Positions 1 to 64,000 of a DNA stretch of 64,000 bases are shown piece by piece. The stretch spans positions 279,134-343,133 of the forward strand of contig CBDCAB010000005.1 in NCBI GenBank assembly GCA_965213735.1. The letters are read 5' to 3'. The DNA is from Saprospiraceae bacterium (GTDB taxonomy: Bacteria; Bacteroidota; Bacteroidia; Chitinophagales; Saprospiraceae). The notes beneath the pieces are model-generated. The model made no database searches. It had not been told where the DNA came from and saw nothing but the letters and a program-made list of their open reading frames with translations. Position numbers and translations under genes: made by a program. Numbering within the stretch: position 1 is the stretch's first letter; the number at the start of each line of letters is the position of its first letter.

Positions 1-1716
1 GGCATGCACACCAAGCTCGGGAAAAGCGCCCTCGAGGTCGTGATGACCGTCCTCCACGCAGGAGGTAAATTTGATAAGGATACCTACAAAGTTTCTGGAG
101 GCCTGCACGGAGTTGGAGTCTCCTGCGTCAACGCACTCTCCGCCTACCTGCGCGCCGAAGTCCACCGCGAAGGCAAAGTATTCGAGCAAGAGTATTCTAT
201 CGGTAAGCCACTGGGCGGAGTCAAGGTAATCGGTGAAAGCACCTCCAACGGCACCTCCATCACCTTTAGGCCCGATCCGAGCATCTTCGAGATCCTCACC
301 TACAAGTTCGATACCCTCGCCACCAGATCGCGTGAGCTCAGTTACCTCAACGCCGGGCTGCACCTTACCCTCATCGATGAACGCGAAGAGGTGGAAGATG
401 ATGACGGCAATCCCGCAGGCTTTCGCACCGAGACGTATCTGTCAGAAGGAGGATTAAAAGAGTTTGTCACTTTTCTCGACGCAGCACGTGAAAGCCTCAT
501 CGGTGAGCCCATCCACGTCACTGGAAAAGAAGACAACGTGGAGGTGGAGGTAGCAATGCAGTACAATACTTCCTTTTCAGAAAGTATCCACTCTTACGTC
601 AACAACATTAATACCCGCGAAGGCGGTACCCACGTATCCGGCTTTCGTAGAGCGCTGGCACGCGAGTTTGGCAAATATGCAGAAGACGAAGGATTGTTTT
701 CGAAGCTTAAGTTTAAGGTAAATACGGATGACTTTCGCGAAGGTATGACGGCCGTGGTTAGCGTTAAGATTCCAGAACCACAATTTAAAGGTCAGACAAA
801 AGGCGAGCTCGGCAACTCTGAGGTGACGGGTATCGTAAGTCGAGCCGTGGGCAGCGCGCTAAAGATTTTCCTCGAGGAGAATCCACACAAGGCGCGCCGC
901 ATCATCGACAAAGTCATACTTGCGGCTACTGCTCGCCACGCGGCCCAAAAAGCGCGCGCCACCGTCCAACGCAAAAATGTGCTTACGGGCGCAGGTCTAC
1001 CAGGTAAGCTCTCCGACTGCTCATCAAAAGATCCGCATGAATCTGAAATTTTCCTCGTGGAGGGCGACTCAGCCGGGGGTACAGCTAAGCAAGGACGCGA
1101 TCGTAATTTTCAAGCTATCCTCCCGCTGCGTGGTAAAATCCTCAACGTAGAGAAGGCGCTCGAGTATAAGATTTACGACAATGAGGAGATTAAAAACATG
1201 TTTACCGCCCTCGGCGTCAGCATTGAAGAAAAGGAAGGTCAACGTGTGCTCAATGTCGACAAGCTGCGCTACCACAAGGTGGTCATTATGTGTGATGCCG
1301 ATATTGACGGCTCTCACATCGTGACGCTCATCCTCACCTTCTTCTTCCGCTACATGCGGCCACTCATTGAGCAGGGCGTGATTTATATCGCTGCCCCCCC
1401 GCTTTATCGCGTGGCTAAAGGCTCGAAGTTTCAGTATGCTTGGAACGAGGAGGAGCGCAAGGAAGCCGTGGCCCGAATCGGCAACAGCGTCGATGATAGC
1501 AGCGTGAAGATTCAGCGCTACAAGGGCTTGGGAGAAATGAATGCCGAGCAACTTTGGGACACCACTATGGACCCAACCACACGCATCCTGCGCCAAGTCA
1601 CTATCGATGATGCTGCCGAAGCCGACCGAATCTTCTCGATGTTGATGGGCGATGAAGTACCTCCGCGTCGAGCTTTCATTGAGGCCAATGCGAAGTACGC
1701 GAAGGTGGATGCGTAG
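1..1716 (+). CDS. gyrB: DNA gyrase subunit B, C-terminal ~570 aa (5' end lies outside the window)
   Basis: The frame is open to the window edge. GyrB signatures are present: LHGVGVSCVNALS, EGDSAGG, PLRGKILNVE, IMCDADIDGSHI, QRYKGLGEMN. Confidence 0.97.
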   Translation, partial: GMHTKLGKSALEVVMTVLHAGGKFDKDTYKVSGGLHGVGVSCVNALSAYLRAEVHREGKVFEQEYSIGKPLGGVKVIGESTSNGTSITFRPDPSIFEILTYKFDTLATRSRELSYLNAGLHLTLIDEREEVEDDDGNPAGFRTETYLSEGGLKEFVTFLDAARESLIGEPIHVTGKEDNVEVEVAMQYNTSFSESIHSYVNNINTREGGTHVSGFRRALAREFGKYAEDEGLFSKLKFKVNTDDFREGMTAVVSVKIPEPQFKGQTKGELGNSEVTGIVSRAVGSALKIFLEENPHKARRIIDKVILAATARHAAQKARATVQRKNVLTGAGLPGKLSDCSSKDPHESEIFLVEGDSAGGTAKQGRDRNFQAILPLRGKILNVEKALEYKIYDNEEIKNMFTALGVSIEEKEGQRVLNVDKLRYHKVVIMCDADIDGSHIVTLILTFFFRYMRPLIEQGVIYIAAPPLYRVAKGSKFQYAWNEEERKEAVARIGNSVDDSSVKIQRYKGLGEMNAEQLWDTTMDPTTRILRQVTIDDAAEADRIFSMLMGDEVPPRRAFIEANAKYAKVDA

Positions 1717-1835
1717 GGTAAGGATTTAGCAGATGGGTCTTTGGGCTCGGCTTTGGTGACAAGTGCCCTCCCCACGCAACGCACCCCAGCACTGCGGCGT
1801 TAGCATCCCGGACCCGACCTAGCCTGAAACACTGC

Positions 1836-4796
1836 ATGAACGTATACCCCAAGACCTTACTGGGCTGCCTCTGCGCAGTACTGTTGTTTTGCTGCGCAGC
1901 ACGCGCACACGCAGCTACACCTAGAGGTCTGGGTGAAAACCCCAACCGCGATGCCTGGGTAGAAGCCCATCTCGCCTCCTTGAGCACCGACGAACGCATC
2001 GGCCAACTCTTCGTGGCTCGAGCACACTCCGATAAAGGCGCAGCCGAACTCAACAAGCTCAAAAAACTCGTTCGCGAACAACATATCGGCGGACTGCTCT
2101 TCTACAGCGGCAGCCCCGAAGCACAAGCTCGCTGGACCAATCAGCTGCACGCCACCGAAACTAAAGTGCCGCTGATCATCTGCATGGATGCCGAAGCTGG
2201 TCTCGCCCTCTACATGGGTAAAGATCGCGTGCCGACCTTTCCCGATGCCCTCACCATGGGTGCCGCAAATGACGCAGCCCTGACACGTGAGATTGGTCGC
2301 GAAGTAGGGCGCGAACTGCGTAGACTCGGCGTCCACCTCAGCTTTGCCCCCGTTGCCGATCTCAATACCAATCCTGCCAATCCCGTCATAGGCAAACGTA
2401 GTTTTGGTGAAGACCCCATCCGCACAGGGCGGCAGGCTTCCGCTTATGCACGAGGATTGCACGATTCTCAAGTGCTGGCCGTCGCCAAACATTTTCCCGG
2501 ACACGGCGATACACACGTCGATTCTCACCTTGCGCTGCCCGTTTTGGGTTTTGGCGAAAGCAGACTCGACTCCCTCGAGCTGGTGCCATTTCGCATGCTC
2601 GCACAGGATGGCATCGATGGTATTATGACTGCCCACCTAGCCGTGCCCGCCGTTGATGGGAGAGCTAATCGGCCAGCTAGTTTGAGTGCCGCTTTCGCGC
2701 AAAACATACTGCGAAACCGTTGGCAATACGAGGGATTAATTGTCACCGATGGCCTCGATATGAAAGGGGTCACCGCACATTTTAGCAGCGGAGAAATAGC
2801 AGTAGAAGCCCTGCTTGCAGGCAATGACATGTTGCTTGTACACGCGGATATTCCGGCTGCCGTGGCCGCCATCAAACGCGCACTCACACAAGGAATTATC
2901 AGCACCGAACGTCTAGACTTTTCAGTTCGGAAAATACTCGCTGCTAAATACGATGCAGGCCTGCACAATCCACCTGCGACACTCTCGCCCTTTAGCGTGC
3001 AAAGCGAGCTAAATGCACCGGTAGCCAAAGACCTCAACGAGCGTCTGTTTCGCAAAGCTATTACAGTGGTGCGGCACCAGTCTCAGCCGCTGCCCCTGTT
3101 GCGCGTGGACACGATGCATACAGCTGTTCTATCGCTGGGCGGCAAACCCAGCAATACATTTCAGCAATCAACCAGCCGCTATGCAACCGTGCAGAAGCTG
3201 CATATCGCCAAGCCACTTTCAGGTATCGAGCAGAAGCGTTGGGCAGAGCAACTCAGCACGTTCAGTGTGGTGCTGGTGGGCCTCCACGACCTGCGTTGGA
3301 ATCCTGCCGAAGGCTACGGCCTGCTGCCCAGCCACCTCAACATGCTGCGGCAAATACCGCGATCTACCCGCGTAATTTTGGTGCTTTTCGGTACACCTTA
3401 TTCTCTCCAACTACTAGCAGATTTTGAAAATATCATCGTAGCGTACGAGAACACCAGCTATGCTCAAAAAGCAGCTGCAGAAGTAATTTATGGCGCTATT
3501 CCAAGCTTCGGAAGTTTGCCTATAAATGCCGGTTTTAGTTTTGGCGTAGGCACCTCGGAAAATACCGGATCTGCGTTTCGGCTGCAGTTTTCGACGCCCG
3601 GCAATGCGGGTTTTAGCGAAAGCGAACTGAGAGAAGTTGACAAGCTAGCCGCCGAAGCTATCGCCACGCGTTCGACCCCCGGCGGAGTAGTACTGGCAGC
3701 ACATAATGGCGAGGTGGGACTTTACAAAGCCTACGGTCGACACACCTACTCCGACAAGAGTCTGCCGGTAGATGAGGAGACGGTGTACGATCTGGCTAGT
3801 ATCACGAAAGTGGCCGCAGCAACGCTGTCGATCATGAGGCTGCACGAGCGCGGTGATATCAGCGTGTACGACCGACTCGATCAGCACCTGCCGTGGCTCA
3901 AAGGCACTGATAAAGGTAGCCTCATTATACAGGATGTGATGGCGCACCAGGCACGACTCCAGGCTTGGATACCTTTTTATGAAAGCACGCTGGTGCGCAC
4001 CTCTACGGGCACAAAAGCTTATCGTCCAGGCCTTTATGCCAAACAATCGAGTGGGAGCATCAATGTGCCGGTGACGGATAAGCTGTTCATTTTGCAGAGC
4101 TACTACGACACTATTTACACGCTCATCACCGAGAGTAGCCTACGGAGCCGCCCCGGATATCGCTACTCTGATTTGGGTTTTTATCTCATGGCTGCCATCG
4201 TCAAAGAGAAGACTGGGCTGCCGCTCGATGTATTTGCCGAGCGCGAATTTTACCGGCCGCTCGGGCTGCGCACCATCGGCTACAACCCCCTGAAGCGGAT
4301 GGACGTATCGCGCGTACCGCCCACTGAAGAAGATGATTATTTCCGCTTTGCGACGGTGCAGGGCTACGTGCATGATATGGGCGCGGCCATGCTGGGAGGC
4401 GTGAGTGGCCATGCGGGCCTGTTTAGTGATGCCATTGATTTGGCGGTGATTATGCAGATGCTGCTCAACGAGGGTTATTACGGCGGGCGGCGCTACTTCA
4501 AACCTGAAACGGTGGAGCTATTTACGACGCGTCATCCCAAAAGTACGCGGCGTGCGCTGGGCTGGGACATGGCCGAGCTTTCGAGTCGTGGCAGCACGAA
4601 TATGAGTCCTTTAGCTTCCGCCAAAACGTTCGGTCACCTAGGTTTTACAGGTACCTGCGCCTGGGCCGACCCAGAGACAGGGGTGATATTTATCTTCCTC
4701 ACCAACCGGACTTATCCTAAGATGACGCCGAATAAATTTGGACGAGAAAACTACCGGCCGCGCATGCAGAGTGCGGTTTATGAGGCGCTGAGGTAA
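1836..4796 (+). CDS. Secreted GH3 (NagZ-like beta-N-acetylhexosaminidase) fused to a serine beta-lactamase/PBP-like hydrolase domain
   Basis: 986-aa ORF with an N-terminal signal peptide. GH3 motifs KHFPGHGDT and VTDGLDMKG are present. The C-terminal half carries S-x-x-K (SITK), YSD and HLGFTG motifs of class C beta-lactamase-like esterases. Confidence 0.85.
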   Translation: MNVYPKTLLGCLCAVLLFCCAARAHAATPRGLGENPNRDAWVEAHLASLSTDERIGQLFVARAHSDKGAAELNKLKKLVREQHIGGLLFYSGSPEAQARWTNQLHATETKVPLIICMDAEAGLALYMGKDRVPTFPDALTMGAANDAALTREIGREVGRELRRLGVHLSFAPVADLNTNPANPVIGKRSFGEDPIRTGRQASAYARGLHDSQVLAVAKHFPGHGDTHVDSHLALPVLGFGESRLDSLELVPFRMLAQDGIDGIMTAHLAVPAVDGRANRPASLSAAFAQNILRNRWQYEGLIVTDGLDMKGVTAHFSSGEIAVEALLAGNDMLLVHADIPAAVAAIKRALTQGIISTERLDFSVRKILAAKYDAGLHNPPATLSPFSVQSELNAPVAKDLNERLFRKAITVVRHQSQPLPLLRVDTMHTAVLSLGGKPSNTFQQSTSRYATVQKLHIAKPLSGIEQKRWAEQLSTFSVVLVGLHDLRWNPAEGYGLLPSHLNMLRQIPRSTRVILVLFGTPYSLQLLADFENIIVAYENTSYAQKAAAEVIYGAIPSFGSLPINAGFSFGVGTSENTGSAFRLQFSTPGNAGFSESELREVDKLAAEAIATRSTPGGVVLAAHNGEVGLYKAYGRHTYSDKSLPVDEETVYDLASITKVAAATLSIMRLHERGDISVYDRLDQHLPWLKGTDKGSLIIQDVMAHQARLQAWIPFYESTLVRTSTGTKAYRPGLYAKQSSGSINVPVTDKLFILQSYYDTIYTLITESSLRSRPGYRYSDLGFYLMAAIVKEKTGLPLDVFAEREFYRPLGLRTIGYNPLKRMDVSRVPPTEEDDYFRFATVQGYVHDMGAAMLGGVSGHAGLFSDAIDLAVIMQMLLNEGYYGGRRYFKPETVELFTTRHPKSTRRALGWDMAELSSRGSTNMSPLASAKTFGHLGFTGTCAWADPETGVIFIFLTNRTYPKMTPNKFGRENYRPRMQSAVYEALR

Positions 4797-4873
4797 CAAA
4801 GTTTTTGCAAGAATTACATTTTCCTGCTTCCGCCAAAACCTATTGGCCCCGTGTTTGCCTGAAAACGGTTGCT

Positions 4874-6577
4874 ATGCAACTGAAATCTACAATAGGAACC
4901 CTTCTGGCTGCAGCCGTACTCGTGCTCGCCACTCCTGCCCTCGCTCAAGACCTTAACTACAAGCAAGCTGATGACTTTGCGGATTGGCTCGTCGCCGACG
5001 GGCAGTTTAGCAAAGCTGCTGGCCTATACGCTGAAGCTTTCGAAGAGCGTGCACGTAACGTGTATGCATACAAAGCTGCCGAATTGTACTTCTACGTGAA
5101 GAACTACGCGAAAGCTGCCAAATTTTATGAGGCTGTCGCCAAAGCTACCAGCGACTATCCCGATGCACGTCTTAAGTATGCGCGCTCTCTCAAGCGGATG
5201 GGCAACTTTGAGGATGCACTCACGGAATACACCAACTTCACCAAAGGCTACGTGGCCGCTGATTCGGCTACTATGCGCCAGCGCGTCAACGAAGAAACTG
5301 CAGGCGTAGAACTTGCTCTCGCTGAAAAGAAACGCGTGGACCCAACCATCTTCGTCGACCGTATCAGCGCCGTGATCAACGGCATGAAAAATGAGATTGC
5401 GCCGCAGATCATGGCTGATGGTTCACTTACGTTTATCAGCGACTTCGATGGCACCATGCGCGCATATTCGAGTGAGCGTGCGGGTAATGCCTGGACGCAG
5501 ATGCGACCTTCACCAGCCTTACCTGTGCTCGAAGATGGCGGCCATATTGCTGGCGGCACCCTCGTCAGTAAAGATCGCTATGTGTTTGGCCTTTGTCCAG
5601 CGACAGAATTTATGGCGCAGCCTGCGGTAAGATGCAGCATTCAAGAAATTACTCGCCGCGGCGGTGAATGGGGCGCACCCAGAGCGATTGCTGGCAACAT
5701 CAACGTGGAGGGAGTTAGCTCAACACACCCTTTCATCTTCGAAGCTGATGGCAAGGAAGTCATGATCTTTGCCAGCGATCGCCCCAACGGCTTTGGCGGC
5801 TTGGACCTGTGGAAGGCAGAGCGTAATCTTGGTTCTGACGTTGCGCTTTATGGTACTCCCGTCAATCTCGGTGCTACTGTGAATGGCCCCGGTAACGAGG
5901 TTACTCCATTTTTTGATCAAGAAACGCGCATCCTTAGCTTCTCGAGTGATGGAGGAATCACGCTCGGCGGCTACGATGTATTTCACGCAACAGCAACCGA
6001 AGGGATTGGTGGGTGGACGACAGCCATCAACCCCGGCACGCCCATCAACTCTACTGCCGACGACTACCATTACCGCACCGTGCCAGGCACTACCAAAGCC
6101 TTTTTAGCTAGCAACCGCAGCGAAGACCTGAGCCGCACCATCATGACCAATGATGATCTCTACACGGTGAGTTACAGCTACCCAAATATTGCGGTCGAGC
6201 TAATGATCGTCGATGATGCCACAGGCGAAGCGGTCAGTGATCCGACGCTCACGGTGAGTCTCAATCCCGATGGTTTTGAGCTCAAGCCGATGATTGTGCG
6301 CCGCAGCCTCGATGGCTTCTTTAAGTTCTCGCTGCCAACAGATCGGGATGTGACGCTCGACGTGATTCGCCCATACTTCGACGACAGCAATTTAACGATC
6401 CGCATTCCAAACGGCGAGAAAGACGGTTTTCAGGTTAAGCCTATCCGCATCGACCGCACACCTGTTGGTGATGACGATGTGCAGGTTGTTGCGCGCGTCC
6501 GCCGCCCCGGCTCTACACCCGAGCGCGTTGAGCGTGAGGTGATGACAGCCACTGGAGAAGAGGAGGAGGGGCAGTAA
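4874..6577 (+). CDS. Secreted TPR plus PD40 (TolB-like beta-propeller) repeat protein
   Basis: An internal Met at 4874 gives a signal peptide (MQLKSTIGTLLAAAVLVLATPALAQ). TPR-like helices follow, with PD40-type motifs FASDRPNGFGGLDLW and FSSDGGITLGGYDVF. Confidence 0.7.
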   Translation: MQLKSTIGTLLAAAVLVLATPALAQDLNYKQADDFADWLVADGQFSKAAGLYAEAFEERARNVYAYKAAELYFYVKNYAKAAKFYEAVAKATSDYPDARLKYARSLKRMGNFEDALTEYTNFTKGYVAADSATMRQRVNEETAGVELALAEKKRVDPTIFVDRISAVINGMKNEIAPQIMADGSLTFISDFDGTMRAYSSERAGNAWTQMRPSPALPVLEDGGHIAGGTLVSKDRYVFGLCPATEFMAQPAVRCSIQEITRRGGEWGAPRAIAGNINVEGVSSTHPFIFEADGKEVMIFASDRPNGFGGLDLWKAERNLGSDVALYGTPVNLGATVNGPGNEVTPFFDQETRILSFSSDGGITLGGYDVFHATATEGIGGWTTAINPGTPINSTADDYHYRTVPGTTKAFLASNRSEDLSRTIMTNDDLYTVSYSYPNIAVELMIVDDATGEAVSDPTLTVSLNPDGFELKPMIVRRSLDGFFKFSLPTDRDVTLDVIRPYFDDSNLTIRIPNGEKDGFQVKPIRIDRTPVGDDDVQVVARVRRPGSTPERVEREVMTATGEEEEGQ

Positions 6578-6600
6578 GATTCATTTTTTTGAAGTTTGTT

Positions 6601-6640
6601 AAGCCGCATCCTGAGTTTTGGGGTGCGGCTTTTTTGTTTG
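6601..6640 (+). terminator. Rho-independent terminator after the PD40 gene
   Basis: AAGCCGCATCC / GGGGTGCGGCTT stem (one G-T pair) with an 8-nt loop, followed by TTTTTGTTT. Confidence 0.8.
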
Positions 6641-6955
6641 GGGCTTCAGCGCAACTTGGGATAGCTGTGTCATTTTGAGGAGTGCTGAAAATATTGGGCG
6701 ATTTAATCCGGCCACAAACAAGATCTAAGCACGCAGGCCACGAGTCCCGGGTAAATCCTAGCCTCTGAGCGCTTAGACATAGATCCTCCCTTTTAGGATT
6801 GATTCCAGCTGCGTAGCTGCGTCGTTCAAAGGAGCCCTGGATTTATCCGGCGACTGTACGGACAAATGTGCTCAACTTGGCCGGAATCAGCTGCACCTGT
6901 GCCTCGCATTTGCCCAAAATACCCTATCTCGCAGCTATACATATGCCCCCTGATC

Positions 6956-8401
6956 ATGTTTGAGCAGACCTTCAAAAACATCGACGACCTGCTGTACAAG
7001 GACGCCGGTGCCGACTCCGAATTGGACTACATCGGCCAGACGAGCTGGGTACTCTTTCTACGCTACCTGCACGACCTGGAGGCTGAACTCGCTGATACGG
7101 CAGCACTCGAAGGGCGCGAGCACAGCTACATCCTCGATGAGGAGTACCGCTGGAACAGCTGGGCTATGCCGCAGCGCCCCGACGGCAGCTACGACAAGAA
7201 TGAGGCGCTGGCGGGTGACGATCTGATTGATTTTGTAAAGGAGGAGCTGTGGCCATATCTAGCCGACTTCAAGGACGAAACCAGCGATACACAGACCATT
7301 GAGTATAAAATCGGGGAGATCTTCTCGGAGCTGGAGTTCAAGATTAAAAGTGGATTCATCCTGCGCGAAATTTTGGAGTACGCAGATGAGCTGCCCTTCA
7401 AGTCGAGTAAAGAGAAGCACGAGTTGAGCCATCTCTACGAGACCAAGATTAAGAATATGGGCAATGCCGGTCGCAACGGCGGCCAGTACTACACGCCCCG
7501 CCCTTTGATTCGGGCTATGATCAAGGTGATTGACCCAAAGTTGGGCGAGCGCATCTACGATGGTGCGGCGGGTAGTTGTGGATTTCTCTGTGAGGCTTTC
7601 GAATACTTACAACCACAAGTGAAGTCGACCTCCGATCTGGAGACGCTACAAGAGCGGACGCTGTACGGTAAAGAGAAGAAAAACCTTGCCTACGTGATCG
7701 GGACGATGAACATGATCCTGCACGGCATTCGTGCCCCCAACCTACGGCGCGTCAATACGCTGAGTGAGGACGTGCGTCAGGTCCAGGAGAAAAATCGCTT
7801 CGACGTGATCCTTGCCAATCCGCCCTTCGGCGGGAAGGAGCGCAAGGAAGTGCAGCAAAACTTCGACATTAAGACCGGTGAGACGGCTTTTCTTTTTATG
7901 CAGCACTTCCTGAAGATGCTGCGGACGGGTGGAAGGGCTGCTGTGGTGATTAAAAATACATTCCTATCGAATTCCGATGCTAGTGCCTTAAGGAAGTTAC
8001 TGCTCGAAAGCACGCAACTGCACACCATTCTGGATATGCCCGGCGGCACTTTTCAGGGTGCGGGTGTGAAGACAGTGGTACTTTTCTTTGAAAAGGGCGA
8101 GCCTACCCGCAAGATTTGGTACTACCAGTTTGACCCGGGCAGAAACATGGGTAAGACCAATCCGCTCAACGATGAGGATTTGCAGGATTTCTTGCGGCTT
8201 GCGCCAAAACACGAGGACTCGGACAAGAGCTGGACAATTCACGTCAACGACGTCGATCAGGACACCTATGACCTTAGCACTAAGAATCCGAATGCACCAG
8301 AACCTGCGCCCCTTCGTGCACCCGCTGAAATTCTCGCTGAGATGGAGCAGCTAGACGAAGCGACACGGAAGTTATTGGGGGAGTTAAAGGAGTTGATATG
8401 A
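6956..8401 (+). CDS. hsdM: Type I restriction-modification system, DNA methyltransferase subunit
   Basis: Motifs GQYYTPRPLI, DGAAGSCGFL (AdoMet motif I) and NPPFGG (motif IV). The stop overlaps the hsdS start (ATGA at 8398-8401). The start is chosen at the internal Met (MFEQTFKNIDDLLY). Confidence 0.93.
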   Translation: MFEQTFKNIDDLLYKDAGADSELDYIGQTSWVLFLRYLHDLEAELADTAALEGREHSYILDEEYRWNSWAMPQRPDGSYDKNEALAGDDLIDFVKEELWPYLADFKDETSDTQTIEYKIGEIFSELEFKIKSGFILREILEYADELPFKSSKEKHELSHLYETKIKNMGNAGRNGGQYYTPRPLIRAMIKVIDPKLGERIYDGAAGSCGFLCEAFEYLQPQVKSTSDLETLQERTLYGKEKKNLAYVIGTMNMILHGIRAPNLRRVNTLSEDVRQVQEKNRFDVILANPPFGGKERKEVQQNFDIKTGETAFLFMQHFLKMLRTGGRAAVVIKNTFLSNSDASALRKLLLESTQLHTILDMPGGTFQGAGVKTVVLFFEKGEPTRKIWYYQFDPGRNMGKTNPLNDEDLQDFLRLAPKHEDSDKSWTIHVNDVDQDTYDLSTKNPNAPEPAPLRAPAEILAEMEQLDEATRKLLGELKELI

Positions 8402-9621
8402 GTCGGTGGGAGGTGAAAAAGCTTGGAGACCTGTGCAATATACAACTTGGCAAAACGCCTGCGAGGCGAAATCCAAAATTTTGGGATGCTAAACACCAAT
8501 CAGATAATGTTTGGATATCAATTGCTGACATGAGGCATGGTGAGGTGCTAAGCACGTCAAAAGAGAGACTTACGAGGCTTGGCGCTGCCGAATGTAAAGT
8601 CACTCCACGTGGCACATTACTTTTAAGTTTCAAACTAACTCTAGGGCGAGTAAGTTTTGCAGGACGTAACCTATATACAAATGAAGCAATTGCATCGCTG
8701 CTAAATTTGAAGGTTGATAAGAACTACTTATTTTATTACTTTAGTCATTTTGATTGGATGCGCGCGACCGAAGGCGACCATAAGATAAAAGGCAGGACAT
8801 TAAACAAAGCTAAGTTAAAAGATTTATCTATCCCAGTCCCGCCCCTCTCTGTCCAGCGCGAGATTGTGGATCGCTTGGATGCTGCTTTTGCGTTATTGGA
8901 TAAGGCGGAGGCGAATGTTCGGCGGTGTATTGAGTTGGCGGAGGAGTTGTGGGAGGGGGTGTTGGAGAGTTTATTTGATGCAAAAGATGAGAGGTGGATT
9001 GAGACTGATCTTTCATGCTTATTGAGAAAGAAATACATAATAGATCACATGGATGGAAATCATGGTGGGAACTATCCTCGTAAAAGCGAATTCGTCTTAT
9101 CGGGAGTACCATATTTAAGTGCCAAGAATATTAAAGATGGTCATGTTGATTTCTATGAGGCGAAGTTTCTTTCATATAAAAGAGCAGCTAAACTTAGAAA
9201 AGGATTTGCAAAGAATGGAGATGTGTTATTTGCTCATAATGCTACCGTAGGCCCCGTAGCTATTCTGAACACGGATTATGAAGTGTGTGTTCTTGGGACA
9301 TCGCTTACCTACTATCGCCCTAACCTAAGTTATGTACTGCCTGAATACCTTGCAGCCTACATGCGTAGTCCGCTATTTGTGAGACAATACAATCAAGTTA
9401 TGCGTCAATCAACCAGAAACCAAGTGCCCATCACAAAACAACGCACTTTTACTTTCCTCATCCCACCGCTGCAGGTCCAGAGGAATATGCTCACAGCTTT
9501 GGTGGCATTCTATCGACGTGTTCAAATCATTAAATCAAGCTATAAGGTTCAAGCTCAAAATATATCCGTACTACGAGCTTCAATCCTGGGGCGTGTTTTT
9601 AGTCAAGAACTAATACCCTAA
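8398..9621 (+). CDS. hsdS: Type I restriction-modification system, specificity subunit
   Basis: Two AT-rich variable halves are separated by conserved helical spacers: PPLSVQREIVDRLDAAFALLDKAE centrally and PPLQVQRNML...LRASILGRVF at the C-terminus. The gene is translationally coupled to hsdM. Confidence 0.9.
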   Translation: MSRWEVKKLGDLCNIQLGKTPARRNPKFWDAKHQSDNVWISIADMRHGEVLSTSKERLTRLGAAECKVTPRGTLLLSFKLTLGRVSFAGRNLYTNEAIASLLNLKVDKNYLFYYFSHFDWMRATEGDHKIKGRTLNKAKLKDLSIPVPPLSVQREIVDRLDAAFALLDKAEANVRRCIELAEELWEGVLESLFDAKDERWIETDLSCLLRKKYIIDHMDGNHGGNYPRKSEFVLSGVPYLSAKNIKDGHVDFYEAKFLSYKRAAKLRKGFAKNGDVLFAHNATVGPVAILNTDYEVCVLGTSLTYYRPNLSYVLPEYLAAYMRSPLFVRQYNQVMRQSTRNQVPITKQRTFTFLIPPLQVQRNMLTALVAFYRRVQIIKSSYKVQAQNISVLRASILGRVFSQELIP

Positions 9622-9633
9622 ATAATCATCTGG

Positions 9634-10548
9634 ATGCGAGAACGAGCACCGAACGTTACGATGAACTCAGTGGCGCTATATTATGACAATTCACTAATAT
9701 CAAATCCCGACAATTGGTTTAGTGAATTCAATTATTTTACGAATAGCGGAGCGTTTAATCTTTTCTGTATCAAGACACCCCATGAGCTTAAACTGCAAAT
9801 AGCTATAATACAAGAGCAAGCTTTGAAGGCAGATATAGGTGTCGCGTTAATATTTGAGTTCCATGGCTCGACGAAAGGTCTTCATATTGGAGATGAAATA
9901 CTTCATTGGGATGAGCTGGCGATAGTACTGTGTCAGCTTAATCTCGCCTGTAGGAATCAAGTTTATTCACTATTCGCGACCTGTTTTGCTTCTCAACTTG
10001 GCATTGAGTTTCAAGACCCCCCGAAAATGTTTATCGTAGGAGAAGTAAGGGCACCAATTAACTTCGCAGTATTCCCTGAAGAAGAATTTTATGAATGGGA
10101 AGTCGAAGAATTCGTGCATCCGTTCATCAAACGGTGGCTATCTGGCGACAAGTCTAATATGGACGATTTGTTTACGAAAATCTTTGCAACCAGGGGCGAC
10201 AGGAATGTTTGTTGGATAAATTGCTATGGTCAATGGGATACTCTGCGTCAAAAAACTTATAAAATGTTAAATCAGAAAGTGCTTGGTAATTGGGCTATAT
10301 TGAATCAACACTTGCGTAGTCAGAAAATTAACATTCAGAAAAGAATTGGCCGATGCCCTAGAGCTAAAGATTATAGAGAACATAAATCACAAATTTTGAA
10401 AATTGAGTACTATAAGTTGCTATTATCACAGATCTTCGACCAATTTTTTATGATCGATGTATATCCAGAAAATGCTACGAAATATATTCCTGATCAAGAT
10501 TATTCTGATATCGAATTTCTGATTCTACTGCATAATAATCAATCCTAA
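9634..10548 (+). CDS. Hypothetical protein with a candidate caspase/CHAT-like His...Cys dyad
   Basis: 304-aa AT-rich ORF starting 13 nt after hsdS on the same strand. The segment LIFEFHGSTKGLHIGDEILHWDELAIVL...VYSLFATCFAS fits the strand-HG ... strand-x-C-x-S pattern of the caspase-hemoglobinase fold. The start could instead be at 9661. Confidence 0.55.
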   Translation: MRERAPNVTMNSVALYYDNSLISNPDNWFSEFNYFTNSGAFNLFCIKTPHELKLQIAIIQEQALKADIGVALIFEFHGSTKGLHIGDEILHWDELAIVLCQLNLACRNQVYSLFATCFASQLGIEFQDPPKMFIVGEVRAPINFAVFPEEEFYEWEVEEFVHPFIKRWLSGDKSNMDDLFTKIFATRGDRNVCWINCYGQWDTLRQKTYKMLNQKVLGNWAILNQHLRSQKINIQKRIGRCPRAKDYREHKSQILKIEYYKLLLSQIFDQFFMIDVYPENATKYIPDQDYSDIEFLILLHNNQS

Positions 10549-10594
10549 CGTAAGCGATAGTCCTAATGTGTGAGATTTTTGAATTTTGTAAATC

Positions 10595-11500
10595 ATGAAC
10601 AGAGAATGGTTAGAGAAAGCTATCAGGGAACTCCCTCACTTTGCGGCGCTGAGTGAGGAAGATGCTAAAGAAAATTCTAGTGATTGGTTGAAGCTTATTG
10701 AGAGTTTTAAAGCTGTTACGGATCAATACCTTGATAACAGTCGTCAACAGATGCAGGATATCTTGATGAGGAACTCAGAATTTCCACTACTTTTTAGTTT
10801 ATCCATAAGTTATCATCATTATCTATTCACGTATTTTATAGAGAAGGCAGGAAGTGACAAAGATACTGAACGTCCAATGTTCTATGCCGGGTCTCTTATG
10901 GCCTTGGCGCTTGAGCATCATGTAAGTTTGTATAACTTAATGATCAGAGGACTTGAAAGCTCTGCTCGGATACTGTTCCGAGCCTTGATTGAAGTGTATG
11001 ATTTAGTACTATGTGTGAGTCAGGATGAGGAATTCATGCAAAATTACACTAAAATTCGAATGGACCACGAAGGGATTGATCATATAATTCCAATGAAGAC
11101 GGGTAGTATTGACCGAGCAGTAAATCGAATACTTCATCGAATTGATCTTGACCCCGATAAATTCTTTACCAAATTGAGGAAAAGTGTTTACAAAGATCTC
11201 TCAGACTTTGTACATGTGTCAGCCGACACGGTTGTGATGTCTGTAATGCAAAATCATATTGACAACGAATCGAGCTCTAGGCAGTTTCGTCCGGGAGGAC
11301 TGCATACCAAAACTACTAAAACCTTTTATCTAAGCGTATTGAATTATTCTTCGCACTTCGTATCGCTTGCGTGTAGTAATTTAGTCAAATCTAAATATCT
11401 TTATTTTGACGAGGATGATATCCAATTACGGGCAGCCAGAGAAGCGTTGAACTTAGGCATTGAACTGCAGCTTAAGTGGGTGGCTAGCTTAAAGCTGTAG
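10595..11500 (+). CDS. Hypothetical, predominantly alpha-helical protein
   Basis: 301-aa AT-rich ORF, co-directional with and 46 nt downstream of the previous gene. I recognise no catalytic motif. Confidence 0.55.
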   Translation: MNREWLEKAIRELPHFAALSEEDAKENSSDWLKLIESFKAVTDQYLDNSRQQMQDILMRNSEFPLLFSLSISYHHYLFTYFIEKAGSDKDTERPMFYAGSLMALALEHHVSLYNLMIRGLESSARILFRALIEVYDLVLCVSQDEEFMQNYTKIRMDHEGIDHIIPMKTGSIDRAVNRILHRIDLDPDKFFTKLRKSVYKDLSDFVHVSADTVVMSVMQNHIDNESSSRQFRPGGLHTKTTKTFYLSVLNYSSHFVSLACSNLVKSKYLYFDEDDIQLRAAREALNLGIELQLKWVASLKL

Positions 11501-11884
11501 TGCCTCGCGTGGGATTCCAGCCTTTACTAACTAGCGACCTCGACCACATAAACAGTCTCTGCTCCAACTCCCGTAGCGTCAACTCCCCCTTTTGCGCCAG
11601 CAGATATTGCCGGTACTCCTCGTAGCCGCACGCAGTCCAGGTGCCGAGGTAAAGGTTCGTGCCACCGAGCGCGCGTACGCTGTGTCGATCCATGACTGCA
11701 TGCACGTTAGGATTGACGAAAGCCATTATCGCGCTGGCCACTGAGATGCCCACTCCAGCCAGGGCAGTGAGCGTATGTACGGCCAGATAAGGCTCCTGTA
11801 GAGAGAGTGCTAAGGAAGGGATGTATTCTACTTCTGCTTCTGTATTGCGCTCCACCTTACTCTTTGTACGTGGTGACTTCCAGG
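11484..11884 (-). pseudogene. 5'-truncated duplicate of the HhH-GPD/OGG-fold gene at 12554-13072
   Basis: Positions 11538-11884 align without gaps to 12575-12921, with about 34 mismatches in 347 nt by manual count. Homology stops at the WKSPRTKSK codons and an in-frame TAA lies just upstream, so about 50 N-terminal residues are missing. Confidence 0.7.
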
Positions 11885-12110
11885 TAGAAAAAGCTTAACG
11901 TCGGCTTTGCCTAATAGGCTAAGGGCGAAAAAGCGCTTGGTTATGGACTTAAACTGGTTAGGAGTGCTGTGTTCGCGCCACACGAAGCAGGAGTACAATT
12001 CGCGAATAACAGCAGCGAGCGTGATGTTTGATCGCTACATCGCTCTCACATGAGAATACTGTGGAGGTTCTCTGTCTAGATCGTACCTTGCAACTCCTAA
12101 AACAAAAAGT

Positions 12111-12497
12111 ATGGGACTCGATTTACTAGCTACATTCAGCGTAATCAAGAAGGAGTCCGTTGCGGACTCTGCAAGTATGATCCAACCGATGATGGTCCCC
12201 GACGAAATCATAGAGCTCGTCTATGCAAGCGTGCGTGACAAGGTATGGTTTACGAACAAGAGACTGATAGCGCTTGACGTACAAGGATTAACCGGCAAAA
12301 AGAAAGAATACCGTTCTTTTCCTTACAGTAAGATTTCCTCATTATCCGTTGAGACCTCTGGCACATTTGATTTTGACGGAGACTTTAAAATCTGGGTTAG
12401 CGGTGTTGGCGTCTTTGAAATCAAGTTTTCGAAGCGCCTTAACATCGCCGAGGTGGGAAATTATATGAGTTTAAAATTGCTTTCTCCTGAGGTATAA
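12111..12497 (+). CDS. Bacterial PH-domain (YokE-like bPH) protein
   Basis: 128 aa. The pattern VWFTNKRLIALD...EYRSFPYSKISSLSVETSGTFDFDGDFKIWVSG is typical of small bacterial pleckstrin-homology-like proteins. Confidence 0.7.
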   Translation: MGLDLLATFSVIKKESVADSASMIQPMMVPDEIIELVYASVRDKVWFTNKRLIALDVQGLTGKKKEYRSFPYSKISSLSVETSGTFDFDGDFKIWVSGVGVFEIKFSKRLNIAEVGNYMSLKLLSPEV

Positions 12498-12553
12498 GAG
12501 TGAGCCCAGGATAGTTCTCGTATTGGCTTGGAAATGAGTTAGGTAACCTTCTG

Positions 12554-13072
12554 TTACAACTTCCCCATCTCCCCCCTCGACCACATAAACAGTCCCTGCT
12601 CCAACTCCCGCAGCGTTAACTCACCCTTTTGCGCCAGCAGATATTGCCGGTACTGCTCGTAGCCGCGAGCAGTCCAGGTGCTGAGGCGCATATTCGTGCC
12701 ACCGAGGGCACGTACGCTGTGTCGATCCATGACTGCGTGCACGTCAGGATTGACGAAGGCCATGATCGCGCTGGCCACTGAGATGCCCACACCAGCAAGG
12801 GCAGTGAGCGTATGCACGGCCAGATATGGCTCTTGTAGAGAGAGTGCTAAGGAGGTAATGTGATCTACTTCTGCTTCTGTATTGCGCCCTGACTTACTCT
12901 TTGTACGCGGTGACTTCCAGGCGATGAGGGCGCGCAGGTCGTCTTTGGTGAGGTGGGTGACTTTGTGTAGGCGGTCGTTGAGAGCTAAATATTCAGCTTC
13001 GCTGCGGTAATCATACCTGGAGGCTAGCTCCTTCAATTCAGATAATCCGGTTGGGATTTGAAATAGCATCAT
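12554..13072 (-). CDS. HhH-GPD-like (8-oxoguanine glycosylase OGG-fold-like) protein
   Basis: 172 aa. The helix-hairpin-helix LTALAGVGISVASAIMAF is followed by VMDRHSVRAL, which parallels LPGVGRKTANVVL...AVDTHIFRV of endonuclease III-type glycosylases. Confidence 0.65.
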   Translation of the reverse strand: MMLFQIPTGLSELKELASRYDYRSEAEYLALNDRLHKVTHLTKDDLRALIAWKSPRTKSKSGRNTEAEVDHITSLALSLQEPYLAVHTLTALAGVGISVASAIMAFVNPDVHAVMDRHSVRALGGTNMRLSTWTARGYEQYRQYLLAQKGELTLRELEQGLFMWSRGEMGKL

Positions 13073-13590
13073 GATCGAGAGACTGGAGAATCAGCAGTAC
13101 TACCCTCTACATCCTCAAAGCTAAGCGCATTTAATAAGGGGCTGTAGTTGTTCTTAAACTCTTCAACTGATTTGAGCTCAGGGTGAAACCTTACCCAAGA
13201 AACATCATTGATCCAGGTGCTACAAAAGTTGCTTATCCAGACTGATGGTATGATGTATACGTCTGGTTGCATGGTAAGACCCGCTGCGCTTTGAAGATCA
13301 ACAAATGCAAAAAATAGATTTTCGGAGTTGACGGTTGCTGCTTTATGTCCTAAGGCAAATTCAAGATGGTGCGGAGCCTTAGCCTTGCCACGGCCTCGCG
13401 TACGCATAGCCCAATCAGCCGTCTTTACCTGAACAGAAAGCGACTTTGTACCGTCTGGATTTGAAGCAAGCAAATCAACAGTGGGTGAGCCACCTCGCGG
13501 TAAAGCGACGACAAGGCCGAGGCAACACATTTGATAGGCAACAAAGTGCTCGCCTGCTGCGCCGATTAAGTTTGCTGGTAATTTGGACAT
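13069..13590 (-). CDS. PD-(D/E)xK endonuclease-like protein (PDDEXK_5 / Hjc-like pattern)
   Basis: 173 aa. GAAGEHFVAYQMCCLGLVVALP....VDLLA.......LSVQVKT gives the E ... D ... Q-x-K arrangement. Its stop overlaps the start of the HhH gene by 4 nt. Confidence 0.65.
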   Translation of the reverse strand: MSKLPANLIGAAGEHFVAYQMCCLGLVVALPRGGSPTVDLLASNPDGTKSLSVQVKTADWAMRTRGRGKAKAPHHLEFALGHKAATVNSENLFFAFVDLQSAAGLTMQPDVYIIPSVWISNFCSTWINDVSWVRFHPELKSVEEFKNNYSPLLNALSFEDVEGSTADSPVSRS

Positions 13591-14142
13591 GGTCTTTGAG
13601 CTTGACGCATATTACGCAAATAATCCCACCTCCTCGCCAAATTCAGTCCATCGCGCAAGCGCTCCCTCGACATGGCGATGCTCAAGCATTCTACGCTTAC
13701 GGTTAGACCACTCTACCGCTTTTTAAGTGATGTCTTGCACTGATGTCGCGCCGAGTATGACGTGCAAATAATCAACAGTTGCCAGCACCTCCAACGAAAA
13801 ATTGAATTCAAAACCGATAATGAGTGCCTGGAGTCGAGGTAATCGGTCTTGCTCTTGAACATCGAGGATATTCGTCGCACCTGCCCCATAAGTTCGATAT
13901 ACCTTACGCGTATCGCGTTACATAAGTAATAGAATAGCGGTCCTATTCCTCTATAATTGCGTTGGGCCGGTGTGCCTGTTAGGGAGCAATAGTGTGGACC
14001 TCGTGGCAGGGGTTGTGGCCGCGGGTGCTATCGGGTATTCCGATAGTGTAAAAAGTTCGCTCCCTAATATCAGGTTTGTAAAGGTTGACGGCCTCAAAGG
14101 TTTGAATGTTAAAGCTTTAGGGGAATTACATAGATCCCTTCA

Positions 14143-15270
14143 TTAGCTAATAGGTATGTTATCTGGTTTTAGCGGAACCTTTGCAAACAGCATCTCTTCT
14201 ATACTATCGTAGTGGTCTGGCTTAACGAAATTCGACGTAAGATCAGAAATCCTTCCAAGTTCGCGAGCACTTATCTGATAAACATTGCCCAAAATTAAGT
14301 CCTCAAGCTTTTTACAATGACCGTCCGACCATTCATTGTCGTTTCGTAAATTAGGATAGGAAGGAAAGAGAACGCAGTTTAATCCACGATCTTCACCAAA
14401 AGCTTGTACTGAAGAGTACTGGATTCCTACGAGTGGTGTGGCAGAGGTAGAGAAGGACATAATCTCTTTTTGCATGACTAGTTTCGCAATAGCATTAGGT
14501 ATGACATAGTACAGTTGATACCCGTAGGAGGCGTCACCCCTGTCTCCTGAATTAATGAACGTCGTATGGCAGAGAAGCCGTAAGGGTAGTGTGAGTAGCT
14601 CTCCAAGCCATATCAGTAGATCTTCCTTGCCGCTAATCTGGCGATCTAGGTCCCCATCTAACGATAAGTCCAGCAGTAACAGATCGCGGCGTGCTTTAAA
14701 TGCAGCTAAGTTACAGTAGTCAACATCGGCTTTGATCCTTTGCTTAGGTAAGAGGTATTTCACCTGGCCACATTCCTTTATAGCAGTAGCAATCGTTGTC
14801 GCCAGATAAAGTGAAGTAACTCCATCGGACGAGTAGCGGGTCTGACGAACTTTGTGTTGGAGTTGAATAGGTACGTGAAATATGGCCTTACGATCTTTGT
14901 CTTTGATAGATTTAACAGCCCCCATATCCCTTCGAATACGATAAAAGGGGCCATCTCCGCGCTTAATTTCTTGAACCAGACTGTTTCTACTCCCCGCTTT
15001 GCTCAGGGACTCAAACATGGATAGTAGCAGCATTTGAATCGCCGAGTCATTTGCAAGGCGTACGTACCCCAGTAGTTCGACGCACGCCTGTACCTGAGTG
15101 TTCAAGCTCGTCCGAATTTTGGACAATAGAACTATGTTGTCTTCATCCTCGTGTTTAGCAATTTCTTCTACCGCTGCACTCTGAAATCGCCTTACATGGC
15201 TCTCAAGCGAGCGAAAGTACTCCCGTCCAGGCTCAAAGGATAGAGGTTTGGCAAATTCAGAAAGCAGCAA
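14143..15270 (-). CDS. RES-domain protein with a long N-terminal helical extension
   Basis: 375 aa. RQTRYSSDGVTSLYLATTIATAIKE supplies the R and E motifs. GIQYSSVQAFGEDRGLNCVLFPS supplies the S motif. Both match the RES family pattern. Confidence 0.6.
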   Translation of the reverse strand: MLLSEFAKPLSFEPGREYFRSLESHVRRFQSAAVEEIAKHEDEDNIVLLSKIRTSLNTQVQACVELLGYVRLANDSAIQMLLLSMFESLSKAGSRNSLVQEIKRGDGPFYRIRRDMGAVKSIKDKDRKAIFHVPIQLQHKVRQTRYSSDGVTSLYLATTIATAIKECGQVKYLLPKQRIKADVDYCNLAAFKARRDLLLLDLSLDGDLDRQISGKEDLLIWLGELLTLPLRLLCHTTFINSGDRGDASYGYQLYYVIPNAIAKLVMQKEIMSFSTSATPLVGIQYSSVQAFGEDRGLNCVLFPSYPNLRNDNEWSDGHCKKLEDLILGNVYQISARELGRISDLTSNFVKPDHYDSIEEMLFAKVPLKPDNIPIS

Positions 15271-15299
15271 AGCAGAAAGGGATGTAGAAAATATACATG

Positions 15300-15962
15300 C
15301 TATGATTCGCCAGCAGGAGCTTGCTGTGCTTTAAGGTACAAGCAGAGCATTCTCCACCAGGCGGCATTGCTAAACACCATTAGGTCTGAGCTACTGAGTG
15401 AGTACGCGACTAGGTGCAAGTGCTCTTGCAGAATATTCATGGGGTACCCCTTATAGCTTACTTCGCTATTGAGTTCCTCTAAACTGACAAGTCGATTTAT
15501 CCACGGTTCGAGTATTAATTTCCAGCCTTCCCACCCATGCAAAAAACTTACAGCGACGTAGAATCCAAAGTGGGCGTTTAGTAATGATTCGAACGAGCGT
15601 TGCTGATCACTTAGTTCGCTTTCGACGTCGTAGCTAAAGATGTAAGCGTGGCTTACGGTGAGTTCAATACCGGAGAGAATCTTGAAAAGCTGCGTGTGCA
15701 CGCGACTAGATGATGTGCCATCACTATTTTCTGCTGGACTAACAAGTGGAGCAATCTGGCTGTCGCGCATTTCCCAATAGAAGTCATTCATCACCTGGCT
15801 TGCATTCACTAGGTAGGAGAGATTTGTGCCCGCCTCGTGTGTAGTTTGCAACAAACCGTTGCGCAATAACTGCGGTATATGGTCGGACACATAGCTATTG
15901 AGTACCGCTTCAAAGAATACCCTCCGATCTTCTCGAGTCTTTTGATCGTCTGCCGAAACCAT
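15300..15962 (-). CDS. Hypothetical protein, middle gene of the RES operon
   Basis: 220-aa ORF. It starts 3 nt after the upstream gene and ends 29 nt before the RES gene. No motif recognised. Confidence 0.5.
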   Translation of the reverse strand: MVSADDQKTREDRRVFFEAVLNSYVSDHIPQLLRNGLLQTTHEAGTNLSYLVNASQVMNDFYWEMRDSQIAPLVSPAENSDGTSSSRVHTQLFKILSGIELTVSHAYIFSYDVESELSDQQRSFESLLNAHFGFYVAVSFLHGWEGWKLILEPWINRLVSLEELNSEVSYKGYPMNILQEHLHLVAYSLSSSDLMVFSNAAWWRMLCLYLKAQQAPAGES

Positions 15963-15965
15963 TCC

Positions 15966-16298
15966 CTATGAGCGCTTCGCGCCTTTCGCTTTTGTCTCCA
16001 CGGCCCGTCTCAGCACGTTGCCTGGGTTCGCTTCCAACGAGACGCCTGTACGTAGGAGAACCCTATCGTTATCGAAATGAAGAGCCTCTTTACGAACGGT
16101 AATCTTAGCAGATTCTCGCTTCCATGCCTGACGTGTTTCAGCCTCCTCGTTTGGGTACGGCTTAGTAAGGTCAACCCGCTTATAGCTAGTTGGCGTCGGT
16201 CCTCTTGCAATGAGGCGCTCCTGCCATACGGCTGTAGTATTCTCCTTGAGTTCGTCCATGTCAGATCGTTTTCTACTGGTAGTAGAAAGCGGGCGCAA
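15966..16298 (-). CDS. Small hypothetical basic protein, first gene of the RES operon
   Basis: 110-aa ORF. An alternative start at 16259 (MDELKEN) gives 97 aa. It is tightly spaced with the next gene and rich in K/R/E. Confidence 0.4.
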   Translation of the reverse strand: MRPLSTTSRKRSDMDELKENTTAVWQERLIARGPTPTSYKRVDLTKPYPNEEAETRQAWKRESAKITVRKEALHFDNDRVLLRTGVSLEANPGNVLRRAVETKAKGAKRS

Positions 16299-16447
16299 AG
16301 GTAACCGGATTCGTCACAAGAACGAAGCCAAACCTATCAAGTATTGCCTATCTCTACGGTATCCGCGTTTGTCGCGGATATGTTCAGGGGAACAAAGCTG
16401 AAATCTACACATTGACAGCTTATTTCTCCGTATCGTGTAGAAAAATC

Positions 16448-16463
16448 TACCGTACGTACGGTA
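16448..16463. promoter_or_regulatory. Perfect 16-bp palindrome TACCGTACGTACGGTA in the divergent RES-operon/hsdR control region (candidate operator)
   Basis: The sequence is self-complementary and lies about 70 nt upstream of the hsdR ATG. Two further 7-bp inverted repeats sit nearby: ATCCGCG/CGCGGAT at 16361-16379 and TCTACAC/GTGTAGA at 16404-16441. Confidence 0.3.
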
Positions 16464-16533
16464 AGTAGCCCCCCGTTTTGCCGAAAGGCACCAAACCCTC
16501 AAACCTCCTACCTTCGTACCATACCCGCAGCGA

Positions 16534-18909
16534 TTGCGTATCTCCGTGAACGAATCCCAAACCCGCCAAGACCTAGTTACTCCAGCCCTCAGAGCAGCTG
16601 GATGGGAAACCGTGCCCGGCAGCAGAATTCGCACTGAATTTCCTGTCACTAACACGACAAAGCCTGGCGAACGCAACTACCGACAACTTTCTGCTGATTA
16701 CGTCCTCATTTATAAAAATAGGATGCTGGCCGTAGTCGAGGCAAAAGCGCGAGATACGTACTATACTAACGGGCTGGGCCAAGCCAAGGATTATGCCAAG
16801 CGTCTTCAGGTGCGCTACACCTATGCTACCAATGGTCGGCGCTTCTACGAAGTAGACATGGAGGAGGGCCAAGAAGGGGACGTTCAGTCTTTCCCCTCGC
16901 CCGATGAACTCTGGGAGCGGACGTATCCAAGTCCGACATCAGCGCAACCTTACAAGCAGGAGATCGTCGACTGGAAGACTCGGCTCTTCGAAGTTCCGTT
17001 TGAGAGCCAGGGGGGCAAGTGGCAGTTGCGCTATTATCAAACCAACGCAATCAACGCCGTGCTCGACCGCATTGCCGAGAAGCATCAGCGCGTGCTGCTT
17101 ACCCTAGCTACCGGCACCGGCAAAACCGCGATCGCCTTTCAAATTGTTTGGAAGCTTTACCAGGCAAAATGGACGCTGCGCCGCGATGCCAAACGCAGTC
17201 CACGGATTCTGTTTCTTGCCGACCGTAACATCCTTGCCGACCAAGCCTTCAACAGCTTCAGTAATGCCTTTGCCGAGGACGCCCTAGTGCGCATAAGCCC
17301 TGCTGAAATCAGTAAGAAAGGCCGCGTCCCCACTAACGGTGCCGTATTCTTTTCCATCTTCCAGACCTTCATGTCGGGGCCTGACGACAGTCCCTACTAC
17401 ACACATTATGAACCTGACTTTTTCGATTTCATTATTGTGGACGAGTGTCACCGGGGAGGCGCCAACGACGAGAGTACCTGGCGCGATATACTCGAGCATT
17501 TCAGTCCTGCGGTACAGCTAGGCCTCACCGCCACCCCCAAGCGCGACGAAAACGTCGACACCTACAAGTATTTCGGCGACCCGGTGTACACCTATGCGCT
17601 CAAGGAAGGCATCAACGACGGGTTTCTTACACCTTTCCGCGTACAGATGATCACTACGACGATGGATACCTACACGTTCTCTGCCGACGATGATGTCATT
17701 GAAGGGGATATTATCGAAGGTCGCGAGTACACCGAGTCAGAAATAAATCGCATTGTTTCCATTAAAGCTCGCGAAGAGTTTAGGGTACGTCGTTTTATGG
17801 AGCTTATAAACCAAAATCAAAAGACGCTCGTGTTCTGCGCCAACCAAGAACATGCTGCGGCCATTCGCGATCTCGTTAATCAACACAGCGATAGCCTCAA
17901 CCCCAACTACTGTTGTCGCGTCACCGCCGATGATGGCAGCAGAGGTGAGAAGCACCTGCGAGATTTTCAGGATAATGAGAAGCGAATCCCGACAATCCTT
18001 ACGACTTCGCAAAAATTAAGTACCGGAGTTGATGCTCCCGAGATCCGCAATATTGTGCTACTCCGTCCTATCAACAGTATGGTTGAGTTTAAACAAATAG
18101 TAGGTCGTGGCACTCGCCTGTATGATGGTAAGGATTACTTCACCCTATACGATTTCGTGAAAGCTCACGAGCATTTCAAAGATCCTGAATGGGATGGTGA
18201 TCCTGTCGAACCTGAACCGTCCTATCCAATTGAGCGACCGAAGGTTGGGGATGAAGGTCTCGTTAGGGATCCTGTACAAGCCTTGTGTACGGAGTGTCAG
18301 CATGAGCCCTGCCTGTGTGAGGAAGGTCCGCGTGTCATGACCCGCATTCGCCTCTCCACGCAACGTGAGCTGGCTATAGATTCTATGATTAACACTTCTT
18401 TCATGAGTGCGAGTGGTATACCGATTACTTCGAGCGAATTTATTCAGCAGCTATTTGGTGATCTACCTCAGTTTTTTAAAAGCGAGGAAGATCTGCGGCT
18501 GATTTGGAGTGATGCCAATACGCGCAAGCAGTTGCTGGAGCAGATGGCGGAAGTTGGCTACACTAACTCACAACTTGAAGAGCTACGTAAGTTGGTGCAT
18601 GGTACAGACAGCGACCTTTACGACGTGCTCAAGTACGTAGCCTACCAACGGGATATGGTTTCGCGTCGTCAGCGTGCGGCTTTCGCCAAAACCCGTTGTG
18701 CAGGTAAATACTCAACGGCGCAGAATGAGTTCTTAGACTTTATTCTGGATCAATACATTGAGGGTGGGGTAAGCGAATTAGACGGTGACAAGCTGTCAAA
18801 ACTTCTGAAACTAAAGTATAAAAGTATACCCGACGCAAAGAAGAGCTTGGGCCCAGTAGAACTGATCCGTGACACCTTCCTTGGCTTTCAGGGCGGGCTG
18901 TATGGATAA
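16534..18909 (+). CDS. hsdR: Type I restriction enzyme, R (endonuclease/translocase) subunit, EcoEI-like short form
   Basis: N-terminal NESQTRQDLVTPALRAAGW. SF2 motifs LATGTGKT, DECHRGG and QKLSTGVDAP. An EcoEI-R-type C-terminal tail is present (FLDFILDQYIEGG...). Confidence 0.93.
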   Translation: MRISVNESQTRQDLVTPALRAAGWETVPGSRIRTEFPVTNTTKPGERNYRQLSADYVLIYKNRMLAVVEAKARDTYYTNGLGQAKDYAKRLQVRYTYATNGRRFYEVDMEEGQEGDVQSFPSPDELWERTYPSPTSAQPYKQEIVDWKTRLFEVPFESQGGKWQLRYYQTNAINAVLDRIAEKHQRVLLTLATGTGKTAIAFQIVWKLYQAKWTLRRDAKRSPRILFLADRNILADQAFNSFSNAFAEDALVRISPAEISKKGRVPTNGAVFFSIFQTFMSGPDDSPYYTHYEPDFFDFIIVDECHRGGANDESTWRDILEHFSPAVQLGLTATPKRDENVDTYKYFGDPVYTYALKEGINDGFLTPFRVQMITTTMDTYTFSADDDVIEGDIIEGREYTESEINRIVSIKAREEFRVRRFMELINQNQKTLVFCANQEHAAAIRDLVNQHSDSLNPNYCCRVTADDGSRGEKHLRDFQDNEKRIPTILTTSQKLSTGVDAPEIRNIVLLRPINSMVEFKQIVGRGTRLYDGKDYFTLYDFVKAHEHFKDPEWDGDPVEPEPSYPIERPKVGDEGLVRDPVQALCTECQHEPCLCEEGPRVMTRIRLSTQRELAIDSMINTSFMSASGIPITSSEFIQQLFGDLPQFFKSEEDLRLIWSDANTRKQLLEQMAEVGYTNSQLEELRKLVHGTDSDLYDVLKYVAYQRDMVSRRQRAAFAKTRCAGKYSTAQNEFLDFILDQYIEGGVSELDGDKLSKLLKLKYKSIPDAKKSLGPVELIRDTFLGFQGGLYG

Positions 18910-19044
18910 GTACAAGCGTTCATGTAACTCGCCTCCGTGGCCTTCTTCCCTGCTCATCCTTTCATATGTGCGAAGTTGTGGTGAGCTGCCAGCGCTCTTG
19001 CTGCCACACGCGCGAGTAGGTGTTGGTGCGATTGGCCTCGAAGC

Positions 19045-19335
19045 CTACCCCTCACGTCTTAGCATAGGAATAGGCCGTGTATAAATGGCATCGTGGAGAG
19101 GCGTGATCCTCTTTCTTGTTCTAGTAATAATTGGTCTTTGACCAACTAGGTGGGTTTGCGCGAGTGTGGTCTTGCCGACTTGCCGCGGGCGGAAGATGCC
19201 TTCGGCGGGAAATACACCGAATAGTTTGCTGATTTCTTTTATGGCATCTTGTTGGATCACAATGTTGCAAAATAGAGAGCCGAGCTTGTAAGCTGCCAAC
19301 CCTTTAGAGTAATATTTAAGCATTTGTGTGATCAA
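19045..19335 (-). pseudogene. Remnant of a COG1373-type AAA ATPase (N-terminal fragment only)
   Basis: The P-loop RPRQVGKTTLAQ is typical of DUF4143-associated ATPases. The ORF ends about 35 codons after the P-loop. Confidence 0.45.
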
Positions 19336-19503
19336 TGGACGCAGAGGCTGTTTTAAATGAAGTGCGCCTCAGCTTTTGTATGTTGTTCAGCATGCATTAG
19401 AGCGCTGTATATCTACACCAAAGGCTTCAAGAGAAGAGGTTAGTACAAGAAACTCAAAGAATGCCTCTCATTACGAGGAAATCCTTTTGCCCACTGGAGA
19501 AGT

Positions 19504-20118
19504 CTAATTATTAATATACTTCTCGAACACCTCACTAAAGTCTTTACGGACATAGTTATCATATGCCTCGGTAAGCCAATCGTGGATGTAGGTGGTGAGC
19601 TTGGGTAAATCTTCGGCCTTGCTGGAGGCGCTGGTGCGGGCATTACCCAGGACGCTGACGGCTTGTGAGATACTTGTCTGAGCCCGCTCGTGTTTGGTCA
19701 TGTTGGAGCTGACCTCTAAAGAGATGGCGTAGAGGGCTTTGTACAGGTCTGCCAGTTGTGTAGACTGTCTTTTATCGACATCGACACTGAAAGCCATTTC
19801 TCCGATGCTGAACTTAATTTCGGCGTCCAAGTCTACTGTACCAGCCGTTTCAAGCGCTACATTACTTATGGGTGTTTTGTAAAATTCGTAGCGACGCAGG
19901 GTTCGTTTGCTAGAGATAGCGGACTCACCATCTACGTGAATCAGTGCTCGATTGGTAAAGCAGTATTCGTCCTTTTTACTTTTGATGAGAAAGTAAATTT
20001 TCTCTCCATCTTCATGGAGAACATAATCATCGGCCTCTACTTTATCGTAGTCCGCCGGTGAGACAATGCGCCCGATATCGGAGATGCCTAGGGCTTCGGC
20101 AGCGAGTTTCTTGAACAT
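19504..20118 (-). CDS. YvbH-like bacterial PH-domain protein with a helical C-terminal extension
   Basis: 204 aa. The pattern is YCFTNRALIHVDGESAISSKRTLRRYEFYKTPISNVALETAGTVDLDAEIKF followed by a helical tail. Confidence 0.7.
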   Translation of the reverse strand: MFKKLAAEALGISDIGRIVSPADYDKVEADDYVLHEDGEKIYFLIKSKKDEYCFTNRALIHVDGESAISSKRTLRRYEFYKTPISNVALETAGTVDLDAEIKFSIGEMAFSVDVDKRQSTQLADLYKALYAISLEVSSNMTKHERAQTSISQAVSVLGNARTSASSKAEDLPKLTTYIHDWLTEAYDNYVRKDFSEVFEKYINN

Positions 20119-20414
20119 GAAGGGAATGTAAGTCGGCTGGTAGGTGGTGTGGTAGCCTTCCTTGAGCTATTTCCACATCATCGTCAACAAAAGTGATTCG
20201 AGCAGCTTCGACGGTGTAAGCGCTTCTCGACGTGTAAACAAAAACCCGTTTTTTTACAGGTCATGACACAGGTGCACAAGCTTCCTCTTAACTACGACTT
20301 CGAGACATCGGCCATCCTCCGAGCTACTATTGTAACGGCACCTTGATAGAATCGTTCTAGCAGACCTGCTTTGTTAGCCACGTTGCTTAGATACCAGCCC
20401 TTATCTTTACCAAC

Positions 20415-21059
20415 ATGCCCATAGCAAGCTTGCTTACACCACCTTACCATATTGATCCGAAGCGTCATTATACGCTGGAGGAATGGCAGCTGCTCGAAGA
20501 GACGACGGGCGAGCAATTCGAGTATCATAAAGGTCGCTTGATCCCTGTACGGGCAATGGCCGGTGGTACTGGAGAACACGCCTTGATAGGGGCCAATGTG
20601 GTCTATTCGCTAGGCAAGATCACCCGCGAGTTGGATACAGTATCGAACGGTCAAGGTCAACTTGACTGTGGGGTATACAGCAGCGACTTACGTCTCATGC
20701 TCGAAACGGAGCAGCGCTACGTTTATCCTGATGCTGCGGTTATTTGTGGGCGACCTGTGTACGATATGAAGATCCCTACTGCCGCGCGCAACCCGCTGCT
20801 GGTGGTCGAGGTGCTTTCAAATAGGAGCGCCAGCTTTGATTCAGGCGATAAATTTGACTATTATGCTGCGCTCAATAGTCTGCGGGACTATATCCTGATA
20901 AGTCAGAATTCTCCCCGCATCGAAGTGCGTTCGCGTAGTGAACCTACCGGGACATGGACGATGACCATAACAGAAGGGCTTGACCAAGATGCTCACTTGC
21001 CAAGCCTGGGACAAGCCTTCACGCTAAAAGATGTGTATCGTTTGGTGGAGTGGAGATAA
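20415..21059 (+). CDS. Uma2 family (DUF820) endonuclease
   Basis: Motifs FEYHKGRLIP, YVYPDAAVICG, NPLLVVEVLS, DKFDYYAALNSLRDYILISQ. Confidence 0.85.
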   Translation: MPIASLLTPPYHIDPKRHYTLEEWQLLEETTGEQFEYHKGRLIPVRAMAGGTGEHALIGANVVYSLGKITRELDTVSNGQGQLDCGVYSSDLRLMLETEQRYVYPDAAVICGRPVYDMKIPTAARNPLLVVEVLSNRSASFDSGDKFDYYAALNSLRDYILISQNSPRIEVRSRSEPTGTWTMTITEGLDQDAHLPSLGQAFTLKDVYRLVEWR

Positions 21060-21180
21060 AAGCTCGGGGCGTAAAAATACCCGCTCGGACATGGCAGTAC
21101 CTATCGGCACCTGGATGAAGTTGTGGGGGCCGACCAGATTTGTGAGGCACATTACTGATCTCAGCCGTTTTCTATACCAG

Positions 21181-21227
21181 CATGCCCATAGCCAGCTTGC
21201 TTACACCACTTTACTGTATCGACCCGA
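21181..21227 (+). repeat. Duplicated 5' end of a Uma2 gene (remnant)
   Basis: 47 nt match 20414-20460 with 6 mismatches, including the ATG and MPIASLLTP codons. Homology is then lost. Confidence 0.6.
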
Positions 21228-21465
21228 CTTGTCCTTAAATGTTTACACTGGTCAATTGCAACAAAGCTTTGCAAAGTCTTCTAACCTACCTTTGCAAAGA
21301 GTGAGCAAGACGCCTGCTTTTGGAGGGCTTGCAAGTGGCTGGAATACAGTCACTTATATCGCTTGCTTGCAAAGTGTTGTGCAACTCACTGAAATTTTTT
21401 GCAAAGTCTGAGGTAGGTTTATGACTTCTTGCACCGCCTTCCGCTCACTAGACATTCGAGTCGCC

Positions 21466-23643
21466 TCACCGCACCCGCACTGTTCGCTTTGTGCCTATTT
21501 CTCCAACTTCGCCAGCTGCATTGACCACGCCGAGACCGTATTCAAATAAACCCGCCGCTGTAGCGGTGCCGTCCAAAAAGTAGCCTTCCTCCACGGGCAC
21601 CGTACTAATTGTAGCAAAAGCGCTGCCATCATTTATACTCCGCCGCTGAATAGCATAAGCAACCCGATCCTCCGTCAGCGTTACTGGCCAACTTACCGCT
21701 ACGCCCTCCGCTAGCGGCTGCAGGTAGAAGATGTTCTGCACCGCCGCAGGACTCGAAGCATCTTCAGTGTAATTTGCTACTACGCGTGCATCCGAAAAAG
21801 GCGACTGCCCACCATAAGCACCAACACTAGCCACGCGATACTGCGCACCCTCGAGCATCCCTCTGCCCAATGTGTCGCGCCACATGGCCGATCCGTGAAG
21901 CTCCGGCCCCACAGCCTGAAAATCAGTTTCATCACGCAGGCGCCGCTCTAGCCGATAGCCCTGCACCATATTGTTGCGCTGCCGCACATCATCCCACCTT
22001 AGCACCAAGGCTTCCGCGGCAACGTAGGGCTCGTTGATTTGCGGCGCGGGGATATCTACTGCTCGATTAGGCCGCGCCGACACCACCTTTGAATACTCGC
22101 TCGTATCCTGACGCAAATTGACAGCTTGAATAGCATAATAATACTTCGATCTGCCACTCAAAAAGGCAGCCGTATCGAGATAGGTAGTGCCCTCTACTGG
22201 ACCACCCGCAAAATAAAGCTTGTCGGGCCGCGTGCCCCTGTAAATTCGGTAGCCAAACCTGCTGCCACTCGTACCATGCTGCCACTCGAGGCGAATATTC
22301 TCACCCTCTGGACGAGCTTCGACTTGGTGTGGTGGCAGCGGAAGTTCAAAGGCCACATATGTACCTACTGTTGTCGCGGGCGCATCCTGTCGAAGCCCCG
22401 AGCCGGGTAGAAAGGCTGCCGAAACTTCATAGATGTAGTGAATGCCCACTTCTAGATCGCGATCTAGATAAGGCTGTGCGTCCGCAGCGAAAATTCCGAG
22501 TGTGTCGCGACGCTCATCTTCTCCAACCCGCACGATGCGCACACCGGCTAGTTCGGCTCGAGGCGAAAGAGGACTCCAAGTAATGGCTACTGCATCGGTA
22601 GTATCGCGAGAGTCGGCCCAATAAACGAGTTGAGCATTTGCCTGCGAGCGCTGCACAGCAAATACCGTGTCGGATAAATTTCCCGTGTTGTAGATAAAGT
22701 CTTCAAGCATTAGGTAAGCATAAAGTGGTGTTCCCGGATCTGAACTATAAGAATGGTTAAATACCATTGTGTCTCCACTATCTGTATATGTACCTACGAC
22801 CAATCCTACTGGCCTTAGGTCGTTATTTTCTTGCACATAGATGCGTCCGCGCAAGGAGGCAAAGCTGGTAGCTCGAGGTAAGGCCCATGCCGCTGTTGCT
22901 TCGTCGAAAATTGAGACTTTCTCAGGAGGAGTTAGCTCTACAGAATCTGCACTCGTTAGGTACCAGGTGAAGGTGGTGGTGCTGTCGGAGCTGCGGGGTG
23001 CAGCCGCTCTCGGTTGCAACTGAAGGAGGTCTATGTTGGCAGTGCCTGCTCGACCTACGCCGCGTGCCAGCACCGGGCCTTTTCGCTCCGCTTTTATTTG
23101 GTACGCATACACTTGTCCGAATTTTACATCATCATCTAGCCAGAGGTGCCCTACCGCTTGTCGCACTTCGCTCAGCTCGTAAAACAAGCCATAGTCCGCT
23201 GGAGCGCGATGCGTACGAATCCAATCCACGAGCGCATCTACGTCAGTCAACTGAAGCATCTCTGCAAATTCCTTGAGCTGCGCCTCAGTCAGATGCTGGC
23301 GCAAGTCAGCTGCCGAGCGTGGAGCGCGCATCTCACCCACACGACGATAAGACAGCTCAGCGAGCTGCTGATCAGCATCCACTGTAGCCCGCTCAATTAC
23401 GTAGACACCTTCGGCCGGCACGGCAGGCAAATCTTCTTGCACCAACTGCACGTAGTTGCCCGCCGGACCGCTCAGAACAGCAAGTCCGGGAAGCGACTGT
23501 GTCGGGTTTTGCGCAAGCGTGACCTGCACCATCAAAATGCAGAACATACTTGCCAGTAAACCATGCACAGCTTTGGCAGATCTTCTGCCTGCTCTAGAGT
23601 GGACCTGGGAATCGGAAGTAGACAGTAGAGTATTCATCAGCAA
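21466..23643 (-). CDS. Secreted protein with fibronectin type III-like repeats (hypothetical)
   Basis: 725-aa ORF with a signal-like N-terminus. Strand patterns recur (YAYQIKAERK, YIYEVSAAF, YYYAIQAVN, YRVASVGAYG). It starts 3 nt after the upstream giant gene. Confidence 0.65.
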   Translation of the reverse strand: MLMNTLLSTSDSQVHSRAGRRSAKAVHGLLASMFCILMVQVTLAQNPTQSLPGLAVLSGPAGNYVQLVQEDLPAVPAEGVYVIERATVDADQQLAELSYRRVGEMRAPRSAADLRQHLTEAQLKEFAEMLQLTDVDALVDWIRTHRAPADYGLFYELSEVRQAVGHLWLDDDVKFGQVYAYQIKAERKGPVLARGVGRAGTANIDLLQLQPRAAAPRSSDSTTTFTWYLTSADSVELTPPEKVSIFDEATAAWALPRATSFASLRGRIYVQENNDLRPVGLVVGTYTDSGDTMVFNHSYSSDPGTPLYAYLMLEDFIYNTGNLSDTVFAVQRSQANAQLVYWADSRDTTDAVAITWSPLSPRAELAGVRIVRVGEDERRDTLGIFAADAQPYLDRDLEVGIHYIYEVSAAFLPGSGLRQDAPATTVGTYVAFELPLPPHQVEARPEGENIRLEWQHGTSGSRFGYRIYRGTRPDKLYFAGGPVEGTTYLDTAAFLSGRSKYYYAIQAVNLRQDTSEYSKVVSARPNRAVDIPAPQINEPYVAAEALVLRWDDVRQRNNMVQGYRLERRLRDETDFQAVGPELHGSAMWRDTLGRGMLEGAQYRVASVGAYGGQSPFSDARVVANYTEDASSPAAVQNIFYLQPLAEGVAVSWPVTLTEDRVAYAIQRRSINDGSAFATISTVPVEEGYFLDGTATAAGLFEYGLGVVNAAGEVGEIGTKRTVRVR

Positions 23644-23646
23644 GGT

Positions 23647-26600
23647 TTAGTTTAGAGCGAAAGCAATCTCCTTCTTGCGCTCGGAGAGATCGAATGATGC
23701 ACGTGTATTGACGCAAAAACGGTAAGTTGCTTGCGGCAAATCAATACATATGTATGGCCATGCGGGAGAACAAACCCTCCGAAAGACCATGGCCATAGAA
23801 TTACATGGAGTTGCCTTGCGATCATACACTTCTAAGTAGGCACTTCCCGAACCGCTCATGTACCAGCCGCTAGCAGGTAAATATCCTCCAGCCAATTGAG
23901 CATCGACATCGAGTTCGCCATTTAGCGTTATAATGCTAAGGAGCGTCAGCGAAGCATCCACTTTAGCTTTTACTTTCGCATCAACAGTAAAGTCGGTACG
24001 TGCAAATGATTTAAAGAAGTTGGCTGTACCCACGGCATTAGCATCGTATGAAAATGCCACTGCATTAAAACCACCAATAGGTACCGTTATACTTCCCTGC
24101 TGGCGATTGGCGGTAAGTGCAGCACCCACGTAGACTCCATGCAGCAAGTTATCATAAGGACCATCTAGCGCACTTGCCGCTATATTCCGCCACAGCCGTT
24201 TCACCGAACTAGGCGTGGATGTGCCATCGCGATCCATATTGATTCCGACCGCTGCGAAGATATTACCAGTGGCAATCGTGCCAATGGCAGTGTACGCATT
24301 AACGCCAAGAAATACCCCTCCCTTGGGCCGAGATCCGGAAGGTGCCTGAGCGAATAGAGTACCTTGGATATCGAAAGCAGCAGCACCGTTTAGCAAAGCC
24401 TTACGTGATTCAACATCGACGGTGGCTAAGAGACGACAGAAATCAAGCTTAGCGGTGACGCTACCCCAATCCTCGTTTTTTAGCGAAAGCCCGGCGGTAC
24501 CCGTCACAATAGGAACGCCTCCACATTTAGATACATCAAATAGGACTTCGAGCGTCACGTTTTTGGCGTATACAACGGCCTTGGGAGTACCCTGAGGACC
24601 GAGTTCGCCGAGCGCCATCACTTTATACTTTTGAGTGGCGGTATTGAAATCAAACCCGCCGCCAATCGTGTGCCATATCACCGGTCCTGTGGTGATACCT
24701 GCCGATACAAGAATACTCGCGCCTAATTCTATACCCACTAAGCCTGCTGCTGGATTGTTGTGGTGATAAAACTTAAAGGAGGCTGCAAGCTTCTTGGTCA
24801 TCGTCTCCAACTCACCACTCCCCTCCATACCCCATTTGGTGGCCCCAAACGACATTTTCGCAGAAGCGGAAAGATGAAAGGCTGGACTATTAACTTCTAA
24901 AAAGATTTCGTTGACTTGCACCTGAAGTCCACTACCTCCGCCGCCAGCGAGAATTAGGCTACCGCCAACTTTAGAGTTTAGATCTTTAATTGGAAATTCT
25001 ACGGTGCCGCCAAGGCCAATAGCCCAAGCCATTTTAGTTGACGTGAGAAGCTTATCTGATGAGGCCCCACGCGCAACTAAATCTTGCAACTCTTTCACAG
25101 TAACTCGACCACGCATTACAGCATCATCAACCAGTGCCTTATCGGTAGGACTTGGCGTTTTACCCGCCCGCTCAGCCCTATCAATACGATCTTGAGCATA
25201 GGCGAGCATCTCTGGCGAACTACCGACGAACGTCCGCTTCGTTGGGTCGAAATATTTGGCAGTTTTTGAGAGCTCCATGTAGCTGGCCATATCGCTCATG
25301 CTCATCCCCACGCCGACGTTGACGAGTAGTTTTGAAATTACGAGCGTTACTGCTTTGAGATCGATACGTTTGTCAGGCGATGCAGCCATAAACACACTCC
25401 AGTCGGCGCTGCGAAAGATGAATCGATCAATGTTGATTGGAAATACTTGTCCTGCGACACCGGATCCACCACTCGCCGCGGTTCGCGTCCCCGACGCATT
25501 TGAAGTAGTCGTGGCTGCTCCGCCTGCTGCATAGTGCAGCACACCGGCTCCATCAAAGCTCATGGACAGTGGACTAGTTTCTAGCTTAATCTTAACTGGT
25601 CGCGTCGTTGTGGCGCGCAGGCTGTTCATGGCCAGCCCGAGAGTCGGAAAGAGCAATTCGCCGATGAGGGTTGGCCCATTGGTGCCGAGGACAAAAGACA
25701 GCTCCTTTATCTGGAGATTTTCTTCTGGCTTAACGTTGCCTGAGCTATCCGCTTTAAGAATAACAAGCCCGCCTGCTCCCAAACCTACATTAGGAGAACC
25801 TAAGCCTCGCACGATGATGCGGTCGAGTTGCATCATCCATTTGCCGATCTTGGCACGCACAGGTGTAGAGGCATCTACTTCGGCGGCCACCTTACTTACT
25901 ACCCCATCACCTTTTACATCAAAAGCAGACAGGCGCACCAAGCCTTTATTCGGCCAAGGAATGGCGTTGGCAACATTTGGAAGTTCTAAAAATCCAGCGA
26001 AGTGTATCCCCGAACTATCTACGCTGGCTTCTTCTTTATCAATATGTAAGTTGAGCAGACCACCCGCTAATCCACCTTTAACATGAGTCACATTAGTCGG
26101 TGCGACAAAGGGGAGTTTAGGAGCATTAGGATCAACTGGCTTCTTCTTCTTCGCCTTCTTCAGCTTAATGCTTGTAAAGTTAGGCGCCGCTTGCGCAAAA
26201 ACTAAGGAAAACGTCGCATTGCGCGACATATAATCCATAGCCTTACCTGGCGAGGCAAAGACCCCCTGAAATTCTTGATTTCCAAGGAGCATGGCTGTAC
26301 CAACAACATTAGTCACTGCCGCAGTATTTATATTGCTCGCTGCGTAGTCGAATTTATCATTAGAAACATACGCTGACGGAAGCGAGCTCATTGGCAGACC
26401 GCCAATCGTGCCGAAGCGCTTTAAATTGAGCAGCAAAGTATTGCCGCCAATTACTGCAACTCGCTTCTCGGCAGGTGTCGAGCCATTCATGGGGCGCAAC
26501 TCGATAATTGGCGAGCCTACCACATCGATAGGAGCAAAGCCAAACGCATCGGTTGGCAAGGTGGCTACATCAAGTGCGATAGGTCCGAGAGGAATGGCCG

Positions 26601-29600
26601 TAGTGTCGTCGACCATCTTCACCTGCGCATCAATAAAGCTGATTTGCTCGTGGCCCGCCGAAACGCTGTACAAACCATTGCCTGCCCCAGCCAAGGATAG
26701 GGTGCCTGAAAGCACAAAGATATCCGGGCTAGTGCCTGGTGCCATCTTATCTAGCACTACGGGGAAGCCGCTGAGCGTGCGGATATCTGGCGCATTCGGA
26801 TCCCGAGCCAGCAGGCTCCGGTCGAGTTGCAAACTGCCTGTTGGTGTGAGTTCTTCTGTCTCAGTATTATAACCTGCTGCTGAATACTTGAGCCGCAATG
26901 GTCGGTTGCGCAGTACAGGCAATTGGTAGCTGCCGGTGGCGTCTGTGGTATCAGCATGCGGCACACCTTCCACTGCGACAATCGCACCTGCGATTGGAGC
27001 ACGCGTAGCTGAATCTATTATAATACCAGTTATTGAAACAGCAGATCGCAGGCTGACATGAAAAATAGAACTTGCCGTAATTAGGCCGAATCCCCACCCT
27101 GGAGTTAGCTCATCGACTACTATCTCGTCAAAGTGAGGCACAAATTGTGGGCCTCCCGCCACAGGAGTTATACTGAGCGTATGAGTACCTGCAGTTGTCG
27201 ACCAGGTAAGCGGACCTTCTCCATCGGTAAGGCGTTGTTCGGTGCCGTCGAGAGTTACTTGTGCAGAAACATAATTTCCATCTAATTGCGCATGCAGGAG
27301 GAAAGTAGGTTCTATACTGTTAACAACTACATCGTCTACTTCTGTAAAGCCTGCTAATTCTTCTGCTACGTCTATTGTCGAGGCATAGCTACTAATAAGA
27401 CTCCCTGGACTTAAGCCAAAATATGCTGCATCAATAGGAGCCTCAGCTTCTTGAGCGACAGTCGAGTTGCGCAGCAAATTCGCCCATGCGGTGGCATTCA
27501 TAGGTGAGGGGACAGGATTGCTCACAGCTGGCTCAGACAGGAACCTTGTAGCTATCAGCGGCCCTTCAATCACGATAGGGCCTGCGCCTTGTCTGTAGCG
27601 TAAGACAAATACACCATCCGCCGAGCTACGTGTGGTGAATCCAGAACTGCTGCTCAACAACGCATCTGCCACCGGCCGCCCAAACTGGTCGAGTAGCTTA
27701 CCCATCACCACGTGCACCTGGCTCTTAATATTAAAGTTAACTGTAGCTACAAGACTGCCACTCGCTGGTGAAACTTCTTCTGTATATACTTCTGAAGTAA
27801 TTCTTCGATCAATACACTTTACTGTGTAGCTAGCGGGACTGTTGAGAAATGGCAATTGACTGATCTCATAGAAACCAGTTGCATCTGTGCCTACCACCGG
27901 ACTTGCAACTTGCTGCCCAGTTGCTACATCAGTGTATACTACATGCACCAACGCCCCTTGTCTTGGTTCTCCGGCGTGGCTAACGGTGCCTGATATCTTA
28001 AAGCCATCTGTCGGTAGCGGCACCGCCTGGTAGTACGATTCAATGGGCGGCACTGTGGGACTGGCCCAGCTATTTGCTGCAGCAACGTCGAGCGGCACTT
28101 CGGCATGTTCGCCTGTACTAGCCACTGCCCGCAACACAAATTGATCGTGCGTGTAGGCGGGGCGCAATAGGCCGCGGTGCTCATCGCCATCTTGCAATTC
28201 CGCAAGTACTGTCCAATCTTCACCATTAAAGTTGACGGTGGATGCTGTACCGACTCCCGCTCGTCCGAGCAAGTAAGGCTGGCGTGCCACGAGACTGCTG
28301 CGCGCAAGTACCTGTACTTTCACATCTGCTTCAGGCGGTAGTGCTTTCGCCAAAACTTTAGAAGAAAGTCTAAAGGTGTTTGCACCGAGCACAATCGGGC
28401 TGAGCGTTGCACTCGTCTGCGGAGAAGAGCCTGGATCGACAACAGGTACCCGAGCTTGCATAAACTGTGGGCCGGCTTCTACTTCGATACGCAGCCGTGG
28501 GTCGCGCAGCATCATCGGTTGCACGCCCTCGAATCGATAATTACCATCACTATCCGCCGTAGTAGTCGCGACAGTGGTTTCGGGTTCGAAATGAGGTAAA
28601 TAAACTGTAGTAAAGAGGATACGCGTCCTCTTGAGGCTACGACTTGCGATGAGCATTAAGCGTACATGAGCTCCTGCAAGCGGAACAGCTGAAGGTTCCA
28701 CAGACTCTTCTGTACTCGCTGTGCTTGGTGGGCTACTGAGTGACTGCTGAACTTGAGTGCTGACCAAAGGAGTGGAGCCCTGAGTTACAACCGGCGTTTC
28801 ACCCGTACGGTAAGCCCATGAAACTTGACCGCGGATAGTCCCCGGTAAGATTGGTGGCAAGGTTGTGCCTGTAGTGGTAGTAGTAGTAGTAGTAGGACCT
28901 AGATCATTAACTGTCCCAAACACAAAGCTGATGGGCTCACTACGACCTGCATTTCTAAACGTATAGGATTCGTCAGGATGTCGCACGGTGAGTGTAGCTA
29001 CATAGCGCTGCCCCAGCAGTAGTTGCGGAGCAGCGGGACCGTAGACATAGATATTGCTGCCGATAACGGTAAAGCCAGGTGTGTTGGCCGGCGCCGACCC
29101 AACCACCGTCTGCGGATCAATGCCCTCGGGCACTTCTGTGAGGTGAAGCGTATACTCGAGTTGCGAAATGGCCCTAGCTGGAATGTTGCTAGGAATGTTC
29201 CATTGAAAGATGAGGTTTTGCGGTGTCGTCTGTGCCACCGTGTCGCCTCCTGCCAGCGGACTGTTGAGCCGGAGCATGGGTGGTTCGAGTGACATTAAGG
29301 CAATAGGGGCGCTGCACACTTCTTGGGAAAGCGGGACCAGCGTGCCTGCTTCTACCACTCTTCCACAGACAAAATAATAGCCTTCAGGAACTGCTCGTCG
29401 ATCGCGTAGCTGTGCCTCTGAGGTGCCGCGGTAAAGGACGTTTGCGCTGTTAAAATAGTCGGGCAAATCGGCGCCACTCAGTCGTACCGTCCCATTCGGC
29501 GGCAAAATGATTGGGAGGCCGTTAGATCGTGAAGGATCTGTGCGCACCTCAACATCTGCATCATCTGAATAGATACGCACCTGTAGCTCTACTTCAAGAT

Positions 29601-29790
29601 CTCGAGAAGTAATGTTTTGAATTTCGACGACCGTTTCATTTTGCCTCGCCACGAGTTCCTGCAAGTTCATGGGGTACGGCGGCAGCACCATCACGCGAAC
29701 GAGTACGTCGTTTTGAGCGAAAGCGGAACCAATGAACACGCTGCACAGCAGCATGATCATGAAGGCTTTGAGCATGTGGCGGTAGAGCAT
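23647..29790 (-). CDS. Giant secreted protein (2047 aa) with CarboxypepD_reg-like modules and a poly-Thr linker
   Basis: Signal peptide MLKAFMIMLLCSVFIGSAFAQ. Modules such as ITGIIIDSATRAPIAGAIVAVEG...TDATGSYQL and ISGTVSHAGEPRQGALVHVV...TDATGFYEI are present, with a TTTTTTT linker. Confidence 0.8.
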   Translation of the reverse strand: MLYRHMLKAFMIMLLCSVFIGSAFAQNDVLVRVMVLPPYPMNLQELVARQNETVVEIQNITSRDLEVELQVRIYSDDADVEVRTDPSRSNGLPIILPPNGTVRLSGADLPDYFNSANVLYRGTSEAQLRDRRAVPEGYYFVCGRVVEAGTLVPLSQEVCSAPIALMSLEPPMLRLNSPLAGGDTVAQTTPQNLIFQWNIPSNIPARAISQLEYTLHLTEVPEGIDPQTVVGSAPANTPGFTVIGSNIYVYGPAAPQLLLGQRYVATLTVRHPDESYTFRNAGRSEPISFVFGTVNDLGPTTTTTTTTGTTLPPILPGTIRGQVSWAYRTGETPVVTQGSTPLVSTQVQQSLSSPPSTASTEESVEPSAVPLAGAHVRLMLIASRSLKRTRILFTTVYLPHFEPETTVATTTADSDGNYRFEGVQPMMLRDPRLRIEVEAGPQFMQARVPVVDPGSSPQTSATLSPIVLGANTFRLSSKVLAKALPPEADVKVQVLARSSLVARQPYLLGRAGVGTASTVNFNGEDWTVLAELQDGDEHRGLLRPAYTHDQFVLRAVASTGEHAEVPLDVAAANSWASPTVPPIESYYQAVPLPTDGFKISGTVSHAGEPRQGALVHVVYTDVATGQQVASPVVGTDATGFYEISQLPFLNSPASYTVKCIDRRITSEVYTEEVSPASGSLVATVNFNIKSQVHVVMGKLLDQFGRPVADALLSSSSGFTTRSSADGVFVLRYRQGAGPIVIEGPLIATRFLSEPAVSNPVPSPMNATAWANLLRNSTVAQEAEAPIDAAYFGLSPGSLISSYASTIDVAEELAGFTEVDDVVVNSIEPTFLLHAQLDGNYVSAQVTLDGTEQRLTDGEGPLTWSTTAGTHTLSITPVAGGPQFVPHFDEIVVDELTPGWGFGLITASSIFHVSLRSAVSITGIIIDSATRAPIAGAIVAVEGVPHADTTDATGSYQLPVLRNRPLRLKYSAAGYNTETEELTPTGSLQLDRSLLARDPNAPDIRTLSGFPVVLDKMAPGTSPDIFVLSGTLSLAGAGNGLYSVSAGHEQISFIDAQVKMVDDTTAIPLGPIALDVATLPTDAFGFAPIDVVGSPIIELRPMNGSTPAEKRVAVIGGNTLLLNLKRFGTIGGLPMSSLPSAYVSNDKFDYAASNINTAAVTNVVGTAMLLGNQEFQGVFASPGKAMDYMSRNATFSLVFAQAAPNFTSIKLKKAKKKKPVDPNAPKLPFVAPTNVTHVKGGLAGGLLNLHIDKEEASVDSSGIHFAGFLELPNVANAIPWPNKGLVRLSAFDVKGDGVVSKVAAEVDASTPVRAKIGKWMMQLDRIIVRGLGSPNVGLGAGGLVILKADSSGNVKPEENLQIKELSFVLGTNGPTLIGELLFPTLGLAMNSLRATTTRPVKIKLETSPLSMSFDGAGVLHYAAGGAATTTSNASGTRTAASGGSGVAGQVFPINIDRFIFRSADWSVFMAASPDKRIDLKAVTLVISKLLVNVGVGMSMSDMASYMELSKTAKYFDPTKRTFVGSSPEMLAYAQDRIDRAERAGKTPSPTDKALVDDAVMRGRVTVKELQDLVARGASSDKLLTSTKMAWAIGLGGTVEFPIKDLNSKVGGSLILAGGGGSGLQVQVNEIFLEVNSPAFHLSASAKMSFGATKWGMEGSGELETMTKKLAASFKFYHHNNPAAGLVGIELGASILVSAGITTGPVIWHTIGGGFDFNTATQKYKVMALGELGPQGTPKAVVYAKNVTLEVLFDVSKCGGVPIVTGTAGLSLKNEDWGSVTAKLDFCRLLATVDVESRKALLNGAAAFDIQGTLFAQAPSGSRPKGGVFLGVNAYTAIGTIATGNIFAAVGINMDRDGTSTPSSVKRLWRNIAASALDGPYDNLLHGVYVGAALTANRQQGSITVPIGGFNAVAFSYDANAVGTANFFKSFARTDFTVDAKVKAKVDASLTLLSIITLNGELDVDAQLAGGYLPASGWYMSGSGSAYLEVYDRKATPCNSMAMVFRRVCSPAWPYICIDLPQATYRFCVNTRASFDLSERKKEIAFALN

Positions 29791-29801
29791 GGTGGAGGCG
29801 A

Positions 29802-31568
29802 TTAGAGGCGGTAGGTGAGGCGCGTGTCGATGCGGATGTCGCTGAAGGTGCTAGCGGTGTTGGCGAGTCGACCTGTAGCTGGCCCGCCGCTGTACTGAAA
29901 GGAAGCATGGAGGCCAAAGCGCTTGCTGGCGCGGTAGCCGGCATTGAGCCCGACCGTCTTGACTGTACCGAGCGAATCTTCTTCGGCTGCGGTGCTTTGC
30001 CCATACAAGCCGCCGTTGACGCCAACCGAACCCTTGCTGGCGGCAAAGCCTTGGGTGATCGACAGATTAAGACCCTGCGAGGCAAATCCTCCTGGGGCAC
30101 CTAGATCGTCGCCTGAGTTGCCGAGCGAGGTGTAAGTGCCGGTGAGCCCTACTGTAGTTGAAGTAGCGAGTACTGTGATTGAATAGGTGGCGGTGAGCAG
30201 ATCGGTATTGAAGTCGCGAAAAGCAGCTCCTTCCGATTGGCCGCCGATGAAGTCGCGCACGGTGCTCCGGCTAAGGGTAGCTGCCACCACGTGTACGTAC
30301 TTATCGCGCTGCAGCGTGTAAGAGGGTGAGAGGCTGAGGCTCTGATTGGTAGATGCGATGCGGAGTGAATCGCCTATGCGTGCAAGCCGGGGCGTCTGGT
30401 CGTTGGAGTAATTGAAGAAGTCGAGCGAAGCGGCAAATTGCTGAAGCTGTAGCGTGGCACGCGCAGTACCAATTATTCGCTTAGAGGTAGCGGCCTTGAT
30501 GTTGTTGAGGTTGTCGCGCTGGCGGCCGACGCTACCTTGCAGCCGCAGTTGCTTCCACGGCTTGAAGGCTGCTCCGACGAGAAAATGCTCGAGGTCATTT
30601 TGGAAGAAGTACGACCCCATGGTGCGGTAGTTGGGGTCAATGCGGCGGTATCCAAGAAATGCGCTAAGTGCTAAGGGGCCGCCTCCTTTATATTCTAATC
30701 GTGAATTAACAGCGGTATAATAATCACTGCTGGCATTGAGGTTAAAGGCATCAACTAATAGGTCGGGAATACCTTGATTTAATAATGATGAATCAATATC
30801 CGAATCATCGAGATTATGGTTTTCTGTAAAGACACTCAAGGCTGCTTCGGCACTGAGGGAGAGGGTTTTGCCGAAAGGCACTTCAAATCCAAACGAGGTA
30901 GCGGTATTAGCCGCGGGTTCCACATCGAGTAATTCACGACGACCTATAGGTTCTGCAAATTTGATTGAGGATACATCATCTTGGGCGGAGAGGTAGGTGG
31001 CGTACACGTTTGCGCGCTCGGTGCCGTAGCCAATACGTAAGGCATGGCCGAAACGGTCGAAGCTCTCCGGATTGAGTGTGCCAGCGAGGGTGTCGAGGGT
31101 AGTAGCGCGATTGAGGCGGCCGTAGCTCAAGGACAGGTCCCACTTACCAGGCTCGAGGGTGACGCCAGCGCCGAGCATGGTGTAATTGGCCATGGTAAAT
31201 TCGCTGTACCGCGGCTGAATCCACCCAAGCTGCACCTCTGCCCACTTGTAGCGTGGCGCAATACTGAACCGATTAAAGGGCTGGCGAAAGTCGACCCCTA
31301 CATTGCTAAGCGTCAGTTGCAGCGGCACAGCTACTCCATAGAGATGGAATGTTGGTGCGACGGTGAGGTACACTGCATTGCTAGGAAAGGCTCGCCGATT
31401 GGAGCGGTAGGCGCTGAAGCGCAGTTGTGCCGAGCCATCAGCGCGGAAGATGTCTTGTTTGGTTGCCAGATCTTGTGCGAGGCAGGGGGTGCTGCATAGT
31501 GCTACAAAGGCAGCGAGCAGCAGGTATAGGATTGGTAGATCAACTCGGGGGCGGAGGAGGGCTACCAT
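29802..31568 (-). CDS. Predicted outer-membrane beta-barrel protein (hypothetical)
   Basis: An internal Met gives the signal peptide MVALLRPRVDLPILYLLLAAFVALCSTPCLAQ. An alternating beta-strand pattern runs to the C-terminus (...DTRLTYRL). The gene ends 11 nt upstream of the giant gene. Confidence 0.55.
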   Translation of the reverse strand: MVALLRPRVDLPILYLLLAAFVALCSTPCLAQDLATKQDIFRADGSAQLRFSAYRSNRRAFPSNAVYLTVAPTFHLYGVAVPLQLTLSNVGVDFRQPFNRFSIAPRYKWAEVQLGWIQPRYSEFTMANYTMLGAGVTLEPGKWDLSLSYGRLNRATTLDTLAGTLNPESFDRFGHALRIGYGTERANVYATYLSAQDDVSSIKFAEPIGRRELLDVEPAANTATSFGFEVPFGKTLSLSAEAALSVFTENHNLDDSDIDSSLLNQGIPDLLVDAFNLNASSDYYTAVNSRLEYKGGGPLALSAFLGYRRIDPNYRTMGSYFFQNDLEHFLVGAAFKPWKQLRLQGSVGRQRDNLNNIKAATSKRIIGTARATLQLQQFAASLDFFNYSNDQTPRLARIGDSLRIASTNQSLSLSPSYTLQRDKYVHVVAATLSRSTVRDFIGGQSEGAAFRDFNTDLLTATYSITVLATSTTVGLTGTYTSLGNSGDDLGAPGGFASQGLNLSITQGFAASKGSVGVNGGLYGQSTAAEEDSLGTVKTVGLNAGYRASKRFGLHASFQYSGGPATGRLANTASTFSDIRIDTRLTYRL

Positions 31569-31844
31569 GGCCACGGGTGTGTGAGTTAGGCTGCGAAACC
31601 ACACTTTTCGAATGTCCTCAGTATTTATCCTGCTTAAGCTCACTGCCGTAAGAAAGGCGGCTAGCAGGCGCCCGTCCACTTTGTTTAACTAGTCAGGGAC
31701 GAATGGGAAGAGGTGAGGGACGAGAGGAAATTAGAGTGGCTTCACAGGCTGGGAAACAGCGGTTGTCAACGGGGCATGAGGAGAGAAACCTTTGTGAATC
31801 TCGTCACCTAGAAATGTGGCATTTCCTCACCCATACCTCAAATT

Positions 31845-33935
31845 TTAACTAAACGCAACCCTTGCTTCTACCCCAATCTCATCGCTAGGAGAGGATAGTG
31901 CAAAAGTGCCCTGTAGTTGGCGCGCCAATCCCCGCACGAGATTGAGTCCGAGGCGACCTAAAGCACGCTCCTTAAAATCTTCTCTCAGGGGGTGACCGTT
32001 GTTGGTGACGACGAGCTCATAGGATTCATCCTTGGTATGCTCCCGAAAAGCAATACGAATTAGTCCTTGTCGTAGATCCTGAAAACCGTACTTGAAGGCG
32101 TTGGTAATGAGCTCATTTAAGATTAATCCTAGTGGAATCGCCTTATCCATACTCAAGCGAACATCTGCCACTTCTAATTGAAATTCCACCTTCTGGTCGG
32201 GTCGACGCAGCGAGTGCGTCAAGTGTGTGGCTAATTCTGAAATGTACTCTTTAATATTGATGCTCTGAAATTCATCACGTTGATATAAACTTTGATGAAT
32301 GAGCGCCATGGAGTGGACTCTGTCCTGCCCTTCACGTAATTGATTTTTCACATCTTCACTCGTAGTACTCCGAACTTGCTTGGCGAGAAGTCCTGAAATT
32401 ATTTGCAGGTTGTTTTTCACGCGGTGGTGTATTTCTTTGAGTAGCACTTCACGCTCCAGGTTTTGGGCAGCGATGCGGGCGCGGTCACGTCGAATGCGTA
32501 AGAGTGCAACCGTGGCAAGTAGGGCTATGAGTAATGCGCCGCCGATGCCCAGTACTAACAAGGACTGGCGACTAGTGGCTGCTTCGGCTTCAGCTACACG
32601 GGCAGATCTTTCAAGCTCGAGGTTGCGAGAGGTTTCTCGGGTGCGAAATCCTACTTCCGCCTTAGCAATTTGCTCATTTAGCCTCATCTGAGTGCTGAGT
32701 TGTTTCAAGTCTCGAGCGCGAGTAAAGGCAGCAAGTGCCGCATTAGGTTGATTTGTTTTGGCGTAAGCTGAACCTTGAGTGAAATAACTATCACCTAGCT
32801 CCTGAATATAATTCGTGCTGTCTTGGCTATAGAATGAGATAGCTTCATTGACAAGAGAGAGAGCTCTGCTTGGCAACTTATCGTCAAGCATCTGATCAGC
32901 ATAACGCAGCGCGAAGTGGGCGGCAAAAGCTTGATCATGATGGGCTGCCCTATTTTGATAAGCCATAGTCAGATAATGCCGAACGCTATCCTTATTACTA
33001 TCTTCGTGGTATCTCGCAAGTTGCTCGGCGCTCACCAGTAGCGCGTATCCATTGTCACGTTGCCGAGCTCGATTGTGCACACTACTACAGTACTGATAGG
33101 CGCTATCTCGCGCGAGCTTAGTAAGCGCGATGCACAACTCAGCTTCACTATCGAGTTGGCGTTTTGTATTATTCTGCTCGCTAAACAAGCTGATACTTTC
33201 TAACAATAAAGTCTCCATGTCGTCATAGCGATCAAGTTTGTAATAAGCAGTAGCCGCGTTGCCCAAAGCGGCAGCAAGCATGCGATCGTTATCAGTAGCT
33301 CGTGCAAAAGCAATGGCTTGCTCCAGATCATTAAGGGCAACTTCGTATGCATGCTTACTCATGTAGAGACCCGAGCGATTGAGCAACAATCCAGCGTAAG
33401 CTATGTGATCTTTAGGTAAGTATGCTATTGCTTGTCCATAGTAAACTTCAGCAGAATCTAAGTCCCCCACCATGTGATGATAAGTAGCTAAATTTTTATA
33501 TAACCCTCCGTGCAAGCTTCGCAGGCTATCCTCAGGAAGTTGAGAAAATAATCGTATTCCACGTTCGGCCACTGACTTAACAGAATCTAACTTGTTGAGA
33601 TAAACAAAAGGCAAATTTGCCTGTACATCTGCTCTGATCAAACCAGCAATATCACGGTGATGCCGGTGAGCTTCTCTTCCTTGCTGAATGAACACTAATG
33701 CCGAACCAGGATCTGCATACTGTACATTCCGAGCCAGCTGTTCTAAAATCCTGGCAGTGTCTTGAAGAGTGGTAGCAGACCGCAACTCTTGCTGCAAGCT
33801 ATCCTCTATGGGAGCTTGCGCGGCAAGATGCAAACTAAGCAACCAACAAAGCACTACCAGCTGCATTTTCAGCAAAGGGCCACTGAGAAAGTTAGTCATC
33901 ATCATTTTCCATTTTGTTGATCCATTAGCTAGCAC
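31845..33935 (-). CDS. TPR-repeat sensor histidine kinase (HisKA_2 type)
   Basis: Long TPR-like periplasmic region, TM helix LLVLGIGGALLIALLATVALL, H box EIHHRVKNNLQIISGLL, and ATPase boxes LNELITNAFKYG and GLGLNLVRGLARQLQG. The exact start is uncertain. Confidence 0.85.
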   Translation of the reverse strand: MLANGSTKWKMMMTNFLSGPLLKMQLVVLCWLLSLHLAAQAPIEDSLQQELRSATTLQDTARILEQLARNVQYADPGSALVFIQQGREAHRHHRDIAGLIRADVQANLPFVYLNKLDSVKSVAERGIRLFSQLPEDSLRSLHGGLYKNLATYHHMVGDLDSAEVYYGQAIAYLPKDHIAYAGLLLNRSGLYMSKHAYEVALNDLEQAIAFARATDNDRMLAAALGNAATAYYKLDRYDDMETLLLESISLFSEQNNTKRQLDSEAELCIALTKLARDSAYQYCSSVHNRARQRDNGYALLVSAEQLARYHEDSNKDSVRHYLTMAYQNRAAHHDQAFAAHFALRYADQMLDDKLPSRALSLVNEAISFYSQDSTNYIQELGDSYFTQGSAYAKTNQPNAALAAFTRARDLKQLSTQMRLNEQIAKAEVGFRTRETSRNLELERSARVAEAEAATSRQSLLVLGIGGALLIALLATVALLRIRRDRARIAAQNLEREVLLKEIHHRVKNNLQIISGLLAKQVRSTTSEDVKNQLREGQDRVHSMALIHQSLYQRDEFQSINIKEYISELATHLTHSLRRPDQKVEFQLEVADVRLSMDKAIPLGLILNELITNAFKYGFQDLRQGLIRIAFREHTKDESYELVVTNNGHPLREDFKERALGRLGLNLVRGLARQLQGTFALSSPSDEIGVEARVAFS

Positions 33936-34022
33936 TTCTGGTAGCGCTGTTGGCCAAAGCTTCAGCGTTAAAAGGTAAAAGCAGAGAGAATGGTAAATTA
34001 CGCCTAATCGGTATATCTCCCG

Positions 34023-34730
34023 CTACTTCTGCGCAAAGAAGATGAGAATTTCGGTTTTGGCTGAACGACTTACAGGGATACTAGCCTCTGCTAACTTTAA
34101 ACTAGCCCCATCAAAGCCTGTAACTTTTTCTGGATTTACAAGAAAAGAACGGTGCGGCTGTAAGAATGTGTCCTCAGGCAGACGCTCCCAGAAATCCTTT
34201 AAAGTAGATCTAATTAAGTAGCGTTCATCACCGACATGTACCTCTAAGTAATTTCGAAATGCTTGCACAAATGAGATTTCTTGCACAGGCACACGACAAA
34301 AGTTTTCTCCATCTCGAAGGAAGATATCTGCTTCTTGAGAGTCACCCTGTTCTTCCTCAGCACGAGCTAGCGTCACTTCGAGGGCAGCGTAAATATCTGA
34401 TGGCGTAAAAGGCTTAATTAAGTAGCCATATGGTTTGCTTTTAGCTGCTTCGCGAATGGTGGTCGCATTGGCATAAGCTGTCAGGTACATGAAAGGCAAC
34501 TGATACTGATTACGGATAAAATGTCCGAGTTCGATGCCATCGCCTGGAGCCTCTAAATTAATATCAAGAATTGCGATATCTACAGGACAAGTACGTAATA
34601 TTTCTTTAGCCTCACTAACAGTCATTGCATCTCCGGCGACAATGTACCCCAGATCCTGCAACGTGTCACGAAGGGTATCGAGCGTTACAAATTCATCTTC
34701 GACAATTAATATGCGAAGTGGTGTGGCCAT
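34023..34730 (-). CDS. LytTR-family response regulator
   Basis: REC domain (ILIVEDE, ILDINL, LIKPF) followed by a LytTR-type DNA-binding domain. Confidence 0.9.
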   Translation of the reverse strand: MATPLRILIVEDEFVTLDTLRDTLQDLGYIVAGDAMTVSEAKEILRTCPVDIAILDINLEAPGDGIELGHFIRNQYQLPFMYLTAYANATTIREAAKSKPYGYLIKPFTPSDIYAALEVTLARAEEEQGDSQEADIFLRDGENFCRVPVQEISFVQAFRNYLEVHVGDERYLIRSTLKDFWERLPEDTFLQPHRSFLVNPEKVTGFDGASLKLAEASIPVSRSAKTEILIFFAQK

Positions 34731-34904
34731 TTACGAAACAAGCAAAGGTGAAGTCCTAAGCAAGGTAATCTTTTATGTGATGTGAAATCCGCAGCCCTGC
34801 TTGGGACGAACGGTATACGTGCTGGGACCAAGTGCGCATGACGGTTGTACAAGTCCGCAGCACAAGACATTTAGCCGCCGCCGGAGAAGTAAACTCGCAC
34901 CACC

Positions 34905-35636
34905 TCACGGCACTACTCCACGCACAATATATTGATAATCGAGCGTCGTATCATCCGCATTCACTTCCGTAAAACCTGCTTCCACTAATGCACGCTCAAC
35001 ATCACTCAGCGCCATGCGACTCTGCACCGGCGGACCAACAGGCGTGCTCTTGGTTTTAAAATCTACAATTAATATGGGACTGCCCGATTTTAGTCCATTG
35101 CGGAGCTTCTGCAAGTAGGCTGGGCCGTCTTGGATATACATAAAAGTATTTACCACAAGCGCTGCGTCAGCTTCAGCATCGCCCAGATTGGGATCGTCGG
35201 CGGGCACTAAGCGCGGATCGATATGCGCATAAGCCGCCGTGTCGAGCTCTTGCCTATTGAGGCTGTCGAGAATCAGCAGCATGCTTGGATCAATGTCGAG
35301 CGCGATCACCTTGGCAGCACGCTTGGCTAGCCGACGGGTAAAAAACCCTGTACCTGAGCCGACTTCAACAACCGTCTTACCAGCAAGTGGGCCCAGGCGC
35401 TCAATGAGCACATTCGGCTTCTGCCAAACCACCCGATTTAGATTCTCGTAGTCGAAAATGATGTGCTGTCCTGTCGAATCACCCACCGATGCCTGGTAAG
35501 CACTGTCGGCAGCCAACATCTGCTCGATGGGCGTTGGACCTGTAGACGAGTTTTCTTCGGCGCAGGCTGTCGCCAAAACCAGCAAACTCACCAGCACAAC
35601 TACTTGATTAACCTTGGCCCGCACGCCCTTGCCCAT
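34905..35636 (-). CDS. Class I SAM-dependent methyltransferase with a lipoprotein-type signal
   Basis: AdoMet motif I VVEVGSGTGFFTRRLA. The N-terminus LLVLATACAEE is lipobox-like. Confidence 0.8.
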   Translation of the reverse strand: MGKGVRAKVNQVVVLVSLLVLATACAEENSSTGPTPIEQMLAADSAYQASVGDSTGQHIIFDYENLNRVVWQKPNVLIERLGPLAGKTVVEVGSGTGFFTRRLAKRAAKVIALDIDPSMLLILDSLNRQELDTAAYAHIDPRLVPADDPNLGDAEADAALVVNTFMYIQDGPAYLQKLRNGLKSGSPILIVDFKTKSTPVGPPVQSRMALSDVERALVEAGFTEVNADDTTLDYQYIVRGVVP

Positions 35637-35687
35637 AGCGCAGCAAGGTATATCGGCGCGAGCACTGACTCGTACTAGCTTTACCCC

Positions 35688-37301
35688 ATGACCTCCGACG
35701 TTCTCATCATAGGCTCCGGTATCGCTGGCTTATCCACTGCCATTCAGCTCGCTGATCTTATGCCTCACCTGACAATTACGGTGTTAACGAAGGTCAACGA
35801 GGGTGAGTCGAATACAGCCTACGCTCAGGGTGGAGTAGCTGCGGTATGGGATGTAGAAGTCGACAATTATGAAAAGCACATCGCCGATACGCTCGATGCA
35901 GGTGATGGCCTCTGCAATCTCGATATCGTTCGAATTGTGGTCGAAGAAGGTCCTGATCGTGTGCGGGAAATCATTGAATGGGGCGCTCGCTTCGATAAGG
36001 AGCACGGCGATCAAAGTCCACAGGCAGATTATGACCTCGGCCGCGAAGGTGGTCATTCCGAAAATCGCATTCTACATTATAAAGATCTGACCGGTTGGGA
36101 AATTCAACGGACCTTAATGGCCCGTGCTGACCACCACCCCAACATCACAATCCTCGAGCACTATTTCGCCGTCGATCTCATCACTCAGCATCACCTCGGG
36201 CACGTGGTCACTAAAGTCACACCCGATATCACCGCATATGGTGCCTATGCGCTAAATAGAGTGACCGGAGTAATTGATGAATTAATAGCGCGGGTGACAG
36301 TAGTTGCCGCAGGCGGTGCTGGTCAAGTTTATCGGGCCACTACCAATCCCGTCATTGCAACTGGCGATGGAATTGCTATGGTGTACCGAGCCAAAGGGCG
36401 CATCGAAAACATGGAGTTCGTCCAGTTTCATCCTACCTCGCTCTACAATCCGGCTGGACAAAATCCGGCTTTTCTAGTCAGTGAAGCAGTACGTGGATTT
36501 GGTGGAATACTAAAATCAGCAGAGGGTGAGGAATTCATGCACAAGTATGATGAGCGTGGAAGTTTGGCTCCGCGAGATATTGTAGCACGTGCCATCGACA
36601 AGGAAATGAAAGAACGTGGTGCGGAATGTATGTGGCTGGACTGTCGGCACCTGGATATGGAGAAGTTTCGTGCACATTTTCCAACTATTCTTAACAAGTG
36701 CTTGAGCATAGGAATTAATCCTGCTAAAGATATGATTCCAGTTACTCCAGCGTGCCACTACATGTGTGGAGGCGTGCGGGTAGATGAGATGGGGCGTTCG
36801 AGCATTCGTGCACTATATGCCTGTGGCGAGTGTACCAGCACGGGACTTCATGGGGCCAACAGGCTGGCGAGTAATAGCCTACTTGAAGCAATGGTCTTTG
36901 CCAAACGTATAGCTATAGATATAGCTGCACAAATTGGTGCCATACCCTTACGGGAAAACATACCCGCTTGGGATGCCGAAGGAACCACAGAACCTCGTGA
37001 ACTTGTACTAATCACTCAAACCCAAAAAGAGCTTCGAGAAATTATGAGCGCCTATGTGGGTATAGTCCGTACTAACGTCCGCTTACGCAGAGCTAGTCGC
37101 CGCATTGACGTACTTTACCGTGAAACAGAGGAACTTTACAACTCTACCAGTATCTCTAGTCAACTATGTGAGGTGCGCAACCTGATCACGATTGGGTATT
37201 TAGTGACTCACATGAGTGCTATGCGTCGCGAGAGTCGTGGCTTACACTTTAATACTGACTATCCTAGCAAGTTACCGTTTGCAGAAGAACATCTTGTCTA
37301 G
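35688..37301 (+). CDS. nadB: L-aspartate oxidase
   Basis: FAD motif IIGSGIAGLS. Motifs GGVRVD, HGANRLASNSLLEA and RRESRGLHF are typical of NadB. Confidence 0.93.
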   Translation: MTSDVLIIGSGIAGLSTAIQLADLMPHLTITVLTKVNEGESNTAYAQGGVAAVWDVEVDNYEKHIADTLDAGDGLCNLDIVRIVVEEGPDRVREIIEWGARFDKEHGDQSPQADYDLGREGGHSENRILHYKDLTGWEIQRTLMARADHHPNITILEHYFAVDLITQHHLGHVVTKVTPDITAYGAYALNRVTGVIDELIARVTVVAAGGAGQVYRATTNPVIATGDGIAMVYRAKGRIENMEFVQFHPTSLYNPAGQNPAFLVSEAVRGFGGILKSAEGEEFMHKYDERGSLAPRDIVARAIDKEMKERGAECMWLDCRHLDMEKFRAHFPTILNKCLSIGINPAKDMIPVTPACHYMCGGVRVDEMGRSSIRALYACGECTSTGLHGANRLASNSLLEAMVFAKRIAIDIAAQIGAIPLRENIPAWDAEGTTEPRELVLITQTQKELREIMSAYVGIVRTNVRLRRASRRIDVLYRETEELYNSTSISSQLCEVRNLITIGYLVTHMSAMRRESRGLHFNTDYPSKLPFAEEHLV

Positions 37302-37316
37302 CGCTTTACTATCACA

Positions 37317-39473
37317 TCATTCACCAGCATCTCTATCTGTAGCAGTGCGCTTTCTACCGAAGTCGGTGAGCACTACCTGGCGCAGTCCCGAACGAATTAG
37401 CATCCACCAGTGGGCCCACATACTCTCTGAGCGTTCGCGATCAGCAGAAATACGTCCACGGCCACCAGTAGTGCCACTGGAGTTGTCTTCATCCACAGCC
37501 GCTAGGTTTGCGAAGAATGAAATTATGTCTTTATCATCAGTAGATGTTCCACTTTCTAGCATATTAATCTTGAAATTCTCATAGTCGGCCACCAAACTCC
37601 CGCGACCGGCCTGCTCATCTGCTGTAAAGTTAAAGGACAGCTTATTCAATGCACCTTGCTCTACCTTCATATTTGCGATTGGCACAAGAAAATCGTTGAT
37701 TCGCATTAAGTCGAGCGACCCAGTAGAAGCTTGCAACACGTAAGGAACGCCTTTCGCATTGGGCCAGCTAATGTTTACATCTACCGGCAACATGTCTTCG
37801 AAGTCAGTTTTAATTATTGCATTTGCTCGCGGATGCTCCTTTGCATAGGTGGTGGAAGTTCCGACATGAGTAATTGTTGCGTATGTATTCTCCCACGAAA
37901 GCGTAACGTCTTTTCCATTTTCCAACAAACGTCTGTATGAAATGTCAGCATTACGTGCCAACACCTCATCTATTTCTATGGCAAAGGCGAGCTGATTGAG
38001 TTCTTGAAGAATAATTATTGGTCGTTGAGGTGGACTTCCTTCAATACCAAAATTAGTAATTGATCGAAGTTCAAAATTTGCGACTTCAGCTGTTTTGGCG
38101 ATAAGCTGCCTATCCCAAAATAGAGCCTCCATGTCGAGCTCACTGAGGAGCAACGTATCCAATTCTATGGCTAATGTGGCCCTTTCGTTCAAGATACTGC
38201 GCGATTCATTCTCGGGAGCATAGCGCAAGTCATGAATAGTCAATGATTTTACACCATAGTCGAGGCTGCCATGCGCAACATTAAGCACCAATCCATCAGG
38301 ATCAGGCTGATACTCAAAATTCCTAAAGTCAACTTGAGCCTTGGCTACATCAAACAAATCCTGCTGTCCTTCACGCGCTACACTCGTCTGCACATCGAGG
38401 AGCACCAAGTCTGCATCTGGAAAGGTGATGTCGAGTTGCGGATCCAATCCATGATACCTCAACGAAATAGCCTCTAGAGCCACTGTATCTACAAATATGT
38501 CCAGATTAAAACCAGCGGGATTCTGCGCATCACCTTGCCCGATCCGACGAGCCTCAACATAAACTTCAGCCTCGCAATCTGCAACACGAAGACTTCGAGC
38601 ACGATAAATTTGTTTCCGCAAAAACAGATCCAATTCAAAACCTTCCATACGCACCGTATCGCTGGTGAGGGTAAGCGCGAAGCGGCTATTAAAGGTAGTA
38701 TCTACAAAATTAAATCCTTCATATTTAGGATTAATCGCTACTGAATCTATTGTCAATAATCCTTTTGTCGACTCGAACAGTGCAGATCGCAAGGTTACGG
38801 TGTGTACACTATCCCCCAACTCGTGTCGATATGCTCCTACACGTGCACTAAAATTGGCAAACGCTTTGTCCGGCCGGTGATTCAGCGTCAAACTATCTAG
38901 TCTTAATTCAGCCAAATTCGCATCAACGTTATCAAAATGAATTTCGGAGCTTATGCTGTCTGTGATACTCCCAAAGTCGAAGTGTCCATCAGCCAGCCGC
39001 ACGCCCGCGACTTGAATCTTTGCGGGAAGCTTAGTAGCTGTAGTGGTGGAATCCGAAGATTGTCTCGCATTTGTAGCAGAGCCGGTGTCATATAAAGTTG
39101 CCATTACATCCGGAGCTATAATGAGCAGGCTATCTGCATCCACTCGCCCTTGCCACACGAGCGTCCAAAGCCCGACTCCGCTCAGTCTTAGCTCCTCGCT
39201 GCTGCCTTCCAGAATTAAACCACCAGTAAGTTGTGCGGCCTCGTGCAAATTAGCTCCCTTCGCCTTTAGCTTAACGTCTTCCAAGCCGATTGAACCGCCA
39301 AAAATTGATATCTCGACATTCTCGACATCGAGCTGGTACTGGTTATCAGACTGCTCGGACACAATTTGCTCAAGCTGATCATGCACAATCGGCTCCAGCC
39401 AAATACCAGCTGTGAGTATGGCCACCAGTAGCAGACCCGCGATTACGGCGAAGACAATCCAGAATGTTTTCAT
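37317..39473 (-). CDS. Membrane-anchored large hypothetical protein (possibly AsmA/DUF748-like)
   Basis: The start is chosen at MKTFWIVFAVIAGLLLVAILTAGIW (TM anchor). About 690 aa of extracytoplasmic region follow. The family guess is weak. Confidence 0.6.
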   Translation of the reverse strand: MKTFWIVFAVIAGLLLVAILTAGIWLEPIVHDQLEQIVSEQSDNQYQLDVENVEISIFGGSIGLEDVKLKAKGANLHEAAQLTGGLILEGSSEELRLSGVGLWTLVWQGRVDADSLLIIAPDVMATLYDTGSATNARQSSDSTTTATKLPAKIQVAGVRLADGHFDFGSITDSISSEIHFDNVDANLAELRLDSLTLNHRPDKAFANFSARVGAYRHELGDSVHTVTLRSALFESTKGLLTIDSVAINPKYEGFNFVDTTFNSRFALTLTSDTVRMEGFELDLFLRKQIYRARSLRVADCEAEVYVEARRIGQGDAQNPAGFNLDIFVDTVALEAISLRYHGLDPQLDITFPDADLVLLDVQTSVAREGQQDLFDVAKAQVDFRNFEYQPDPDGLVLNVAHGSLDYGVKSLTIHDLRYAPENESRSILNERATLAIELDTLLLSELDMEALFWDRQLIAKTAEVANFELRSITNFGIEGSPPQRPIIILQELNQLAFAIEIDEVLARNADISYRRLLENGKDVTLSWENTYATITHVGTSTTYAKEHPRANAIIKTDFEDMLPVDVNISWPNAKGVPYVLQASTGSLDLMRINDFLVPIANMKVEQGALNKLSFNFTADEQAGRGSLVADYENFKINMLESGTSTDDKDIISFFANLAAVDEDNSSGTTGGRGRISADRERSESMWAHWWMLIRSGLRQVVLTDFGRKRTATDRDAGE

Positions 39474-39617
39474 AAGCTTCGCAGTTATTGGAGCGGTGTG
39501 CTTAGGGTAACAGTCCCACGGCCTAAATTTTTCACCCCTACCACAATCCGCGCAAAGAAAGAGCAGCAACAAGCACTTCTTTCGGAACTTTCAATAAACT
39601 TTGAAAGTTATTACGCT

Positions 39618-40565
39618 ATGCCCGAGTCCTCTCCGCATTCCCCTCACATTGTCGTAGCTGGCGGCACAGGATTTATTGGTCGCCACTTTGCTGCCAAGGC
39701 TTGGGAGGCTGGCTACCGTTGCACCTTGGTAGCACGTCACCGTCCTGCTGATTTGCCGGCTCATTGTGACTTTTCGGCTTGGGACGGTCGCACCGCTCAA
39801 GGTGACTGGGTGGAGCGACTTAATGGGGCTGCTGCTGTTGTTAACGTGGCGGGTCGCACCGTCGATTGCATCAAGACGCCCGATCATTGCGACGAGATTT
39901 TAAGGTCGCGGGTAGAGTCGGTGGAGGCCATCGGCAAGGCTTTGACTCAAGTTGAAGTTCCGCCGCCTGTTTGGGTGCAGATGTCAACGGCTCACATTTA
40001 TGGCGATCCTCCTGCCTTGTGGTGTGATGAAGATTCTGCACTTGGGTATGGTCTGGCGCCTACAGTGGGTAAGGCTTGGGAAGCAGCCTTTCGGCAAAAC
40101 AAACTGCCCCAACAACGGGGGGTGCTACTACGGACCAGCTTTGTTATTGGCCGCAGTGGAGGAGCTTTCCCAACGCTCAAACGCTTAGCAAAGTGGGGAC
40201 TTGGCGGCAGGGTTGGTCATGGCCGCCAGGGTTTGAGTTGGGTGCATGAAGACGATATGGCTGCACTGCTCCTCCGGGCCTGCACCTTACCGCGAATGGA
40301 GGGCACCTACATTGTGAGCGCTCCTGAACCAGTGTCGCAGCAAGCTTTTATGAAGGAGTTGCGCAAGCAGCTCCACATACCCGTTGCGCTTCCAAGTCCA
40401 GCCTGGCTCACTCGCCTAGGCGCCCGCGTCATTTTTCGAACGGATCCGGAGTTGCTGCTGTACGGTCGCTACGTCACTTCGCGGCGCTTAGCCGAGGAAG
40501 GCTACCAGTGGCAGTACCCAAATTTGGAAGGTGCATTGGAGGATTTGGTGGAAGTAAGGTGCTAA
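39618..40565 (+). CDS. TIGR01777/YfcH-like SDR epimerase-family protein (DUF1731 C-terminus)
   Basis: Rossmann motif VAGGTGFIGRH. The C-terminal RRLAEEGYQWQYPNLEGALEDL is typical of this family. Confidence 0.85.
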   Translation: MPESSPHSPHIVVAGGTGFIGRHFAAKAWEAGYRCTLVARHRPADLPAHCDFSAWDGRTAQGDWVERLNGAAAVVNVAGRTVDCIKTPDHCDEILRSRVESVEAIGKALTQVEVPPPVWVQMSTAHIYGDPPALWCDEDSALGYGLAPTVGKAWEAAFRQNKLPQQRGVLLRTSFVIGRSGGAFPTLKRLAKWGLGGRVGHGRQGLSWVHEDDMAALLLRACTLPRMEGTYIVSAPEPVSQQAFMKELRKQLHIPVALPSPAWLTRLGARVIFRTDPELLLYGRYVTSRRLAEEGYQWQYPNLEGALEDLVEVRC

Positions 40566-40650
40566 GGGTTAGGTGCTGGGTGCTGGCCTGACCACAATGT
40601 TGTGGTCAGGTGGGTGCTGGGTGCTGGGTGCTGGGGGCTGGGGGCAAGGT
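40566..40650. repeat. GGTGCTG heptamer tandem repeats flanking a perfect 24-bp palindrome (CCTGACCACAATGTTGTGGTCAGG, 40587-40610)
   Basis: Two heptamers lie before the palindrome. Three perfect and two degenerate heptamers lie after it. The field starts immediately after the SDR stop codon. Confidence 0.85.
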
Positions 40651-40723
40651 GGTACCCGACGGACCTGATCAATAGCTCAATCCTTCTGAAAAAAATAGAT
40701 CAAGATCAGGTCCGTCGGGTACC
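40651..40723. repeat. Perfect 20-bp inverted repeat GGTACCCGACGGACCTGATC with a 33-nt A-rich loop
   Basis: 40651-40670 is the exact reverse complement of 40704-40723. Confidence 0.85.
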
Positions 40724-40975
40724 TGTGCATAACTAGAGCTAAAGCATTGTAATAGCGCTTTGCCCGAGTTTGGGCTCGCAGCCTTTGAACTGCAAACGGG
40801 ATGCGCGCTAAAGCACGCGTAACCAGACTTAGCTGGGTGCTGGGGGCTCAGAGGTGAAAGATGCGACTGCTGCGCGTGGAGTTAGCGTGGACGTCGTACA
40901 ACCGGATTACTACAGTAGATAAAGTTTTTGCCTGCCGCGGCTCTCCCTGCTCGGTTGGACGACGTCGGCTGGAAT

Positions 40976-41034
40976 GGGCTGGGTGCTGTGTGCTAGGTGC
41001 TGGGGGCTGGCCTGACCACATTGGTGTGGTCACG
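40976..41034. repeat. Second GGTGCTG-type heptamer block plus an imperfect copy of the CCTGACCACA...TGTGGTCA palindrome
   Basis: GGTGCTG TGTGCTA GGTGCTG GGGGCTG is followed by CCTGACCACATTGGTGTGGTCACG. It has the same orientation as the copy at 40566-40610. Confidence 0.8.
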
Positions 41035-41065
41035 CTGGGGACGAGATATACATACAACCACCCCC

Positions 41066-43591
41066 TTACCTCGCCAGTTGAATAATTCGAGCAGTTCCAG
41101 CAAGCTCGACAAGCAGATAAGCTTCTGCAAGAGGAAAAGTTAGAGGTATCCGCGTCAGCCGATCCGTTATTATACCTCCGCCTAAAAGAGCACCTCCACT
41201 ACTAAAGATTTTATACGGCAGCGGAAGCGATAATTCTTCCACCTCCACTACTAAATAATCACTCGCAGGATTAGGATAGACTTGAAATTGTGCTGGAAGC
41301 ACAGCTGTAACACCAGACACCAATTGTATAGTAGCAACAGTAGAGCGAAGACTAAAACTGTCTAGCTCTATAGTGAGTTGATTCGACACATCTGCTAAGC
41401 CACCTCCACGCTGGGGAAAGTGTTCGACAGCATACGCAATGACTAAACCAGCAGGATTAAGCAAACTATCGCCATAATGCGGCTGCTCTAGCGAAGAAGC
41501 CGACCACTGCAACACATTGCCCGACTGGGTAAAGGTGAAATTCGGATCCATCTCCACAATCTCCACTGTACTCGGATCAAAAATACTATCTAAGGTGTCC
41601 GTTACTACAACTGTAGATACTTCGGCCGAGACATTATTGTCTATCACAGCTGTGTAGAGCAGCGTCCTGCCGCGGCTAAAATGTAGCTGTACTTGTAGCT
41701 CATTCGGTCCCTCAAACACATAAACTTTTGAGCTTCTGCATGTTCGAGCAGTAAAGCGGGTAATGGTGTCTCGCTCAATACGCGAGTTTATACATTGTGC
41801 CATTGTGGCACCCTCCACGAAATCATTCGGCTGCACCTCGAGCTCAACCTCAAACTCCTGAAGGTTATGCCGCACATACTGCTGATAAACAGAATCTAGG
41901 TCACGACCTAACCCACTCACTACACTAGCACCAGCAGGTAAAGCTTCGAACTCACTACTGAGATACATGTCACCACTCTGGTTGGAAAAATTGTTTACCC
42001 TCACCATTTGGAGTGCACTTCTTCCGCTGATCGGCAATGAGCCACGACTCGAGCCTCGAACCTCAACAACCGCAGAATCTAAAGGAGGAACCGGACAGTA
42101 GCCGAAGCGAATCGTGTCTGAAGCACCCAGCGGTAAAGCGACTGTAGCAAAGGCAGGACTTGGCGCACTATGCAGGATTTGATTCCAAGGCTCGAGAAAT
42201 ACAGTATCTGTCTCGAAATTCATCAAGTAACTATAGTAATTGCCTGCATCATTAAAAAATAATCCCCAATCATCAAATAGCGGATTAGATGTTGACCAAT
42301 GAGATTTAGAATTGAAATTCTCGTCTACACTAGACTCATCTTTGGTCGGCGGCCTCCCTAATAAGCCGTTACAGTCCATGTCACGATACGTATGTACGAC
42401 CGCATAAGTATCTTGCCTGGTAAGACAGGCCCCAAGTATACCCTCCGGGCTAAATCCCGCGTTGCCAAAGCCTAAACCTATCTGCTGCGGGTGCTTAAAT
42501 TGAGAGAGGAAAGTACATACTTCAGCTGTGTCAACCTCCAGTGTGGAAGTCGATCCGTATATGCTGCCTTTCTCACCCTTGCCGAAGATCCAGTGCTGAA
42601 GCCCCTCCAGTGATGTTATACTATCACTATGAATTTCCAAGTAGCCCGTATTAAGCTCAGGAACATTAGTCATGAAAGTCATATCTTTTATCACATCACC
42701 ATTTATATAAATTGAGCCTACATCTGTAAGCGACGACAAGTTGAGCTGCACCAAAGGCTGATCTAAAAACACGCGCACACTCTGCATATGGATATAGCCT
42801 AAAAACTGAAGCGAGCGAAAACCATCCCAGTTAGAACATTTAGCTCCATTTGTACTTAAGCTACCCAAATACGTTGTTGCTGCAAACATCTCATGGTCTC
42901 CTAGGCTCGATGAATTGACAAAGGAATAAGACCGTACCGCCGCTGGTAATTTTAGAGCAGCTGTAGAACCTTCAATGTCAGTTTCGTGAAGCCCCACCGA
43001 AACACTATCAGCAAAAGTGAATCCAGCTGCAGAACTTAAGTCTTGCAAATCACTGGTACGAAAACCAATACTGTGCTGCACATACACAGGCTTCACCGAC
43101 AAACCCGCACTTTGAGTTAAACTTAAATATTGATATACAGCGCGATTAACTGTGTCTACGCTAGGAGGCAACTTGTACCATACGTCGTACAGATGTACCT
43201 TCCTCAACATGGGGAATCCTTGCACGACAGTTCCATCAAAAAATGGACGAAACTCTTCAACGTAGGTTAAGTCTGCAAACCCACTCACCGGAAATATACC
43301 AGCAACTGACTGAGTGCTGTAAAGCGTCAGTACTCCCTCAAGCCGTTTGATACCTTGAATACTACTCAAATCTAATGAGTCCGCAGCATGGATAATTATG
43401 TCTCCCGTATACGTTGAGCACCCGCCTGTAGCAGCAGCAAATGCATCTACCTCAACCTGAGTTAGTATTCTTATATCTCCTGAGCACTGCCCACGTAGGA
43501 CTGTAGACGAAAAGCATATCAGTATAACCATTATCTGCGTCAGGCGAAGTAGAAATTTATCGTTTGAGATGGGAGGTAAAAGTCTGTTCAT
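41066..43591 (-). CDS. T9SS type A sorting domain-containing secreted protein
   Basis: 841 aa with an N-terminal signal-like segment. The C-terminal FQVYPNPASDYLVVEVEE... is the Por/T9SS C-terminal domain signature. Confidence 0.8.
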   Translation of the reverse strand: MNRLLPPISNDKFLLRLTQIMVILICFSSTVLRGQCSGDIRILTQVEVDAFAAATGGCSTYTGDIIIHAADSLDLSSIQGIKRLEGVLTLYSTQSVAGIFPVSGFADLTYVEEFRPFFDGTVVQGFPMLRKVHLYDVWYKLPPSVDTVNRAVYQYLSLTQSAGLSVKPVYVQHSIGFRTSDLQDLSSAAGFTFADSVSVGLHETDIEGSTAALKLPAAVRSYSFVNSSSLGDHEMFAATTYLGSLSTNGAKCSNWDGFRSLQFLGYIHMQSVRVFLDQPLVQLNLSSLTDVGSIYINGDVIKDMTFMTNVPELNTGYLEIHSDSITSLEGLQHWIFGKGEKGSIYGSTSTLEVDTAEVCTFLSQFKHPQQIGLGFGNAGFSPEGILGACLTRQDTYAVVHTYRDMDCNGLLGRPPTKDESSVDENFNSKSHWSTSNPLFDDWGLFFNDAGNYYSYLMNFETDTVFLEPWNQILHSAPSPAFATVALPLGASDTIRFGYCPVPPLDSAVVEVRGSSRGSLPISGRSALQMVRVNNFSNQSGDMYLSSEFEALPAGASVVSGLGRDLDSVYQQYVRHNLQEFEVELEVQPNDFVEGATMAQCINSRIERDTITRFTARTCRSSKVYVFEGPNELQVQLHFSRGRTLLYTAVIDNNVSAEVSTVVVTDTLDSIFDPSTVEIVEMDPNFTFTQSGNVLQWSASSLEQPHYGDSLLNPAGLVIAYAVEHFPQRGGGLADVSNQLTIELDSFSLRSTVATIQLVSGVTAVLPAQFQVYPNPASDYLVVEVEELSLPLPYKIFSSGGALLGGGIITDRLTRIPLTFPLAEAYLLVELAGTARIIQLAR

Positions 43592-43680
43592 GTCCTCTAG
43601 ACACTGCGTACTCCAAAACCGCTGCCTAGCTTCACCACATCCCCCATCCCACCTACCTTACCTCTCCTACCCTTACCCCT

Positions 43681-46600
43681 ATGCTCAACATCAACCTAAA
43701 AGCTACTCCTTACCTCAACCTTCCCCTGCGCAACAACCATGTGCCACCAATCCGCCACCTGCAAATCCAGGCCGATCTCGCTATGGATCCGGAAGCACTA
43801 CAGCGCACATACACCGTCAAACTCGCCTGCATCCCTGCCGCAATTCAAAGCAACGTGTGGCAGCATGTCAAACTTGACGCCTCCGGCCAAGCCACCCTCC
43901 CGCTCAACGAACTCATTCTCGATTATGACTTCCTAGCCAACCTCACCGAGGCCATTCCCGGCGAAGTCATCGTGGAGGTTCTCACCTCCGATCAACAGCT
44001 CATTCTTAAAACAGCCAGCGACAAGCTGCGCATACTACCACCAAACCACTGGGGCGGCTCAGCCACAGTACCAGAACTCCTCGCCGCACACGTCCTGCCC
44101 AACGATCCCGCAACCGCTAGCATCCTACATCGCGCAGCAACCTTGCTCGCCGAGCGCAACCTCGACCTCTCCGAATACCAAACCGAAGAGCCAAGTAAAG
44201 CTGCCGCACAGGTTGTCGCCATCCTCACCGCTATCCGCGAGCGCAATCTCCTCTACGCAAGCGTGCCAGGCTCCTTCGAGCGCTTCGGGCAAAAAGTGCG
44301 AACCCCATCCGAAATAACATCTGAAGGCATCGCCAACTGTCTCGACCTCAGCTGTTTGGCCGCCGCCGCACTCGAACAGGCAGGCCTGCACCCCATCATC
44401 ATCCTCATCGAACGCCATGCCTATATCGCCTGCTGGCTCCAGCGCTCGCCTCACACCACTGGCGTCATTGACGATCCCCAAGCCCTACGCAAAGCACTTG
44501 CCAGCCACCTGCTGCTGGCCTGCGAAGCAACTGCCCTGGTAGGAGCGCACGCCAATGTCAACGAAGCCATCGATCAAGGAGCCAAACGACTGCTCAACCC
44601 AGCAGACTTCAACGTAGCCATCGACCTCCACGCCGCGCGTATCGGTGAGCGCATCACCCCGCTCAACCAAGCTCGACATAAAGACGCTAAAGGAGACACA
44701 ACAGACACCGATACTGCAGCTGAGCACAAATCACCCCAACTCGATCTTTCCGCTATCGCCAACATCGGCGACGGGGCTATTGACTACGATAAAAAGGAAG
44801 AAGCTATACTCACCGGCTCGGCCCGCCTCGACCAGTGGAAGGCCAAGCTTCTCAACCTCACCCGCCGCAATCGACTACTCAATTACCGGCTCACCGGCGG
44901 CGCCATTCATCTGCGCTACGTCGACCCGGCAACAGTCGAAGATTACCTCGCTACCGGCAAGCAAATGCGCTTCGATGTTGTGGATGAGCAACGCGCTCAG
45001 CGAGGCCAACTCGGTCGCAAACTCGAAGATGATCACTACGCAGAGGCCATTCAACAAGCTGTTTCTGGAGGCAAATTGCTGGTGATCGGCACCCCTGAAA
45101 AGCTCAACACCAACCTTCTCAAGCTCGACCGTGCCGCGCGTATAGCACTCGAAGAGGGAGGCGCAAACACGCTGTTTGTTGCCATCGGTTTTGCTGTCAA
45201 GCCCAAACCTGGACATACCGCCGAATTTCGGCCCGATGCTCCCTCCAGCGAGCGACCAGATTATGCCGCGCCCCTCATCCTGCTGCCCGTCAACCTCAAC
45301 AGGCGTAGCGCAGGCAGCGCCTACACCCTCACCTTGCGCGATGAGGAGGCGATGCTCAACCCTACCTTGCTCGAATTCCTCAAACGTGAAGCTGGCGTCA
45401 ATCTCGCCGAATATGCCCACGAATTACCTACCGACGAGAGTGGCCTAGATGTGAATCATATTCTCAACCGCGTCCGCCAAGAACTGCTCAATGTTGCAGG
45501 CTGGGAAGTGGTCGATGAGGTGGCGCTCGGCCTGTTCAGCTTTTCAAAATACCTCATGTGGCGCGACCTTGATGCCTTTGAGTCCGAACTGCGGCGAAAT
45601 CCCGTTGTGGCGCACCTCATCGATACCCCTCGCGAAGCTTATTTCAATCCCTTAGCCACTGACAATCAGACGTTTCCGGACGCTACAAGTCTCGACGATA
45701 CCTTTCCTGTCACAGATATGCTCACGCCCATGAGCGCGGATTCTTCCCAGCTGGCAGCGGTGCGGGCAGCGGCTCAAGGCATCGATTTTATTCTTGAAGG
45801 TCCGCCAGGTACCGGCAAGTCTCAGACGATTACCAACCTCATTGCCCAGCTCCTCGGCGAAGGCAAACGGGTGCTATTTGTGAGCGAAAAAACAGCTGCA
45901 CTCGATGTTGTTCAGCGCCGCCTCGACAGCATTGGCCTCGGCGAGTTTTGCCTTGAGCTACACGCCAACAATGCCACCAAAACAGCAGTCTACGATCAGC
46001 TGCGGCAGGCTCTCAATTCTGAGGCGTCTCCCACAAGCCCATTCGCGCAGACGGCCACCGAGCTGCAGCACACGCGGAGTCGCCTCAATGCGATGGTGGC
46101 GCTGATTCATCGCCCCGATCACTCCGGATTGAGTGTGTACCAAACCACCGCCTACTGCGCGCCTCGCACCACGATGCAGGTTCCCGAGCCGAGCCCTGCA
46201 GCTGTCGCTCACATGGATGCTGCGTGGCTCACCGAGGCCCGCGAGCAGGTGCGTATGATGGCGCTCTACTTGGCCGATGTGGCAGCTGAGGCGCGCTCGG
46301 TACTTGCCCCTCTTCAGGTAAGTGTGGATGCTCCAGCTTTCGCCAAAACCTGTCGCACAATGATTGCAGATGCAGCTACTTTTGCTGCCGCCAAAACGAG
46401 TTTTGCGGAAGCTTTAAAATTTGAAAGTAATAATGAACTAAATACTAATGAAGAATCTATTGAAGCGTTATCTCAACTCGCCCAACTGCTGCAGCGCGCT
46501 GAGCACCATGACTATACCGATCTAGCTGAAATGGTTGATAGTGGCCGCACCCGTCGCAGCATCGCCACCGAAACCGAAGCAACTTTCGCCCTCGCCAGCG

Positions 46601-49542
46601 CCTTTTACGCGCTTCAGGGTAGCTACCGTGCAGAGATAAATAATTTCGACGCGACAGGCACAGCGGCCGAGTGGAAAAAATCTGAGCAAGCTTGGATTTT
46701 GATGCGTTGGATTCAGCAATGGTTGATGGCCCGCAAAGTCACAGCTTTCGCCAAAACCCCACCTCAAGACCTGGGGCACGATCTCGATCGCTTAGCAGAA
46801 ATTCAAGCCCAGCGCCAGCACCTCAGCGAAGCGCAAAGCAGCACGCTCACCCTCGAACGTGAGGCTATTGATGCAGCAAAACAACGTGCAGAATTCGCCG
46901 CAACGCTTAATCAATTTGTCGACCAAGGCCATGCCCAAACCCTCGGTCTCACCACAAGTAAATTAGCTGCCGTCCTCGATGAGCTGGCAGAAGACACCCC
47001 TCCCGCACGCGCACTCCTTGCAGCTGCTGACGCATTTACCACCGCCTCATCGCGCTCCCTCACGAGTGCTCGTGCTTACACAGCTGCACGCGATGGGCAA
47101 GCTACTCCTTCAGCGCCTGCCGTTCCCTTAGCACAACTCGCCGAACAGGCAGAGGCCATGCTCCGCCACCAGCGCGATTGGCGTCCACAAGGCCTTTTTG
47201 CTGAAGCACGACAACGAGCCGAACAGCATGAACTCAGCTATTTTACCCGCCATGCAGATAATGGCCTCGCCTTGGGCACAGCGCCAGCACTCGAAGGATT
47301 TGAAGTGGGTGTGAGACGGGTTTTAGCGAAAGCTGCAACCAATAACAATCCCGAATTACGAGAATTTAGCGGCACTGCATTTGAAGATTTAATTGCGCGC
47401 TTTGAGCAACTCGATAATGCTTATTTAGATGCAGCCACCCTCGAATTGCGCCAGCGCCTCCAGCAGCGCAGACAAAACGTTTACCGCACAGAATTTCGCT
47501 CGGCATTAGGCCTGCTCAACCAGGAGCTGCAGAAAAAACGCCGCCAGCTGCCAGTGCGACAACTCATTAAGCAACTCGGAGGACTACTGCCCGAACTCAC
47601 CCCTTGTTTGCTGATGTCACCGCTCTCGATTGCGCAATATCTGCCCGCAGATGCCGAGCAGGCACGCTTTGATGTCGTAGTCTTCGATGAAGCATCGCAA
47701 ATCCCAACCTGGGATGCCATCGGCGCTATTGCTCGCGGCAAACAAGTGGTGGTAGTGGGTGACTCGAAGCAACTTCCGCCAACCTCCTTTTTTGGCGCAT
47801 CAAGTGGCGATGAAGATCGTAGCTACGACGGGGATGAGCCTGTAGTCGAAGATCTCGAAAGCATTCTCGATGAACTCAAAGCCGCCCAACTCCGCTCGTG
47901 GCGCCTCCGCTGGCACTACCGCAGCAGGGCCGAAAGTCTCATCGCTTTTAGCAACCGCACCTACTACAATGGCGACCTCAATACTTTCCCTGCACCTGTA
48001 GCAGAAGATCGTGCTGTGGCGTGGCACAAGGTAGATAGCCGTGACTATCGACAAGGGCGCAACCGAGTAGAAGCAGATCAACTAGTCGCCTATCTCGTAG
48101 AGCGCTTACGCAAAACTAGTCCCAACCAACTCACCTTTGGCGTCGTGACCTTCGGGCAGGCACAACAAACGGTAATCGAAGATATGCTGGAAACTGCGCG
48201 GCAGGAATATCCAGCTATAGAACCGCACTTTAATCCCGATCTTGATGAGCGATTATTTGTAAAGAATATTGAAAATGTGCAAGGTGATGAACGCGACGTA
48301 ATATTATTTTCAATTACCTACGGGCCTGATGAGTCAGGTAAAGTAGCAATGCGTTTTGGCCCCATGAATCAAGCAGGTGGGGAACGTCGACTCAACGTGG
48401 CGGTAACCCGAGCGCGCCGAGAAATGCACCTATTCTCGAGCATGCAGCCTGAAGATATCGACCTTCGACGACTTGGAGAAAATGCTCAAGGTGCACGCGA
48501 TTTGCGCTACTTCTTGGAGTTTGCCAAACGAGGACCGGCTGCCTTCGCCGAAAGAATAGAGGCCGTGGGTGGTGCGCAGGATTATGATTCTCCTTTTGAG
48601 CGGGCTGTTGCTGATGCGCTGCGGGCACGCGGGTATGAGACCGATCCGCAGGTGGGGGTAAGTGGCTACCGCATCGATTTAGGGGTGCGCGACCCTCGAC
48701 GTCCGGGACATTATTTGGCAGGTGTAGAGTGCGATGGCGCCACTTACCATGCTACCGCCACTGCTCGCGAACGTGACCTGCTACGGCAGTCAGTACTTGA
48801 AGGTCTCGGCTGGACGATTTTGCGCATCTGGAGTTTGGACTGGTGGCACGATGCCGAGCGCGTCGCCGACAACATGGCCAACAAGCTACAGCGGATCGCA
48901 GCTGGCGAGGTAGAGCAGCCTGATGCAGAGCAAAGCCCTCCAGCTGCCGGTGCCGCGCAGGAGGAGCTAGAAGTGCAGGTAGATGAGACAAAACCCTACG
49001 TGAAGATTGGGTCTGAAGACTTAGCTGATTTGCGTCAACGCGCTGCCGATGCAGTCCCCGCAGACCATACTGCAGAAGCACTGTACCATCCCAAGTCGAA
49101 GTCCGCGACGGTAGCTATGCTGACGCGCATAGTAGCTGCCGAAGCTCCGATTTTGCGCAAGGAGTTGGTGCGTCGTGTGGCTACAGATGGTTACCTCTTT
49201 GGCCGCACCGGTGCCAAGATTCGCAAGCTCATTACCAACCTCATCGAGCAGGAAACCTACTCCAGGGGTGTGCACGGGGAGGTGGTGGTTTGGCGAGATG
49301 CGCAGCAGGCTAAAGAGCCAGTCGAGTTTCGCCCTCCCGCTGCAGGCGATCCTTCTCCGCGTGGAGTAGCCGACATTCCGCTCGTCGAACTGGTAGCCCT
49401 TGCTCGCACCTACATCACCCAAAATTTGGATGAAGATCAACTCATCCGGGCTATGGGGGCCGACATTGGAGTAAGTAGCGTCAGAGGCAGTTCGCGCAAG
49501 CGGGTGTTGCAGGCTATCGAGGTGGCTTGGGCTGGGGGGTAG
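43681..49542 (+). CDS. 1953-aa multidomain protein with a transglutaminase-like core, DUF4011-like region, Upf1-like SF1 helicase (AAA_11/AAA_12), DUF559-like endonuclease and DUF3320-like tail
   Basis: - Transglutaminase-like core: GIANCLDLSCLAAAALEQAGLHP...ERHAYIACW...VIDD gives a Cys-His-Asp pattern, with the Cys codon at 44338-44340.
- DUF4011-like region: WKAKLLNLTRRNRLLNY.
- Helicase: Walker A GPPGTGKSQT (45799-45822), VVFDEASQI (about 47686-47700), VVVGDSKQLPPT and NVAVTRARREM.
- DUF559-like endonuclease: GYRIDLGV...GVECDGATYH...LGWTILRIWS. Confidence 0.8.
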   Translation: MLNINLKATPYLNLPLRNNHVPPIRHLQIQADLAMDPEALQRTYTVKLACIPAAIQSNVWQHVKLDASGQATLPLNELILDYDFLANLTEAIPGEVIVEVLTSDQQLILKTASDKLRILPPNHWGGSATVPELLAAHVLPNDPATASILHRAATLLAERNLDLSEYQTEEPSKAAAQVVAILTAIRERNLLYASVPGSFERFGQKVRTPSEITSEGIANCLDLSCLAAAALEQAGLHPIIILIERHAYIACWLQRSPHTTGVIDDPQALRKALASHLLLACEATALVGAHANVNEAIDQGAKRLLNPADFNVAIDLHAARIGERITPLNQARHKDAKGDTTDTDTAAEHKSPQLDLSAIANIGDGAIDYDKKEEAILTGSARLDQWKAKLLNLTRRNRLLNYRLTGGAIHLRYVDPATVEDYLATGKQMRFDVVDEQRAQRGQLGRKLEDDHYAEAIQQAVSGGKLLVIGTPEKLNTNLLKLDRAARIALEEGGANTLFVAIGFAVKPKPGHTAEFRPDAPSSERPDYAAPLILLPVNLNRRSAGSAYTLTLRDEEAMLNPTLLEFLKREAGVNLAEYAHELPTDESGLDVNHILNRVRQELLNVAGWEVVDEVALGLFSFSKYLMWRDLDAFESELRRNPVVAHLIDTPREAYFNPLATDNQTFPDATSLDDTFPVTDMLTPMSADSSQLAAVRAAAQGIDFILEGPPGTGKSQTITNLIAQLLGEGKRVLFVSEKTAALDVVQRRLDSIGLGEFCLELHANNATKTAVYDQLRQALNSEASPTSPFAQTATELQHTRSRLNAMVALIHRPDHSGLSVYQTTAYCAPRTTMQVPEPSPAAVAHMDAAWLTEAREQVRMMALYLADVAAEARSVLAPLQVSVDAPAFAKTCRTMIADAATFAAAKTSFAEALKFESNNELNTNEESIEALSQLAQLLQRAEHHDYTDLAEMVDSGRTRRSIATETEATFALASAFYALQGSYRAEINNFDATGTAAEWKKSEQAWILMRWIQQWLMARKVTAFAKTPPQDLGHDLDRLAEIQAQRQHLSEAQSSTLTLEREAIDAAKQRAEFAATLNQFVDQGHAQTLGLTTSKLAAVLDELAEDTPPARALLAAADAFTTASSRSLTSARAYTAARDGQATPSAPAVPLAQLAEQAEAMLRHQRDWRPQGLFAEARQRAEQHELSYFTRHADNGLALGTAPALEGFEVGVRRVLAKAATNNNPELREFSGTAFEDLIARFEQLDNAYLDAATLELRQRLQQRRQNVYRTEFRSALGLLNQELQKKRRQLPVRQLIKQLGGLLPELTPCLLMSPLSIAQYLPADAEQARFDVVVFDEASQIPTWDAIGAIARGKQVVVVGDSKQLPPTSFFGASSGDEDRSYDGDEPVVEDLESILDELKAAQLRSWRLRWHYRSRAESLIAFSNRTYYNGDLNTFPAPVAEDRAVAWHKVDSRDYRQGRNRVEADQLVAYLVERLRKTSPNQLTFGVVTFGQAQQTVIEDMLETARQEYPAIEPHFNPDLDERLFVKNIENVQGDERDVILFSITYGPDESGKVAMRFGPMNQAGGERRLNVAVTRARREMHLFSSMQPEDIDLRRLGENAQGARDLRYFLEFAKRGPAAFAERIEAVGGAQDYDSPFERAVADALRARGYETDPQVGVSGYRIDLGVRDPRRPGHYLAGVECDGATYHATATARERDLLRQSVLEGLGWTILRIWSLDWWHDAERVADNMANKLQRIAAGEVEQPDAEQSPPAAGAAQEELEVQVDETKPYVKIGSEDLADLRQRAADAVPADHTAEALYHPKSKSATVAMLTRIVAAEAPILRKELVRRVATDGYLFGRTGAKIRKLITNLIEQETYSRGVHGEVVVWRDAQQAKEPVEFRPPAAGDPSPRGVADIPLVELVALARTYITQNLDEDQLIRAMGADIGVSSVRGSSRKRVLQAIEVAWAGG

Positions 49543-49571
49543 AGCTGACTTTGGCTAGTGTAGACAGTCCA

Positions 49572-49602
49572 CCGCACCCATCAGCCGTGCCTTCGGGTGT
49601 GG
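49572..49602 (+). terminator. Possible terminator hairpin after the helicase gene
   Basis: CCGCACCC / GGGTGTGG 8-bp stem (one G-T pair) with a 15-nt loop, followed by TTTAGCAATGTTTAG. The T-tract is weak. Confidence 0.3.
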
Positions 49603-49828
49603 TTTAGCAATGTTTAGCAAACTTTCCCTTACAGGTCCAACCATGCAGGAGAAGTGGCGGATGGTGTGTGAGTAGCTGGCAAGTCTACCACGTAATAGAA
49701 GGCTATTTGGTTACGATAGCACCAGTGGACTTGCCTCTGACAGCTATAAGAGCGCCATCAGCTGCAATTGAGAGGAGATGCGGGCGGAAAATGATTCCTG
49801 GCTTCATCCTTCTCCCACACCACTCAGC

Positions 49829-50540
49829 GTAGATACTCCGTACTGGGCGGTTCCCTTAACCTGCTATGCGATATTCGCTCGCATACGGTTCAGGCCGATT
49901 CGCCTAAACCACACGTTATCCATCGACATGTGGGCTGGAGGGCTGCTCCCTTTTGTGCCCACCCTGGACGTGAAACCGTCCTACCCAACTCTGTCCGCTC
50001 CCCGGATATGCCAGCTCGCTTCGATTTAGGGCCACCCACCACGCTTTCAGTCGCGCCAAACGGCAACTCCGTCTGCTGTGGCTGTGCCGAGTGCGGCACC
50101 GGGCGTTTTCCTGGACCCTTGTTCGCGTTGTCCTCAGTGTGGAGCACCGGCTGCTCCTTGAGATGAAGGTTCGGCCCTTTGCTTTAGGCAATCAATACCT
50201 CGCTACTAAGGCCTCGGCTGAACTCTCCCTCCCTCTCGGCTTATGCCGCAACACGGCGACTTTACGGGAGAACTCCCACGGTAAGTTCTATATCCTCCTC
50301 AATATCCAGCGTGATTTACCACCCGCCCGTTACGGCTGACTTTGTGGTTTCGCGGTTCACGGCCCGCTTACCCAGACGGTAGTGCTTACATCAAGTTTCT
50401 GTTCGTCTGGATGTAAATTTTTTCACAGTGCCTTCAGAATCCGCTTCACAGGCTACACCCTTGTGCTTCACTAACGATTCCTCGTCGACTAGGCTCGTTC
50501 GGGACTCTAACCCTAAAGACATAGAACATGCATGGCATAC
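49829..50540 (-). mobile_element. ORF-less group II intron-like RNA inserted just after a terminator hairpin (class C-like placement)
   Basis: All features are read on the minus strand.
- The element starts GUAUGCCAUG 7 nt after the adhesin terminator stem.
- UAGGGUUAGAGUCCCGAAC (50515-50497) sits at intron nt 26-44. It closely matches my recollection of domain I of the Oceanobacillus iheyensis IIC intron (UAGGGUGAGAGUCCCGAAC at the same offset).
- GCACAAGGGUGU and GGAUUCUGAAGG are also similar to that intron.
- 5' UAUGCCA (50539-50533) pairs with UGGCAUA (50013-50007), followed by CCGGGGAG, which would close domain I.
- A domain V-like hairpin GAACCGUAUGCGA...UCGCAUA...GGUU lies at 49891-49858.
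- No ORF longer than 91 aa is present on either strand.
- The 3' boundary is approximate. Confidence 0.6.
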
Positions 50541-50547
50541 TAAAATG

Positions 50548-50574
50548 CCCCTCTCCATATAGAATGAAGAGGGG
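50548..50574 (-). terminator. Terminator hairpin of the giant T9SS adhesin gene
   Basis: On the minus strand, CCCCTCT-13 nt-AGAGGGG is followed by CAUUUUA. The hairpin starts 22 nt after the stop codon. Confidence 0.7.
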
Positions 50575-50596
50575 CTGATGAGGTTAAAAAGTGTCG

Positions 50597-53500
50597 CTAG
50601 AGCTTCACAAAGCGCGTGAGCACTGATCGTCCGTGGTCGGTAGTGGTTTTCACGGAGTACAATCCACTCGGCAAAGCGTCTACATGTATGGTCGCTCTAT
50701 TTGAGGCGGTCGCACCCAGTTCGACGTGAAACTGCTGTCCACTAAGTGTGTGGACTGAAATGTCGGACCAAGCAATTCGTTCAGTTCGAGCCAAACCATG
50801 TATCGTAACGCTAACGGCATCTGTTGCCGGATTCGGCGTCAACGTCACTGTTAGTGCGTCACGCATGGCATCATCTTGGGTCGCTCGTGCCCGCTTAGAC
50901 CGCTGTTCGAGTTCGCCTGATGCGCACTCATCCAGATGCACAGGGAGGAAATAATCCTGCTCAGACCTCAGATAGCCCCACTCGCCTTCGCCATATTCAG
51001 GAAAAGTATACAGGTCAGACTCACGATCCACTTCAGGATTGCCGAAGTGCATGAGGAAGTGATGGTTTCCAAGTGGTATGCGAGCATAGCTCACAAAACC
51101 TCCCTCGATGTACTGTAGCTCCTCTTGTAGCTCACCGCCATAAACTGCGACGAGGTGATCCTGAAATTCGAGTTCCTGATCGAAATAGTGTTCGATGCTG
51201 TAGTAACTGTACACTTCATCGCTTCCTTCACAGTAGACGTAAGTTTCGCCTGGGTGCGGGTTGGTGATGAAATTATTGCACTCTTCAGCCAAGTCGACAC
51301 ACAGCGAGGACGAGCAGAGGGTGTTATTACCATCAGCATCTAGACACTTTATGTCGAATCGGAAGCAAGCCTCGCGATGATCGGTGTAGCGGGTGTAGTC
51401 GAATTGCATGTCACCGACCTCAATGACGGTGCCATTCTTAGTGTAGTTGAGATTCCACTGTGGTCCCCCCGCCGCAAAGTTTGAAAGCACGCCTGTTTCT
51501 GTCCACATTTGCACTTGATGTATACTATCACAGCCCAACGGTAGCTGCAATTCAACGCCTTTCAGATGGATCGTTACGGGATTATTAGTGCAAAGGGCGG
51601 AGGTAGCATCAACATCGTAGGTCACTTCACCACCACACGAAACGTTTCCACATTCTCCCTCCAATCCTTTCGGCCCGGATCCTAAACAGGCAGTGGTTTC
51701 GTAGCAAACGATGTCGCTTCCACTGTTACAGAAGCTAAGCGTCATGCAAGCCTCAGAGGGATTAATACTATCCTGAACAGCAACAAGAACTTCCACGTTG
51801 TAGGAGTCTCCGCCTTCCAGCGTAATTATCGGGTCGGTAATAAAGTCAGCATTAGAAATCCTAACTGGGTTATTACCACACAATTCTGCGTCTCCTGGTT
51901 CTGGATTCGTGGTATGGAAGTTCAGGTAGAAGTATTGCATGTCCGGATTTTCACCGTAGCGACACACGGTATTTTCGGCGATGAGGATTGGGCCGGTGCA
52001 GGATGCTGGCACACACTCTACGCAGAAACCTTCGACATTGATTTCGCATGACTCTCCCGACGGCAAGGCGTACTCCACCATCAGTGAGTACTCCCCATTG
52101 CCACAGTTGAGGTAGTCTACCCAGTCTTCGACACGAGAATTTGTACCTGAAGGCGGATTGCAACCAGCTGGCGTAGTCCCTGATGATGAGATGAACTGCC
52201 ATGACCAACTGCTAAATTGACTAAATGTACCTGCACTAAGCACGCTGGGTAGATTCTCACAGTCAAGGATACAGCCTGTGAGGATGTTTGGCAGAGTCAG
52301 GCCTGGAACAAATACGCCATTAGAAGGATCTGACGAACATTCTTGGACATTTGAAGCCCTCGCCGTGACGAATGAAGCAGCTGTTGAAGCGGGCACCAAA
52401 AATTGTGACGAACCCCGTAAAGCCAATGTTCCACTTAAATACCAGTCAACCTCAGCCCCATTTAAGGTCAGAAATAAAACTTGCGAAGGGTCACATTCCA
52501 AAATTGACGTGATAACAGGAGGCTCAGGCACCTCCAACACTGCAAACTCCTCAGTCGATTCTTGGCATACAAAGGTGCCGTCTAGCACGACGACGGAAAG
52601 TCGATTCGCAGCTCCACTCACATTTAGCAAGCTGCTCACAGCAGGATCAGTCAAATCCAATGTCCGCAGTATGGTTTGGGTAGGCTGTAACTGGTTATCA
52701 ATTACAGTACCGTTGAGCACTAGCTGGTAGGTAAATGCCGTACTTGCTGGGGCTAGCACTGTATACGTAACCACCTCATTAGCGCAGTACTGAGCTTCAG
52801 GTACATTGAGGGGTAGCAGCAACGCTGGGTCTACGTCCACCGATTGGCTAACTTCAAACTGACATCCCGCTGCGTCCTCCACATGTAGCTGCACAAAGGC
52901 ATCTGTACCCAAGATGATCTGCGGGGTGTTGCTCGGACCTGGCTGCCAAGTGTATGTGTAAGGTGCCGTACCGGGCTCTTGAGGGTCTGGTATAAACTCA
53001 ACGAGTGCCTGTGAGTTGCATGCGTTTGGCGTCGCTACAAGGTCTCCCTCAAACTCGGAAGATGTAACGGTAATTACTTGCTCTGTAGATACCCGGCACC
53101 CGAGCGAATTCATCGCAGTTAGGGTCACTGTGTACGTCCCTGGCATCGCGAACTCTTTAATTGGTTCGGCAAGCATGCTCGAAGAATTATCGCCAAAGTC
53201 CCAGTGGTATGTACTTGAAGGATCAACGTTCCCTACCAGTTCGAATAGGAACGGGGTGTTTTCGCAGATCGTAGGGTTCATCTGATTGACACTAAATTCA
53301 GCAGTTGCCCGCGCTGGTAGTATTAGTGATTCACAATATTCCACCTGATACGGCTCACCAGGAGTGACGTCCGGATGCATAAAAGTGGCCTGTGGCGACA
53401 TGCAGATTTGGACCTCTGTGGCAACAGCGGGCTGGTTGATTGCAAATACTTCCGTGTTATCGCCACCGCTCGCTAGCACCGCACCCGATGCGGCCAGTCG

Positions 53501-56500
53501 GACCTCCCAATTGTAATCACCCTGAGCGATTTGATTTTCGAACACAACCTCAGTAAGATCTTCAACCCGTAAGAGATACTCACCCTCTTGGCTGCCTTCT
53601 CCGCACTCGAGCGCGTAATCCATGTGAGGGATGTAGGGGATCTCTACCAGTTTGGTCGTTTCTCCACAGATGTAATCTCCCAGGTATGTCCCTTCGGCAA
53701 AGAAGTACAGTTCGTAAACTCCTGGATTAGTGAAGGTGCTGAAGGTGATGAACTCGTTAGTAAAATCTGCTATCTCCCCTCTTGTAAAACCTTCTTCCAG
53801 ATTCACAGTTGACACACGGGTACCAAAAGTAGCACCTGAGAGTATTATGGCAGGATCGTTTCGAGGATCAAAAAACGTACATACGCCTGTCTTGACAGAG
53901 TCCTTCGTCTCCACGTACGCCTCTATCACGCCTGGCGGCTTAGAGTTAACTCCGATAGGCCCTGGGTTGACGACGGTGATCTCGGGGCAAAGTCCTTCAC
54001 AACCACTAGATGCGCAGTCATAGTCGAGCGGAACGAGTATGTCACGCGAACAGGTGAACTCCTCTCCATCAATTGTATAGGTGCGAGTCAATGTAAGGAC
54101 GTAACCACACTCGGCATCCGGGTCGATATGGTCGGTGAGCGAACTCAAATTGTCGCCTGCACCGATTAAGGTTGAAGTAGTTGAATCGCCATCGGGACAA
54201 ACCCGAAACCACTCATAGTATCCTTCGGAGGCTGATGAGGATTGGGATGCGTAGAAGGTGACGTCAACAGGGAGCGCCACATCGCGATCGCACCGCTCAC
54301 CATGGTAGACCGTCGAAATCTCAATTCCAGGATTATAGAGGTACTGGATGGAACCATAGACCACCTCTTCTAGCAGGCAATCTGCGTACTGAATCGTCGC
54401 AACCACATTGGCAGGGCCGAAGCTTGGCAATGGCTGCGTGGGTAGTGGCGCAAAATCCCAGGTAAGGCCAGGTCCGTTATGGGTGAACACTTGCCCCGCC
54501 TGATCAGTGAGCACCCAATCGATGTTGCTCACGTCGAGCGTTGAATTTGGAGTTACTGTAAATAAAGCTTGGTCGTTTGTACATGTAGCTACAGGGAATA
54601 CTTCCAAACTTGCCTCACCAACCGTCTCAAAAATGATTGGCTCGGTGGTCACTGAGAAGGGTTCTCCGCAGATCTCGTAATCCACGGTAACAGTGATGGG
54701 TTGGGTGAAATCCTCTATTAGATGAAATCGAATGCCAGCTTCTGCTGTGCCTTGACCATCTACCACGCTCCCCGCCTGATGAGGAGTGACTGTCCATTGA
54801 TAGTCCGTCCCAGTCTCACATGGAGTCATCGTAGGACCACACGAAAGTATGAACACAGCGGGAGTTTCGCTATCGAGGCAAAGGCCATTGTCGTGTTCGA
54901 TGCTGCCTGCCTGTACATCAAGCTCTGTGATGTCGACGATAAGTGGTGCACTCTCGCAGCCCGCGTCAACACGACGCACCTCAAGTTGGTAGGGTGGAGA
55001 ATTACCCCACTCTACATTTACTTGAGCACCAGTTGCTGTAGTAGTACCGGAACTTACAAAGGTGCCTCCCGTTACCTCCCAGGTATAGGAGCTTGTAATT
55101 GGTTCGACAACATAGGTTGATACAGTATTGGGGCACACTTCCACTGGCCCATCTATATCCGTCGGCGCATCCGTCCGATTGACTAGGATCTGAAAGTCAT
55201 CTTCACAAGTTTGAAGAGTGGTAACATCACCTGTCGTAGGATCTGTATATGTATAGTCAGATATCTCGAGGGTCAGCAGACCTGCTTGAGTTGCGGGTAT
55301 CGTTATGGGTGACTGGTCATTAAAGTTGAGCGTGCCCGTAGCATTGCCAAGCTGATATGTTGCCGTATAATCAGCTGCAGATGAGCCGGAGTAAGTTATG
55401 CTTATTTCATCTCCTACACAGATAGGAGCGTCAGAAACCATAAACCGAGGTATTCTATTGACCTCCACGCTTCCTGTGGATTCACAACCGCCTAATGGAT
55501 AGGTTATTATCACGCCGATTGTTCCCGTGACGCTTTGGGCACCAAAGTTAAAGCGGGCGCCTGCTAAGTGGTTTGTACTGGTGTAGGAGGGTGATATGTC
55601 GCTATAGCTCCACTGGTAAATCGCCCCTGGGATAGCGTGAGTTATCGCGGATGTTGATTGAAAGTCATCTATGCAGGTAGGATCTACATTTATCTCCGCG
55701 GTAGAGCCTATAATTGGAACCTCAATTACAGTTGGTTGAATACAACCCGTGCAACCAGCTGGAGGTGTAAGAATTAGCTGGCCAGTGGTGGTCATGTCAA
55801 CATCGTCCCACGTGACCGTAATCTCATCTCCAGTGGTGCTACTTACCATACCATTAATTGCCGACCAAGTGACATCTGGGCATATTGCCCCAGCACCATT
55901 GTCTAAATCGAGATTGTAGGTTAATGTGGAGTCCGCGCAGGCTACCTCCTGACAGAGCACCTCATACCTCGGACCTTCTTCGACCACGACAGTAGCCATA
56001 TCGACGACTTGTTCACATAGGCAAGGCGTCCGCACGAGCAACTCGATTGTGTGCTGGCCAGCGACTGTAAATTCATAGTCCAACACATTTCCGATTATTG
56101 TGACCCCGTTGACGCTCCAAACTAGTGTATTGTCATCTATAGGGAGATCGACTCCAAAGCTAAGAGATTCGTTGCGACATATTTGGATCGTCTGATCGGC
56201 ATCGTACACGCTGTTGGTGATGTTGTAGTTGGGTACATCCTCAATAAATCCAGTGTAGATGTATTCGTCGCTACAACCGGCTGCGGTCGTGACCGTAGCG
56301 CGAACAGTAAACGCCCCTAAACCGGTGTACAAGCCAGTCACGCTTTGCCCAGTTGTTGCGGATAGAGTAATTGGTCCAGTGGTTGACCAGACAACGTCGC
56401 CATCCGGACTAGCGGTAAAGACATCCGATTGATCTGGAAAGCAATGTACCAACCCGGAGCTTCCGCCGCTAGTTTCAGGGCAGTCATAGCCTGTTTCTGA

Positions 56501-56848
56501 AGTTATCAGCGCGTTGACCTCTGGTGCAACTGTAATTTGCAATGTTGCGGCAGAGCCTCCAAATGTAGCAGTGAGTTCTGTGGTGCCTGAAGCAAAGAAG
56601 TCGATGACGGCTTCGCCATTTGCGTTGACGAATACGTTGCCTAGGAGCGGGTCGGCCAGCTCCCAGGCTATTGCACCGCCGGGAACGGGTTCGAGATTGT
56701 AGGTAACGACATCCCCGAGGCATGGTTGGGCGTCAGTGGTCTCAATTACGCTCATTTGAGCGTAGGTACTTGCGTAGCAAAGACTTGCAAGTAGAAGTAG
56801 CGTGACTGCCCTCAGTCGAGGCAGCACGGCGTGTAGTGTGTTGTTCAT
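50597..56848 (-). CDS. Giant T9SS-secreted adhesin-like protein with PKD/Ig-like repeats (about 2083 aa)
   Basis: The start is chosen at MNNTLHAVLPRLRAVTLLLLASLCYASTYAQ (signal peptide). A PKD-type motif HWDFGDNSS is present. The C-terminal LTPNPATDAVSVTIHGL...LYSVKT is a T9SS type A sorting domain. Confidence 0.85.
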   Translation of the reverse strand: MNNTLHAVLPRLRAVTLLLLASLCYASTYAQMSVIETTDAQPCLGDVVTYNLEPVPGGAIAWELADPLLGNVFVNANGEAVIDFFASGTTELTATFGGSAATLQITVAPEVNALITSETGYDCPETSGGSSGLVHCFPDQSDVFTASPDGDVVWSTTGPITLSATTGQSVTGLYTGLGAFTVRATVTTAAGCSDEYIYTGFIEDVPNYNITNSVYDADQTIQICRNESLSFGVDLPIDDNTLVWSVNGVTIIGNVLDYEFTVAGQHTIELLVRTPCLCEQVVDMATVVVEEGPRYEVLCQEVACADSTLTYNLDLDNGAGAICPDVTWSAINGMVSSTTGDEITVTWDDVDMTTTGQLILTPPAGCTGCIQPTVIEVPIIGSTAEINVDPTCIDDFQSTSAITHAIPGAIYQWSYSDISPSYTSTNHLAGARFNFGAQSVTGTIGVIITYPLGGCESTGSVEVNRIPRFMVSDAPICVGDEISITYSGSSAADYTATYQLGNATGTLNFNDQSPITIPATQAGLLTLEISDYTYTDPTTGDVTTLQTCEDDFQILVNRTDAPTDIDGPVEVCPNTVSTYVVEPITSSYTWEVTGGTFVSSGTTTATGAQVNVEWGNSPPYQLEVRRVDAGCESAPLIVDITELDVQAGSIEHDNGLCLDSETPAVFILSCGPTMTPCETGTDYQWTVTPHQAGSVVDGQGTAEAGIRFHLIEDFTQPITVTVDYEICGEPFSVTTEPIIFETVGEASLEVFPVATCTNDQALFTVTPNSTLDVSNIDWVLTDQAGQVFTHNGPGLTWDFAPLPTQPLPSFGPANVVATIQYADCLLEEVVYGSIQYLYNPGIEISTVYHGERCDRDVALPVDVTFYASQSSSASEGYYEWFRVCPDGDSTTSTLIGAGDNLSSLTDHIDPDAECGYVLTLTRTYTIDGEEFTCSRDILVPLDYDCASSGCEGLCPEITVVNPGPIGVNSKPPGVIEAYVETKDSVKTGVCTFFDPRNDPAIILSGATFGTRVSTVNLEEGFTRGEIADFTNEFITFSTFTNPGVYELYFFAEGTYLGDYICGETTKLVEIPYIPHMDYALECGEGSQEGEYLLRVEDLTEVVFENQIAQGDYNWEVRLAASGAVLASGGDNTEVFAINQPAVATEVQICMSPQATFMHPDVTPGEPYQVEYCESLILPARATAEFSVNQMNPTICENTPFLFELVGNVDPSSTYHWDFGDNSSSMLAEPIKEFAMPGTYTVTLTAMNSLGCRVSTEQVITVTSSEFEGDLVATPNACNSQALVEFIPDPQEPGTAPYTYTWQPGPSNTPQIILGTDAFVQLHVEDAAGCQFEVSQSVDVDPALLLPLNVPEAQYCANEVVTYTVLAPASTAFTYQLVLNGTVIDNQLQPTQTILRTLDLTDPAVSSLLNVSGAANRLSVVVLDGTFVCQESTEEFAVLEVPEPPVITSILECDPSQVLFLTLNGAEVDWYLSGTLALRGSSQFLVPASTAASFVTARASNVQECSSDPSNGVFVPGLTLPNILTGCILDCENLPSVLSAGTFSQFSSWSWQFISSSGTTPAGCNPPSGTNSRVEDWVDYLNCGNGEYSLMVEYALPSGESCEINVEGFCVECVPASCTGPILIAENTVCRYGENPDMQYFYLNFHTTNPEPGDAELCGNNPVRISNADFITDPIITLEGGDSYNVEVLVAVQDSINPSEACMTLSFCNSGSDIVCYETTACLGSGPKGLEGECGNVSCGGEVTYDVDATSALCTNNPVTIHLKGVELQLPLGCDSIHQVQMWTETGVLSNFAAGGPQWNLNYTKNGTVIEVGDMQFDYTRYTDHREACFRFDIKCLDADGNNTLCSSSLCVDLAEECNNFITNPHPGETYVYCEGSDEVYSYYSIEHYFDQELEFQDHLVAVYGGELQEELQYIEGGFVSYARIPLGNHHFLMHFGNPEVDRESDLYTFPEYGEGEWGYLRSEQDYFLPVHLDECASGELEQRSKRARATQDDAMRDALTVTLTPNPATDAVSVTIHGLARTERIAWSDISVHTLSGQQFHVELGATASNRATIHVDALPSGLYSVKTTTDHGRSVLTRFVKL

Positions 56849-56972
56849 GTTTTTGAAGTGTTGTTCGCAAAGCCACCCGCAACAGCGTATATTCACGAGC
56901 TAAATCTCTGTGCGTATCCGCCGCTGCATGAGCCTTCGATCAGCAATGCACCACAAACCTTGCCACTACTTT

Positions 56973-57926
56973 ATGTTAAAAAAGTGTACATATATATCAT
57001 CCCTATTGCTAATTACTTATGTATTTGCATCTCCTGTTTTTGCCCAATGCGACACACTCCCTGTCGCAACCCGGTGGGAGTCAACCTATCTTGACTACAG
57101 CTACGTCGACTTTCGAAGCGCAATCGCACGTAATGCACCACCCGTCATTATATTCCCTGACTCGCCAGCCGTAATCACCGCCAGCTCGGAGCACCTCTCA
57201 GTCATCTCATACCCTAACGGCAAGCCGAAGTATATCTTCAACGGGCACCAACTTCGCAGGGGCTCCGACTACGGGCTACTAGCAGACGGTGTAGCAGTCG
57301 GCGCCGACTCCACAGGCGGTTCTAGATCCCTCGGTGAATCTGTATATCAACATACCATGCTGCCGCTGCCCGGTGACACGAATATCATTTACTTGTTTCA
57401 CTGCCAGGCAAGTCGAACTCCTACCCGCCCCGCTGATAGTGCCTGGAGCAACAACCTACCTGCTTTTCTATCAATCTATGACGCGCGGCTTGATCGCTTT
57501 ACCTTGCGCGACAGCATACTTCACGGACGTGCGACCGAAAGCTGGGCAGCCATTCGACACCCCGATGGCGAGAGCTGGTGGGTAGCCACCCGCGTGCACA
57601 GCCCCTCAGCCATACGAGTGTACCAGCTCAGCGCACAGGAACTACAGGCTGATGTGCACTCGTTGGGAGGATCAGAGTACGGGTGGCGAGGTACTGAGGA
57701 AATTAGCGGCATCGCATTCTCTCCTTCAGGCCTACATATTGGCTGGGCTGTGCGTGCCTCTTCACGGTACGACTCGATTGCTGGCGAGCATTGGGTGGCC
57801 GACTTTGACTGTTTGAGCGGGCGTGTTACGAATTTTGCACAACTTGACGACGATCTACGTGTAGGGGGGGGGGGGGAGCGTAGTTTTCTCACCGCAGGGT
57901 GGGTACCTCTACGGTATAAAAGATGA
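56973..57926 (+). CDS. N-terminal fragment of a frameshifted surface protein gene
   Basis: Signal peptide MLKKCTYISSLLLITYVFASPVFAQ. The frame terminates 50 nt after the G13 tract. Confidence 0.6.
   Translation: MLKKCTYISSLLLITYVFASPVFAQCDTLPVATRWESTYLDYSYVDFRSAIARNAPPVIIFPDSPAVITASSEHLSVISYPNGKPKYIFNGHQLRRGSDYGLLADGVAVGADSTGGSRSLGESVYQHTMLPLPGDTNIIYLFHCQASRTPTRPADSAWSNNLPAFLSIYDARLDRFTLRDSILHGRATESWAAIRHPDGESWWVATRVHSPSAIRVYQLSAQELQADVHSLGGSEYGWRGTEEISGIAFSPSGLHIGWAVRASSRYDSIAGEHWVADFDCLSGRVTNFAQLDDDLRVGGGGERSFLTAGWVPLRYKR
57864..57876 (+). repeat. G13 homopolymer at the frameshift point
   Basis: Thirteen consecutive G. The upstream frame reads VGGGGE. Removing one G gives VGGGGSVVFSPQGGYLYGIKDD..., which stays open through to 59802. 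Confidence 0.95.
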
Positions 57927-58062
57927 TTCTACCGGCTTTATTTTCGACAATGACATTCACCGTTACCGCATTGATCTCCGCGGTGGTGGCAATCATGGCA
58001 CTGCCGAGCACATCTTCAATACCGCACAAAATCTCGGGGTAGCTCTGGGTCCTGATGGCCGC

Positions 58063-59802
58063 GTGTATGGCGGGCCTAACTCACGCCTGCGCTATATCGA
58101 CAATCCCGACCGCTGGCAGGCGCTCACCGATCCGACTACCTATACCTACCCCGGCGGGGCAAGTGCCACAACACTCCCGCCGGACCCGTGGGTCGCTCAG
58201 GGGCTCAATCCCCAACAGGCTGCGATTGACTTGCCGCTCTTGCGGCTGCCGCGGCTGGGAGGTGATAACCTCGTGGCCTGTGGAGATACACTTGCTTATA
58301 CTATACTCGAAAATTGCTATCAAGAACTCGCGCAGGTGTCCTATGAAGTCGGGCAGGGTATTACAGTTATTGATGACAATAAGCCGCTCCTTACGCTAGC
58401 CTTTGATACCCTCCATACGCTAGAAGAGGTACGCTACGTCGCCCTCGCCAACAGCCATCCCTGCCGCACCTACCGCGACACCTTCTGGGTCTACGTCGAA
58501 GGCTGCGAGCAGACATGCGCACCAGTAACTACGGCAGCACAACTCACCGCATGCGACTCCGCACGCATCCACGGCATCTGGCAAAGCAGCAGCGGCGACT
58601 ACAGCCAGACCTTCCAATCCTTTAGCGGCTGTGACTCGACTAGCTTCATTAGCCTGAGCATCACATCTTCCGTGACAACCGCAGAGACCATCACCGCCTG
58701 CGACTCAACGCTAGTCCACGGCCAGTGGCAAAGCACAAGCGGCGACTACAGCCAGACCTTCCAATCCTTCACTGGCTGCGACTCCACCAGCACCATCAAG
58801 TTAAGCATCTCACCTTCCCTGGCTACAACAGAGAGCGTCACCGCCTGCGACTCCGCCTCCGTTCACGGCATCTGGCAAAGTACAAGCGGCGACTACAGCC
58901 AAACCTTTCGATCCTTTAGTGGCTGCGACTCGACTAGCACCATCAGCCTTAGCATCTCGCCCTCCGTATCTACCTTAGGAAGCACTACCGCCTGCGATTC
59001 AACCCTAGTCCACGGTACCTGGCAAAGCACAAGCGGCGACTACAGTCAGACCTTCCAATCCTTTAGCGGCTGCGACTCGACTAGTACCATCAGCCTTAGC
59101 ATCAGCTCCGTGCTGGAGACGGCTGAGGAAGTTATCGCCTGCGACTCCGCTCGCCTCGATGGGCAGTGGGTCTACCAGAGTGGGGAACATGAGCAGGCCT
59201 TTAACAGCGTGCAAGGCTGCGACTCTATCCATACCACCACCGTCACCATTCTCGACTCCCCAGCGCGACCACCACTGCCTCAGGATACCCTACTCGCACA
59301 AGCAGAGGCCCTTCAGCTCTCCTTAGCCGCTGATCCTAACCTCGCCTACAACTGGCAACCCGAAGCAGCAGTCAACTGTGCCGACTGCGCACGAGTGGAG
59401 GTAGTGCCGAGCTTTGAAGGTCGACTCAGCGTAGAGGTCAGCGATGATCAGGGCTGTAGCACCCTCGCCGCGATGCTGGTGCTGCGTGCGCCCGAGCCTA
59501 GCAAGGAGCTGTGGGCACCTACTGCATTTTCACCCAATGGCGATGGCGTGAATGACAACTTCAGCATTGCCCTGCCTGCCGGGGCTAGTCTCCTCAGCTG
59601 CACGGTGTATGATCGTTGGGGCAATTCCCTCAGCGCTGCTGTCGGTGTGCTCAATGCCCCTCCCGGCGAGCTGCTGCCGGTGTGGGATGGCACCTTCCGC
59701 GGCAAAACTGCCAATCCTGGTGTGTTTGTCTGGCAGGCTGAGTGGAGGGATAGGGATGGCATAGAGCAGCTGGCGACAGGGGAGGTGACATTGCTGAAAT
59801 AG
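58063..59802 (+). CDS. C-terminal part of the same surface protein, with cysteine-rich tandem repeats and a T9SS type B (gliding motility-associated) C-terminal domain
   Basis: This frame is open from the G tract (57864) onwards. The listed ORF begins at a GTG. The C-terminus FSPNGDGVNDNF...VYDRWGN...VWDG...G.FVW is the type B sorting domain signature. Confidence 0.75.
   Translation: MYGGPNSRLRYIDNPDRWQALTDPTTYTYPGGASATTLPPDPWVAQGLNPQQAAIDLPLLRLPRLGGDNLVACGDTLAYTILENCYQELAQVSYEVGQGITVIDDNKPLLTLAFDTLHTLEEVRYVALANSHPCRTYRDTFWVYVEGCEQTCAPVTTAAQLTACDSARIHGIWQSSSGDYSQTFQSFSGCDSTSFISLSITSSVTTAETITACDSTLVHGQWQSTSGDYSQTFQSFTGCDSTSTIKLSISPSLATTESVTACDSASVHGIWQSTSGDYSQTFRSFSGCDSTSTISLSISPSVSTLGSTTACDSTLVHGTWQSTSGDYSQTFQSFSGCDSTSTISLSISSVLETAEEVIACDSARLDGQWVYQSGEHEQAFNSVQGCDSIHTTTVTILDSPARPPLPQDTLLAQAEALQLSLAADPNLAYNWQPEAAVNCADCARVEVVPSFEGRLSVEVSDDQGCSTLAAMLVLRAPEPSKELWAPTAFSPNGDGVNDNFSIALPAGASLLSCTVYDRWGNSLSAAVGVLNAPPGELLPVWDGTFRGKTANPGVFVWQAEWRDRDGIEQLATGEVTLLK
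58546..59280 (+). repeat. Five tandem 147-bp (49-aa) repeats
   Basis: Repeat starts are at 58546, 58693, 58840, 58987 and 59134. The unit is TACDS..VHG.WQSTSGDYSQTFQSFSGCDSTSTISLSISPS. The fifth copy is divergent. Confidence 0.9.
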
Positions 59803-59865
59803 CGATGGTCGTGCGGGTCTCCCGACCGGCATATCTTTGCGAAATCCGGCCCAACCAGCCCCCCC

Positions 59866-60666
59866 TCAATCCACCACAGCACCCTCCGGCATTGCCTGCA
59901 CCTTACCACGAAAGATCGTCTGACGCGCCTGCAGCGAAGGAATCTCAGCACTGTGAAAACTCACCATCCCGCGGAACTCTGCGTGATCAAGCATCACTCG
60001 ATCATGACTCTTGAGCAGGTCGAAAAATGTCTGCCCACGGCAATCGAGGTAGCTTCCATCGAGATAGCCAGCTACCCGCGCCTCAATGAGCGATAGAACA
60101 CCGATAATCGTCGTGCGCTGGAGACTCAAGCCCTGCTCAAAGCTCACTTTTTTTGCAAAAAAATCTCCGATACGGGCGCTGCCAATGCGCACATTGCCAG
60201 CCACTGTCGCCCCTCGTAAATCCAGTCTGCCATTCACGCGGACGCTCGGCAACATCAAATGCCCTTGCACCACCACATCATTGAATTCCAGATGATGAGC
60301 GAGCGAAAGACCGGCGAGTTGGCAGTCGGAGGCAAAGGTGCTGCCCATAAAACTCAGACTTCCACCCTGCACTTCACCGCCATCGCGCGTAGAAAACACA
60401 GGTGCTGCAAACTCGCAGTTGATAAAGCTCAGCACTGGCGGCAGTGCGTAGATAGTACCCGCAGCAGTGCTTGCCTCCGCAGTTGCTAGGTCGCTGAGGT
60501 AGACGGTATCCCGAAACACCTCGTTGCGATAGGTCATGGCTTTGGGGCTGGGTGAGGAGGCTAGTCCTGAAACGGCATTCGCCGGGGCTCCCGTTTGGGA
60601 GCAGCCCGGCGAACCCGTCCCAACGACGAGTAACACGAATGTTAGCGTAAGGAAGGAAAGTTGCAT
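59866..60666 (-). CDS. Hypothetical lipoprotein with a repetitive beta-helix-like (pentapeptide-repeat-like) sequence
   Basis: Lipobox-like VVGTGSPGCSQ. The body is repetitive and degenerate. The start lies 1 nt after the stop of the upstream peptidase gene. Confidence 0.5.
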   Translation of the reverse strand: MQLSFLTLTFVLLVVGTGSPGCSQTGAPANAVSGLASSPSPKAMTYRNEVFRDTVYLSDLATAEASTAAGTIYALPPVLSFINCEFAAPVFSTRDGGEVQGGSLSFMGSTFASDCQLAGLSLAHHLEFNDVVVQGHLMLPSVRVNGRLDLRGATVAGNVRIGSARIGDFFAKKVSFEQGLSLQRTTIIGVLSLIEARVAGYLDGSYLDCRGQTFFDLLKSHDRVMLDHAEFRGMVSFHSAEIPSLQARQTIFRGKVQAMPEGAVVD

Positions 60667-60667
60667 G

Positions 60668-62338
60668 CTAGTGAACGCTTGATGCTGATTTGCTGACGCC
60701 GAGGCTGCGGGCTGCGGCTGCTTTGCGGTCGAGTTCTCCGGAGCGGCGCGCAGCGTTGAGCAATTGCTTCAGCTCGCTTGGTGAGTAAGCGTTGCCCCTT
60801 GGTGCCTCTGGGCGCAATTCACCCGATTGGAGGCGCTGAGTAGCAACTGCATTGCCGCGGAGTAGATCGCGCTGTGCGTTGAGGCCATTCTGGTTGCCGT
60901 TGCCGGTGAGACCGATCACGCCACCGTCGATACTGATCGGTTCGAGTGAAGGGAAGAAGTAGTTGTCAAACTCATCGTACTCGGCAATTTCTTCCTCACC
61001 ATCGGCGACCATCATCAGGAAGTACTCGCCCGAAATGTTAGGCATGCGGTAGCCTTGGTCGAAACCTTCCTTGCCGAAAAGCTGGAGGCCGAGGCTGCTG
61101 TTGGCTTTCAGGTCTATGTTGATGTCGCAGCCCGTATCGTCGCAGCTAACATCAGTTACTGAGGTAGTGAGGCGGTTGTGAAAGAGCACGCCCCAATCAT
61201 TGGCATCGTATGCATTGTAGTACACGTAGTAGATGTCCCAGTTGGTAGCTGCACTCGCAGCCTGATCGCCGAAGTTGTAGATGTCGTAATTGGCAATACG
61301 ATCTTGGCCACTTCCTTGATTGTCGACGTACTCATCGAACATCCAGGTGACTAGCTCGGGGTTGCCGCCGCTCGGAGGGGTAGGTTGGTTGTCGTCAGGA
61401 TTTGAGCCCTTAGCGTTAGTAGCAATGTAGAGGAAGGCGCTGTTATTCTGGTCGCGCATCAGCATGTTGTTCATGAAGAAGTTGTAATCGATCCAGATGA
61501 AGCCTCCGTCGCCCCAGTCTCCCCAGGAGTTCACCAGGCGGAATGCTCCGTTGGCACCCTTGCTGTTATCGTAGCCGACGATTGCCATGGCGTGGTAAGC
61601 GTGTTGAAAGTTAGGATCGAATGTGCCTTCTGTATCGAGTACACCATCGCCGCGCCATTCTTGAAAGGCTGTGCCCAACTTCGCACCTACAACGATTGGC
61701 ATCTTGTCGGCTAGGGTTCGCTTTATAGCTTCAACGCTGCCATCCACGCGGCGGTAATTAGCTACTTTATTAGAAGCTGCAGCAGCATCCCAACTAGGAT
61801 CAGCGAGTTGTTGGGCGCAATTACCGAGGTTCTCGTAAGGTACCGCAGCTTGTGTGGCTAGACCTTTGTTTTGAAGTATATCGAATGCAGGGTCGAAGAG
61901 CATACCGTTGCAGTCTGCGCTCTTTTGCCCGTCAGGTACGCTGGTGAAAAGGTAGCGGGGCGAACCTTGCTTGCTGGGATCAGCAAGGGCCGAGGTGCTT
62001 AATCCAGCTTCAATAGCGTTAATCGCAGTTTTAAAATTGTATCCTACAGCCCAGGCGACGCAGGTGCCGTAAGTACCTTGGTTGCCAATAGGCGGTAGGT
62101 ACTGGGTGAGGTCGACACTATTTGGCATAGTGCCGGTGCCGAAGCTGAAGTTGGCTTGCACTGGAGTGGTAGAAGCCGTGCCGTTGGGCAACAAGCCCGT
62201 ACCATAAGGCAAGTCGCTTTGGGTGCCGCCGCCGCCGTTAGGGTCGGGCATGGCAGAGGAGTCGTCGTCTTTCTCGCAAGACGTAAGCGTGAGGCCGAAA
62301 GCCATCAGAAGGAAGAAGAGGAAGTTGGAAAAGCGCAT
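60668..62338 (-). CDS. Papain-family (C1) cysteine peptidase lipoprotein
   Basis: Lipobox LTLTSCEKDD. Catalytic motifs QGTYGTCVAWAVGY (Cys), HAMAIVGYD (His) and NSWGDWGDGGFIWI (Asn-Ser-Trp). Confidence 0.8.
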   Translation of the reverse strand: MRFSNFLFFLLMAFGLTLTSCEKDDDSSAMPDPNGGGGTQSDLPYGTGLLPNGTASTTPVQANFSFGTGTMPNSVDLTQYLPPIGNQGTYGTCVAWAVGYNFKTAINAIEAGLSTSALADPSKQGSPRYLFTSVPDGQKSADCNGMLFDPAFDILQNKGLATQAAVPYENLGNCAQQLADPSWDAAAASNKVANYRRVDGSVEAIKRTLADKMPIVVGAKLGTAFQEWRGDGVLDTEGTFDPNFQHAYHAMAIVGYDNSKGANGAFRLVNSWGDWGDGGFIWIDYNFFMNNMLMRDQNNSAFLYIATNAKGSNPDDNQPTPPSGGNPELVTWMFDEYVDNQGSGQDRIANYDIYNFGDQAASAATNWDIYYVYYNAYDANDWGVLFHNRLTTSVTDVSCDDTGCDINIDLKANSSLGLQLFGKEGFDQGYRMPNISGEYFLMMVADGEEEIAEYDEFDNYFFPSLEPISIDGGVIGLTGNGNQNGLNAQRDLLRGNAVATQRLQSGELRPEAPRGNAYSPSELKQLLNAARRSGELDRKAAAARSLGVSKSASSVH

Positions 62339-62551
62339 GATGAGCAATTGAAAGTGAGTGAATTGTTTCCCTTCTATCGCAGCTCATGCAAAAGGTCATC
62401 AAAGTATTTTTTTGAACCTCGCAAAAAATTATGTGTGCATGCCACAGCCGTGGTTTGGCATAGCAAAAAGGCCGAAGCGACATTGCTGTCACCTCGGCCA
62501 GTTAAATTGTGCAGGCTTTTGCCTGGCAAAGCGATGAAGAAGACTATGACC

Positions 62552-63280
62552 TCAGAGTTGTTCCAGGAGTTCGAGGGCTTGCGTGCGGTGACTGCTGCTG
62601 AGCTTGAGGAGTTCTTCGAGTTCTTGTTTGGCTTCTGCTACGCGGTCGAGGCGCAACAAACTCAGCGCTCTGTACCAGTAAGCATCCGCGCGATAGCTTC
62701 CATCACTGATGTTGCTGAGCTGATCTAAAGCTGCAGAAGCATCGTCGTTGGCGAGATGAGCGAGCCCGAGAAAGTAGCTGAGGGTATCGCTGGCAAGGCC
62801 GGGTTGCTGCAAGGTCGACCACTGCTTAATTGCGGCATCGTAGTCGCCAAGCTTATAGTCAATCATGCCTTCCTGAAAGTCCTGATCGTCGGTGAGGCCA
62901 AGAGTCGTTGGCAAGCCTAGTGCGGGTTCAAAATAGCTGGCAGAAAGTCCAGCTGGCGAACCAGCTCTTTGCTCACTGAAGGTCCACAAACCTGCGGCGA
63001 CGAGTAGGGTGAGGCTAGCGGCTATTGCTAGTATACGCTTACTTGAAAGGCGGCGAATACGTGCTCCTCCAGAGCGTTGAATTTGACTGCGGCGGCGGGC
63101 TTGAGCTATGCGATCGGCTACGGCGGCCCGCTCGACGGCCAGCAGCGCATTGCGAGTCTCCTCAACTTCCTGCTGCAGGCTTGGATCGGCCGCCATGTCG
63201 AGCTCGAATTGCTGACGATCGACATTGGAAAGCTCACCTGTGAGGTAAGCTTCGACCCGTGAAAATGTTGCTTCGGACAT
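62552..63280 (-). CDS. Anti-sigma factor-like membrane protein with a C-terminal TPR region
   Basis: The start at MSEATFSRVEAYLTGELS lies 2 nt after the sigma gene stop. There is a single TM helix (ILAIAASLTLLVAAGLW) and TPR-like C-terminal helices. Confidence 0.6.
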   Translation of the reverse strand: MSEATFSRVEAYLTGELSNVDRQQFELDMAADPSLQQEVEETRNALLAVERAAVADRIAQARRRSQIQRSGGARIRRLSSKRILAIAASLTLLVAAGLWTFSEQRAGSPAGLSASYFEPALGLPTTLGLTDDQDFQEGMIDYKLGDYDAAIKQWSTLQQPGLASDTLSYFLGLAHLANDDASAALDQLSNISDGSYRADAYWYRALSLLRLDRVAEAKQELEELLKLSSSHRTQALELLEQL

Positions 63281-63282
63281 GA

Positions 63283-63867
63283 TTAGTGAACTTGTGCCGC
63301 AGTACAAAGCTTTTTGAGCTTCTGCATGCAGCGGTATTTTTCGTTTTTGGCTGTTTGAGGAGTTATTCCCCGTTGCTCCGCTAGGGTAGCCAGAGCAACT
63401 TTATTGAAGTAGAAGGCCCGCAACATTTCCTGGCAGCGTTCGCCAAGCTGTGCAAAGCCTGCATCGAGTGCGCCGAAGTGTTGCTCCCGCTGCGCCGTTT
63501 CCTCCGCAGTGGATTCCTCGGCGTTTTCAGGGACGACATCGGCGTAATCCGTTTTGCGAAAGCTGACCTTCCGCGTCTTATCAATCCAGCGATTGCGGCA
63601 TAATTGCACCAAATAGGTGCTCACCTTCACCCCTTCACGCTGCTGGTATCGACCATCTCTGGCGTTTTGCCATAAGGCTAAAAGCGCCTCTTGAAAAATG
63701 TCTTCAGCCTCTCCGGCAGGGCAGCCGCGGTCGCTGAGCGCACGCACTGCCATCGGCAATACAGACTGATAAAGCTGGTCGAATGCAGCAGAATCCCCTC
63801 GTTGAAGTCCAGCATAGAGCTGCACCTCGTCAAGACGAGCACTGCGGGGTTTGAGTAGTCGGATCAC
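63283..63867 (-). CDS. ECF-type RNA polymerase sigma-70 family factor
   Basis: Region 2-like FQEALLALWQNA...YLVQLCRNRWID and region 4 HTH LATLAEQRGITPQTAKNEKYRCMQKLK. Confidence 0.85.
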   Translation of the reverse strand: MIRLLKPRSARLDEVQLYAGLQRGDSAAFDQLYQSVLPMAVRALSDRGCPAGEAEDIFQEALLALWQNARDGRYQQREGVKVSTYLVQLCRNRWIDKTRKVSFRKTDYADVVPENAEESTAEETAQREQHFGALDAGFAQLGERCQEMLRAFYFNKVALATLAEQRGITPQTAKNEKYRCMQKLKKLCTAAQVH

Positions 63868-64000
63868 ATTTACTGCCCTTTGGCGGTTGTTGTCGGATTG
63901 CTGTAGCCTCGCTGGCTATCTCTATATCGCAACGGGCGCAAAAGGTCATCATGCCTGCTCGAAATTATTCGTCCGGCCCCCAGCAGATGAGCGGCGGCGC

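Follow-up and report, generated by a model that had tools for sequence, protein, structure and literature searches.

The locus described here raises the question of whether an hsdM-hsdS pair and an hsdR gene on the same strand, with 6.9 kb between the hsdS stop and the hsdR start, make up one type I restriction-modification (R-M) system, and what the genes in between may contribute. It lies in a stretch of DNA of 64,000 nucleotides (the window), and its features are listed in Table 1.

Table 1. Features of the R-M locus and of the genes between hsdS and hsdR, in window coordinates.
Feature	Description	Position	Strand	Basis
hsdM	Type I R-M methyltransferase subunit, 481 aa	6956..8401	+	Pfam N6_Mtase 3e-59, HsdM_N
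hsdS	Specificity subunit, 407 aa, two target-recognition domains	8398..9621	+	Pfam Methylase_S 1e-28, two stretches
orf304	Predicted clan CD (caspase/legumain-fold) cysteine protease with C-terminal helical domain	9634..10548	+	Fold and motifs
orf301	DUF5677-like protein	10595..11500	+	Pfam DUF5677 19 bits, below cutoff
Truncated orf172 copy	3' part, homologous from about codon 48; probably pseudogene scar	11484..11894	-	
bPH128	Bacterial PH-domain protein	12111..12497	+	Pfam bPH_1 7e-35
orf172	Ogg2-like HhH-GPD DNA-glycosylase-fold protein, 172 aa	12554..13072	-	Profile and predicted fold
orf173	Conserved partner upstream of orf172, 4-nt overlap	13069..13590	-	Recurring orf172 partner
darG remnant	Pseudogene, last 84 codons, in-frame stop	13615..13866	-	tblastn
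RES375	Divergent RES-domain protein, candidate NAD+-targeting toxin/effector	14143..15270	-	Pfam RES
orf220	Candidate antitoxin/partner by position only	15300..15962	-	Operon-like packing
orf110	ORF with weak support, possibly opening the RES module	15966..16298	-	Packing
hsdR	EcoAI-family (type IB) restriction subunit, intact	16534..18909	+	NCBIfam restrict_EcoAI 1.5e-234, full length

Measured against family models or homologues, none of the three hsd genes is truncated. HsdM is 80-84% identical to its counterparts in the related loci L001, L076 and L080 (residues 1-481), and the start at 6956 agrees with these homologues. An alternative upstream ATG at 6866 is unsupported. The ATGA shared by hsdM and hsdS at 8398-8401 and the position and strand of hsdR, both reported in a first-pass annotation of this DNA, are borne out, the former being directly readable in the sequence. 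The hsdS gene has a GC content of 42% and can be aligned with that of L001 at the nucleotide level only in its central conserved region. HsdR matches the NCBIfam model 'EcoAI/FtnUII family type I restriction enzyme subunit R' almost end to end (positions 2-767 of 768), with 780.9 bits against a cutoff of 550, along with Pfam HSDR_N, ResIII, Helicase_C and EcoEI_R_C, and shares 74% identity with L001 and 86% with L041; its start is either the TTG at 16534 or the GTG at 16546. Judging by domains and context, the enzyme would restrict unmethylated DNA.

On sequence evidence, hsdM-hsdS and hsdR are one cognate type I system split by nested cargo, because more than 20 genomes share the M-S-(gap)-R order and HsdM and HsdR diverge in step. 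Relatives of HsdR were found at 37 loci, more than 20 of which show the order hsdM-hsdS-hsdR (tblastn), and the identities of HsdM and HsdR co-vary (r = 0.95 over 24 loci). One could also suppose that hsdR is not the partner of hsdMS, and that two unrelated or partial systems share a strand or the R-M locus is decaying; the wide separation of hsdMS and hsdR would fit, as would the need for hsdR to be transcribed from a separate promoter within the divergent intergenic region of 235 nt that precedes it. We consider this highly improbable, as each hsd gene is full length and no second hsdM, hsdS or hsdR fragment occurs among ORFs of at least 100 aa in positions 1-26000 of the window. Above all, the M-S-R synteny with co-varying divergence over 24 loci practically rules out a foreign hsdR, and the nested, split R-M locus proposed earlier is upheld.

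The interval between hsdS and hsdR (9634-16533, approximately 6.9 kb) is indeed more AT-rich than its surroundings, with a GC content of 45.4% versus 54% upstream and 52% downstream, and its composition is uneven (orf304 37.5%, orf301 39.5%, orf172 54%). The earlier description of seven ORFs plus a truncated duplicate in three transcription units holds for the duplicate, but not for the numbers: eight ORFs of at least 110 aa are present, in four co-directional blocks. The additional ORF, orf110 (110 aa), starts with TTG and ends 3 nt before the start of orf220. A distance of 12 nt separates the first block, orf304-orf301, from the hsdS stop, and this block is probably transcribed together with hsdMS. 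Most of the cargo ORFs are, by comparative evidence, real genes, since homologues or domain matches exist elsewhere; for orf220 and orf110, the support consists of ORF length and packing. No tRNA, integrase, transposase or flanking repeat bounding the insert was found. A PADLOC scan of 10 cargo and adjacent proteins, including orf304 and orf301, returned no model at E <= 0.1 beyond two marginal PADLOC v2 matches to phage defence candidate (PDC) models, PDC-S52 for orf301 (E 0.006) and PDC-M40B for orf172 (E 0.023). The former statement that no named defence system is matched thus stands with respect to PADLOC, but it overlooked a RES domain, a DarG remnant and the partial decay of the cargo, which is a mosaic of modules. 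Some intact-looking cargo genes may be inert as well, because the darG and orf172 remnants show decay.

Comparison with related genomes makes it quite probable that we are dealing with one intact type IB (EcoAI-family) system whose hsdS-hsdR junction acts as a variable cargo slot, because both the size of the gap and its gene content vary among relatives. The gap ranges from about 0 to 6.6 kb, and the junction is either empty or occupied by other defence or toxin-antitoxin genes. ORFs found there carry DarT, Macro, KAP_NTPase, ABC-3C CTD10 with DUF2326, GmrSD_N, SLFN_AlbA_2 with HATPase_c_4, PDDEXK_3, YhcG, ORF6N and DUF4145. In the closest lineage, six loci (the present one, L001, L041, L076, L077 and L080) share a layout of hsdM, hsdS and a caspase-like or DUF5677-like gene, followed by variable genes, by orf172 ... 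darG darT on the opposite strand and finally by hsdR. Cargo without R-M genes nearby, which the first-pass annotation had regarded as an argument against nesting, was found for a single module, and the nested reading is otherwise kept. At L038, darT-darG-orf173-orf172 occurs with no hsd gene within 10 kb and is approximately 80% identical at the nucleotide level to the nested block of L001; this module is therefore autonomous and does not depend on R-M.

Among the cargo, only the caspase-like gene shows a tight and recurrent link to hsdS. The AlphaFold2 model of orf304 (pLDDT 89.8) retrieves caspases or legumain in 49 of its top 50 Foldseek matches, Peptidase_C13 is matched by 12 of 32 relatives, and H77, G78, N103, C117 and P141 are invariant in a family of 49 representative clusters. 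The product is thus a predicted His77/Cys117 caspase-fold protease, probably co-transcribed with hsdMS, which may act as an independent or R-M-linked abortive-infection effector. Divergent relatives (23-67% identity) lie directly 3' of hsdS in L041 (ATGA overlap), L076 (12 nt), L077 and L080 (9 nt), so that, window included, five of the six loci of this island type carry a caspase-like gene after hsdS, while a DUF5677-like gene takes this position in L001. This adjacency is partly inherited synteny and not independent evidence, because the related loci represent one lineage (apparently Saprospirales-like Bacteroidota).

Such a position is reminiscent of PrrC, the anticodon nuclease of EcoprrI, which combines an ABC-ATPase and an RNase in one protein. 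By analogy, orf304, and perhaps orf301, would be kept latent by HsdMS/R and freed by a phage anti-restriction protein, after which the released effector would cause cell death or cut a target of phage or host origin. The 12-nt spacing, the recurrence behind hsdS in five of six loci and the PrrC precedent of an effector that rarely occurs outside type I R-M loci (bioRxiv 10.1101/2024.01.29.577857) are consistent with guarding of this kind. We nonetheless deem it distinctly unlikely: L001 has a different gene in the orf304 position, the five positive loci are related and their adjacency may be inherited, and among 31 more distant family loci, hsd-like genes are near only the duplicate pair L061/L062, downstream instead of upstream. 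In addition, the PADLOC scan, whose library presumably includes PrrC models, gave marginal PDC matches only. Neighbours of the orf304 family are Druantia, type IIG/III R-M, AIPR, AbiU, PIN, Fic, HEPN and similar genes, in a scan of 34 of 61 ORFs that were chosen by hand and do not amount to an unbiased enrichment test. Both cargo families tested in this respect (orf304 and orf172) do lie near defence genes, so that the objection raised in the first-pass annotation, a lack of enrichment there, fails for these two.

The second gene of the block, orf301, has a single homologue (P0012, 46% identity), which directly follows hsdS in L001 and scores 26.8 against a Pfam DUF5677 cutoff of 27.1. In E. 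faecalis, a tested DUF5677 protein was not among the ORFs giving phage protection (PMC12632615). The bPH128 gene is located between the truncated and the full copy of orf172 and is 31% identical to a second bPH_1 gene outside the cargo (19504-20118).

The orf172 family is rare (seven homologues from beyond the window in a set of 5.8 billion proteins), and its members adjoin DarTG or ABC-ATPase modules. Its profile matches the M. jannaschii Ogg structure 3knt (E 6e-4), and all of the top 50 Foldseek matches of its AlphaFold2 model (pLDDT 85.7) are HhH-GPD glycosylases. With the Ogg2/AGOG-type enzymes (M. jannaschii Ogg, PDB 3knt/3fhf), orf172 has the fold, the helix-hairpin-helix and the position of the conserved catalytic Asp (D116) in common. 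It differs in an invariant Ser (S98) at the lyase Lys position, in its shorter length and in its context, being paired with orf173, usually downstream of DarTG, and not in a repair setting. Homologues of orf173 lie directly upstream of orf172 in L001, L038 and L039 (58-63% identity over the main aligned segments), and searches of Pfam, NCBIfam, PADLOC and PDB gave no match. A possible PD-(D/E)xK-like motif was seen in orf173 by eye. Together, the two would form a DNA-directed pair around a monofunctional Ogg-like glycosylase fold. The duplication noted earlier is genuine, with 90% identity over 300 nt (11538-11837 versus 12575-12874); homology extends to 11894, with in-frame stops upstream of that point. 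The truncated copy is thus closer to its full copy than to the copies of L001 (about 70%). A comparable truncated copy is present in both L001 and L080, where another gene separates the two copies.

The darG remnant aligns with residues 267-350 of L041 DarG (49% identity, E 5e-20), reaching the DarG C-terminus. Next to it, RES375 exceeds the Pfam RES cutoff (26.6 versus 23.2 bits, residues 139-209). Known Xre-RES toxin-antitoxin systems include MbcTA, PP_2433-2434 and ParST, and RES375 shares with them the RES domain and a small upstream gene in the antitoxin position, orf220, at a distance of 29 nt. Unlike these toxins, however, it is about twice the usual size, its match spans profile positions 20-90 of 157, and neither homologues in the 5.8-billion-protein set nor PDB matches were found. 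In addition, orf220 and orf110 lack an HTH, Xre or DUF2384 signal and had no match in any library scanned. RES375 may be an NAD+-consuming or ADP-ribosylating toxin that is restrained by orf220.

The scars suggest that the conserved hsd genes served as anchors for successive recombination events that built up the cargo, each of them overwriting some of what was there before. The youngest layer would be orf110-orf220-RES375, adjoining hsdR, the arrival of which would have deleted darT and three quarters of darG and left the 84-codon stub. An earlier event may have left the 5'-truncated orf172 copy beyond bPH128, and the AT-rich hsdS-orf304-orf301 stretch probably came from the hsdM side. The modules are most likely separate defence layers that share the locus and are exchanged together, and probably not parts of one machine. 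Alternatively, they may be selfish or stabilising passengers, i.e., addiction-type toxin-antitoxin systems and hitch-hiking genes without any phage defence, that persist by stabilising the locus or simply because insertions at this place are tolerated. Both DarTG and RES belong to the toxin-antitoxin families, the two pseudogene scars point to turnover and decay, the darTG-orf173-orf172 block is also found outside R-M loci, and we know of no defence role for bPH_1 proteins. For DarTG inside type I R-M operons, Jankevicius et al. proposed locus stabilisation as an alternative (PMC5179494). This explanation is rather doubtful, as the slot in relatives holds the experimentally supported defence family GmrSD as well as KAP NTPase and Schlafen genes, domain classes for which protection has been seen in tests, and as the neighbourhoods of the caspase-like family are rich in defence genes.

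An R-M system with cargo nested between hsdS and hsdR is a layout that is already well known. The junction has been described as a cargo slot before (Jankevicius 2016, PMC5179494; Payne 2024, bioRxiv 10.1101/2024.01.29.577857; RptR island, PMC12255303) and termed a 'potential recombination hotspot' (PMC12255303). In the RptR-RMS-DarTG-M48 island of enteropathogenic E. coli and in the DarTG-in-R-M loci, hsdS and hsdR of an intact type I system are likewise separated by a toxin-antitoxin or defence module (PMC12255303; PMC5179494). DarT-DarG adjoins hsdR in the closest relatives L001, L041 and L077, and a darG stub is left in the window. In contrast to these islands, DarT is gone here and DarG is reduced to a remnant, their place being taken by a RES-domain module. 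With eight ORFs on both strands, the cargo is also much larger, and neither an RptR-like regulator nor an M48 peptidase turned up. PrrC is a single effector found recurrently inside type I R-M, of which the hsdS-coupled caspase-like gene is a positional analogue; orf304, however, is a predicted caspase-fold protease without sequence or domain similarity to PrrC, its distant relatives are not R-M-linked, and its control by the R-M system is only putative. Guilt-by-embedding in type I R-M was used by Payne et al., who nominated genes nested in systems with their own genes intact and on one strand (bioRxiv 10.1101/2024.01.29.577857). Their PDC loci, as well as TgvAB, embedded in the type I R-M cluster of V. 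cholerae VPI-2 (PMC11411939), are likewise cases of uncharacterised genes nested in type I R-M. Unlike the PDC systems, the present cargo has no PADLOC v2 match except for the marginal ones of orf301 and orf172. Its genes would be additional, rarer defence candidates, and the caspase-like protease behind hsdS in several related loci is a new one.

The junction between hsdS and hsdR is a populated cargo slot of this type I restriction-modification (R-M) locus. It holds eight ORFs in the window; in relatives, other defence genes occupy this position. The first-pass annotation had described overlapping hsdM and hsdS, a same-strand hsdR and an interval more AT-rich than its surroundings, an anatomy that is borne out by the ORF map and the domain scans: the ATGA shared by hsdM and hsdS is read directly in the sequence, and the hsdS-hsdR interval has 45.4% GC, compared to 52-54% in the flanks. 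The GC content is uneven (hsdS 42%, orf304 37.5%, orf301 39.5%, orf172 54%). The truncated duplicate in that annotation was likewise recovered, while its seven cargo ORFs become eight by our count, the eighth being a weakly supported ORF of 110 aa.

Features of the locus, its surroundings and related loci, with coordinates in the sequence named.
Feature	Sequence	Position	Strand	Remarks
hsdM	window	6956-8401	+	Pfam N6_Mtase (3e-59) and HsdM_N
hsdS	window	8398-9621	+	Pfam Methylase_S in two stretches; two target-recognition domains
Terminator-like hairpin	window	9577-9592		Weak; inside hsdS 3' end, before orf304
orf304	window	9634-10548		Candidate clan CD (caspase/legumain fold) cysteine protease with extra helical domain
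orf301	window	10595-11500		DUF5677-like
bPH128	window	12111-12497	+	bPH_1 domain; between full orf172 and 5'-truncated copy
orf173-orf172	window	13590-12554	-	4-nt overlap
darG stub	window	13615-13866		Last 84 codons; 49% identity to DarG, E 5e-20; in-frame stop
orf110-orf220-RES375	window	16298-14143	-	
Eighth ORF (110 aa; orf110)	window	15966-16298		
hsdR	window	16534-18909	+	NCBIfam NF046051 (EcoAI/FtnUII family), 780.9 bits vs cutoff 550, full length
Second bPH_1 paralogue	window	19504-20118	-	Just after hsdR; YvbH-like oligomerisation tail; 31% identical to bPH128
Uma2 gene	window	20415-21059		PF05685; PADLOC PDC-S03
81-nt direct repeat	window	21157-21237, 20390-20470		80% identity; just downstream of R-M locus
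orf173 homologue	L038	9504-9989		In-frame stop
orf173 homologue	L039	3098-3573		Frameshift
297-aa protein gene	L080	6417-7307		Between orf172 copies
297-aa protein gene	L001	5648-6541		Between orf172 copies
ATPase and 221-aa partner	L043	535-2600		Between DarG/HTH genes and orf172
ATPase and 221-aa partner	L076	12734-14790		In R-M cargo
336-339-aa family	L040	8933-9940		Adjoins orf172
336-339-aa family	L041	4258-5277		Adjoins orf172
336-339-aa family	L044	1688-2698		Adjoins orf172
336-339-aa family	L077	2895-3899		Adjoins orf172
336-339-aa family	L080	7925-8971		Adjoins orf172

The host R-M genes hsdM, hsdS and hsdR all look intact, and the predicted system is assigned to family IB (EcoAI-like). 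The Pfam matches of HsdR (HSDR_N, ResIII, Helicase_C and EcoEI_R_C) correspond to an N-terminal nuclease region, a motor and a tail. Phase-variable shuffling of hsdS is rejected, since the ORFs of at least 100 aa in positions 1-26000 include no further hsdS and the gene contains no inverted repeats. A scan with the HsdR query, covering one genome per species, recovered 37 loci. By tblastn, more than 20 of these have HsdM and HsdS homologues upstream of hsdR, in M-S-R order, and the identities of HsdM and HsdR to their window counterparts co-vary (Pearson r = 0.95, 24 loci). On this comparative evidence, the shared order and the correlated identities, hsdMS and hsdR are cognate and belong to one system. 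The best overall relative is L001, a Lewinellaceae metagenome-assembled genome (HsdM 80%, HsdR 74%).

In relatives, hsdS and hsdR are separated by anything between a few bases (L002, L017, L018, L024, L026, L027) and 6.6 kb (L001). A Pfam scan of the gap ORFs returns DarT and Macro (DarTG) in L001, KAP_NTPase in L010, ABC-3C CTD10 and DUF2326 in L011, GmrSD_N and DUF4145 in L015, and PDDEXK_3 in L009. SLFN_AlbA_2 with HATPase_c_4 occurs in L005 and L016, in both such ORFs scanned; look-alikes in other loci are recognised by eye only. YhcG and ORF6N are found between hsdM and hsdS in L029, L023 and L032. In the terms of the two embedding criteria of Payne et al. 2024, the window has its hsd genes on one strand, no pseudogene among them and extra genes in between, and its cargo shows no recognisable mobility or housekeeping gene. 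Scans with Pfam, NCBIfam and PADLOC find no transposase, integrase or metabolic domain among the cargo proteins.

Look-ups of cargo homologues added five further loci of the same island type, which are phylogenetically close to one another. They share a layout in which the genes at the hsdS end are co-directional with hsdMS, a divergent block with darT-darG first and orf172 last occupies the hsdR end, and variable genes lie between.

Gene order in related island loci ("<", strand opposite to hsd; d-orf172, truncated orf172 copy).
Locus	Identity to window	Gene order
L076	HsdM 84%	hsdM-hsdS-(caspase-like, 67% to orf304, 12-nt gap)-202 aa-<155-like-<76 aa-<HNH-like 221 aa-<AAA_15/21 ATPase
L080	HsdM 81%	hsdM-hsdS-(caspase-like, 9-nt gap)-244 aa-<d-orf172-297 aa-<orf172-339-aa family-<DUF4276-<AAA_21
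L001		hsdM-hsdS-(DUF5677-like)-<155 aa-<d-orf172-297 aa-<orf172-<orf173-<DarG-<DarT-hsdR
L041	HsdR N-terminus 86%	hsdS-(caspase-like, ATGA overlap)-<133 aa-339 aa-<orf172-<111 aa-<76 aa-<HTH 85 aa-<DarG-<DarT-hsdR
L077		hsdS-(caspase-like)-<155-like-<orf172-339-aa family-<DarG-<DarT

The 297-aa protein is 97.6% identical between L080 and L001, whereas the genes after hsdS differ (caspase-like and DUF5677-like, respectively); the islands are therefore mosaic by module. A pair that is Septu-like by architecture, an AAA_15/AAA_21 ABC-type ATPase of 467 aa with a Cys/His-rich protein of 221 aa, is shared by L043 and L076 (91% and 70% identity, respectively). Five loci also have, beside orf172, a member of a further, uncharacterised family of about 336-339 aa. 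The window lacks this family, L038 and L039 contain fragments of it, and its L041 member has no match in a Pfam scan.

The most interesting passenger is the hsdS-coupled caspase-like subfamily. The orf304 family comprises 49 representative clusters in an exhaustive HMMER search. H77, G78, N103, C117 and P141 are invariant in an alignment of 32 sequences, so that the His-Gly...Cys dyad of clan CD (H77, G78, C117) is present in all 32 members, and a FFMIDLYPEN-like C-terminal motif is conserved. Peptidase_C13 is matched by 12 of the 32 relatives (best E 2.8e-5); orf304 itself is without a Pfam match, and PADLOC matches none of the 32. The AlphaFold2 model built from this alignment (pLDDT 89.8, pTM 0.86) retrieves caspases or legumain as 49 of the top 50 Foldseek hits in the PDB (probability 0.96-1.00, target-normalised TM-score ~0.3-0.54). 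We read orf304 as a putative cysteine protease of clan CD that carries an additional helical domain. A weak hairpin precedes orf304; the count of such terminator-like hairpins is within chance expectation, and this one, if functional, would attenuate read-through into the cargo.

The closest family members all directly follow hsdS; relatives of orf304 do so in L041, L076, L077 and L080. Among 31 more distant metagenomic loci, from a scan with 13 sequences, hsd genes occur nearby only in the duplicate pair L061/L062. No partner gene recurs in these 31 loci, and a conserved two-gene system of orf304 and orf301 is rejected accordingly. Among 34 ORFs picked by hand from 61 neighbours are DruE, type IIG and type III R-M, AIPR, AbiU and PDC-S22 (PDC, phage defence candidate), as well as PIN, Fic with HTH, HEPN, RelA_SpoT, NERD, WYL and dCTP-deaminase-like proteins. 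This is a defence-island context, although with ORFs chosen in this way it does not amount to an unbiased test.

The only homologue found for orf301 is P0012, directly after hsdS in L001. Since both proteins score under the Pfam PF18928 (DUF5677) cutoff of 27.1 bits (19.0 for orf301, 26.8 for P0012), orf301 is called DUF5677-like only. A DUF5677 protein is enriched near recombinase-marked defence islands and was not among the ORFs that proved protective when tested (PMC12632615).

The gene orf172 represents a very rare family. Its profile matches Ogg2-type glycosylases (3knt, E 6e-4), and a fold search with its model (pLDDT 85.7) returns HhH-GPD glycosylases only; against Pfam OGG (PF21790) it scores 17 bits, below the cutoff of 27. 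In the profile alignment to 3knt, the HhH GVGxSVAS motif and D116 align with the IDRH motif. Asp116 is conserved and the position of the lyase Lys is taken by an invariant Ser98, from which orf172, if an enzyme, is predicted to be a monofunctional glycosylase. It lies downstream of DarTG in L001, L038, L041/L042, L043, L044 and L077, with variable genes between. The darT-darG-orf173-orf172 block of L038 is ~80% identical to that of L001 at the nucleotide level and has no hsd gene within 10 kb. Homologues of orf173 occur solely as neighbours of orf172. Searches by sequence and profile against Pfam, NCBIfam, PADLOC and the PDB yield no match for the protein apart from noise, namely to coronavirus 3C-like proteinase. 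An Hjc-like E...D...QxK motif, its Lys replaced by Gln in L001, was recognised by eye only. On a less likely reading, independent of that for orf304 below, orf173-orf172 would serve DarTG-type systems as an accessory arm and process or excise ADP-ribosylated DNA bases. The orf173 homologues in L038 and L039, in blocks outside an R-M locus, carry lesions that come either from degeneration of the partner gene or from a faulty assembly; the L039 contig has 2x coverage.

The truncated copy d-orf172 spans 300 nt at 90% identity to the full copy. Copies of orf172 are ~90% identical within a genome and ~70% between genomes, and L001 and L080 show the same full and truncated arrangement around a different gene. 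In the window this gene is bPH128, which has a second paralogue beyond hsdR; we know of no defence role for bPH_1.

The cargo also contains a darG stub, which the first-pass annotation, having seen the duplicate, had missed. No DarT signal is found in the window, and an intact DarTG is ruled out there, the end of darG being all that is left. L077 has both dar genes, its darT cut by the contig end. Next to the stub, RES375 matches Pfam RES (PF08808) over profile positions 20-90 of 157 (26.6 bits, cutoff 23.2), with the R, E and S motif residues seen by eye only. No homologue and no PDB match was found for RES375. For its companions orf220 and orf110, Pfam, NCBIfam and PADLOC give no match even at E up to 10, and neither shows the Xre/COG5642 (DUF2384) antitoxin expected of Xre-RES systems.

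As to the origin of the slot, a classical integrative element is rejected because no tRNA gene, no Rfam match in 6000-22000, no long flanking direct or inverted repeat, and no integrase or transposase was found. Transcription units are drawn from gene spacing only; a sigma-70 promoter and terminator scan, with sites fewer than or no more than in shuffles, is uninformative because Bacteroidota promoters differ. Each of the two scars in the cargo is the 3' end of a minus-strand gene that has lost its hsdR-proximal part, a pattern consistent with replacements that came in one after another from the hsdR side. Recombination that used the conserved hsd genes as anchors would have reshaped the slot: a darTG-orf173-orf172(-bPH128) block may first have overwritten part of an older orf172, and the RES module may then have overwritten darT and most of darG. 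The AT-richness of hsdS-orf304-orf301 points to a separate event in which this stretch came in from the hsdM side. The two stubs form a readable record of slot turnover, and one-sided replacements of this kind are relevant to the question of how defence islands can diversify when they lack dedicated mobility genes. Outside the cargo slot, the 81-nt repeat is a second rearrangement scar: it duplicates the first 15 codons of the Uma2 gene together with the sequence upstream of them, after which the reading frame reaches a stop.

For the locus as a whole, we expect defences that act as largely independent layers: predicted restriction by HsdMSR, a caspase-fold protease presumably co-expressed with hsdMS, a putative NAD+-targeting RES toxin with an unrecognised antitoxin, and the possibly DNA-directed, glycosylase-fold pair orf173-orf172. 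The caspase-like gene is the only passenger that might plausibly depend on the R-M complex in the manner of PrrC; its protease would be activated when the complex is neutralised or stalled on phage DNA, leading to abortive infection. That the gene, coupled to hsdS in transcription or translation, represents a new type I R-M-dependent effector, a functional PrrC analogue with a protease in place of the RNase, nevertheless seems unlikely to us. With its closest members all right behind hsdS, the family is well suited to the question of a functional tie between embedded effector and R-M enzyme, such as PrrC has. PrrC itself combines an ABC-ATPase N-domain with a C-terminal anticodon nuclease, whereas neither is recognised in the window cargo, which yields no ATPase domain in Pfam and only two marginal PDC matches in PADLOC. 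With Xre-RES systems the locus shares the RES domain, but not a recognisable upstream Xre/DUF2384 antitoxin, and intact DarT (PF14487) and macrodomain DarG, neither of them intact in the window, are present in L001, L038 and L041. The slot architecture is already known: the hsdS-hsdR site of the EPEC RptR-RMS-DarTG island was called a 'potential recombination hotspot' (PMC12255303), TgvAB is embedded within a type I R-M cluster of V. cholerae (PMC11411939), and a systematic 'guilt-by-embedding' survey supplied the PDC models in PADLOC (Payne et al., bioRxiv 10.1101/2024.01.29.577857). The search for new antiviral systems already draws on genes embedded in type I R-M loci, of which more than half in published surveys are still without assignment. 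To these known systems, the locus adds concrete, uncatalogued candidates missing from PADLOC v2, namely the caspase-like family, the Ogg-like gene with its partner and the RES module.

What the first reader, a model, noticed from the sequence alone, without database searches (positions are those of the whole stretch)
9634..11500. Two unknown genes co-directional with hsdS, one with a caspase/CHAT-like His...Cys pattern
The 304-aa ORF begins 13 nt after hsdS and is followed 46 nt later by a 301-aa helical ORF. The pair may be co-transcribed with hsdMS.

The first protein contains LIFEFHGSTKGLHIGDEILHWDELAIVL, then about 12 residues, then VYSLFATCFAS. This is a hydrophobic strand ending in H-G, followed 40 residues later by a hydrophobic strand ending in x-C-x-S. 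The spacing and context match the catalytic dyad of caspase-hemoglobinase fold proteases (CHAT, metacaspase).

Proteases of this fold act as effectors or activators in several prokaryotic immune systems. One wired to a type I R-M would be new. This rests on motif-level inference only.
Basis: inference. Interest (0 to 1): 0.65.

Follow-up and report, generated by a model that had tools for sequence, protein, structure and literature searches.

The report
Caspase-fold protease gene riding behind hsdS
The gene right after the restriction-enzyme specificity gene encodes an undescribed, compact relative of caspase and legumain proteases with an invariant His/Cys pair; relatives repeatedly sit directly behind hsdS and in other anti-phage gene clusters, so it is probably a new proteolytic immune accessory, while the second gene is an unrelated, separately mobile passenger.

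Summary
ORF-A (9634-10548, 304 aa) starts 12 nt after the hsdS stop. ORF-B (10595-11500, 301 aa, helical) follows 46 nt later. Both lie in a 7-kb variable island between hsdMS and hsdR.

ORF-A matches no Pfam, NCBIfam or PADLOC model. An exhaustive HMMER search found a family of about 255 representatives, each roughly 290 aa. H77, N103 and C117 are invariant in 140 aligned members that average 18% identity.

The AlphaFold model (pLDDT 92) hits only caspases, legumain and GPI transamidase. It shows a caspase-fold N-domain plus a C-terminal helical domain carrying the motif FFMIDLYPENxxRF.

Seven of the eight nearest family members sit directly behind an hsdS gene. In orthologous hsd loci (HsdM about 80% identical) this slot holds family alleles only 18-67% identical to ORF-A, which points to cassette replacement. 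More distant members lie beside AbiJ, type IIG R-M, a helicase, RelA/SpoT-like genes and other defence or mobile genes.

ORF-B is not a conserved partner. Its single homologue occupies the same slot without ORF-A.

The protease and defence roles, and any coupling to HsdMS (as in PrrC or Ronin), are inferred, not shown.

The parts
6866..8401 (+). hsdM, the type I R-M methyltransferase subunit (511 aa)
   Evidence: Pfam N6_Mtase E 4e-59 and HsdM_N. PADLOC MTase_I E 4e-152. A strong terminator-like hairpin at 6601-6631 lies upstream.
8398..9621 (+). hsdS, the specificity subunit (407 aa, two target-recognition domains). The low-GC block starts here.
   Evidence: Pfam Methylase_S E 1e-28 with 2 stretches. 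PADLOC Specificity_I E 1e-38. GC falls from 0.52 to about 0.40 at roughly 8450.
9634..10548 (+). ORF-A, 304 aa: an undescribed clan-CD (caspase/legumain-fold) cysteine peptidase-like protein
   Evidence: No Pfam, NCBIfam or PADLOC hit. Family of 255 representatives. AlphaFold2 pLDDT 92.4. Foldseek top hits are all caspases or legumain.
9634..10221 (+). ORF-A N-terminal caspase-fold domain (about residues 1-196; strands at 12-17, 41-45, 70-75, 110-114, 144-148, 192-196)
   Evidence: DSSP of the model. Foldseek alignments of 206-264 columns to caspases and legumain.
9862..9867 (+). Codons for His77-Gly78, the predicted catalytic His, right after strand beta3
   Evidence: H is present in 140 of 140 and G in 139 of 140 members. 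In hhalign it aligns with SHG (H121) of caspase-3, a statistically weak alignment.
9940..9942 (+). Codon for Asn103, the third invariant residue, at the end of helix 92-105; role unknown
9982..9984 (+). Codon for Cys117, the predicted catalytic nucleophile, right after strand beta4
   Evidence: Present in 140 of 140 members. In hhalign it aligns with QACRG (C163) of caspase-3.
10222..10545 (+). ORF-A C-terminal helical domain (about residues 197-304) with the family signature FFMIDVYPENATKY (family consensus FFMIDLYPENxxRF)
   Evidence: Model secondary structure. Motif conservation.
10595..11500 (+). ORF-B, 301 aa: a helical protein that is a distant, sub-threshold relative of DUF5677. It is a separate cassette, not a conserved partner of ORF-A.
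   Evidence: Pfam DUF5677 E 1.6e-3, 19 bits against a cut-off of 27.1. One homologue, P0005 (46% identity), lies directly after hsdS in L003 with no ORF-A. Poor model, pLDDT 50.
11484..11855 (-). Truncated duplicate of the 172-aa gene at 12554-13072; it marks the right edge of the low-GC hsdS/ORF-A/ORF-B block
   Evidence: 87% aa identity to residues 63-171 of the 172-aa protein. 300-nt direct repeat at 90% identity, 11538-11837 and 12575-12874. GC jumps to 0.55 at about 11450.
16534..18909 (+). hsdR, the restriction/translocase subunit (791 aa), separated from hsdMS by the 7-kb variable island
   Evidence: Pfam ResIII E 1e-38, EcoEI_R_C E 3e-26, HSDR_N, Helicase_C.

Best explanation
ORF-A belongs to an unnamed, horizontally mobile family of compact (about 290 aa) cytoplasmic cysteine peptidases. 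It has the caspase/legumain (clan CD) fold, with His77 and Cys117 as the catalytic dyad, plus a family-specific C-terminal helical domain.

In this genome it sits in a variable cassette slot directly behind hsdS. It is probably transcribed with hsdM-hsdS.

I infer that it is a proteolytic immune accessory: a second-line or abortive-infection-type effector linked to the type I R-M system. The more specific version is that HsdM2S holds it in check, or that it monitors the complex, and that it is released when a phage disables restriction. That is the logic of PrrC/EcoprrI and Ronin.

ORF-B is an independent passenger of the same slot, a divergent DUF5677-like helical protein of unknown activity.

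Shown here: the fold, the invariant dyad, the recurrent position behind hsdS and the defence-rich neighbourhoods. Inferred: protease activity, co-transcription, the defence role and any coupling to Hsd proteins.
For: Fold and dyad:
- The AlphaFold2 model has pLDDT 92.4 and pTM 0.88.
- The best 50 listed Foldseek PDB hits are caspases, CED-3, legumain or PIGK, best E 1e-4, with TM normalised to target up to 0.57.
- BFVD hits include clostripain, caspase and metacaspase.
- H77, N103 and C117 are invariant in 140 members that are 12-25% identical to ORF-A.
- 22 of 140 members give weak Peptidase_C13 hits, best E 7e-6. In P0096 the hit covers profile positions 107-162 of 258, which is the His-to-Cys segment.
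- hhalign places HG on caspase-3 SHG and the Cys on QACRG.

Linkage to hsdS:
- An hsdS gene lies 13 nt or less upstream, or overlaps, for ORF-A and for P0002, P0003, P0006, P0007, P0011 and P0012. That is 7 of the 8 nearest members.
- L001, L003, L004 and L019 are the orthologous hsd locus: HsdM 77-82% and HsdR 74-86% identical wherever the contig holds them. L016 is assigned to it only from its hsdS and a 172-aa-family gene.
- The family alleles in that slot are only 18-67% identical to ORF-A. This argues for repeated replacement by members of the same family.

Operon structure:
- No convincing terminator lies between hsdM and the end of ORF-B, while a strong one precedes hsdM.
- hsdS, ORF-A and ORF-B form one low-GC block, 0.30-0.46 against about 0.52 in the flanks.

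Wider family contexts:
- Co-directional upstream neighbours include AbiJ (L011, L038), a type IIG Eco57I/TaqI_C enzyme (L025), a DEAD+MZB helicase (L027), RelA_SpoT (L031), Hypoth_Ymh (L026) and GmrSD_N (L013).
- Others include a restriction endonuclease on a Ralstonia plasmid (L023), and an Mrr/Schlafen/HipA/Piwi-fragment island (L012).

Precedent: effectors tethered to hsdMS that fire on anti-restriction proteins are PrrC and Ronin (10.1101/2023.04.06.535777). Embedded defence genes occur in type I R-M (PMC11411939; 10.1101/2024.01.29.577857).
Against: - There is no experimental evidence for proteolysis, toxicity or phage defence.
- Five of the seven hsdS-linked cases come from one orthologous locus in related organisms, so there may be as few as about three independent associations.
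- Distant family members follow many different genes and some lie next to plain mobile-element genes (integrase, IS3, TniQ). This fits a free-standing gene parked in hot spots as well as a specific partnership.
- L003 keeps the R-M locus without any ORF-A homologue.
- No PADLOC model matches any of the 140 members.
- Foldseek E-values and TM scores are moderate (TM normalised to query 0.33-0.41), partly because of the extra C-terminal domain.
- The hhalign match to caspase-3 is statistically weak (probability 3%).
- The promoter and terminator scan is not calibrated for this probably Bacteroidota-type genome.
Confidence: 0.6

Rival explanations
1. ORF-A is a free-standing single-gene defence or toxin cassette. 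It merely lands in the hsdS-hsdR interval because that interval is a recombination hot spot. It neither binds nor senses the R-M enzyme.
For: - The same interval carries other self-contained modules: a RES-domain operon here, and DarT-Macro in L003, L004 and L016.
- A repeat-flanked bPH gene also sits there.
- Distant family members follow unrelated genes such as AbiJ, type IIG R-M, RelA_SpoT and an HTH regulator.
- No conserved partner gene was found.
- Gene GC is lower than locus GC in 14 of 15 loci.
Against: - Several deeply divergent alleles (18-34% identical apart from the ORF-A/P0002/P0003 trio) all occupy exactly the position 0-13 nt after hsdS, some with overlapping stop and start codons.
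- This holds even where the flanking hsd genes are about 80% identical. A plain hot spot would be expected to scatter them.
Confidence: 0.3
2. ORF-A is a regulatory protease of the R-M system itself. It might limit HsdR activity (restriction alleviation) when a new hsdS specificity arrives together with it on the same cassette, protecting the unmodified chromosome.
For: - hsdS, ORF-A and ORF-B form one compositionally distinct block that appears to move together.
- hsdS alleles differ strongly between orthologous loci, 28-39% identity.
- Proteolytic control of HsdR by ClpXP is established for EcoKI (my own knowledge; not tested here).
Against: - Many family members occur without any type I R-M nearby.
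- L003 has a different hsdS but no ORF-A.
- There is no evidence of interaction with HsdR.
Confidence: 0.07
3. ORF-A uses the caspase fold for something other than hydrolytic proteolysis of host or phage proteins, for example transpeptidation or ligation as in the GPI transamidase. Alternatively it is a selfish or anti-defence factor of mobile elements.
For: - PIGK, a transamidase, is among the structural hits.
- Family members occur on Klebsiella about-110-kb IncFIB plasmids and other plasmids.
- There is a weak PHROG hit, phrog_38219, E 7e-4.
- Two uncharacterised viral proteins top the BFVD list.
Against: - No member was found in 50,697 phage genomes by tblastn.
- No confirmed member was found in IMG/VR using the family motif.
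- The invariant His-Gly...Cys dyad is the hydrolytic dyad of all clan-CD peptidases.
Confidence: 0.08

Closest known systems
PrrC anticodon nuclease embedded in the EcoprrI type I R-M locus
   Same: Both are accessory effector genes embedded in an hsd gene cluster. PrrC provides the model of a latent suicide effector held by the R-M enzyme and released when a phage peptide (Stp) blocks restriction (as summarised in 10.1101/2023.04.06.535777 and 10.1101/2024.01.29.577857).
   Different: PrrC is an ABC-ATPase-like tRNA nuclease. ORF-A has a caspase fold and matches no PADLOC model. Coupling to HsdMS is untested for ORF-A.
Ronin (RonA with HsdMS), decoy immunity in E. coli
   Same: In both, the effector gene is tightly linked to hsdS/hsdM. 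In Ronin the effector is toxic alone, is suppressed by HsdMS and is triggered by Ocr, ArdA or Aop1 (10.1101/2023.04.06.535777).
   Different: RonA is a 61-aa membrane peptide and Ronin usually lacks hsdR. Here hsdR is present and looks intact, and the candidate effector is a 304-aa soluble cysteine peptidase-like protein.
Defence genes embedded in type I R-M, BREX or DISARM operons (TgvAB in Vibrio cholerae VPI-2; 'guilt-by-embedding' candidates of Payne et al. 2024)
   Same: The genomic logic is the same: unrelated defence genes are inserted between hsd genes (PMC11411939; 10.1101/2024.01.29.577857).
   Different: TgvAB is a GmrSD-like type IV restriction system. No caspase-like family is mentioned in the Payne et al. 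text or in its held supplements.
Caspase-like proteases of prokaryotic immunity (TPR-CHAT/Csx29 of type III-E CRISPR; gasdermin-activating and TIR-activated caspase-like proteases)
   Same: ORF-A shares the clan-CD fold with a His/Cys dyad and is encoded in defence loci. This rests on the fold result here and, for the named systems, on 10.1101/2022.09.03.506347 and my own knowledge.
   Different: Those proteins are larger and carry sensor or adaptor domains (TPR, SAVED, NACHT and others). They belong to the CHAT or C14 sequence families. ORF-A is about 300 aa, matches neither family and instead has a unique helical C-domain with the FFMIDLYPEN motif.
Legumain / Peptidase C13 and caspases (C14)
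   Same: Topology is shared, with His-Gly after beta3 and Cys after beta4. The His-Cys spacing is 40 residues, against 42 in caspase-3 and 41 in legumain (my own knowledge). Weak C13 profile hits occur in 22 of 140 relatives.
   Different: ORF-A itself has no C13 or C14 hit at E <= 0.1. It has no signal peptide or prodomain. It has an extra invariant Asn103 and an added C-terminal domain.

Membership tests
Clan CD cysteine peptidases (caspase-hemoglobinase fold) | Alpha/beta sandwich with a central six-stranded sheet like caspases or legumain | tested here: met
   High-confidence model (pLDDT 92.4) with six strands alternating with helices. The listed top Foldseek PDB hits are all clan-CD enzymes. 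BFVD hits are clostripain, caspase and metacaspase.
Clan CD cysteine peptidases (caspase-hemoglobinase fold) | Catalytic His (usually His-Gly) at the end of strand 3 and catalytic Cys at the end of strand 4, both conserved | tested here: met
   H77-G78 follows strand 70-75 and C117 follows strand 110-114. H and C are present in 140 of 140 members and G in 139 of 140.
Clan CD cysteine peptidases (caspase-hemoglobinase fold) | The dyad aligns residue for residue with the dyad of a characterised member | tested here: inconclusive
A C13 hit in relative P0096 spans the His-to-Cys segment. No structural superposition output was available.
Clan CD cysteine peptidases (caspase-hemoglobinase fold) | Peptide-bond hydrolysis dependent on the Cys | not testable with these tools
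   Needs enzyme assays with wild type and C117A.
Pfam CHAT (PF12770) and Peptidase_C14 (caspase/metacaspase) | Match to the family profile | tested here: not met
   No hit for ORF-A at E <= 0.1. None of 140 relatives hits CHAT or C14 at E <= 0.01.
Pfam Peptidase_C13 (legumain) | Match to the family profile at or above the gathering score | tested here: not met
   ORF-A has no hit. 22 of 140 relatives hit weakly, best E 7e-6. P0096 scores 15.1 bits against a cut-off of 22.8.
R-M-guarding abortive-infection effectors (PrrC / Ronin type) | Effector gene embedded in or tightly linked to hsdM/hsdS | tested here: met
   There is a 12-nt gap after hsdS here. 7 of the 8 nearest relatives lie directly behind hsdS.
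R-M-guarding abortive-infection effectors (PrrC / Ronin type) | Effector is toxic, is neutralised by HsdMS and is triggered by anti-restriction proteins | not testable with these tools
   Requires expression and co-expression experiments.
R-M-guarding abortive-infection effectors (PrrC / Ronin type) | Homology to PrrC or RonA | tested here: not met
   No PADLOC or Pfam hit. ORF-A is a 304-aa caspase-fold protein, not an ABC-type nuclease or a 61-aa membrane peptide.
Pfam DUF5677 (for ORF-B) | Match at or above the gathering score | tested here: not met
   19 bits, E 1.6e-3, against a cut-off of 27.1, covering profile positions 3-59 of 166 only. Homologue P0005 carries a precomputed 'faint' DUF5677 hit.
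Type I restriction-modification system (the host locus) | hsdM, hsdS and hsdR all present and apparently intact | tested here: met

The most novel reading that the evidence does not exclude
The family is a proteolytic guard. It would dock on HsdM2S, and in other lineages on other DNA-targeting defence enzymes, as an inactive caspase-like zymogen. When a phage anti-restriction protein (Ocr, ArdA or Stp type) disables the enzyme, it would be unleashed and cleave host or phage proteins to abort infection. In short, it would be a caspase-type back-up to restriction, diversifying by cassette swapping together with hsdS.
Probability: 0.22. Interest if true: 0.8.

Novelty: new variant of a known kind. 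Interest (0 to 1): 0.62.

Why it matters
Caspase-like proteases are emerging as executioners in bacterial immunity, but the known ones are large proteins fused to sensor domains. This is a minimal, about-300-aa caspase-fold family with no database model and only 'hypothetical protein' labels. It is spread across Bacteroidota, Desulfobacterota, Pseudomonadota and Acidobacteriota.

One subgroup has been repeatedly swapped into the position directly behind hsdS. If it is an R-M-linked effector, it would add a proteolytic arm to the PrrC/Ronin concept of anti-anti-restriction.

It would also supply a small, tractable protease whose trigger and substrates can be mapped with simple genetics: H77A and C117A mutants, with and without HsdMS and with and without Ocr or ArdA.

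Tried and rejected
Searches that found nothing useful:
- Direct Pfam, NCBIfam and PADLOC scans of ORF-A gave no hits. PHROGs gave one weak hit.
- A PDB sequence search with the 3-sequence and the 140-sequence profiles returned only noise.
- tblastn of ORF-A and ORF-B against plasmids, and of ORF-A against phages, gave no match.
- A central family member also gave no phage match.
- The IMG/VR scans found no confirmed relative of either gene.
- Cluster look-up gave no informative names.

ORF-B as a partner of ORF-A was rejected:
- The gene downstream of the 68%-identical homologue is unrelated.
- An all-against-all comparison of downstream genes found no conserved partner.
- ORF-B's only homologue occurs without ORF-A.

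ORF-B's structure could not be resolved. The model has pLDDT 50, and its Foldseek hits are generic helical bundles with E > 0.7, so they were disregarded.

An Argonaute link was considered and rejected. In L012 the upstream Piwi ORF is only a 258-aa C-terminal fragment with no MID region in any frame.

The observation that the gene often lies a short distance after a co-directional gene (27 of 36 loci) is not treated as evidence. Co-directional neighbours are common, and my ORF calls are crude.

Full report
**1. What is there**

The window carries a type I restriction-modification locus that is split by an island. All hsd genes are on the + strand.
- hsdM spans 6866-8401.
- hsdS spans 8398-9621 and overlaps hsdM by 4 nt.
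- About 7 kb of unrelated genes follow.
- hsdR spans 16534-18909 (ResIII, Helicase_C, EcoEI_R_C).

The two genes of the finding are the first two genes of that island.
- ORF-A spans 9634-10548 (304 aa). Twelve nucleotides separate the hsdS stop from its ATG.
- ORF-B spans 10595-11500 (301 aa), 46 nt further on.

His77 and Cys117 are 40 residues apart.

A strong hairpin-plus-T terminator lies before hsdM at 6601-6631. Nothing comparable lies between hsdM and the end of ORF-B. That scan is not tuned to this genome, which is probably Bacteroidota given the neighbouring PorE-like gene.

GC drops from about 0.52 to 0.30-0.46 at the start of hsdS. It stays low to about 11450 and then jumps to 0.55. 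So hsdS, ORF-A and ORF-B form one compositionally foreign block.

**2. ORF-A is a caspase-fold protein with an invariant His/Cys dyad**

ORF-A matches no Pfam, NCBIfam or PADLOC model. It has only a weak PHROG hit over residues 68-123. The word-indexed search of 5.8 billion proteins found just two close homologues, at 68% and 43% identity.

A profile of these three sequences was searched exhaustively against 1.84 billion cluster representatives.
- It found 255 proteins at E <= 1e-3 and 27 at E <= 1e-10.
- Nearly all are 260-315 aa long.

In an alignment of 140 of them (12-25% identical to ORF-A, mean column identity 18%):
- H77, N103 and C117 are invariant.
- G78, P70, G82, W92, L110 and P141 are at least 90% conserved.
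- A C-terminal signature, FFMIDLYPENxxRF, is widespread.

With that alignment AlphaFold2 gives a confident model (pLDDT 92.4, pTM 0.88).
- Strands lie at 12-17, 41-45, 70-75, 110-114, 144-148 and 192-196, alternating with helices.
- His77-Gly78 directly follows the third main strand and Cys117 directly follows the fourth. This is the arrangement of caspases.
- Residues 197-304 form an extra helical domain.

Foldseek results agree.
- Against the PDB, the best 50 listed hits are caspase-11, -6, -7, -9, -3, -4, CED-3, legumain and the GPI-transamidase catalytic subunit. The best E is 1e-4 and TM normalised to target reaches 0.57.
- Against viral models, clostripain, caspase and metacaspase appear.

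Sequence-level links are weak but consistent.
- 22 of 140 relatives hit Pfam Peptidase_C13 (best E 7e-6).
- In P0096 that hit spans exactly the His-to-Cys segment.
- No member hits CHAT or Peptidase_C14.

I conclude that ORF-A is a new sequence family within the clan-CD fold. It is not a CHAT or metacaspase member.

**3. Where the family lives**

The eight members nearest to ORF-A share an N-terminal motif that the rest of the family lacks. Seven of them have an hsdS gene immediately upstream:

| Locus | Spacing to hsdS |
|---|---|
| Window | 12-nt gap |
| L001 | 12-nt gap |
| L002 | 10-nt gap |
| L004 | 4-nt overlap |
| L016/L017 | 1-nt overlap |
| L019/L020 | 9-nt gap |
| L021 | 4-nt overlap |

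L018 is the exception.

L001, L003, L004 and L019 are the orthologous hsd locus of related organisms. HsdM is 77-82% and HsdR 74-86% identical to the window's proteins wherever the contig holds them, and a conserved 172-aa gene is present in L003, L004 and L019. L016 holds only hsdS and a 47%-identical 172-aa-family gene, so I assign it to that locus tentatively.

The protein in the post-hsdS slot varies far more. It is 67%, 18%, 19% or 18% identical to ORF-A. In L003 it is not an ORF-A relative at all but the only homologue of ORF-B.

Vertical descent cannot produce 20% identity next to 80%-identical flanks. The slot is therefore being refilled by cassette exchange, and it is refilled preferentially with members of this one family.

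That is the strongest argument for a functional tie to the R-M enzyme. The caveat is that the seven cases may reduce to about three independent lineages: the orthologous locus, L002 and L021.

More distant members were found with the motif [FY]FMIDLYP in GTDB genomes, JGI metagenomes and plasmids. They sit in defence or mobile contexts.
- After MmeI-like, helicase and AbiJ genes in Stenotrophomonas, and after AbiJ alone in metagenome locus L038, there with a 4-nt overlap with AbiJ.
- After a type IIG Eco57I/TaqI_C enzyme, a 1715-aa DEAD+MZB helicase, a RelA_SpoT-like protein and a Hypoth_Ymh protein.
- After a GmrSD_N fragment and an XRE-type HTH.
- After a restriction endonuclease in an integrase-bounded segment of a Ralstonia plasmid.
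- Overlapping a reverse-transcriptase ORF on Rhizobium plasmids.
- On Klebsiella about-110-kb IncFIB plasmids.
- In a Bergeyella island with HipA, a Piwi fragment, Mrr and Schlafen genes.

Gene GC is below locus GC in 14 of 15 loci, for example 0.354 against 0.648 in L015.

None of the 140 members matches a PADLOC model. Sources call them 'hypothetical protein'. No member was found in 50,697 phage genomes or, with the motif, in IMG/VR.

**4. ORF-B**

ORF-B has one homologue (46% identity). It lies 20 nt after hsdS in L003.

It gives a sub-threshold DUF5677 hit (19 bits, cut-off 27.1) and a weak PDC-S52 hit. Its model is poor (pLDDT 50), and the structure matches are meaningless.

The gene after the 68%-identical ORF-A homologue is unrelated to ORF-B. 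No conserved downstream partner exists among the loci.

So the 'pair' is two independent cassettes stacked in one slot.

A DUF5677 gene tested in Enterococcus faecalis was not among the candidates reported as protective (PMC12632615). That says little about this distant relative.

**5. How it most likely works**

Shown here:
- a caspase-type fold with an invariant His-Gly...Cys dyad and an invariant Asn;
- a family-specific helical C-domain;
- mobility;
- a recurrent position directly behind hsdS;
- defence-rich neighbourhoods.

Inferred:
- ORF-A is an active cysteine endopeptidase.
- It is made from the hsdMS transcript.
- It acts as a proteolytic immune accessory.

The most specific model follows PrrC/EcoprrI and Ronin. 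In those systems an effector linked to HsdMS is silent until a phage anti-restriction protein hits the complex (10.1101/2023.04.06.535777). I give that guard model roughly 0.2-0.3.

I give a similar weight to the simpler model of a free-standing effector parked in an hsd hot spot. That interval also holds RES or DarTG modules. Embedded but independent systems such as TgvAB are known (PMC11411939; 10.1101/2024.01.29.577857).

Minor rivals are a protease that regulates HsdR during specificity change, and a non-hydrolytic or mobile-element-selfish role.

**6. Novelty and verdict**

The kinds are known: caspase-like proteases in prokaryotic immunity, and accessory genes embedded in type I R-M loci.

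The family, its minimal architecture and its repeated capture behind hsdS appear undescribed in the libraries and papers I could search. I file it as a new variant of a known kind, of moderate-to-high interest. It rests on solid fold and conservation evidence, but there are no functional data.

- It is not a CHAT or metacaspase member by sequence.
- ORF-B is not its partner.
- The wiring to the R-M enzyme is still a hypothesis.

Noticed in passing
window 11538-11837 and 12575-12874 (- strand genes 11484-11855 and 12554-13072): A 300-nt direct repeat at 90% identity. The small ORF at 11484-11855 is a truncated copy of the 172-aa gene. The two copies flank a + strand bacterial-PH-domain gene (12111-12497). 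L003 and L019 show the same layout, a partial plus a full copy flanking a different + strand cargo gene of 288 aa. This suggests repeat-mediated cassette exchange.
   Followed up: partly
window 14143-16298 (- strand); L003 14764-16468; L004 5289-6913; L016 3896-5638: Just upstream of hsdR and divergent from it, the window has a three-gene operon ending in a 375-aa RES-domain protein. Orthologous loci L003 and L004 carry DarT plus Macro (DarTG) at the same position. L016 has a Macro gene and a cut-off neighbouring gene there. Two different NAD-using toxin modules thus alternate in one slot.
   Followed up: partly
window 12554-13072 (-), 13069-13590 (-); L012 4871-5389: The conserved 172-aa protein of this hsd island gives weak hits to an OGG-like DNA-glycosylase family (E 0.002-0.005). 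A distant homologue (26% identity, E 6e-10) lies directly downstream of the caspase-like gene in an unrelated Bergeyella defence island.
   Followed up: partly
L012 3144-3920 and 3932-4783: A Piwi-domain ORF lies 11 nt upstream of a caspase-like family member. It is only a 258-aa C-terminal fragment with no MID region in any frame, so it is probably a truncated pAgo. HipA, Mrr and Schlafen genes lie nearby.
   Followed up: yes
L022 5974-6861 (NZ_CP132962.1 and similar Klebsiella pneumoniae ~110-kb IncFIB plasmids): The family member on these plasmids is annotated by RefSeq as 'HMG-box domain-containing protein'. Given the caspase-fold family assignment, that label looks wrong.
   Followed up: no
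L024 4407-5901 (Rhizobium sp. CCGE532 plasmid): A family member overlaps the 3' end of a 'reverse transcriptase domain-containing protein' ORF. This may be a frameshifted RT-caspase-like fusion or a defence-RT operon.
   Followed up: no
window 19504-20118 (-) and 20415-21059 (+): Just beyond hsdR lie a second bacterial PH-domain gene, with a YvbH-like oligomerisation region, and a Uma2-family putative endonuclease. The variable or defence-like region may therefore extend past hsdR.
   Followed up: no
P0096 / L030 1511-3067: One family member is 491 aa, with a roughly 250-aa N-terminal extension that has no Pfam match. The neighbouring ORF looks like a multi-pass membrane protein. This could be a fused sensor or anchor variant of the family.
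   Followed up: no

Follow-up and report, generated by a model that had tools for sequence, protein, structure and literature searches.

Two small overlapping genes, one predicted to encode a nuclease and the other a protein related to DNA glycosylases, lie inside an R-M locus of a Saprospiraceae bacterium. Do they form a two-gene defence module that recognises modified DNA and cuts it? The window considered here is the whole stretch of DNA that was analysed, 64,000 nucleotides long. The genes, called A and B below, are best read as a co-transcribed two-gene cassette in variable, horizontally acquired cargo between hsdS and hsdR, and their products could plausibly sense modified DNA and then cleave it.

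The pair is laid out as follows.

13069..13590, minus strand: gene A, encoding a 173-aa protein with a predicted small PD-(D/E)xK nuclease fold; residues E14, D39, Q54-x-K56 and D98.
12554..13072, minus strand: gene B, encoding a 172-aa divergent HhH-GPD protein (Ogg2-like, PF21790-related); invariant W52-K53, G94, A100-S101 and D116.
13069..13072, minus strand: ATGA overlap of the A stop and the B start, read directly from the sequence; translational coupling is probable.

Read on the minus strand, the junction is ...CGA TCA TGA TGC..., in which the TGA stop of A shares 4 nt with the first ATG of B. Both reading frames and the 4-nt overlap are as the initial annotation described them. A second ATG directly after the first agrees with the start of the homologues (M-x-F-x-L-P). 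The expected motifs are present in A (GAAGEHFV at residues 10-17, VDLLAS at 38-43, VQVKT at 53-57) and in B (LAGVGISVASAIMAF at residues 92-106, VMDRHSVRAL at 114-123). To judge from sequence, A and B are real genes and not chance reading frames, since both have database relatives and their motif residues are the conserved ones. A promoter and terminator scan around the pair gave no more matches than shuffled sequence did, using a sigma-70 model that may not suit the host organism.

Database searches give 27 relatives of protein A, the best of them at an E-value of 7e-61, and a match to phrog_29029 with an E-value of 8e-16. At the sequence level A has no family match in Pfam, NCBIfam, PADLOC or the PDB sequences, unlike known small PD-(D/E)xK nucleases, and its family is placed solely by comparison of structures. 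The AlphaFold model (pLDDT 89.6) has a restriction-endonuclease-like core fold. Foldseek matches it to I-Ssp6803I, the SPARDA nuclease domain, EcoRV, Hjc and phage PD(D/E)XK proteins; the homing endonuclease I-Ssp6803I is the best solved structure, and the comparison with 2OST gives an E-value of 1e-4 and a TM-score of 0.67 normalised to the target. These matches bear out the PD-(D/E)xK domain that had been proposed for A from its motifs.

The E...D...QxK layout itself is also present. Among 59 sequences, D39 is found in all 59, Q54 in 58 and K56 in 57, with D98 in 54 and E14 in 46. D39 and K56 fall in the expected strands of the predicted fold, and the middle acidic position is a Gln (Q54). 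With I-Ssp6803I, Hjc and the effector nuclease domain of SPARDA, A has in common an alpha-beta-beta-beta-alpha-beta core. As in small PD-(D/E)xK nucleases, there is a Glu in helix 1, an Asp opening strand 2 and an x-K in strand 3. A differs from those three proteins in that their third acidic residue is replaced by Gln (QxK), and in having an additional conserved R-G-R-G loop and D98. With its D...QxK site intact, protein A is modelled with confidence as a PD-(D/E)xK nuclease.

Protein B belongs to a much larger family. Its close relatives number 9; a profile search gives 44, and at E<=1e-3 there are 4,960 representative clusters, defined at 50% identity. Against PF21790 (OGG-like) it scores 17 bits (E 0.005), under the 27-bit gathering threshold, while this model matches 14 of 37 members of the B family at E<=0.01 and one of them, P0048, passes with 29.9 bits, so that B appears to form an outlying sister group of PF21790. 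Its match to Pfam HHH (13 bits) is also under the cut-off, and it fails the Ogg2 equivalog NF002305 / PRK01229, with 12.8 bits against a cut-off of 183. The model of B (pLDDT 94.9) has an all-alpha two-lobed fold matching solved HhH-GPD members. The best 50 Foldseek matches in the PDB are all HhH-GPD enzymes, with MjOgg, SsOgg, hOGG1 and MutY at the top; the probability reaches 1.0, although the E-values are only 3e-3 and the TM-scores only 0.42-0.49. A profile of B matches only HhH-GPD glycosylases among the PDB sequences, the best being of the Ogg2 type (E 5e-7). B is a divergent member of the HhH-GPD proteins, to which the initial annotation had assigned it, and its best matches by both structure and profile are the archaeal Ogg2 glycosylase/AP lyases (MjOgg 3FHF/3KNT, SsOgg 3FHG, 9O00-9O03).

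An arrangement like that of EndoIII/OGG enzymes, with a helix-hairpin-helix (HhH) followed by a catalytic Asp, had been claimed for B, and both of these parts hold. The hairpin motif L-x-G-[VI]-G ... A-S aligns with the HhH of Ogg2 (GxG...AS), and D116 in VMDRH aligns with the catalytic Asp of the Ogg2 motif IIDRH. In 192 sequences, G94 and D116 are each kept in 191, and G94, A100 and S101 are each present in at least 189. The catalytic Lys expected of a bifunctional EndoIII/OGG enzyme is absent. Position 98, which aligns with the Schiff-base Lys of Ogg2 (GMKEAS), is Ser in B; across the family it is Pro in 154 sequences, Ser in 22, Ala in 11 and Lys in 1. B is also about 35 residues shorter than Ogg2 and has an additional invariant W-K-[ST]-x-R motif.

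The genes around the pair are listed below.

6866-8401, plus strand: hsdM of a type I R-M system (Pfam N6_Mtase, E 4e-59).
8398-9621, plus strand: hsdS, type I specificity subunit (NCBIfam, E 7e-20).
9634..11500, plus strand: two cargo genes (304 aa; 301 aa, DUF5677-like), found again in related islands (BLASTP to L026_314, L043_310, L045_311 and L001_269).
11487..11894, minus strand: B', a partial second copy of B in direct orientation (residues ~51-166, N-terminus absent; HMM E 4e-46).
12111..12497, plus strand: gene for a bPH_1 (bacterial PH domain) protein, located between B and B' and opposite to them in strand (Pfam PF08000, E 7e-35).
14143..15270, minus strand: 375-aa RES-domain protein, upstream of A (Pfam RES, 26.6 bits against a 23.2-bit cut-off).
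15300..15962, minus strand: 220-aa protein directly upstream of the RES-domain gene, with no match in Pfam, PADLOC, NCBIfam or PHROGs.
16534..18909, plus strand: hsdR of the EcoAI/FtnUII family (NCBIfam NF046051, E 1.5e-234, 781 bits against a 550-bit cut-off).

The pair was correctly placed inside an R-M locus, with HsdM and HsdS on one side and an EcoAI-type HsdR on the other. More exactly, it sits in a low-GC insert of roughly 7 kb between hsdS and hsdR of a type I system. The match of the 301-aa cargo protein to Pfam DUF5677 is under the cut-off. B' is 90% identical to B in amino-acid sequence, and the two copies contain a direct repeat of 300 nt (11538-11837 and 12575-12874, 90% identical). 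B' might conceivably serve as a silent cassette from which gene conversion replaces the part of B that recognises bases.

No described defence system with such a pairing was known to the initial annotation. Precedents for this kind of pairing are, in fact, already published. END nucleases are fusions of a nuclease with an Ogg/EndoIII-like (PF21790) domain, a PD-DExK version included, and restrict hypermodified phages (Yee et al. 2025, bioRxiv preprint, PMC12191111). Their nuclease partner is PLD, PD-DExK or McrB, and their sensor domain is described as lacking the EndoIII catalytic residues; one of them, END-Mag, joins a NucS-like PD-DExK domain to an Ogg-like one (PMC12191111). Stand-alone HhH glycosylases called Dag are also antiviral; they are highly divergent and occur in AT-rich defence or mobile regions, and Dag1 is reported to be bifunctional, with K118, D184 and W188 essential (Getz et al. 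2025, bioRxiv 10.1101/2025.10.29.685425). The two-gene form is seen in one bacterial lineage only.

Compared by published description, END nucleases and the A-B pair alike bring together a nuclease and an HhH domain of the EndoIII/Ogg-like kind, one that matches PF21790 and the structures 3FHG and 3FHF, and both are found in defence-island settings. In both, the nuclease comes first (N-terminal or upstream) and the base-reader second (C-terminal or downstream). The nuclease partner is modular in both, being here A, a protein of about 335 aa, or the HNH, GIY-YIG and DUF429 domains fused to B in the wider family. There are differences as well. END is a single polypeptide, whereas A and B are separate overlapping genes; B keeps the catalytic Asp and has lost the Lys, whereas the END domain is described as having none of the EndoIII catalytic residues; A has no demonstrable homology to the NucS-like or PLD domains of END; and END restricts hypermodified phages, whereas a defence role of the A-B pair is a prediction.

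Dag glycosylases and B, again compared by description, are small, highly divergent HhH-fold proteins from AT-rich regions associated with mobile elements or defence, and the members of both families mostly stand alone. They differ in that Dag1 is bifunctional and has K118, whereas the HhH position is not a Lys in B, and in that the B of the window is probably coupled in translation to a nuclease gene. A more distant likeness is found in Brig1 and the restriction glycosylases (R.PabI family). Here the common logic would be that bases in foreign DNA are recognised or excised, leading to abasic sites and breaks. The folds differ from that of B, Brig1 being UDG-like and R.PabI/R.CcoLI having the HALF-PIPE fold (PMC10273834; PMC12191111). 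R.CcoLI had been considered as an HhH-type restriction glycosylase and was dropped, because the review gives it a HALF-PIPE fold.

The explanation that fits best, with a probability of about 0.4, is that A and B form a split modification-sensing module of the END/Dag kind. The analysis shows the structure of the genes, their predicted folds and conserved residues and their genomic setting; that the two proteins act together, on which substrate, and in defence is inferred. The bases that B would flip out and recognise are non-canonical ones in the DNA of an invader, such as hypermodified bases. Because the catalytic Asp is kept and the Schiff-base Lys is absent, B may be either a pure sensor or a monofunctional glycosylase whose products are abasic sites. 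A would then break the strand where B has flagged a base or left an abasic site, or close to that position. The pair would thus be a split-gene counterpart of END nucleases, related to the stand-alone antiviral Dag glycosylases, with B as the constant element and the nuclease partner exchangeable. Evidence for such a module is provided by the ATGA overlap, by the gene order, which is the domain order of END fusions (PMC12191111), and by the best matches of B, which are the archaeal Ogg structures reported for END-Mag (3FHG, 3FHF/3KNT). The defence contexts of the B family (DarTG, Septu, HEC-01), the low GC of the region and the near-absence of the B family from viral contigs point the same way; in 2.9 million such contigs, two scans found 0 and 1 loci. 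Against a module stand the narrow pairing, the non-independence of the examples, the loss of A where B persists and the lack of an A-like domain among the N-terminal domains fused to B.

If A and B do act together, they would be the first split, two-gene defence of the END type, a nuclease plus an Ogg-like base reader. A reader that keeps its catalytic Asp would also be an intermediate between END nucleases, whose sensor is inactivated, and active Dag glycosylases, and could show how repair glycosylases are recruited stepwise into immunity.

The main rival explanation, somewhat less probable, is that B acts alone, either as a Dag-like antiviral glycosylase or as a conserved island gene, and that A is an independent upstream neighbour with no part in a two-gene mechanism. 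Stand-alone HhH glycosylases suffice for phage defence (bioRxiv 10.1101/2025.10.29.685425), most of the roughly 5,000 B clusters are stand-alone proteins of about 175 aa, and B keeps its Asp. A and B adjoin in 4 of 11 B loci (the window, L001, L002 and L025), all of them related islands of Saprospiria-type MAGs and thus of one island lineage. In two of the four, A has decayed: it is interrupted by an in-frame TGA in L002, where B is intact, and frameshifted in L025, a contig with only 2x coverage. The window and L001 are orthologous loci (HsdR 74% and HsdM 77% identical; A 63%, B 58%), so the examples are not independent and the adjacency may simply be inherited within the lineage.

Each family, moreover, occurs mostly without the other, and the initial proposal that the pair be checked for conservation finds it, outside this genome, only in related Saprospiria-type islands. 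Relatives of A are solitary in unrelated contexts and in phages and prophages. By tblastn or HMM search, a B-like gene lies beside A homologues at 0 of 17 other distinct genome loci and 0 of 14 viral loci; the downstream neighbours checked at the genome loci are housekeeping genes. Conversely, no A was found near the distant B loci L047-L051, and the only B-like genes that a plasmid search gave were distant haloarchaeal ones, which had no A in their vicinity. A metagenome scan for close relatives of B yielded 1 locus.

Several observations speak against B acting alone. The 4-nt overlap, which is a 5-nt spacer in L001, implies co-expression, and the A-B block is retained while its upstream neighbours are swapped, being DarTG in the relatives and a pair with the RES-domain gene in the window. 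B has no HhH Lys of the kind used by Dag1 and Ogg2, and a protein without lyase activity would find a separate nuclease useful. Also in favour of the module, B adjoins in 5 loci where A is missing a protein of about 335 aa with a PD-(D/E)xK-like motif, a candidate nuclease by that motif and a sub-threshold Pfam match (E 0.016). A profile-profile comparison shows no relation between this family and A, and the family has no match among the PDB sequences. Fusions in the wider family count for the module too: the domains joined to B there are HNH, GIY-YIG, DUF6884, DUF429, EcsC or unknown ones, of which HNH, GIY-YIG and DUF429 are of nuclease type. No fusion of A and B occurs among the relatives of A or the best 150 B representatives. 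A "Rosetta stone" fusion was sought in the fused B representatives and rejected, as none of their N-terminal domains matches the A profile.

If B acts alone, the finding comes down to another divergent protein in a class that was recognised only recently. With about 5,000 clusters, the family of B is large, and it is unannotated, so that assigning its function would annotate many genes and possibly reveal new readers of modified bases.

Another explanation, an improbable one, makes A-B (or the protein of about 335 aa with B) an accessory of the adjoining toxin of ADP-ribosyltransferase type, DarTG in the relatives and the RES pair here. In this scheme B would act on ADP-ribosylated bases, by recognition or excision, and the nuclease would make the cut, turning a reversible mark into irreversible damage, or else repairing the cell's own DNA. 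In L001, L002, L026 and L043, DarT and DarG do lie directly upstream of B and share its strand. In the window, the slot that they occupy in L001 is held, by synteny, by the RES-domain protein, and RES domains use NAD+. Neither Pfam nor PADLOC finds a DarT or Macro domain in the six window cargo proteins other than A and B between hsdS and hsdR. Transposases, or else defence or toxin genes, whether known or candidate, adjoin B in every long, closely related locus that was examined. B also follows Septu PtuA/B (L042), HEC-01 (L045), transposases (L024) and an HTH-M78 gene (L025). This argues for a shared hot spot and not for a functional tie; in addition, all the loci come from one island lineage, and the literature searched gave no link between DarTG and a glycosylase. 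A "write, read, cleave" pathway is just as improbable. In it, the NAD+-using toxin (DarT or RES) would ADP-ribosylate invading DNA, B would flip or excise the base and the nuclease would cut, and the mark read by B may be written by the host and not by the phage.

It is more improbable still that the pair is a selfish or addiction element, in which a free-standing nuclease, A, of the homing or toxin type would be kept in check by B as its cognate inhibitor or antitoxin. Two small overlapping genes, the homing endonuclease that best matches A, and the scatter of A relatives over unrelated loci and prophages would suit this idea. B, however, has the fold of a complete HhH-GPD enzyme, with an active-site Asp that is invariant, and not a fold like that of an antitoxin; A relatives elsewhere have no B-like partner; and loci in which B persists without A run counter to the expectation for a toxin that depends on its antitoxin. 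Ordinary repair and recombination, with B as a housekeeping 8-oxoG (Ogg2) glycosylase and A as an Hjc-like resolvase, has the least probability of all, for although Ogg2 enzymes are the best PDB matches of B and Hjc is among those of A, B fails both the Ogg2 equivalog and the PF21790 cut-off and has no catalytic Lys, and the genes lie in a low-GC insert of an R-M locus beside toxin and defence modules, with a patchy distribution and pseudogenised copies.

A further observation, perhaps connected with the "write, read, cleave" idea, concerns the partial copy B', which recurs with different cargo in two lineages, yet is 90% identical to the local B.

The genes for the 173-aa PD-(D/E)xK-type protein (A) and the 172-aa HhH-GPD/Ogg2-like protein (B) lie on the minus strand exactly where the initial annotation placed them, and every peptide motif it quoted is present. 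Their 4-nt overlap is also real: the minus strand reads CGA-TCA-TGA-TGC, with the TGA stop of A over the first ATG of B. A second ATG follows directly, and this is the start seen in homologues. The pair sits inside a restriction-modification (R-M) locus, as had been proposed. This is a chromosomal type I system with hsdM, hsdS and hsdR around the pair; gyrB is at the window start. The gap between hsdS and hsdR is an insert of about 6.9 kb that holds A, B and other cargo.

Type I R-M genes and the cargo inserted between hsdS and hsdR
6866-8401, hsdM
8398-9621, hsdS
9634-10548, plus strand, 304-aa protein
10595-11500, plus strand, DUF5677-like protein, 301 aa
11487-11894, minus strand, B', a truncated second copy of B
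12111-12497, plus strand, bPH_1 protein, between B and B'
13072..12554, minus strand, B, ORF of 172 aa
13590..13069, minus strand, A, ORF of 173 aa
14143-15270, minus strand, RES-domain protein, 375 aa (Pfam 26.6 bits against a cut-off of 23.2; phrog_7835)
15300-15962, minus strand, 220-aa ORF, family not assigned
15966-16298, minus strand, 110-aa ORF
16534-18909, hsdR, EcoAI family

Because GC content drops from about 53% to 37-49% over hsdS and the cargo region (window 8000-16000), this stretch is consistent with horizontally acquired DNA. Just past hsdR lie another bPH_1 protein, which also carries a YvbH_ext domain (19504-20118, minus strand), and a Uma2-family putative restriction endonuclease (20415-21059, plus strand), so the defence-type region may reach beyond the R-M genes.

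Protein A has 27 relatives, with E-values down to 7e-61. Sequence libraries give it no name, the sole match being PHROG 29029, which carries no functional annotation. Its AlphaFold model is confident (22-sequence alignment; pLDDT 89.6, pTM 0.83) and has an alpha-beta-beta-beta-alpha-beta core. Foldseek matches this model to I-Ssp6803I, a homing endonuclease (E 1e-4; TM normalised to the target 0.67), and also to the SPARDA effector nuclease domain, EcoRV, Hjc, and phage 'PD(D/E)XK endonuclease domain' and DUF4365 proteins. On the strength of the model, A is placed among the PD-(D/E)xK nucleases. The E...D...QxK layout read from the sequence proved right, since its residues are conserved over 59 relatives, distant genomic and prophage ones included: D39 in 59, Q54 in 58, K56 in 57 and E14 in 46. 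V55 and G13 (58 each) and D98 (54) are conserved as well. A Gln (Q54) stands where the middle acidic residue is normally found, and a fifth of the family members do without the Glu of helix 1.

Protein B has 9 close relatives; a profile search gives 44, and an exhaustive one 4,960 clusters at 50% identity (E<=1e-3). It is a member of a large protein family without annotation. B itself scores 17 bits with Pfam PF21790 'OGG-like', whose threshold is 27, and 12.8 bits with the NCBIfam Ogg2 model, which requires 183. PF21790 is the sole recurrent family among its relatives, matching 14 of 37 members, with one (P0048) over threshold. The all-helical and very confident model of B (37 sequences; pLDDT 94.9, pTM 0.91) has only HhH-GPD glycosylases among its top 50 PDB matches, at modest scores (E 3e-3, TM 0.42-0.49); MjOgg and SsOgg come first, followed by hOGG1, MutY and a 3-methyladenine glycosylase. 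The family profile likewise finds Ogg2-type PDB sequences (E 5e-7 to 9e-5), aligning 'GLGMKEAS...IIDRH' of Ogg2 with 'GVGISVAS...VMDRH' of B.

The initial annotation compared B with the HhH and catalytic Asp region of EndoIII/OGG glycosylases. The fold bears this out, as does the catalytic-type Asp, D116, kept in 191 of 192 members; the lyase Lys, however, is lost, position 98 being Pro in 154 members, Ser in 22, Ala in 11 and Lys in 1. B is therefore a divergent HhH-GPD protein, and it could act as a monofunctional glycosylase or as a non-catalytic base reader. The family also has motifs of its own, an invariant W52-K53-[ST]-x-R56 and a near-invariant R155...[DE]158...L161-[WF]162.

Twenty genome loci carry A homologues, and tblastn and HMM searches find B in only two of them, from a Lewinellaceae MAG (L001, the same as L003) and a Saprospiraceae MAG (L002, the same as L004). 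Neither search detects a B-like gene in the remaining 18, of which 17 are distinct; where checked with Pfam, the gene downstream of A is housekeeping or unrelated (MsrA, isocitrate dehydrogenase, a radical-SAM enzyme, hydrolases). Nor was B found in 14 viral or prophage loci with distant A relatives. Loci with close B homologues number 11 distinct ones, window included.

Partner of B and upstream module in loci with close B homologues
Window: A; RES-domain pair upstream
L001: A, after a 5-nt spacer; DarT and DarG upstream
L002: A with an in-frame TGA; DarT and DarG upstream
L025: remnants, on a contig of only 2x coverage (A with truncated B, frameshifted A with intact B, and a ~335-aa protein remnant at 2745-3107); HTH-M78 gene upstream
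L024: ~335-aa protein, 7125-7940 (-); transposases upstream
L026: ~335-aa protein, 4258-5277 (-); DarT and DarG upstream
L043: ~335-aa protein, 1740-2744 (-); DarT and DarG upstream
L045: ~335-aa protein, 2038-3084 (-); HEC-01 A/B upstream
L046: ~335-aa protein, 1688-2698 (-); short contig, upstream region beyond it
L042: neither A nor the ~335-aa protein; Septu PtuA/PtuB upstream
L023: contig too short to show neighbours

In L002 (OZ244050.1, 7480-7995) the TGA falls at the conserved R63 codon of the A homologue, where no gene is called; the adjacent DarT, DarG and B are intact.

The window and L001 share gene order, save for a RES-domain pair in place of DarTG, and their proteins are 74% (HsdR), 77% (HsdM), 63% (A), 58% (B) and 46% (DUF5677 protein) identical. 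By these measures the loci are orthologous, so their shared adjacency is not independent evidence. The RES-domain and 220-aa proteins, which fill the DarT and DarG slot of L001, may be an NAD+-using toxin-antitoxin or defence pair. Since A and B occur together outside this genome (L001, L002, L025), the two-gene idea is not refuted, but they do so within a single island lineage only. The pair is narrowly conserved, and neither family depends on the other.

In five loci that lack A, the ~335-aa protein lies beside B on the opposite strand. Its conserved family opens with MPHYFQRYSQRENWVTN and has an 'IIDG...AIETK' motif; its only library match is sub-threshold (PDDEXK_4, E 0.016). It may serve B as a nuclease partner in place of A.

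Among the best 150 representatives of the B family, most are stand-alone proteins of about 170-190 aa. In a minority the domain is fused to others: HNH (P0214), DUF6884 and GIY-YIG (P0161), DUF429 (P0081, P0202), EcsC (P0099, P0110) or extensions without family assignment. The A profile matches none of the extensions in these 150. In 2.9 million viral contigs the close B profile finds 0 loci and the broad one 1, and this near-absence fits a host-side gene.

To the initial annotation the pairing was new among described systems, a view overtaken by two directly relevant 2025 preprints. END (Yee et al.) joins a nuclease and an inactivated EndoIII/Ogg-like domain matching PF21790 in one fusion; the nuclease part can be a PLD, a NucS-like PD-DExK (END-Mag) or a McrB GTPase. 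The EndoIII/Ogg-like domain senses hypermodified bases, and END proteins restrict hypermodified phages (PMC12191111). Dag proteins (Getz et al.) are stand-alone, extremely divergent HhH-superfamily glycosylases that protect against phages with 7-deazaguanine-type modifications and are located in AT-rich, mobile or defence-associated regions (bioRxiv 10.1101/2025.10.29.685425). The best templates for END-Mag are the same archaeal Ogg structures matched by B (PMC12191111), and the A-B gene order is that of the fused END-Mag domains. Unlike END, A and B are two polypeptides, B keeps its Asp, and A is not demonstrably homologous to END nucleases; unlike Dag1, B has no HhH Lys. Compared by description, A and B resemble END-Mag divided over two genes; alternatively, B would be Dag-like and have a nuclease gene next to it.

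The analysis shows how the genes are arranged, which folds they encode, which residues are conserved and what surrounds them; joint action, substrate and phenotype are inferred. The reading we favour has a probability of roughly 0.4. A and B would be made from one transcript with coupled translation and act in sequence: B would flip and recognise a non-canonical base in incoming DNA, possibly excising it by means of D116, and A would cut the flagged or abasic DNA. B would be the constant component and its nuclease partner exchangeable. The pair is then plausibly a split version of a defence principle that was described only very recently. The gene pair first noted is confirmed and its reading as a defence module partly supported; the putative two-gene coupling comes from a single lineage. 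Somewhat less probable is that B acts by itself in the manner of a Dag glycosylase, beside an independent nuclease A, as the stand-alone relatives might suggest. That B and its nuclease serve the adjoining NAD+-using toxin modules, DarTG or RES, is improbable; other loci have Septu or HEC-01 in that position. A selfish or toxin-antitoxin element is more improbable still, and we give least credence to housekeeping repair, B itself being judged no housekeeping Ogg.

B' covers residues ~51-166 of B, beginning exactly with the invariant WKSPR motif, and matches B at 90% identity in both nucleotides and protein. The two form a direct repeat (11538-11837 / 12575-12874). L001 (B' at 10040-10609) and L045 (B' at 4704-5174) have the same layout of B, opposite-strand cargo and B'; the cargo is bPH_1 in the window and an unrelated 288-aa protein in the other two. 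Because B and B' are about 90% identical within each genome and the window and L001 lineages only about 60%, the sequences suggest either that a cassette has inserted into B more than once or that gene conversion is still under way.

On haloarchaeal plasmids, distant B-like genes adjoin a HEAT-repeat protein or small ORFs without assignment, and A was not found beside them; for instance, a B-type gene lies directly upstream of a HEAT-repeat protein on a Halobellus plasmid (L050 4905-7427). Another distant homologue, P0044, is the middle gene of a conserved trio, between small genes of 79-85 aa and 101-105 aa (L047 1974-3079, L048 108-1243); in L047 the trio is near AIPR and TerB-like genes.

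Elsewhere, the window has three very large ORFs: 23647-29790 (minus strand, 2047 aa), 43681-49542 (plus strand, 1953 aa) and 50597-56896 (minus strand, 2099 aa). Just downstream of the last is a group II intron D1-D4-3 match (50288-50455, minus strand; Rfam 71.5 bits, E 3e-12).

Follow-up and report, generated by a model that had tools for sequence, protein, structure and literature searches.

Results

The spacer and its surroundings

The stretch of DNA analysed here, a 64-kb window, contains two convergent genes, 43681..49542 on the plus strand and 50597..56896 on the minus strand, which are separated by a spacer of 1,054 nt in which the longest ORF does not exceed 91 aa. The minus-strand gene encodes a protein of 2,099 aa that contains PKD domains and a T9SS Por_Secre_tail, which points to a host that probably belongs to the Bacteroidota. 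On the minus strand the stop codon of this gene is followed by the hairpin 50575-50547, by the hexanucleotide ATTTTA and then by GTATG, which begins at 50540. An earlier note on this DNA proposed that the spacer harbours an intron-like RNA of group II, class C, extending from 50540 to 49829 and lacking an ORF. The spacer element is indeed a bacterial class C (IIC) group II intron, although its 3' end and internal organization differ from those proposed. The anti-phage gene ProA adjoins the element. The features of the locus, all on the minus strand, are as follows.

50547..50575, minus strand: intrinsic-terminator hairpin of gene 50597..56896 (terminator scan: 12-pair stem, 7 G-C pairs, T-rich tail)
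50541..50546, minus strand: last 6 nt of the 5' exon (ATTTTA), a remnant of the T run
49767..50540, minus strand: whole intron, 774 nt, 5' GUAUG ... CUCAAU 3' (comparison of copies and family-invariant end CCTACTCGAT)
50276..50535, minus strand: domain I (basal helices 50535-50531/50280-50276 and 50527-50518/50294-50285)
50288..50455, minus strand: domain I core (match to Rfam group-II-D1D4-3)
50174..50251, minus strand: domain II, J2/3 and domain III (match to Rfam group-II-D1D4-1)
49852..50173, minus strand: domain IV remnant, made up of 5' DIV, the junction of the deletion and what is left of the IEP gene at its 3' end (placed between the D3 and DV matches)
49944..50147, minus strand: stretch homologous to aa 1-68 of the maximal 503-aa ORF of the relatives (tblastn)
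49944..49956, minus strand: junction of the 1,168-nt deletion (overlap of both tblastn segments)
49859..49893, minus strand: hairpin earlier described as domain V-like (within the segment that tblastn aligns with IEP aa 454-500)
49819..49851, minus strand: true domain V (match to model R1)
49769..49817, minus strand: domain VI (match to model R1)

Group II identity and the fold of domain I

When the whole 64-kb window was scanned with Rfam, the single match above its gathering score was RF02001 (group-II-D1D4-3) at 50455-50288 on the minus strand, with 71.5 bits (E 2.8e-12; gathering score 32), a value far above chance that bears out the original group II call. A permissive scan limited to the spacer added RF01998 (group-II-D1D4-1) at 50251-50174 on the same strand, which with 32.0 bits (E 1.3e-3) was marginally below the gathering score (35); in the two close relatives described below, this model scored 37.9 bits at the corresponding position. 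RF00029 (Intron_gpII, domains V-VI), the model that had been recommended as a check, returned no match in the spacer in this permissive scan even at E values up to 10.

The near-identical domain I motif to which the earlier note had drawn attention, TAGGGTTAGAGTCCCGAAC at 50515-50497, is the sole match in the window, with a chance expectation of 0.06 at three or fewer mismatches. Domain I also carries GCACAAGGGTGT and GGATTCTGAAGG, two of the further blocks listed with that motif, but the remaining block, AGGACGG, is not a D3 motif since it sits in DIV, the D3 match being at 50251-50174. The basal strands of domain I are paired in the minimum-free-energy fold, and the 10-bp helix 50527-50518/50294-50285 displays, between the window and its relatives, one double change from A-U to G-C together with two wobble-compatible changes. 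The complementarity between 50539-50533 and 50013-50007, previously interpreted as a 7-bp helix closing domain I, does exist; closure of the domain, however, is at 50294-50276, where it is accompanied by covariation. The assignments of domains I-IV made in the earlier note were wrong.

Two full-length relatives define the boundaries of the intron

JGI metagenomes were scanned with the D1 motif GGGTNAGAGTCCCGAAC-N24-36-AAGGGTG, which yielded 117 loci. In a blastn comparison of the element with these loci only two close relatives were found, L209 (Ga0209303_1011795) and L167 (marine metagenome contig ORXR01018840), which are 96.5% identical to each other and are both full-length IIC introns of 1,944 nt. 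The element aligns with the two relatives in two blocks, with 82% identity over nt 1-596 and 77% over nt 597-707, between which L209 and L167 alone carry an additional 1,168 nt. Identity in domains I-III is 87-90%, and the domain IV remnant is 74.7% and 71.7% identical to L209. The earlier note had looked to covariance-model matches, and to similar copies behind other terminators, to decide on group II identity; both were found, in the form of the RF02001 match and of L209 and L167, and favoured it.

The window copy, L209 and L167 have a common start, GTATGCCATGCATG, and in 3/3 copies GTATG lies 5-8 nt past a G+C-rich hairpin/T run, the sequences upstream being unrelated. Because the three copies share their start in unrelated contexts, the 5' end at 50540 and insertion of the IIC type behind a terminator are confirmed, in agreement with the position originally described (hairpin 50575-50547, 6 nt, then GTATG). 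The hairpin 50575-50547 is the DNA/RNA motif targeted by the IIC intron, and the orientation of the intron is that of the upstream gene 50597..56896. The hexanucleotide ATTTTA at 50541..50546, the counterparts of which are TTTTTTTG in L209 and TTTTT in L167, is presumed to be IBS1, and the intron-free site would consist of the terminator hairpin followed by ATTTTATGCAGC. At the other end, the homology between the three copies extends 62 nt past 49829 and stops after ...CTC(A/G)AT, while the 3' end CCTACTCGAT is invariant in 31 related IIC introns and is followed by variable sequence. On the basis of the copy homology and the invariant 3' end, the intron therefore comprises 50540-49767, a length of 774 nt in place of the 712 nt proposed previously.

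Domains V and VI

A covariance model, R1, was derived from an alignment of the DV-DVI regions of 31 related IIC introns. The alignment folds as canonical domains V and VI with compensatory changes in 16 of the 28 pairs; the family DV comprises a 10-bp lower helix with a CGC triad, a 2-nt bulge and a short upper helix, and DVI contains a bulged A. Of the 20 family members scanned with RF00029, 11 gave a match in the homologous DV-DVI region. In the window R1 produced exactly one match, at 49859-49762 on the minus strand (39.0 bits, E 7.8e-10), in which domain V possesses the CGC triad C49849-G49848-C49847 and the bulge A49830-C49829. The base previously taken as the 3' end of the intron, 49829, is thus the C of the AC bulge, and the proposed boundary split the true domain V in two.

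The hairpin at 49893-49859 that was earlier described as domain V-like exists, with a predicted stability of -13.8 kcal/mol, but it belongs to what remains of the 3' end of the IEP gene, and the true domain V starts 8 nt 3' of it. As a candidate domain V, this hairpin with its AAC triad was rejected: its counterpart in L209 and L167 has 13 differences in 42 positions and adopts other hairpins. The structure is accordingly a hairpin in decaying, formerly coding sequence and not a catalytic domain.

Loss of the reverse transcriptase

The ORF of both L209 and L167 encodes a protein of 503 aa with RVT_1 (Pfam, aa 137-344) and GIIM (aa 358-425 in L209 and 358-434 in L167) domains. It matches NCBIfam TIGR04416, 'group II intron reverse transcriptase/maturase', with 372 bits over aa 81-421, and its closest solved relative is the GsI-IIC RT (6AR1; E 1.7e-100, aa 73-482). 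The ribozyme motifs, the target site and the type of IEP found in the relatives all uphold the class C assignment made in the earlier note.

As that note had also stated, there is no RT or maturase ORF at the locus, nothing longer than 91 aa being present in the spacer between the convergent genes. Two remnants of the gene were nevertheless detected by tblastn. IEP aa 1-68 align with window positions 50147-49944 (53% identity, E 4e-15), and aa 454-500 with 49956-49816 (68% identity, E 1e-13), the latter segment containing an in-frame stop; the two segments differ in reading frame. In a global alignment with the relatives the window copy has one gap, of 1,168 nt. A single deletion of 1,168 nt took out aa 69-453, and with them the whole RVT_1 and GIIM core, and the element is ORF-less because this deletion removed the RT/maturase core. 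In L209 an imperfect direct repeat of ~33 nt is found at both ends of the segment that is deleted in the window, which suggests slippage or illegitimate recombination. The stretch homologous to aa 1-68 precedes the conserved IEP core, the alignment with the GsI-IIC RT beginning at aa 73, and may correspond to untranslated DIVa. Within the 64-kb window there was no other RT-like sequence and no second copy of the intron.

Erosion of the ribozyme

The catalytic domains of the window copy depart from those of the family at positions that are otherwise invariant. In domain V the pair 49846/49824 is C.A and the pair 49840/49832 is C.C, both being C-G in 31/31 relatives. The branch-point A of CCUACUCGAU, invariant in 31/31 relatives, is missing between 49773 and 49772 (CCU-CUCAAU in the window), a loss also visible as a 1-nt gap in the 3' alignment of the three copies. 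The DVI helix is present, although four of its predicted pairs are non-standard in the R1 alignment. These differences are reflected in the model scores: R1 gives 39 bits for the window, compared with 62-102 for 50 full-length family matches and 85-86 for L209 and L167, and RF02001 gives 71.5 bits, compared with 123-160 for 22 family members. Two ORF-less relatives of 671 nt each, L139 and L191, retain full model scores, and thus the low scores of the window copy are not explained by loss of the ORF alone.

Domain I is similarly affected. The window copy breaks 8 of 27 D1 consensus pairs, most relatives 0-2, and L209 and L167 one each. In comparison with L209, D1 has 7 broken pairs, shows compensation in 2 and maintains 4 through a one-sided change, with differences at 30% of the paired and 16% of the unpaired positions; such an excess of change at paired positions is a signature of relaxed constraint. 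A MAFFT/RNAalifold analysis of D1-D3 from 73 loci, which is noisy as many of the loci are truncated, gave a comparable picture, the window breaking 8 of 43 pairs and L209 and L167 one each. Domains I-III still retain their 87-90% identity to relatives that look active, and a few of the changes are compensatory. The nearest relatives being only ~80% identical to the element, some of its 'defects' could represent states peculiar to its lineage and not decay.

Protonation can turn a C.A mismatch into a tolerated wobble, and IIC introns may splice hydrolytically without the branch A; formation of a lariat, and hence complete reverse splicing, requires the branch-point A. Considering the damage described above, the element is most likely catalytically crippled, immobile and unable to form a lariat, with some residual (hydrolytic) ribozyme activity being possible.

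Searches for further copies

A relaxed pattern of the 49893-49859 hairpin, searched against 185,579 GTDB representative genomes, found two chance matches (L001 and L002) that are devoid of group II signal, and a strict pattern had no match in the JGI metagenomes. Screening a six-frame pseudo-protein of the spacer against 5.8 billion proteins, in which sibling copies might appear as mis-called ORFs, returned nothing, and in a blastn search the spacer matched no plasmid or phage sequence. In viral contigs the D1 motif scans had no match; a broader D1D4-3 motif scan found 120 loci, none of which is close to the element.

Discussion

The spacer very probably contains a degenerate, non-autonomous copy of a IIC intron, in which the RT core has been deleted and the ribozyme is eroding. 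The earlier note had offered degeneracy, a divergent lineage or a domesticated RNA as possible interpretations; the first of these is favoured, whereas the non-canonical domain V, with its AAC triad, 7-nt loop and shifted bulge, that was to mark a divergent or domesticated lineage has fallen away. The history that we envisage starts with a full-length ancestor of ~1.94 kb, encoding an RT/maturase in domain IV, which would have reverse-spliced into DNA 6 nt past the hairpin of the Rho-independent terminator that follows the T9SS-cargo gene 50597..56896. A single deletion of 1,168 nt, with its junction in the ~33-nt imperfect direct repeat, would later have generated the 774-nt ORF-less element, after which uncompensated mutations would have accrued, among them the C.A and C.C mismatches in domain V, the loss of the branch A in DVI and the broken helices of D1. 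As the element lies beyond the terminator it is expected to be transcribed rarely and interrupts no gene, and, since it would be outside the transcript and neutral to the host, nothing would select for splicing.

It could be argued that the element is a functional, non-autonomous 'mini-intron' for which a full-length sibling at another place in the genome supplies, in trans, the RT/maturase for both splicing and mobilisation. The IEP normally binds the 5' region of DIV, which has been kept; domains I-III are recognisable and both boundaries are intact. Bacterial ORF-less introns are rare and nearly always share their genome with related introns, usually with a helper IEP that may act in trans (PMC4424553). 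The branch-point A is deleted, however, many D1 pairs are broken along with two invariant ones in DV, and the model scores are about half those of the relatives. Furthermore, no second copy and no IEP is present within the 64-kb window, the 3'-region hairpin has no genuine counterpart in the 185,579 representative genomes or the JGI metagenomes, and the metagenome scan with the D1 motif provided only the full-length L209 and L167 as close matches. A trans-mobilised intron is thus unlikely. The more general proposition that the element is a working RNA in spite of its damage, be it a HYER-like hydrolytic ribozyme or a trans-mobilised mini-intron, which would have to tolerate the C.A beside the triad and dispense with the branch A, is in our view decidedly unlikely.

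A further alternative is that an ORF-less IIC ribozyme has been retained for hydrolytic cleavage of nucleic acids, or for another host function, in which branching would be dispensable. With a length of ~0.6 kb (637 nt in HYER1), the hydrolytic endonucleolytic ribozymes known as HYERs (Liu et al., Science 2024, as described in PMC12990946 and PMC11754743) belong to the IIC introns that lack an ORF, and they are defined by multicopy propagation and robust hydrolytic activity (PMC12990946, PMC11754743). Going by the published descriptions, the element resembles them as a natural IIC RNA that is ORF-less and 0.6-0.8 kb long (here 774 nt), and it retains the CGC triad and the AC bulge. It may differ from HYERs in copy number, one copy being present in the 64-kb window, and in its catalytic core, which carries uncompensated damage, including the broken invariant DV pairs. 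Substitutions are commoner at paired positions and mostly break pairs, which is the opposite of what purifying selection would produce, and conserved copies are absent from the GTDB representatives, the JGI metagenomes and the 117 D1-motif loci; the intact ORF-less L139 and L191 illustrate what a maintained element looks like. The adjacent anti-phage gene ProA could be taken to point to a host function, but this adjacency is explained by the convergence of the genes together with targeting of the terminator by the intron. We consider conservation of the element for a host function very unlikely. Finally, there is next to no probability that the element represents a divergent group II lineage with its domain V in the AAC-triad hairpin with the 7-nt loop at 49893-49859 and its end at 49829, for although the hairpin is real (-13.8 kcal/mol) and its 5' strand presumably resembles that of domain V of yeast ai5-gamma, it is contained in the match to IEP aa 454-500, a canonical IIC DV-DVI found by an independent model (E 8e-10) directly follows it, homology to the relatives runs 62 nt past 49829, and the hairpin sequence is absent elsewhere in GTDB representative genomes and JGI metagenomes.

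As a degenerate IIC copy the element is within known group II intron biology, both ORF-less introns and IEP remnants having been recorded already. It has the D1 motifs UAGGGUNAGAGUCCCGAAC, CAAGGGUG and UCUGAAGG in common with the IIC introns O.i.I1 (Oceanobacillus iheyensis) and B.h.I1 (Bacillus halodurans). Class C introns have a domain V of about 34 nt and, in DVI, a bulged branch-point A 7-8 nt before the 3' splice site, and the RT/maturase that they encode in domain IV lacks an endonuclease domain. Similar to introns of this type, its domain V contains a 2-nt bulge besides the CGC triad, the DVI of its family ends in ...CUCGAU, the IEP of its relatives is closest to the GsI-IIC RT, and it sits a few nucleotides past an intrinsic terminator in the direction of transcription. 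In contrast with these introns, the window copy has no IEP and no branch A, and invariant DV pairs as well as some D1 pairs are broken. The 5' end of the window copy, L209 and L167 is GUAUG, while the usual group II 5' end is GUGYG. Insertion behind intrinsic terminators is a described property of IIC introns (PMC4424553, PMC1702495). Organellar introns are also known to contain IEP remnants and to undergo sporadic, ongoing loss of the IEP and of retromobility (PMC4424553); like ORF-less introns with such remnants, the element has had its ORF deleted and keeps recognisable pieces of the IEP gene.

Beyond correct annotation the significance of the element is small. It illustrates how a IIC retroelement may die, being harmless behind a terminator, losing its RT in one deletion and then eroding. 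It also provides a caution, in that within a group II-like region a strong hairpin close to the 3' end need not be domain V, and it indicates that the boundaries of group II introns are best set through comparison with relatives. Natural protein-free IIC ribozymes are better sought in L139 and L191, the intact ORF-less introns of 671 nt.

Loss of the ORF and intact ORF-less relatives

In L209 and L167, the full-length metagenomic relatives of the window intron, the core of the IEP (RT/maturase) is flanked on both sides by an imperfect direct repeat of ~33 nt, GGCGGCTTCACACACGGGGTGGGCACAAAAGC / GGCGGGTTCTTCTCGTGGATGGTATACCAAAGC, and the deletion junction of the window intron falls within this repeat, which may constitute a built-in hotspot for ORF loss.

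L209 about 2114-2083 and 947-915, minus strand: ~33-nt imperfect direct repeat (L167 likewise)
L209 770-2281, minus strand: maximal ORF of the relatives, aa 1-72 being its upstream part
L139 9053-9723, plus strand: ORF-less IIC intron, 671 nt
L191 about 784-114, minus strand: ORF-less IIC intron, 671 nt

The maximal ORF of the relatives is GTG-initiated, and about 70 aa precede the homology to the GsI-IIC RT, which starts at aa 73. The reading frame of this upstream stretch, whose counterpart in the window is 50147-49944, is open in L209, L167 and the window alike. In the relatives, translation of the IEP probably begins close to Met74, in which case the preceding ~200 nt may be DIVa RNA that is not translated.

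The introns of the metagenome loci L139 and L191 belong to the same IIC sub-lineage as the window copy, and both lack an ORF. Their cores are intact, with scores of 138 and 134 bits, respectively, against RF02001 (group-II-D1D4-3) and of 86 and 80 bits against R1, the covariance model built from related IIC DV-DVI regions. As natural protein-free (HYER-like) ribozymes, these two introns are better candidates than the window copy.

Pairing of the intron 5' end

The earlier note had proposed that a 7-bp helix involving intron nt 2-8 closes D1. The complementarity between 50539-50533 and 50013-50007 (minus strand) is real, but the latter segment lies in DIV and the helix does not close D1. In L209 and L167, 6/7 positions are retained (one as G.U). 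The complementarity likely reflects chance or shared descent; a role, for instance in masking the 5' splice site, would be conceivable.

Related matches at other loci

Additional weak DV-DVI-like matches, of about 26 bits, were found at L203 (one) and L225 (two). Introns inserted in tandem, or previously at the same sites, may have left them behind.

L203 3441-3538, minus strand: weak DV-DVI-like match, immediately 5' of the intron start
L225 1784-1868 and 1168-1250, minus strand: weak DV-DVI-like matches

The generic D1D4-3 motif, TCTGAAGG-N15-32-GACGAACAG, matched at least 120 IMG/VR contigs (L003-L122), whereas the O.i.-type D1 motif, TAGGGTNAGAGTCCCGAAC, had no matches in IMG/VR viral contigs.

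Genomic setting

The convergent neighbour of the window intron is a defence gene.

Window 43681-49542, plus strand: convergent neighbour, 1,953 aa, with NCBIfam NF058533 and Pfam domains

Its product scores 1776.9 bits against NF058533 ('anti-phage protein ProA'), for which the cut-off is 1500, and contains the Pfam domains DUF4011, AAA_11, AAA_12, REase_MTES_1575 and DUF3320. The proximity of this ProA-family gene to the intron looks incidental. Elsewhere in the window, G+C at 8000-16000 is 0.42-0.48, below that of the flanks (about 0.53), and this region may be an acquired island.
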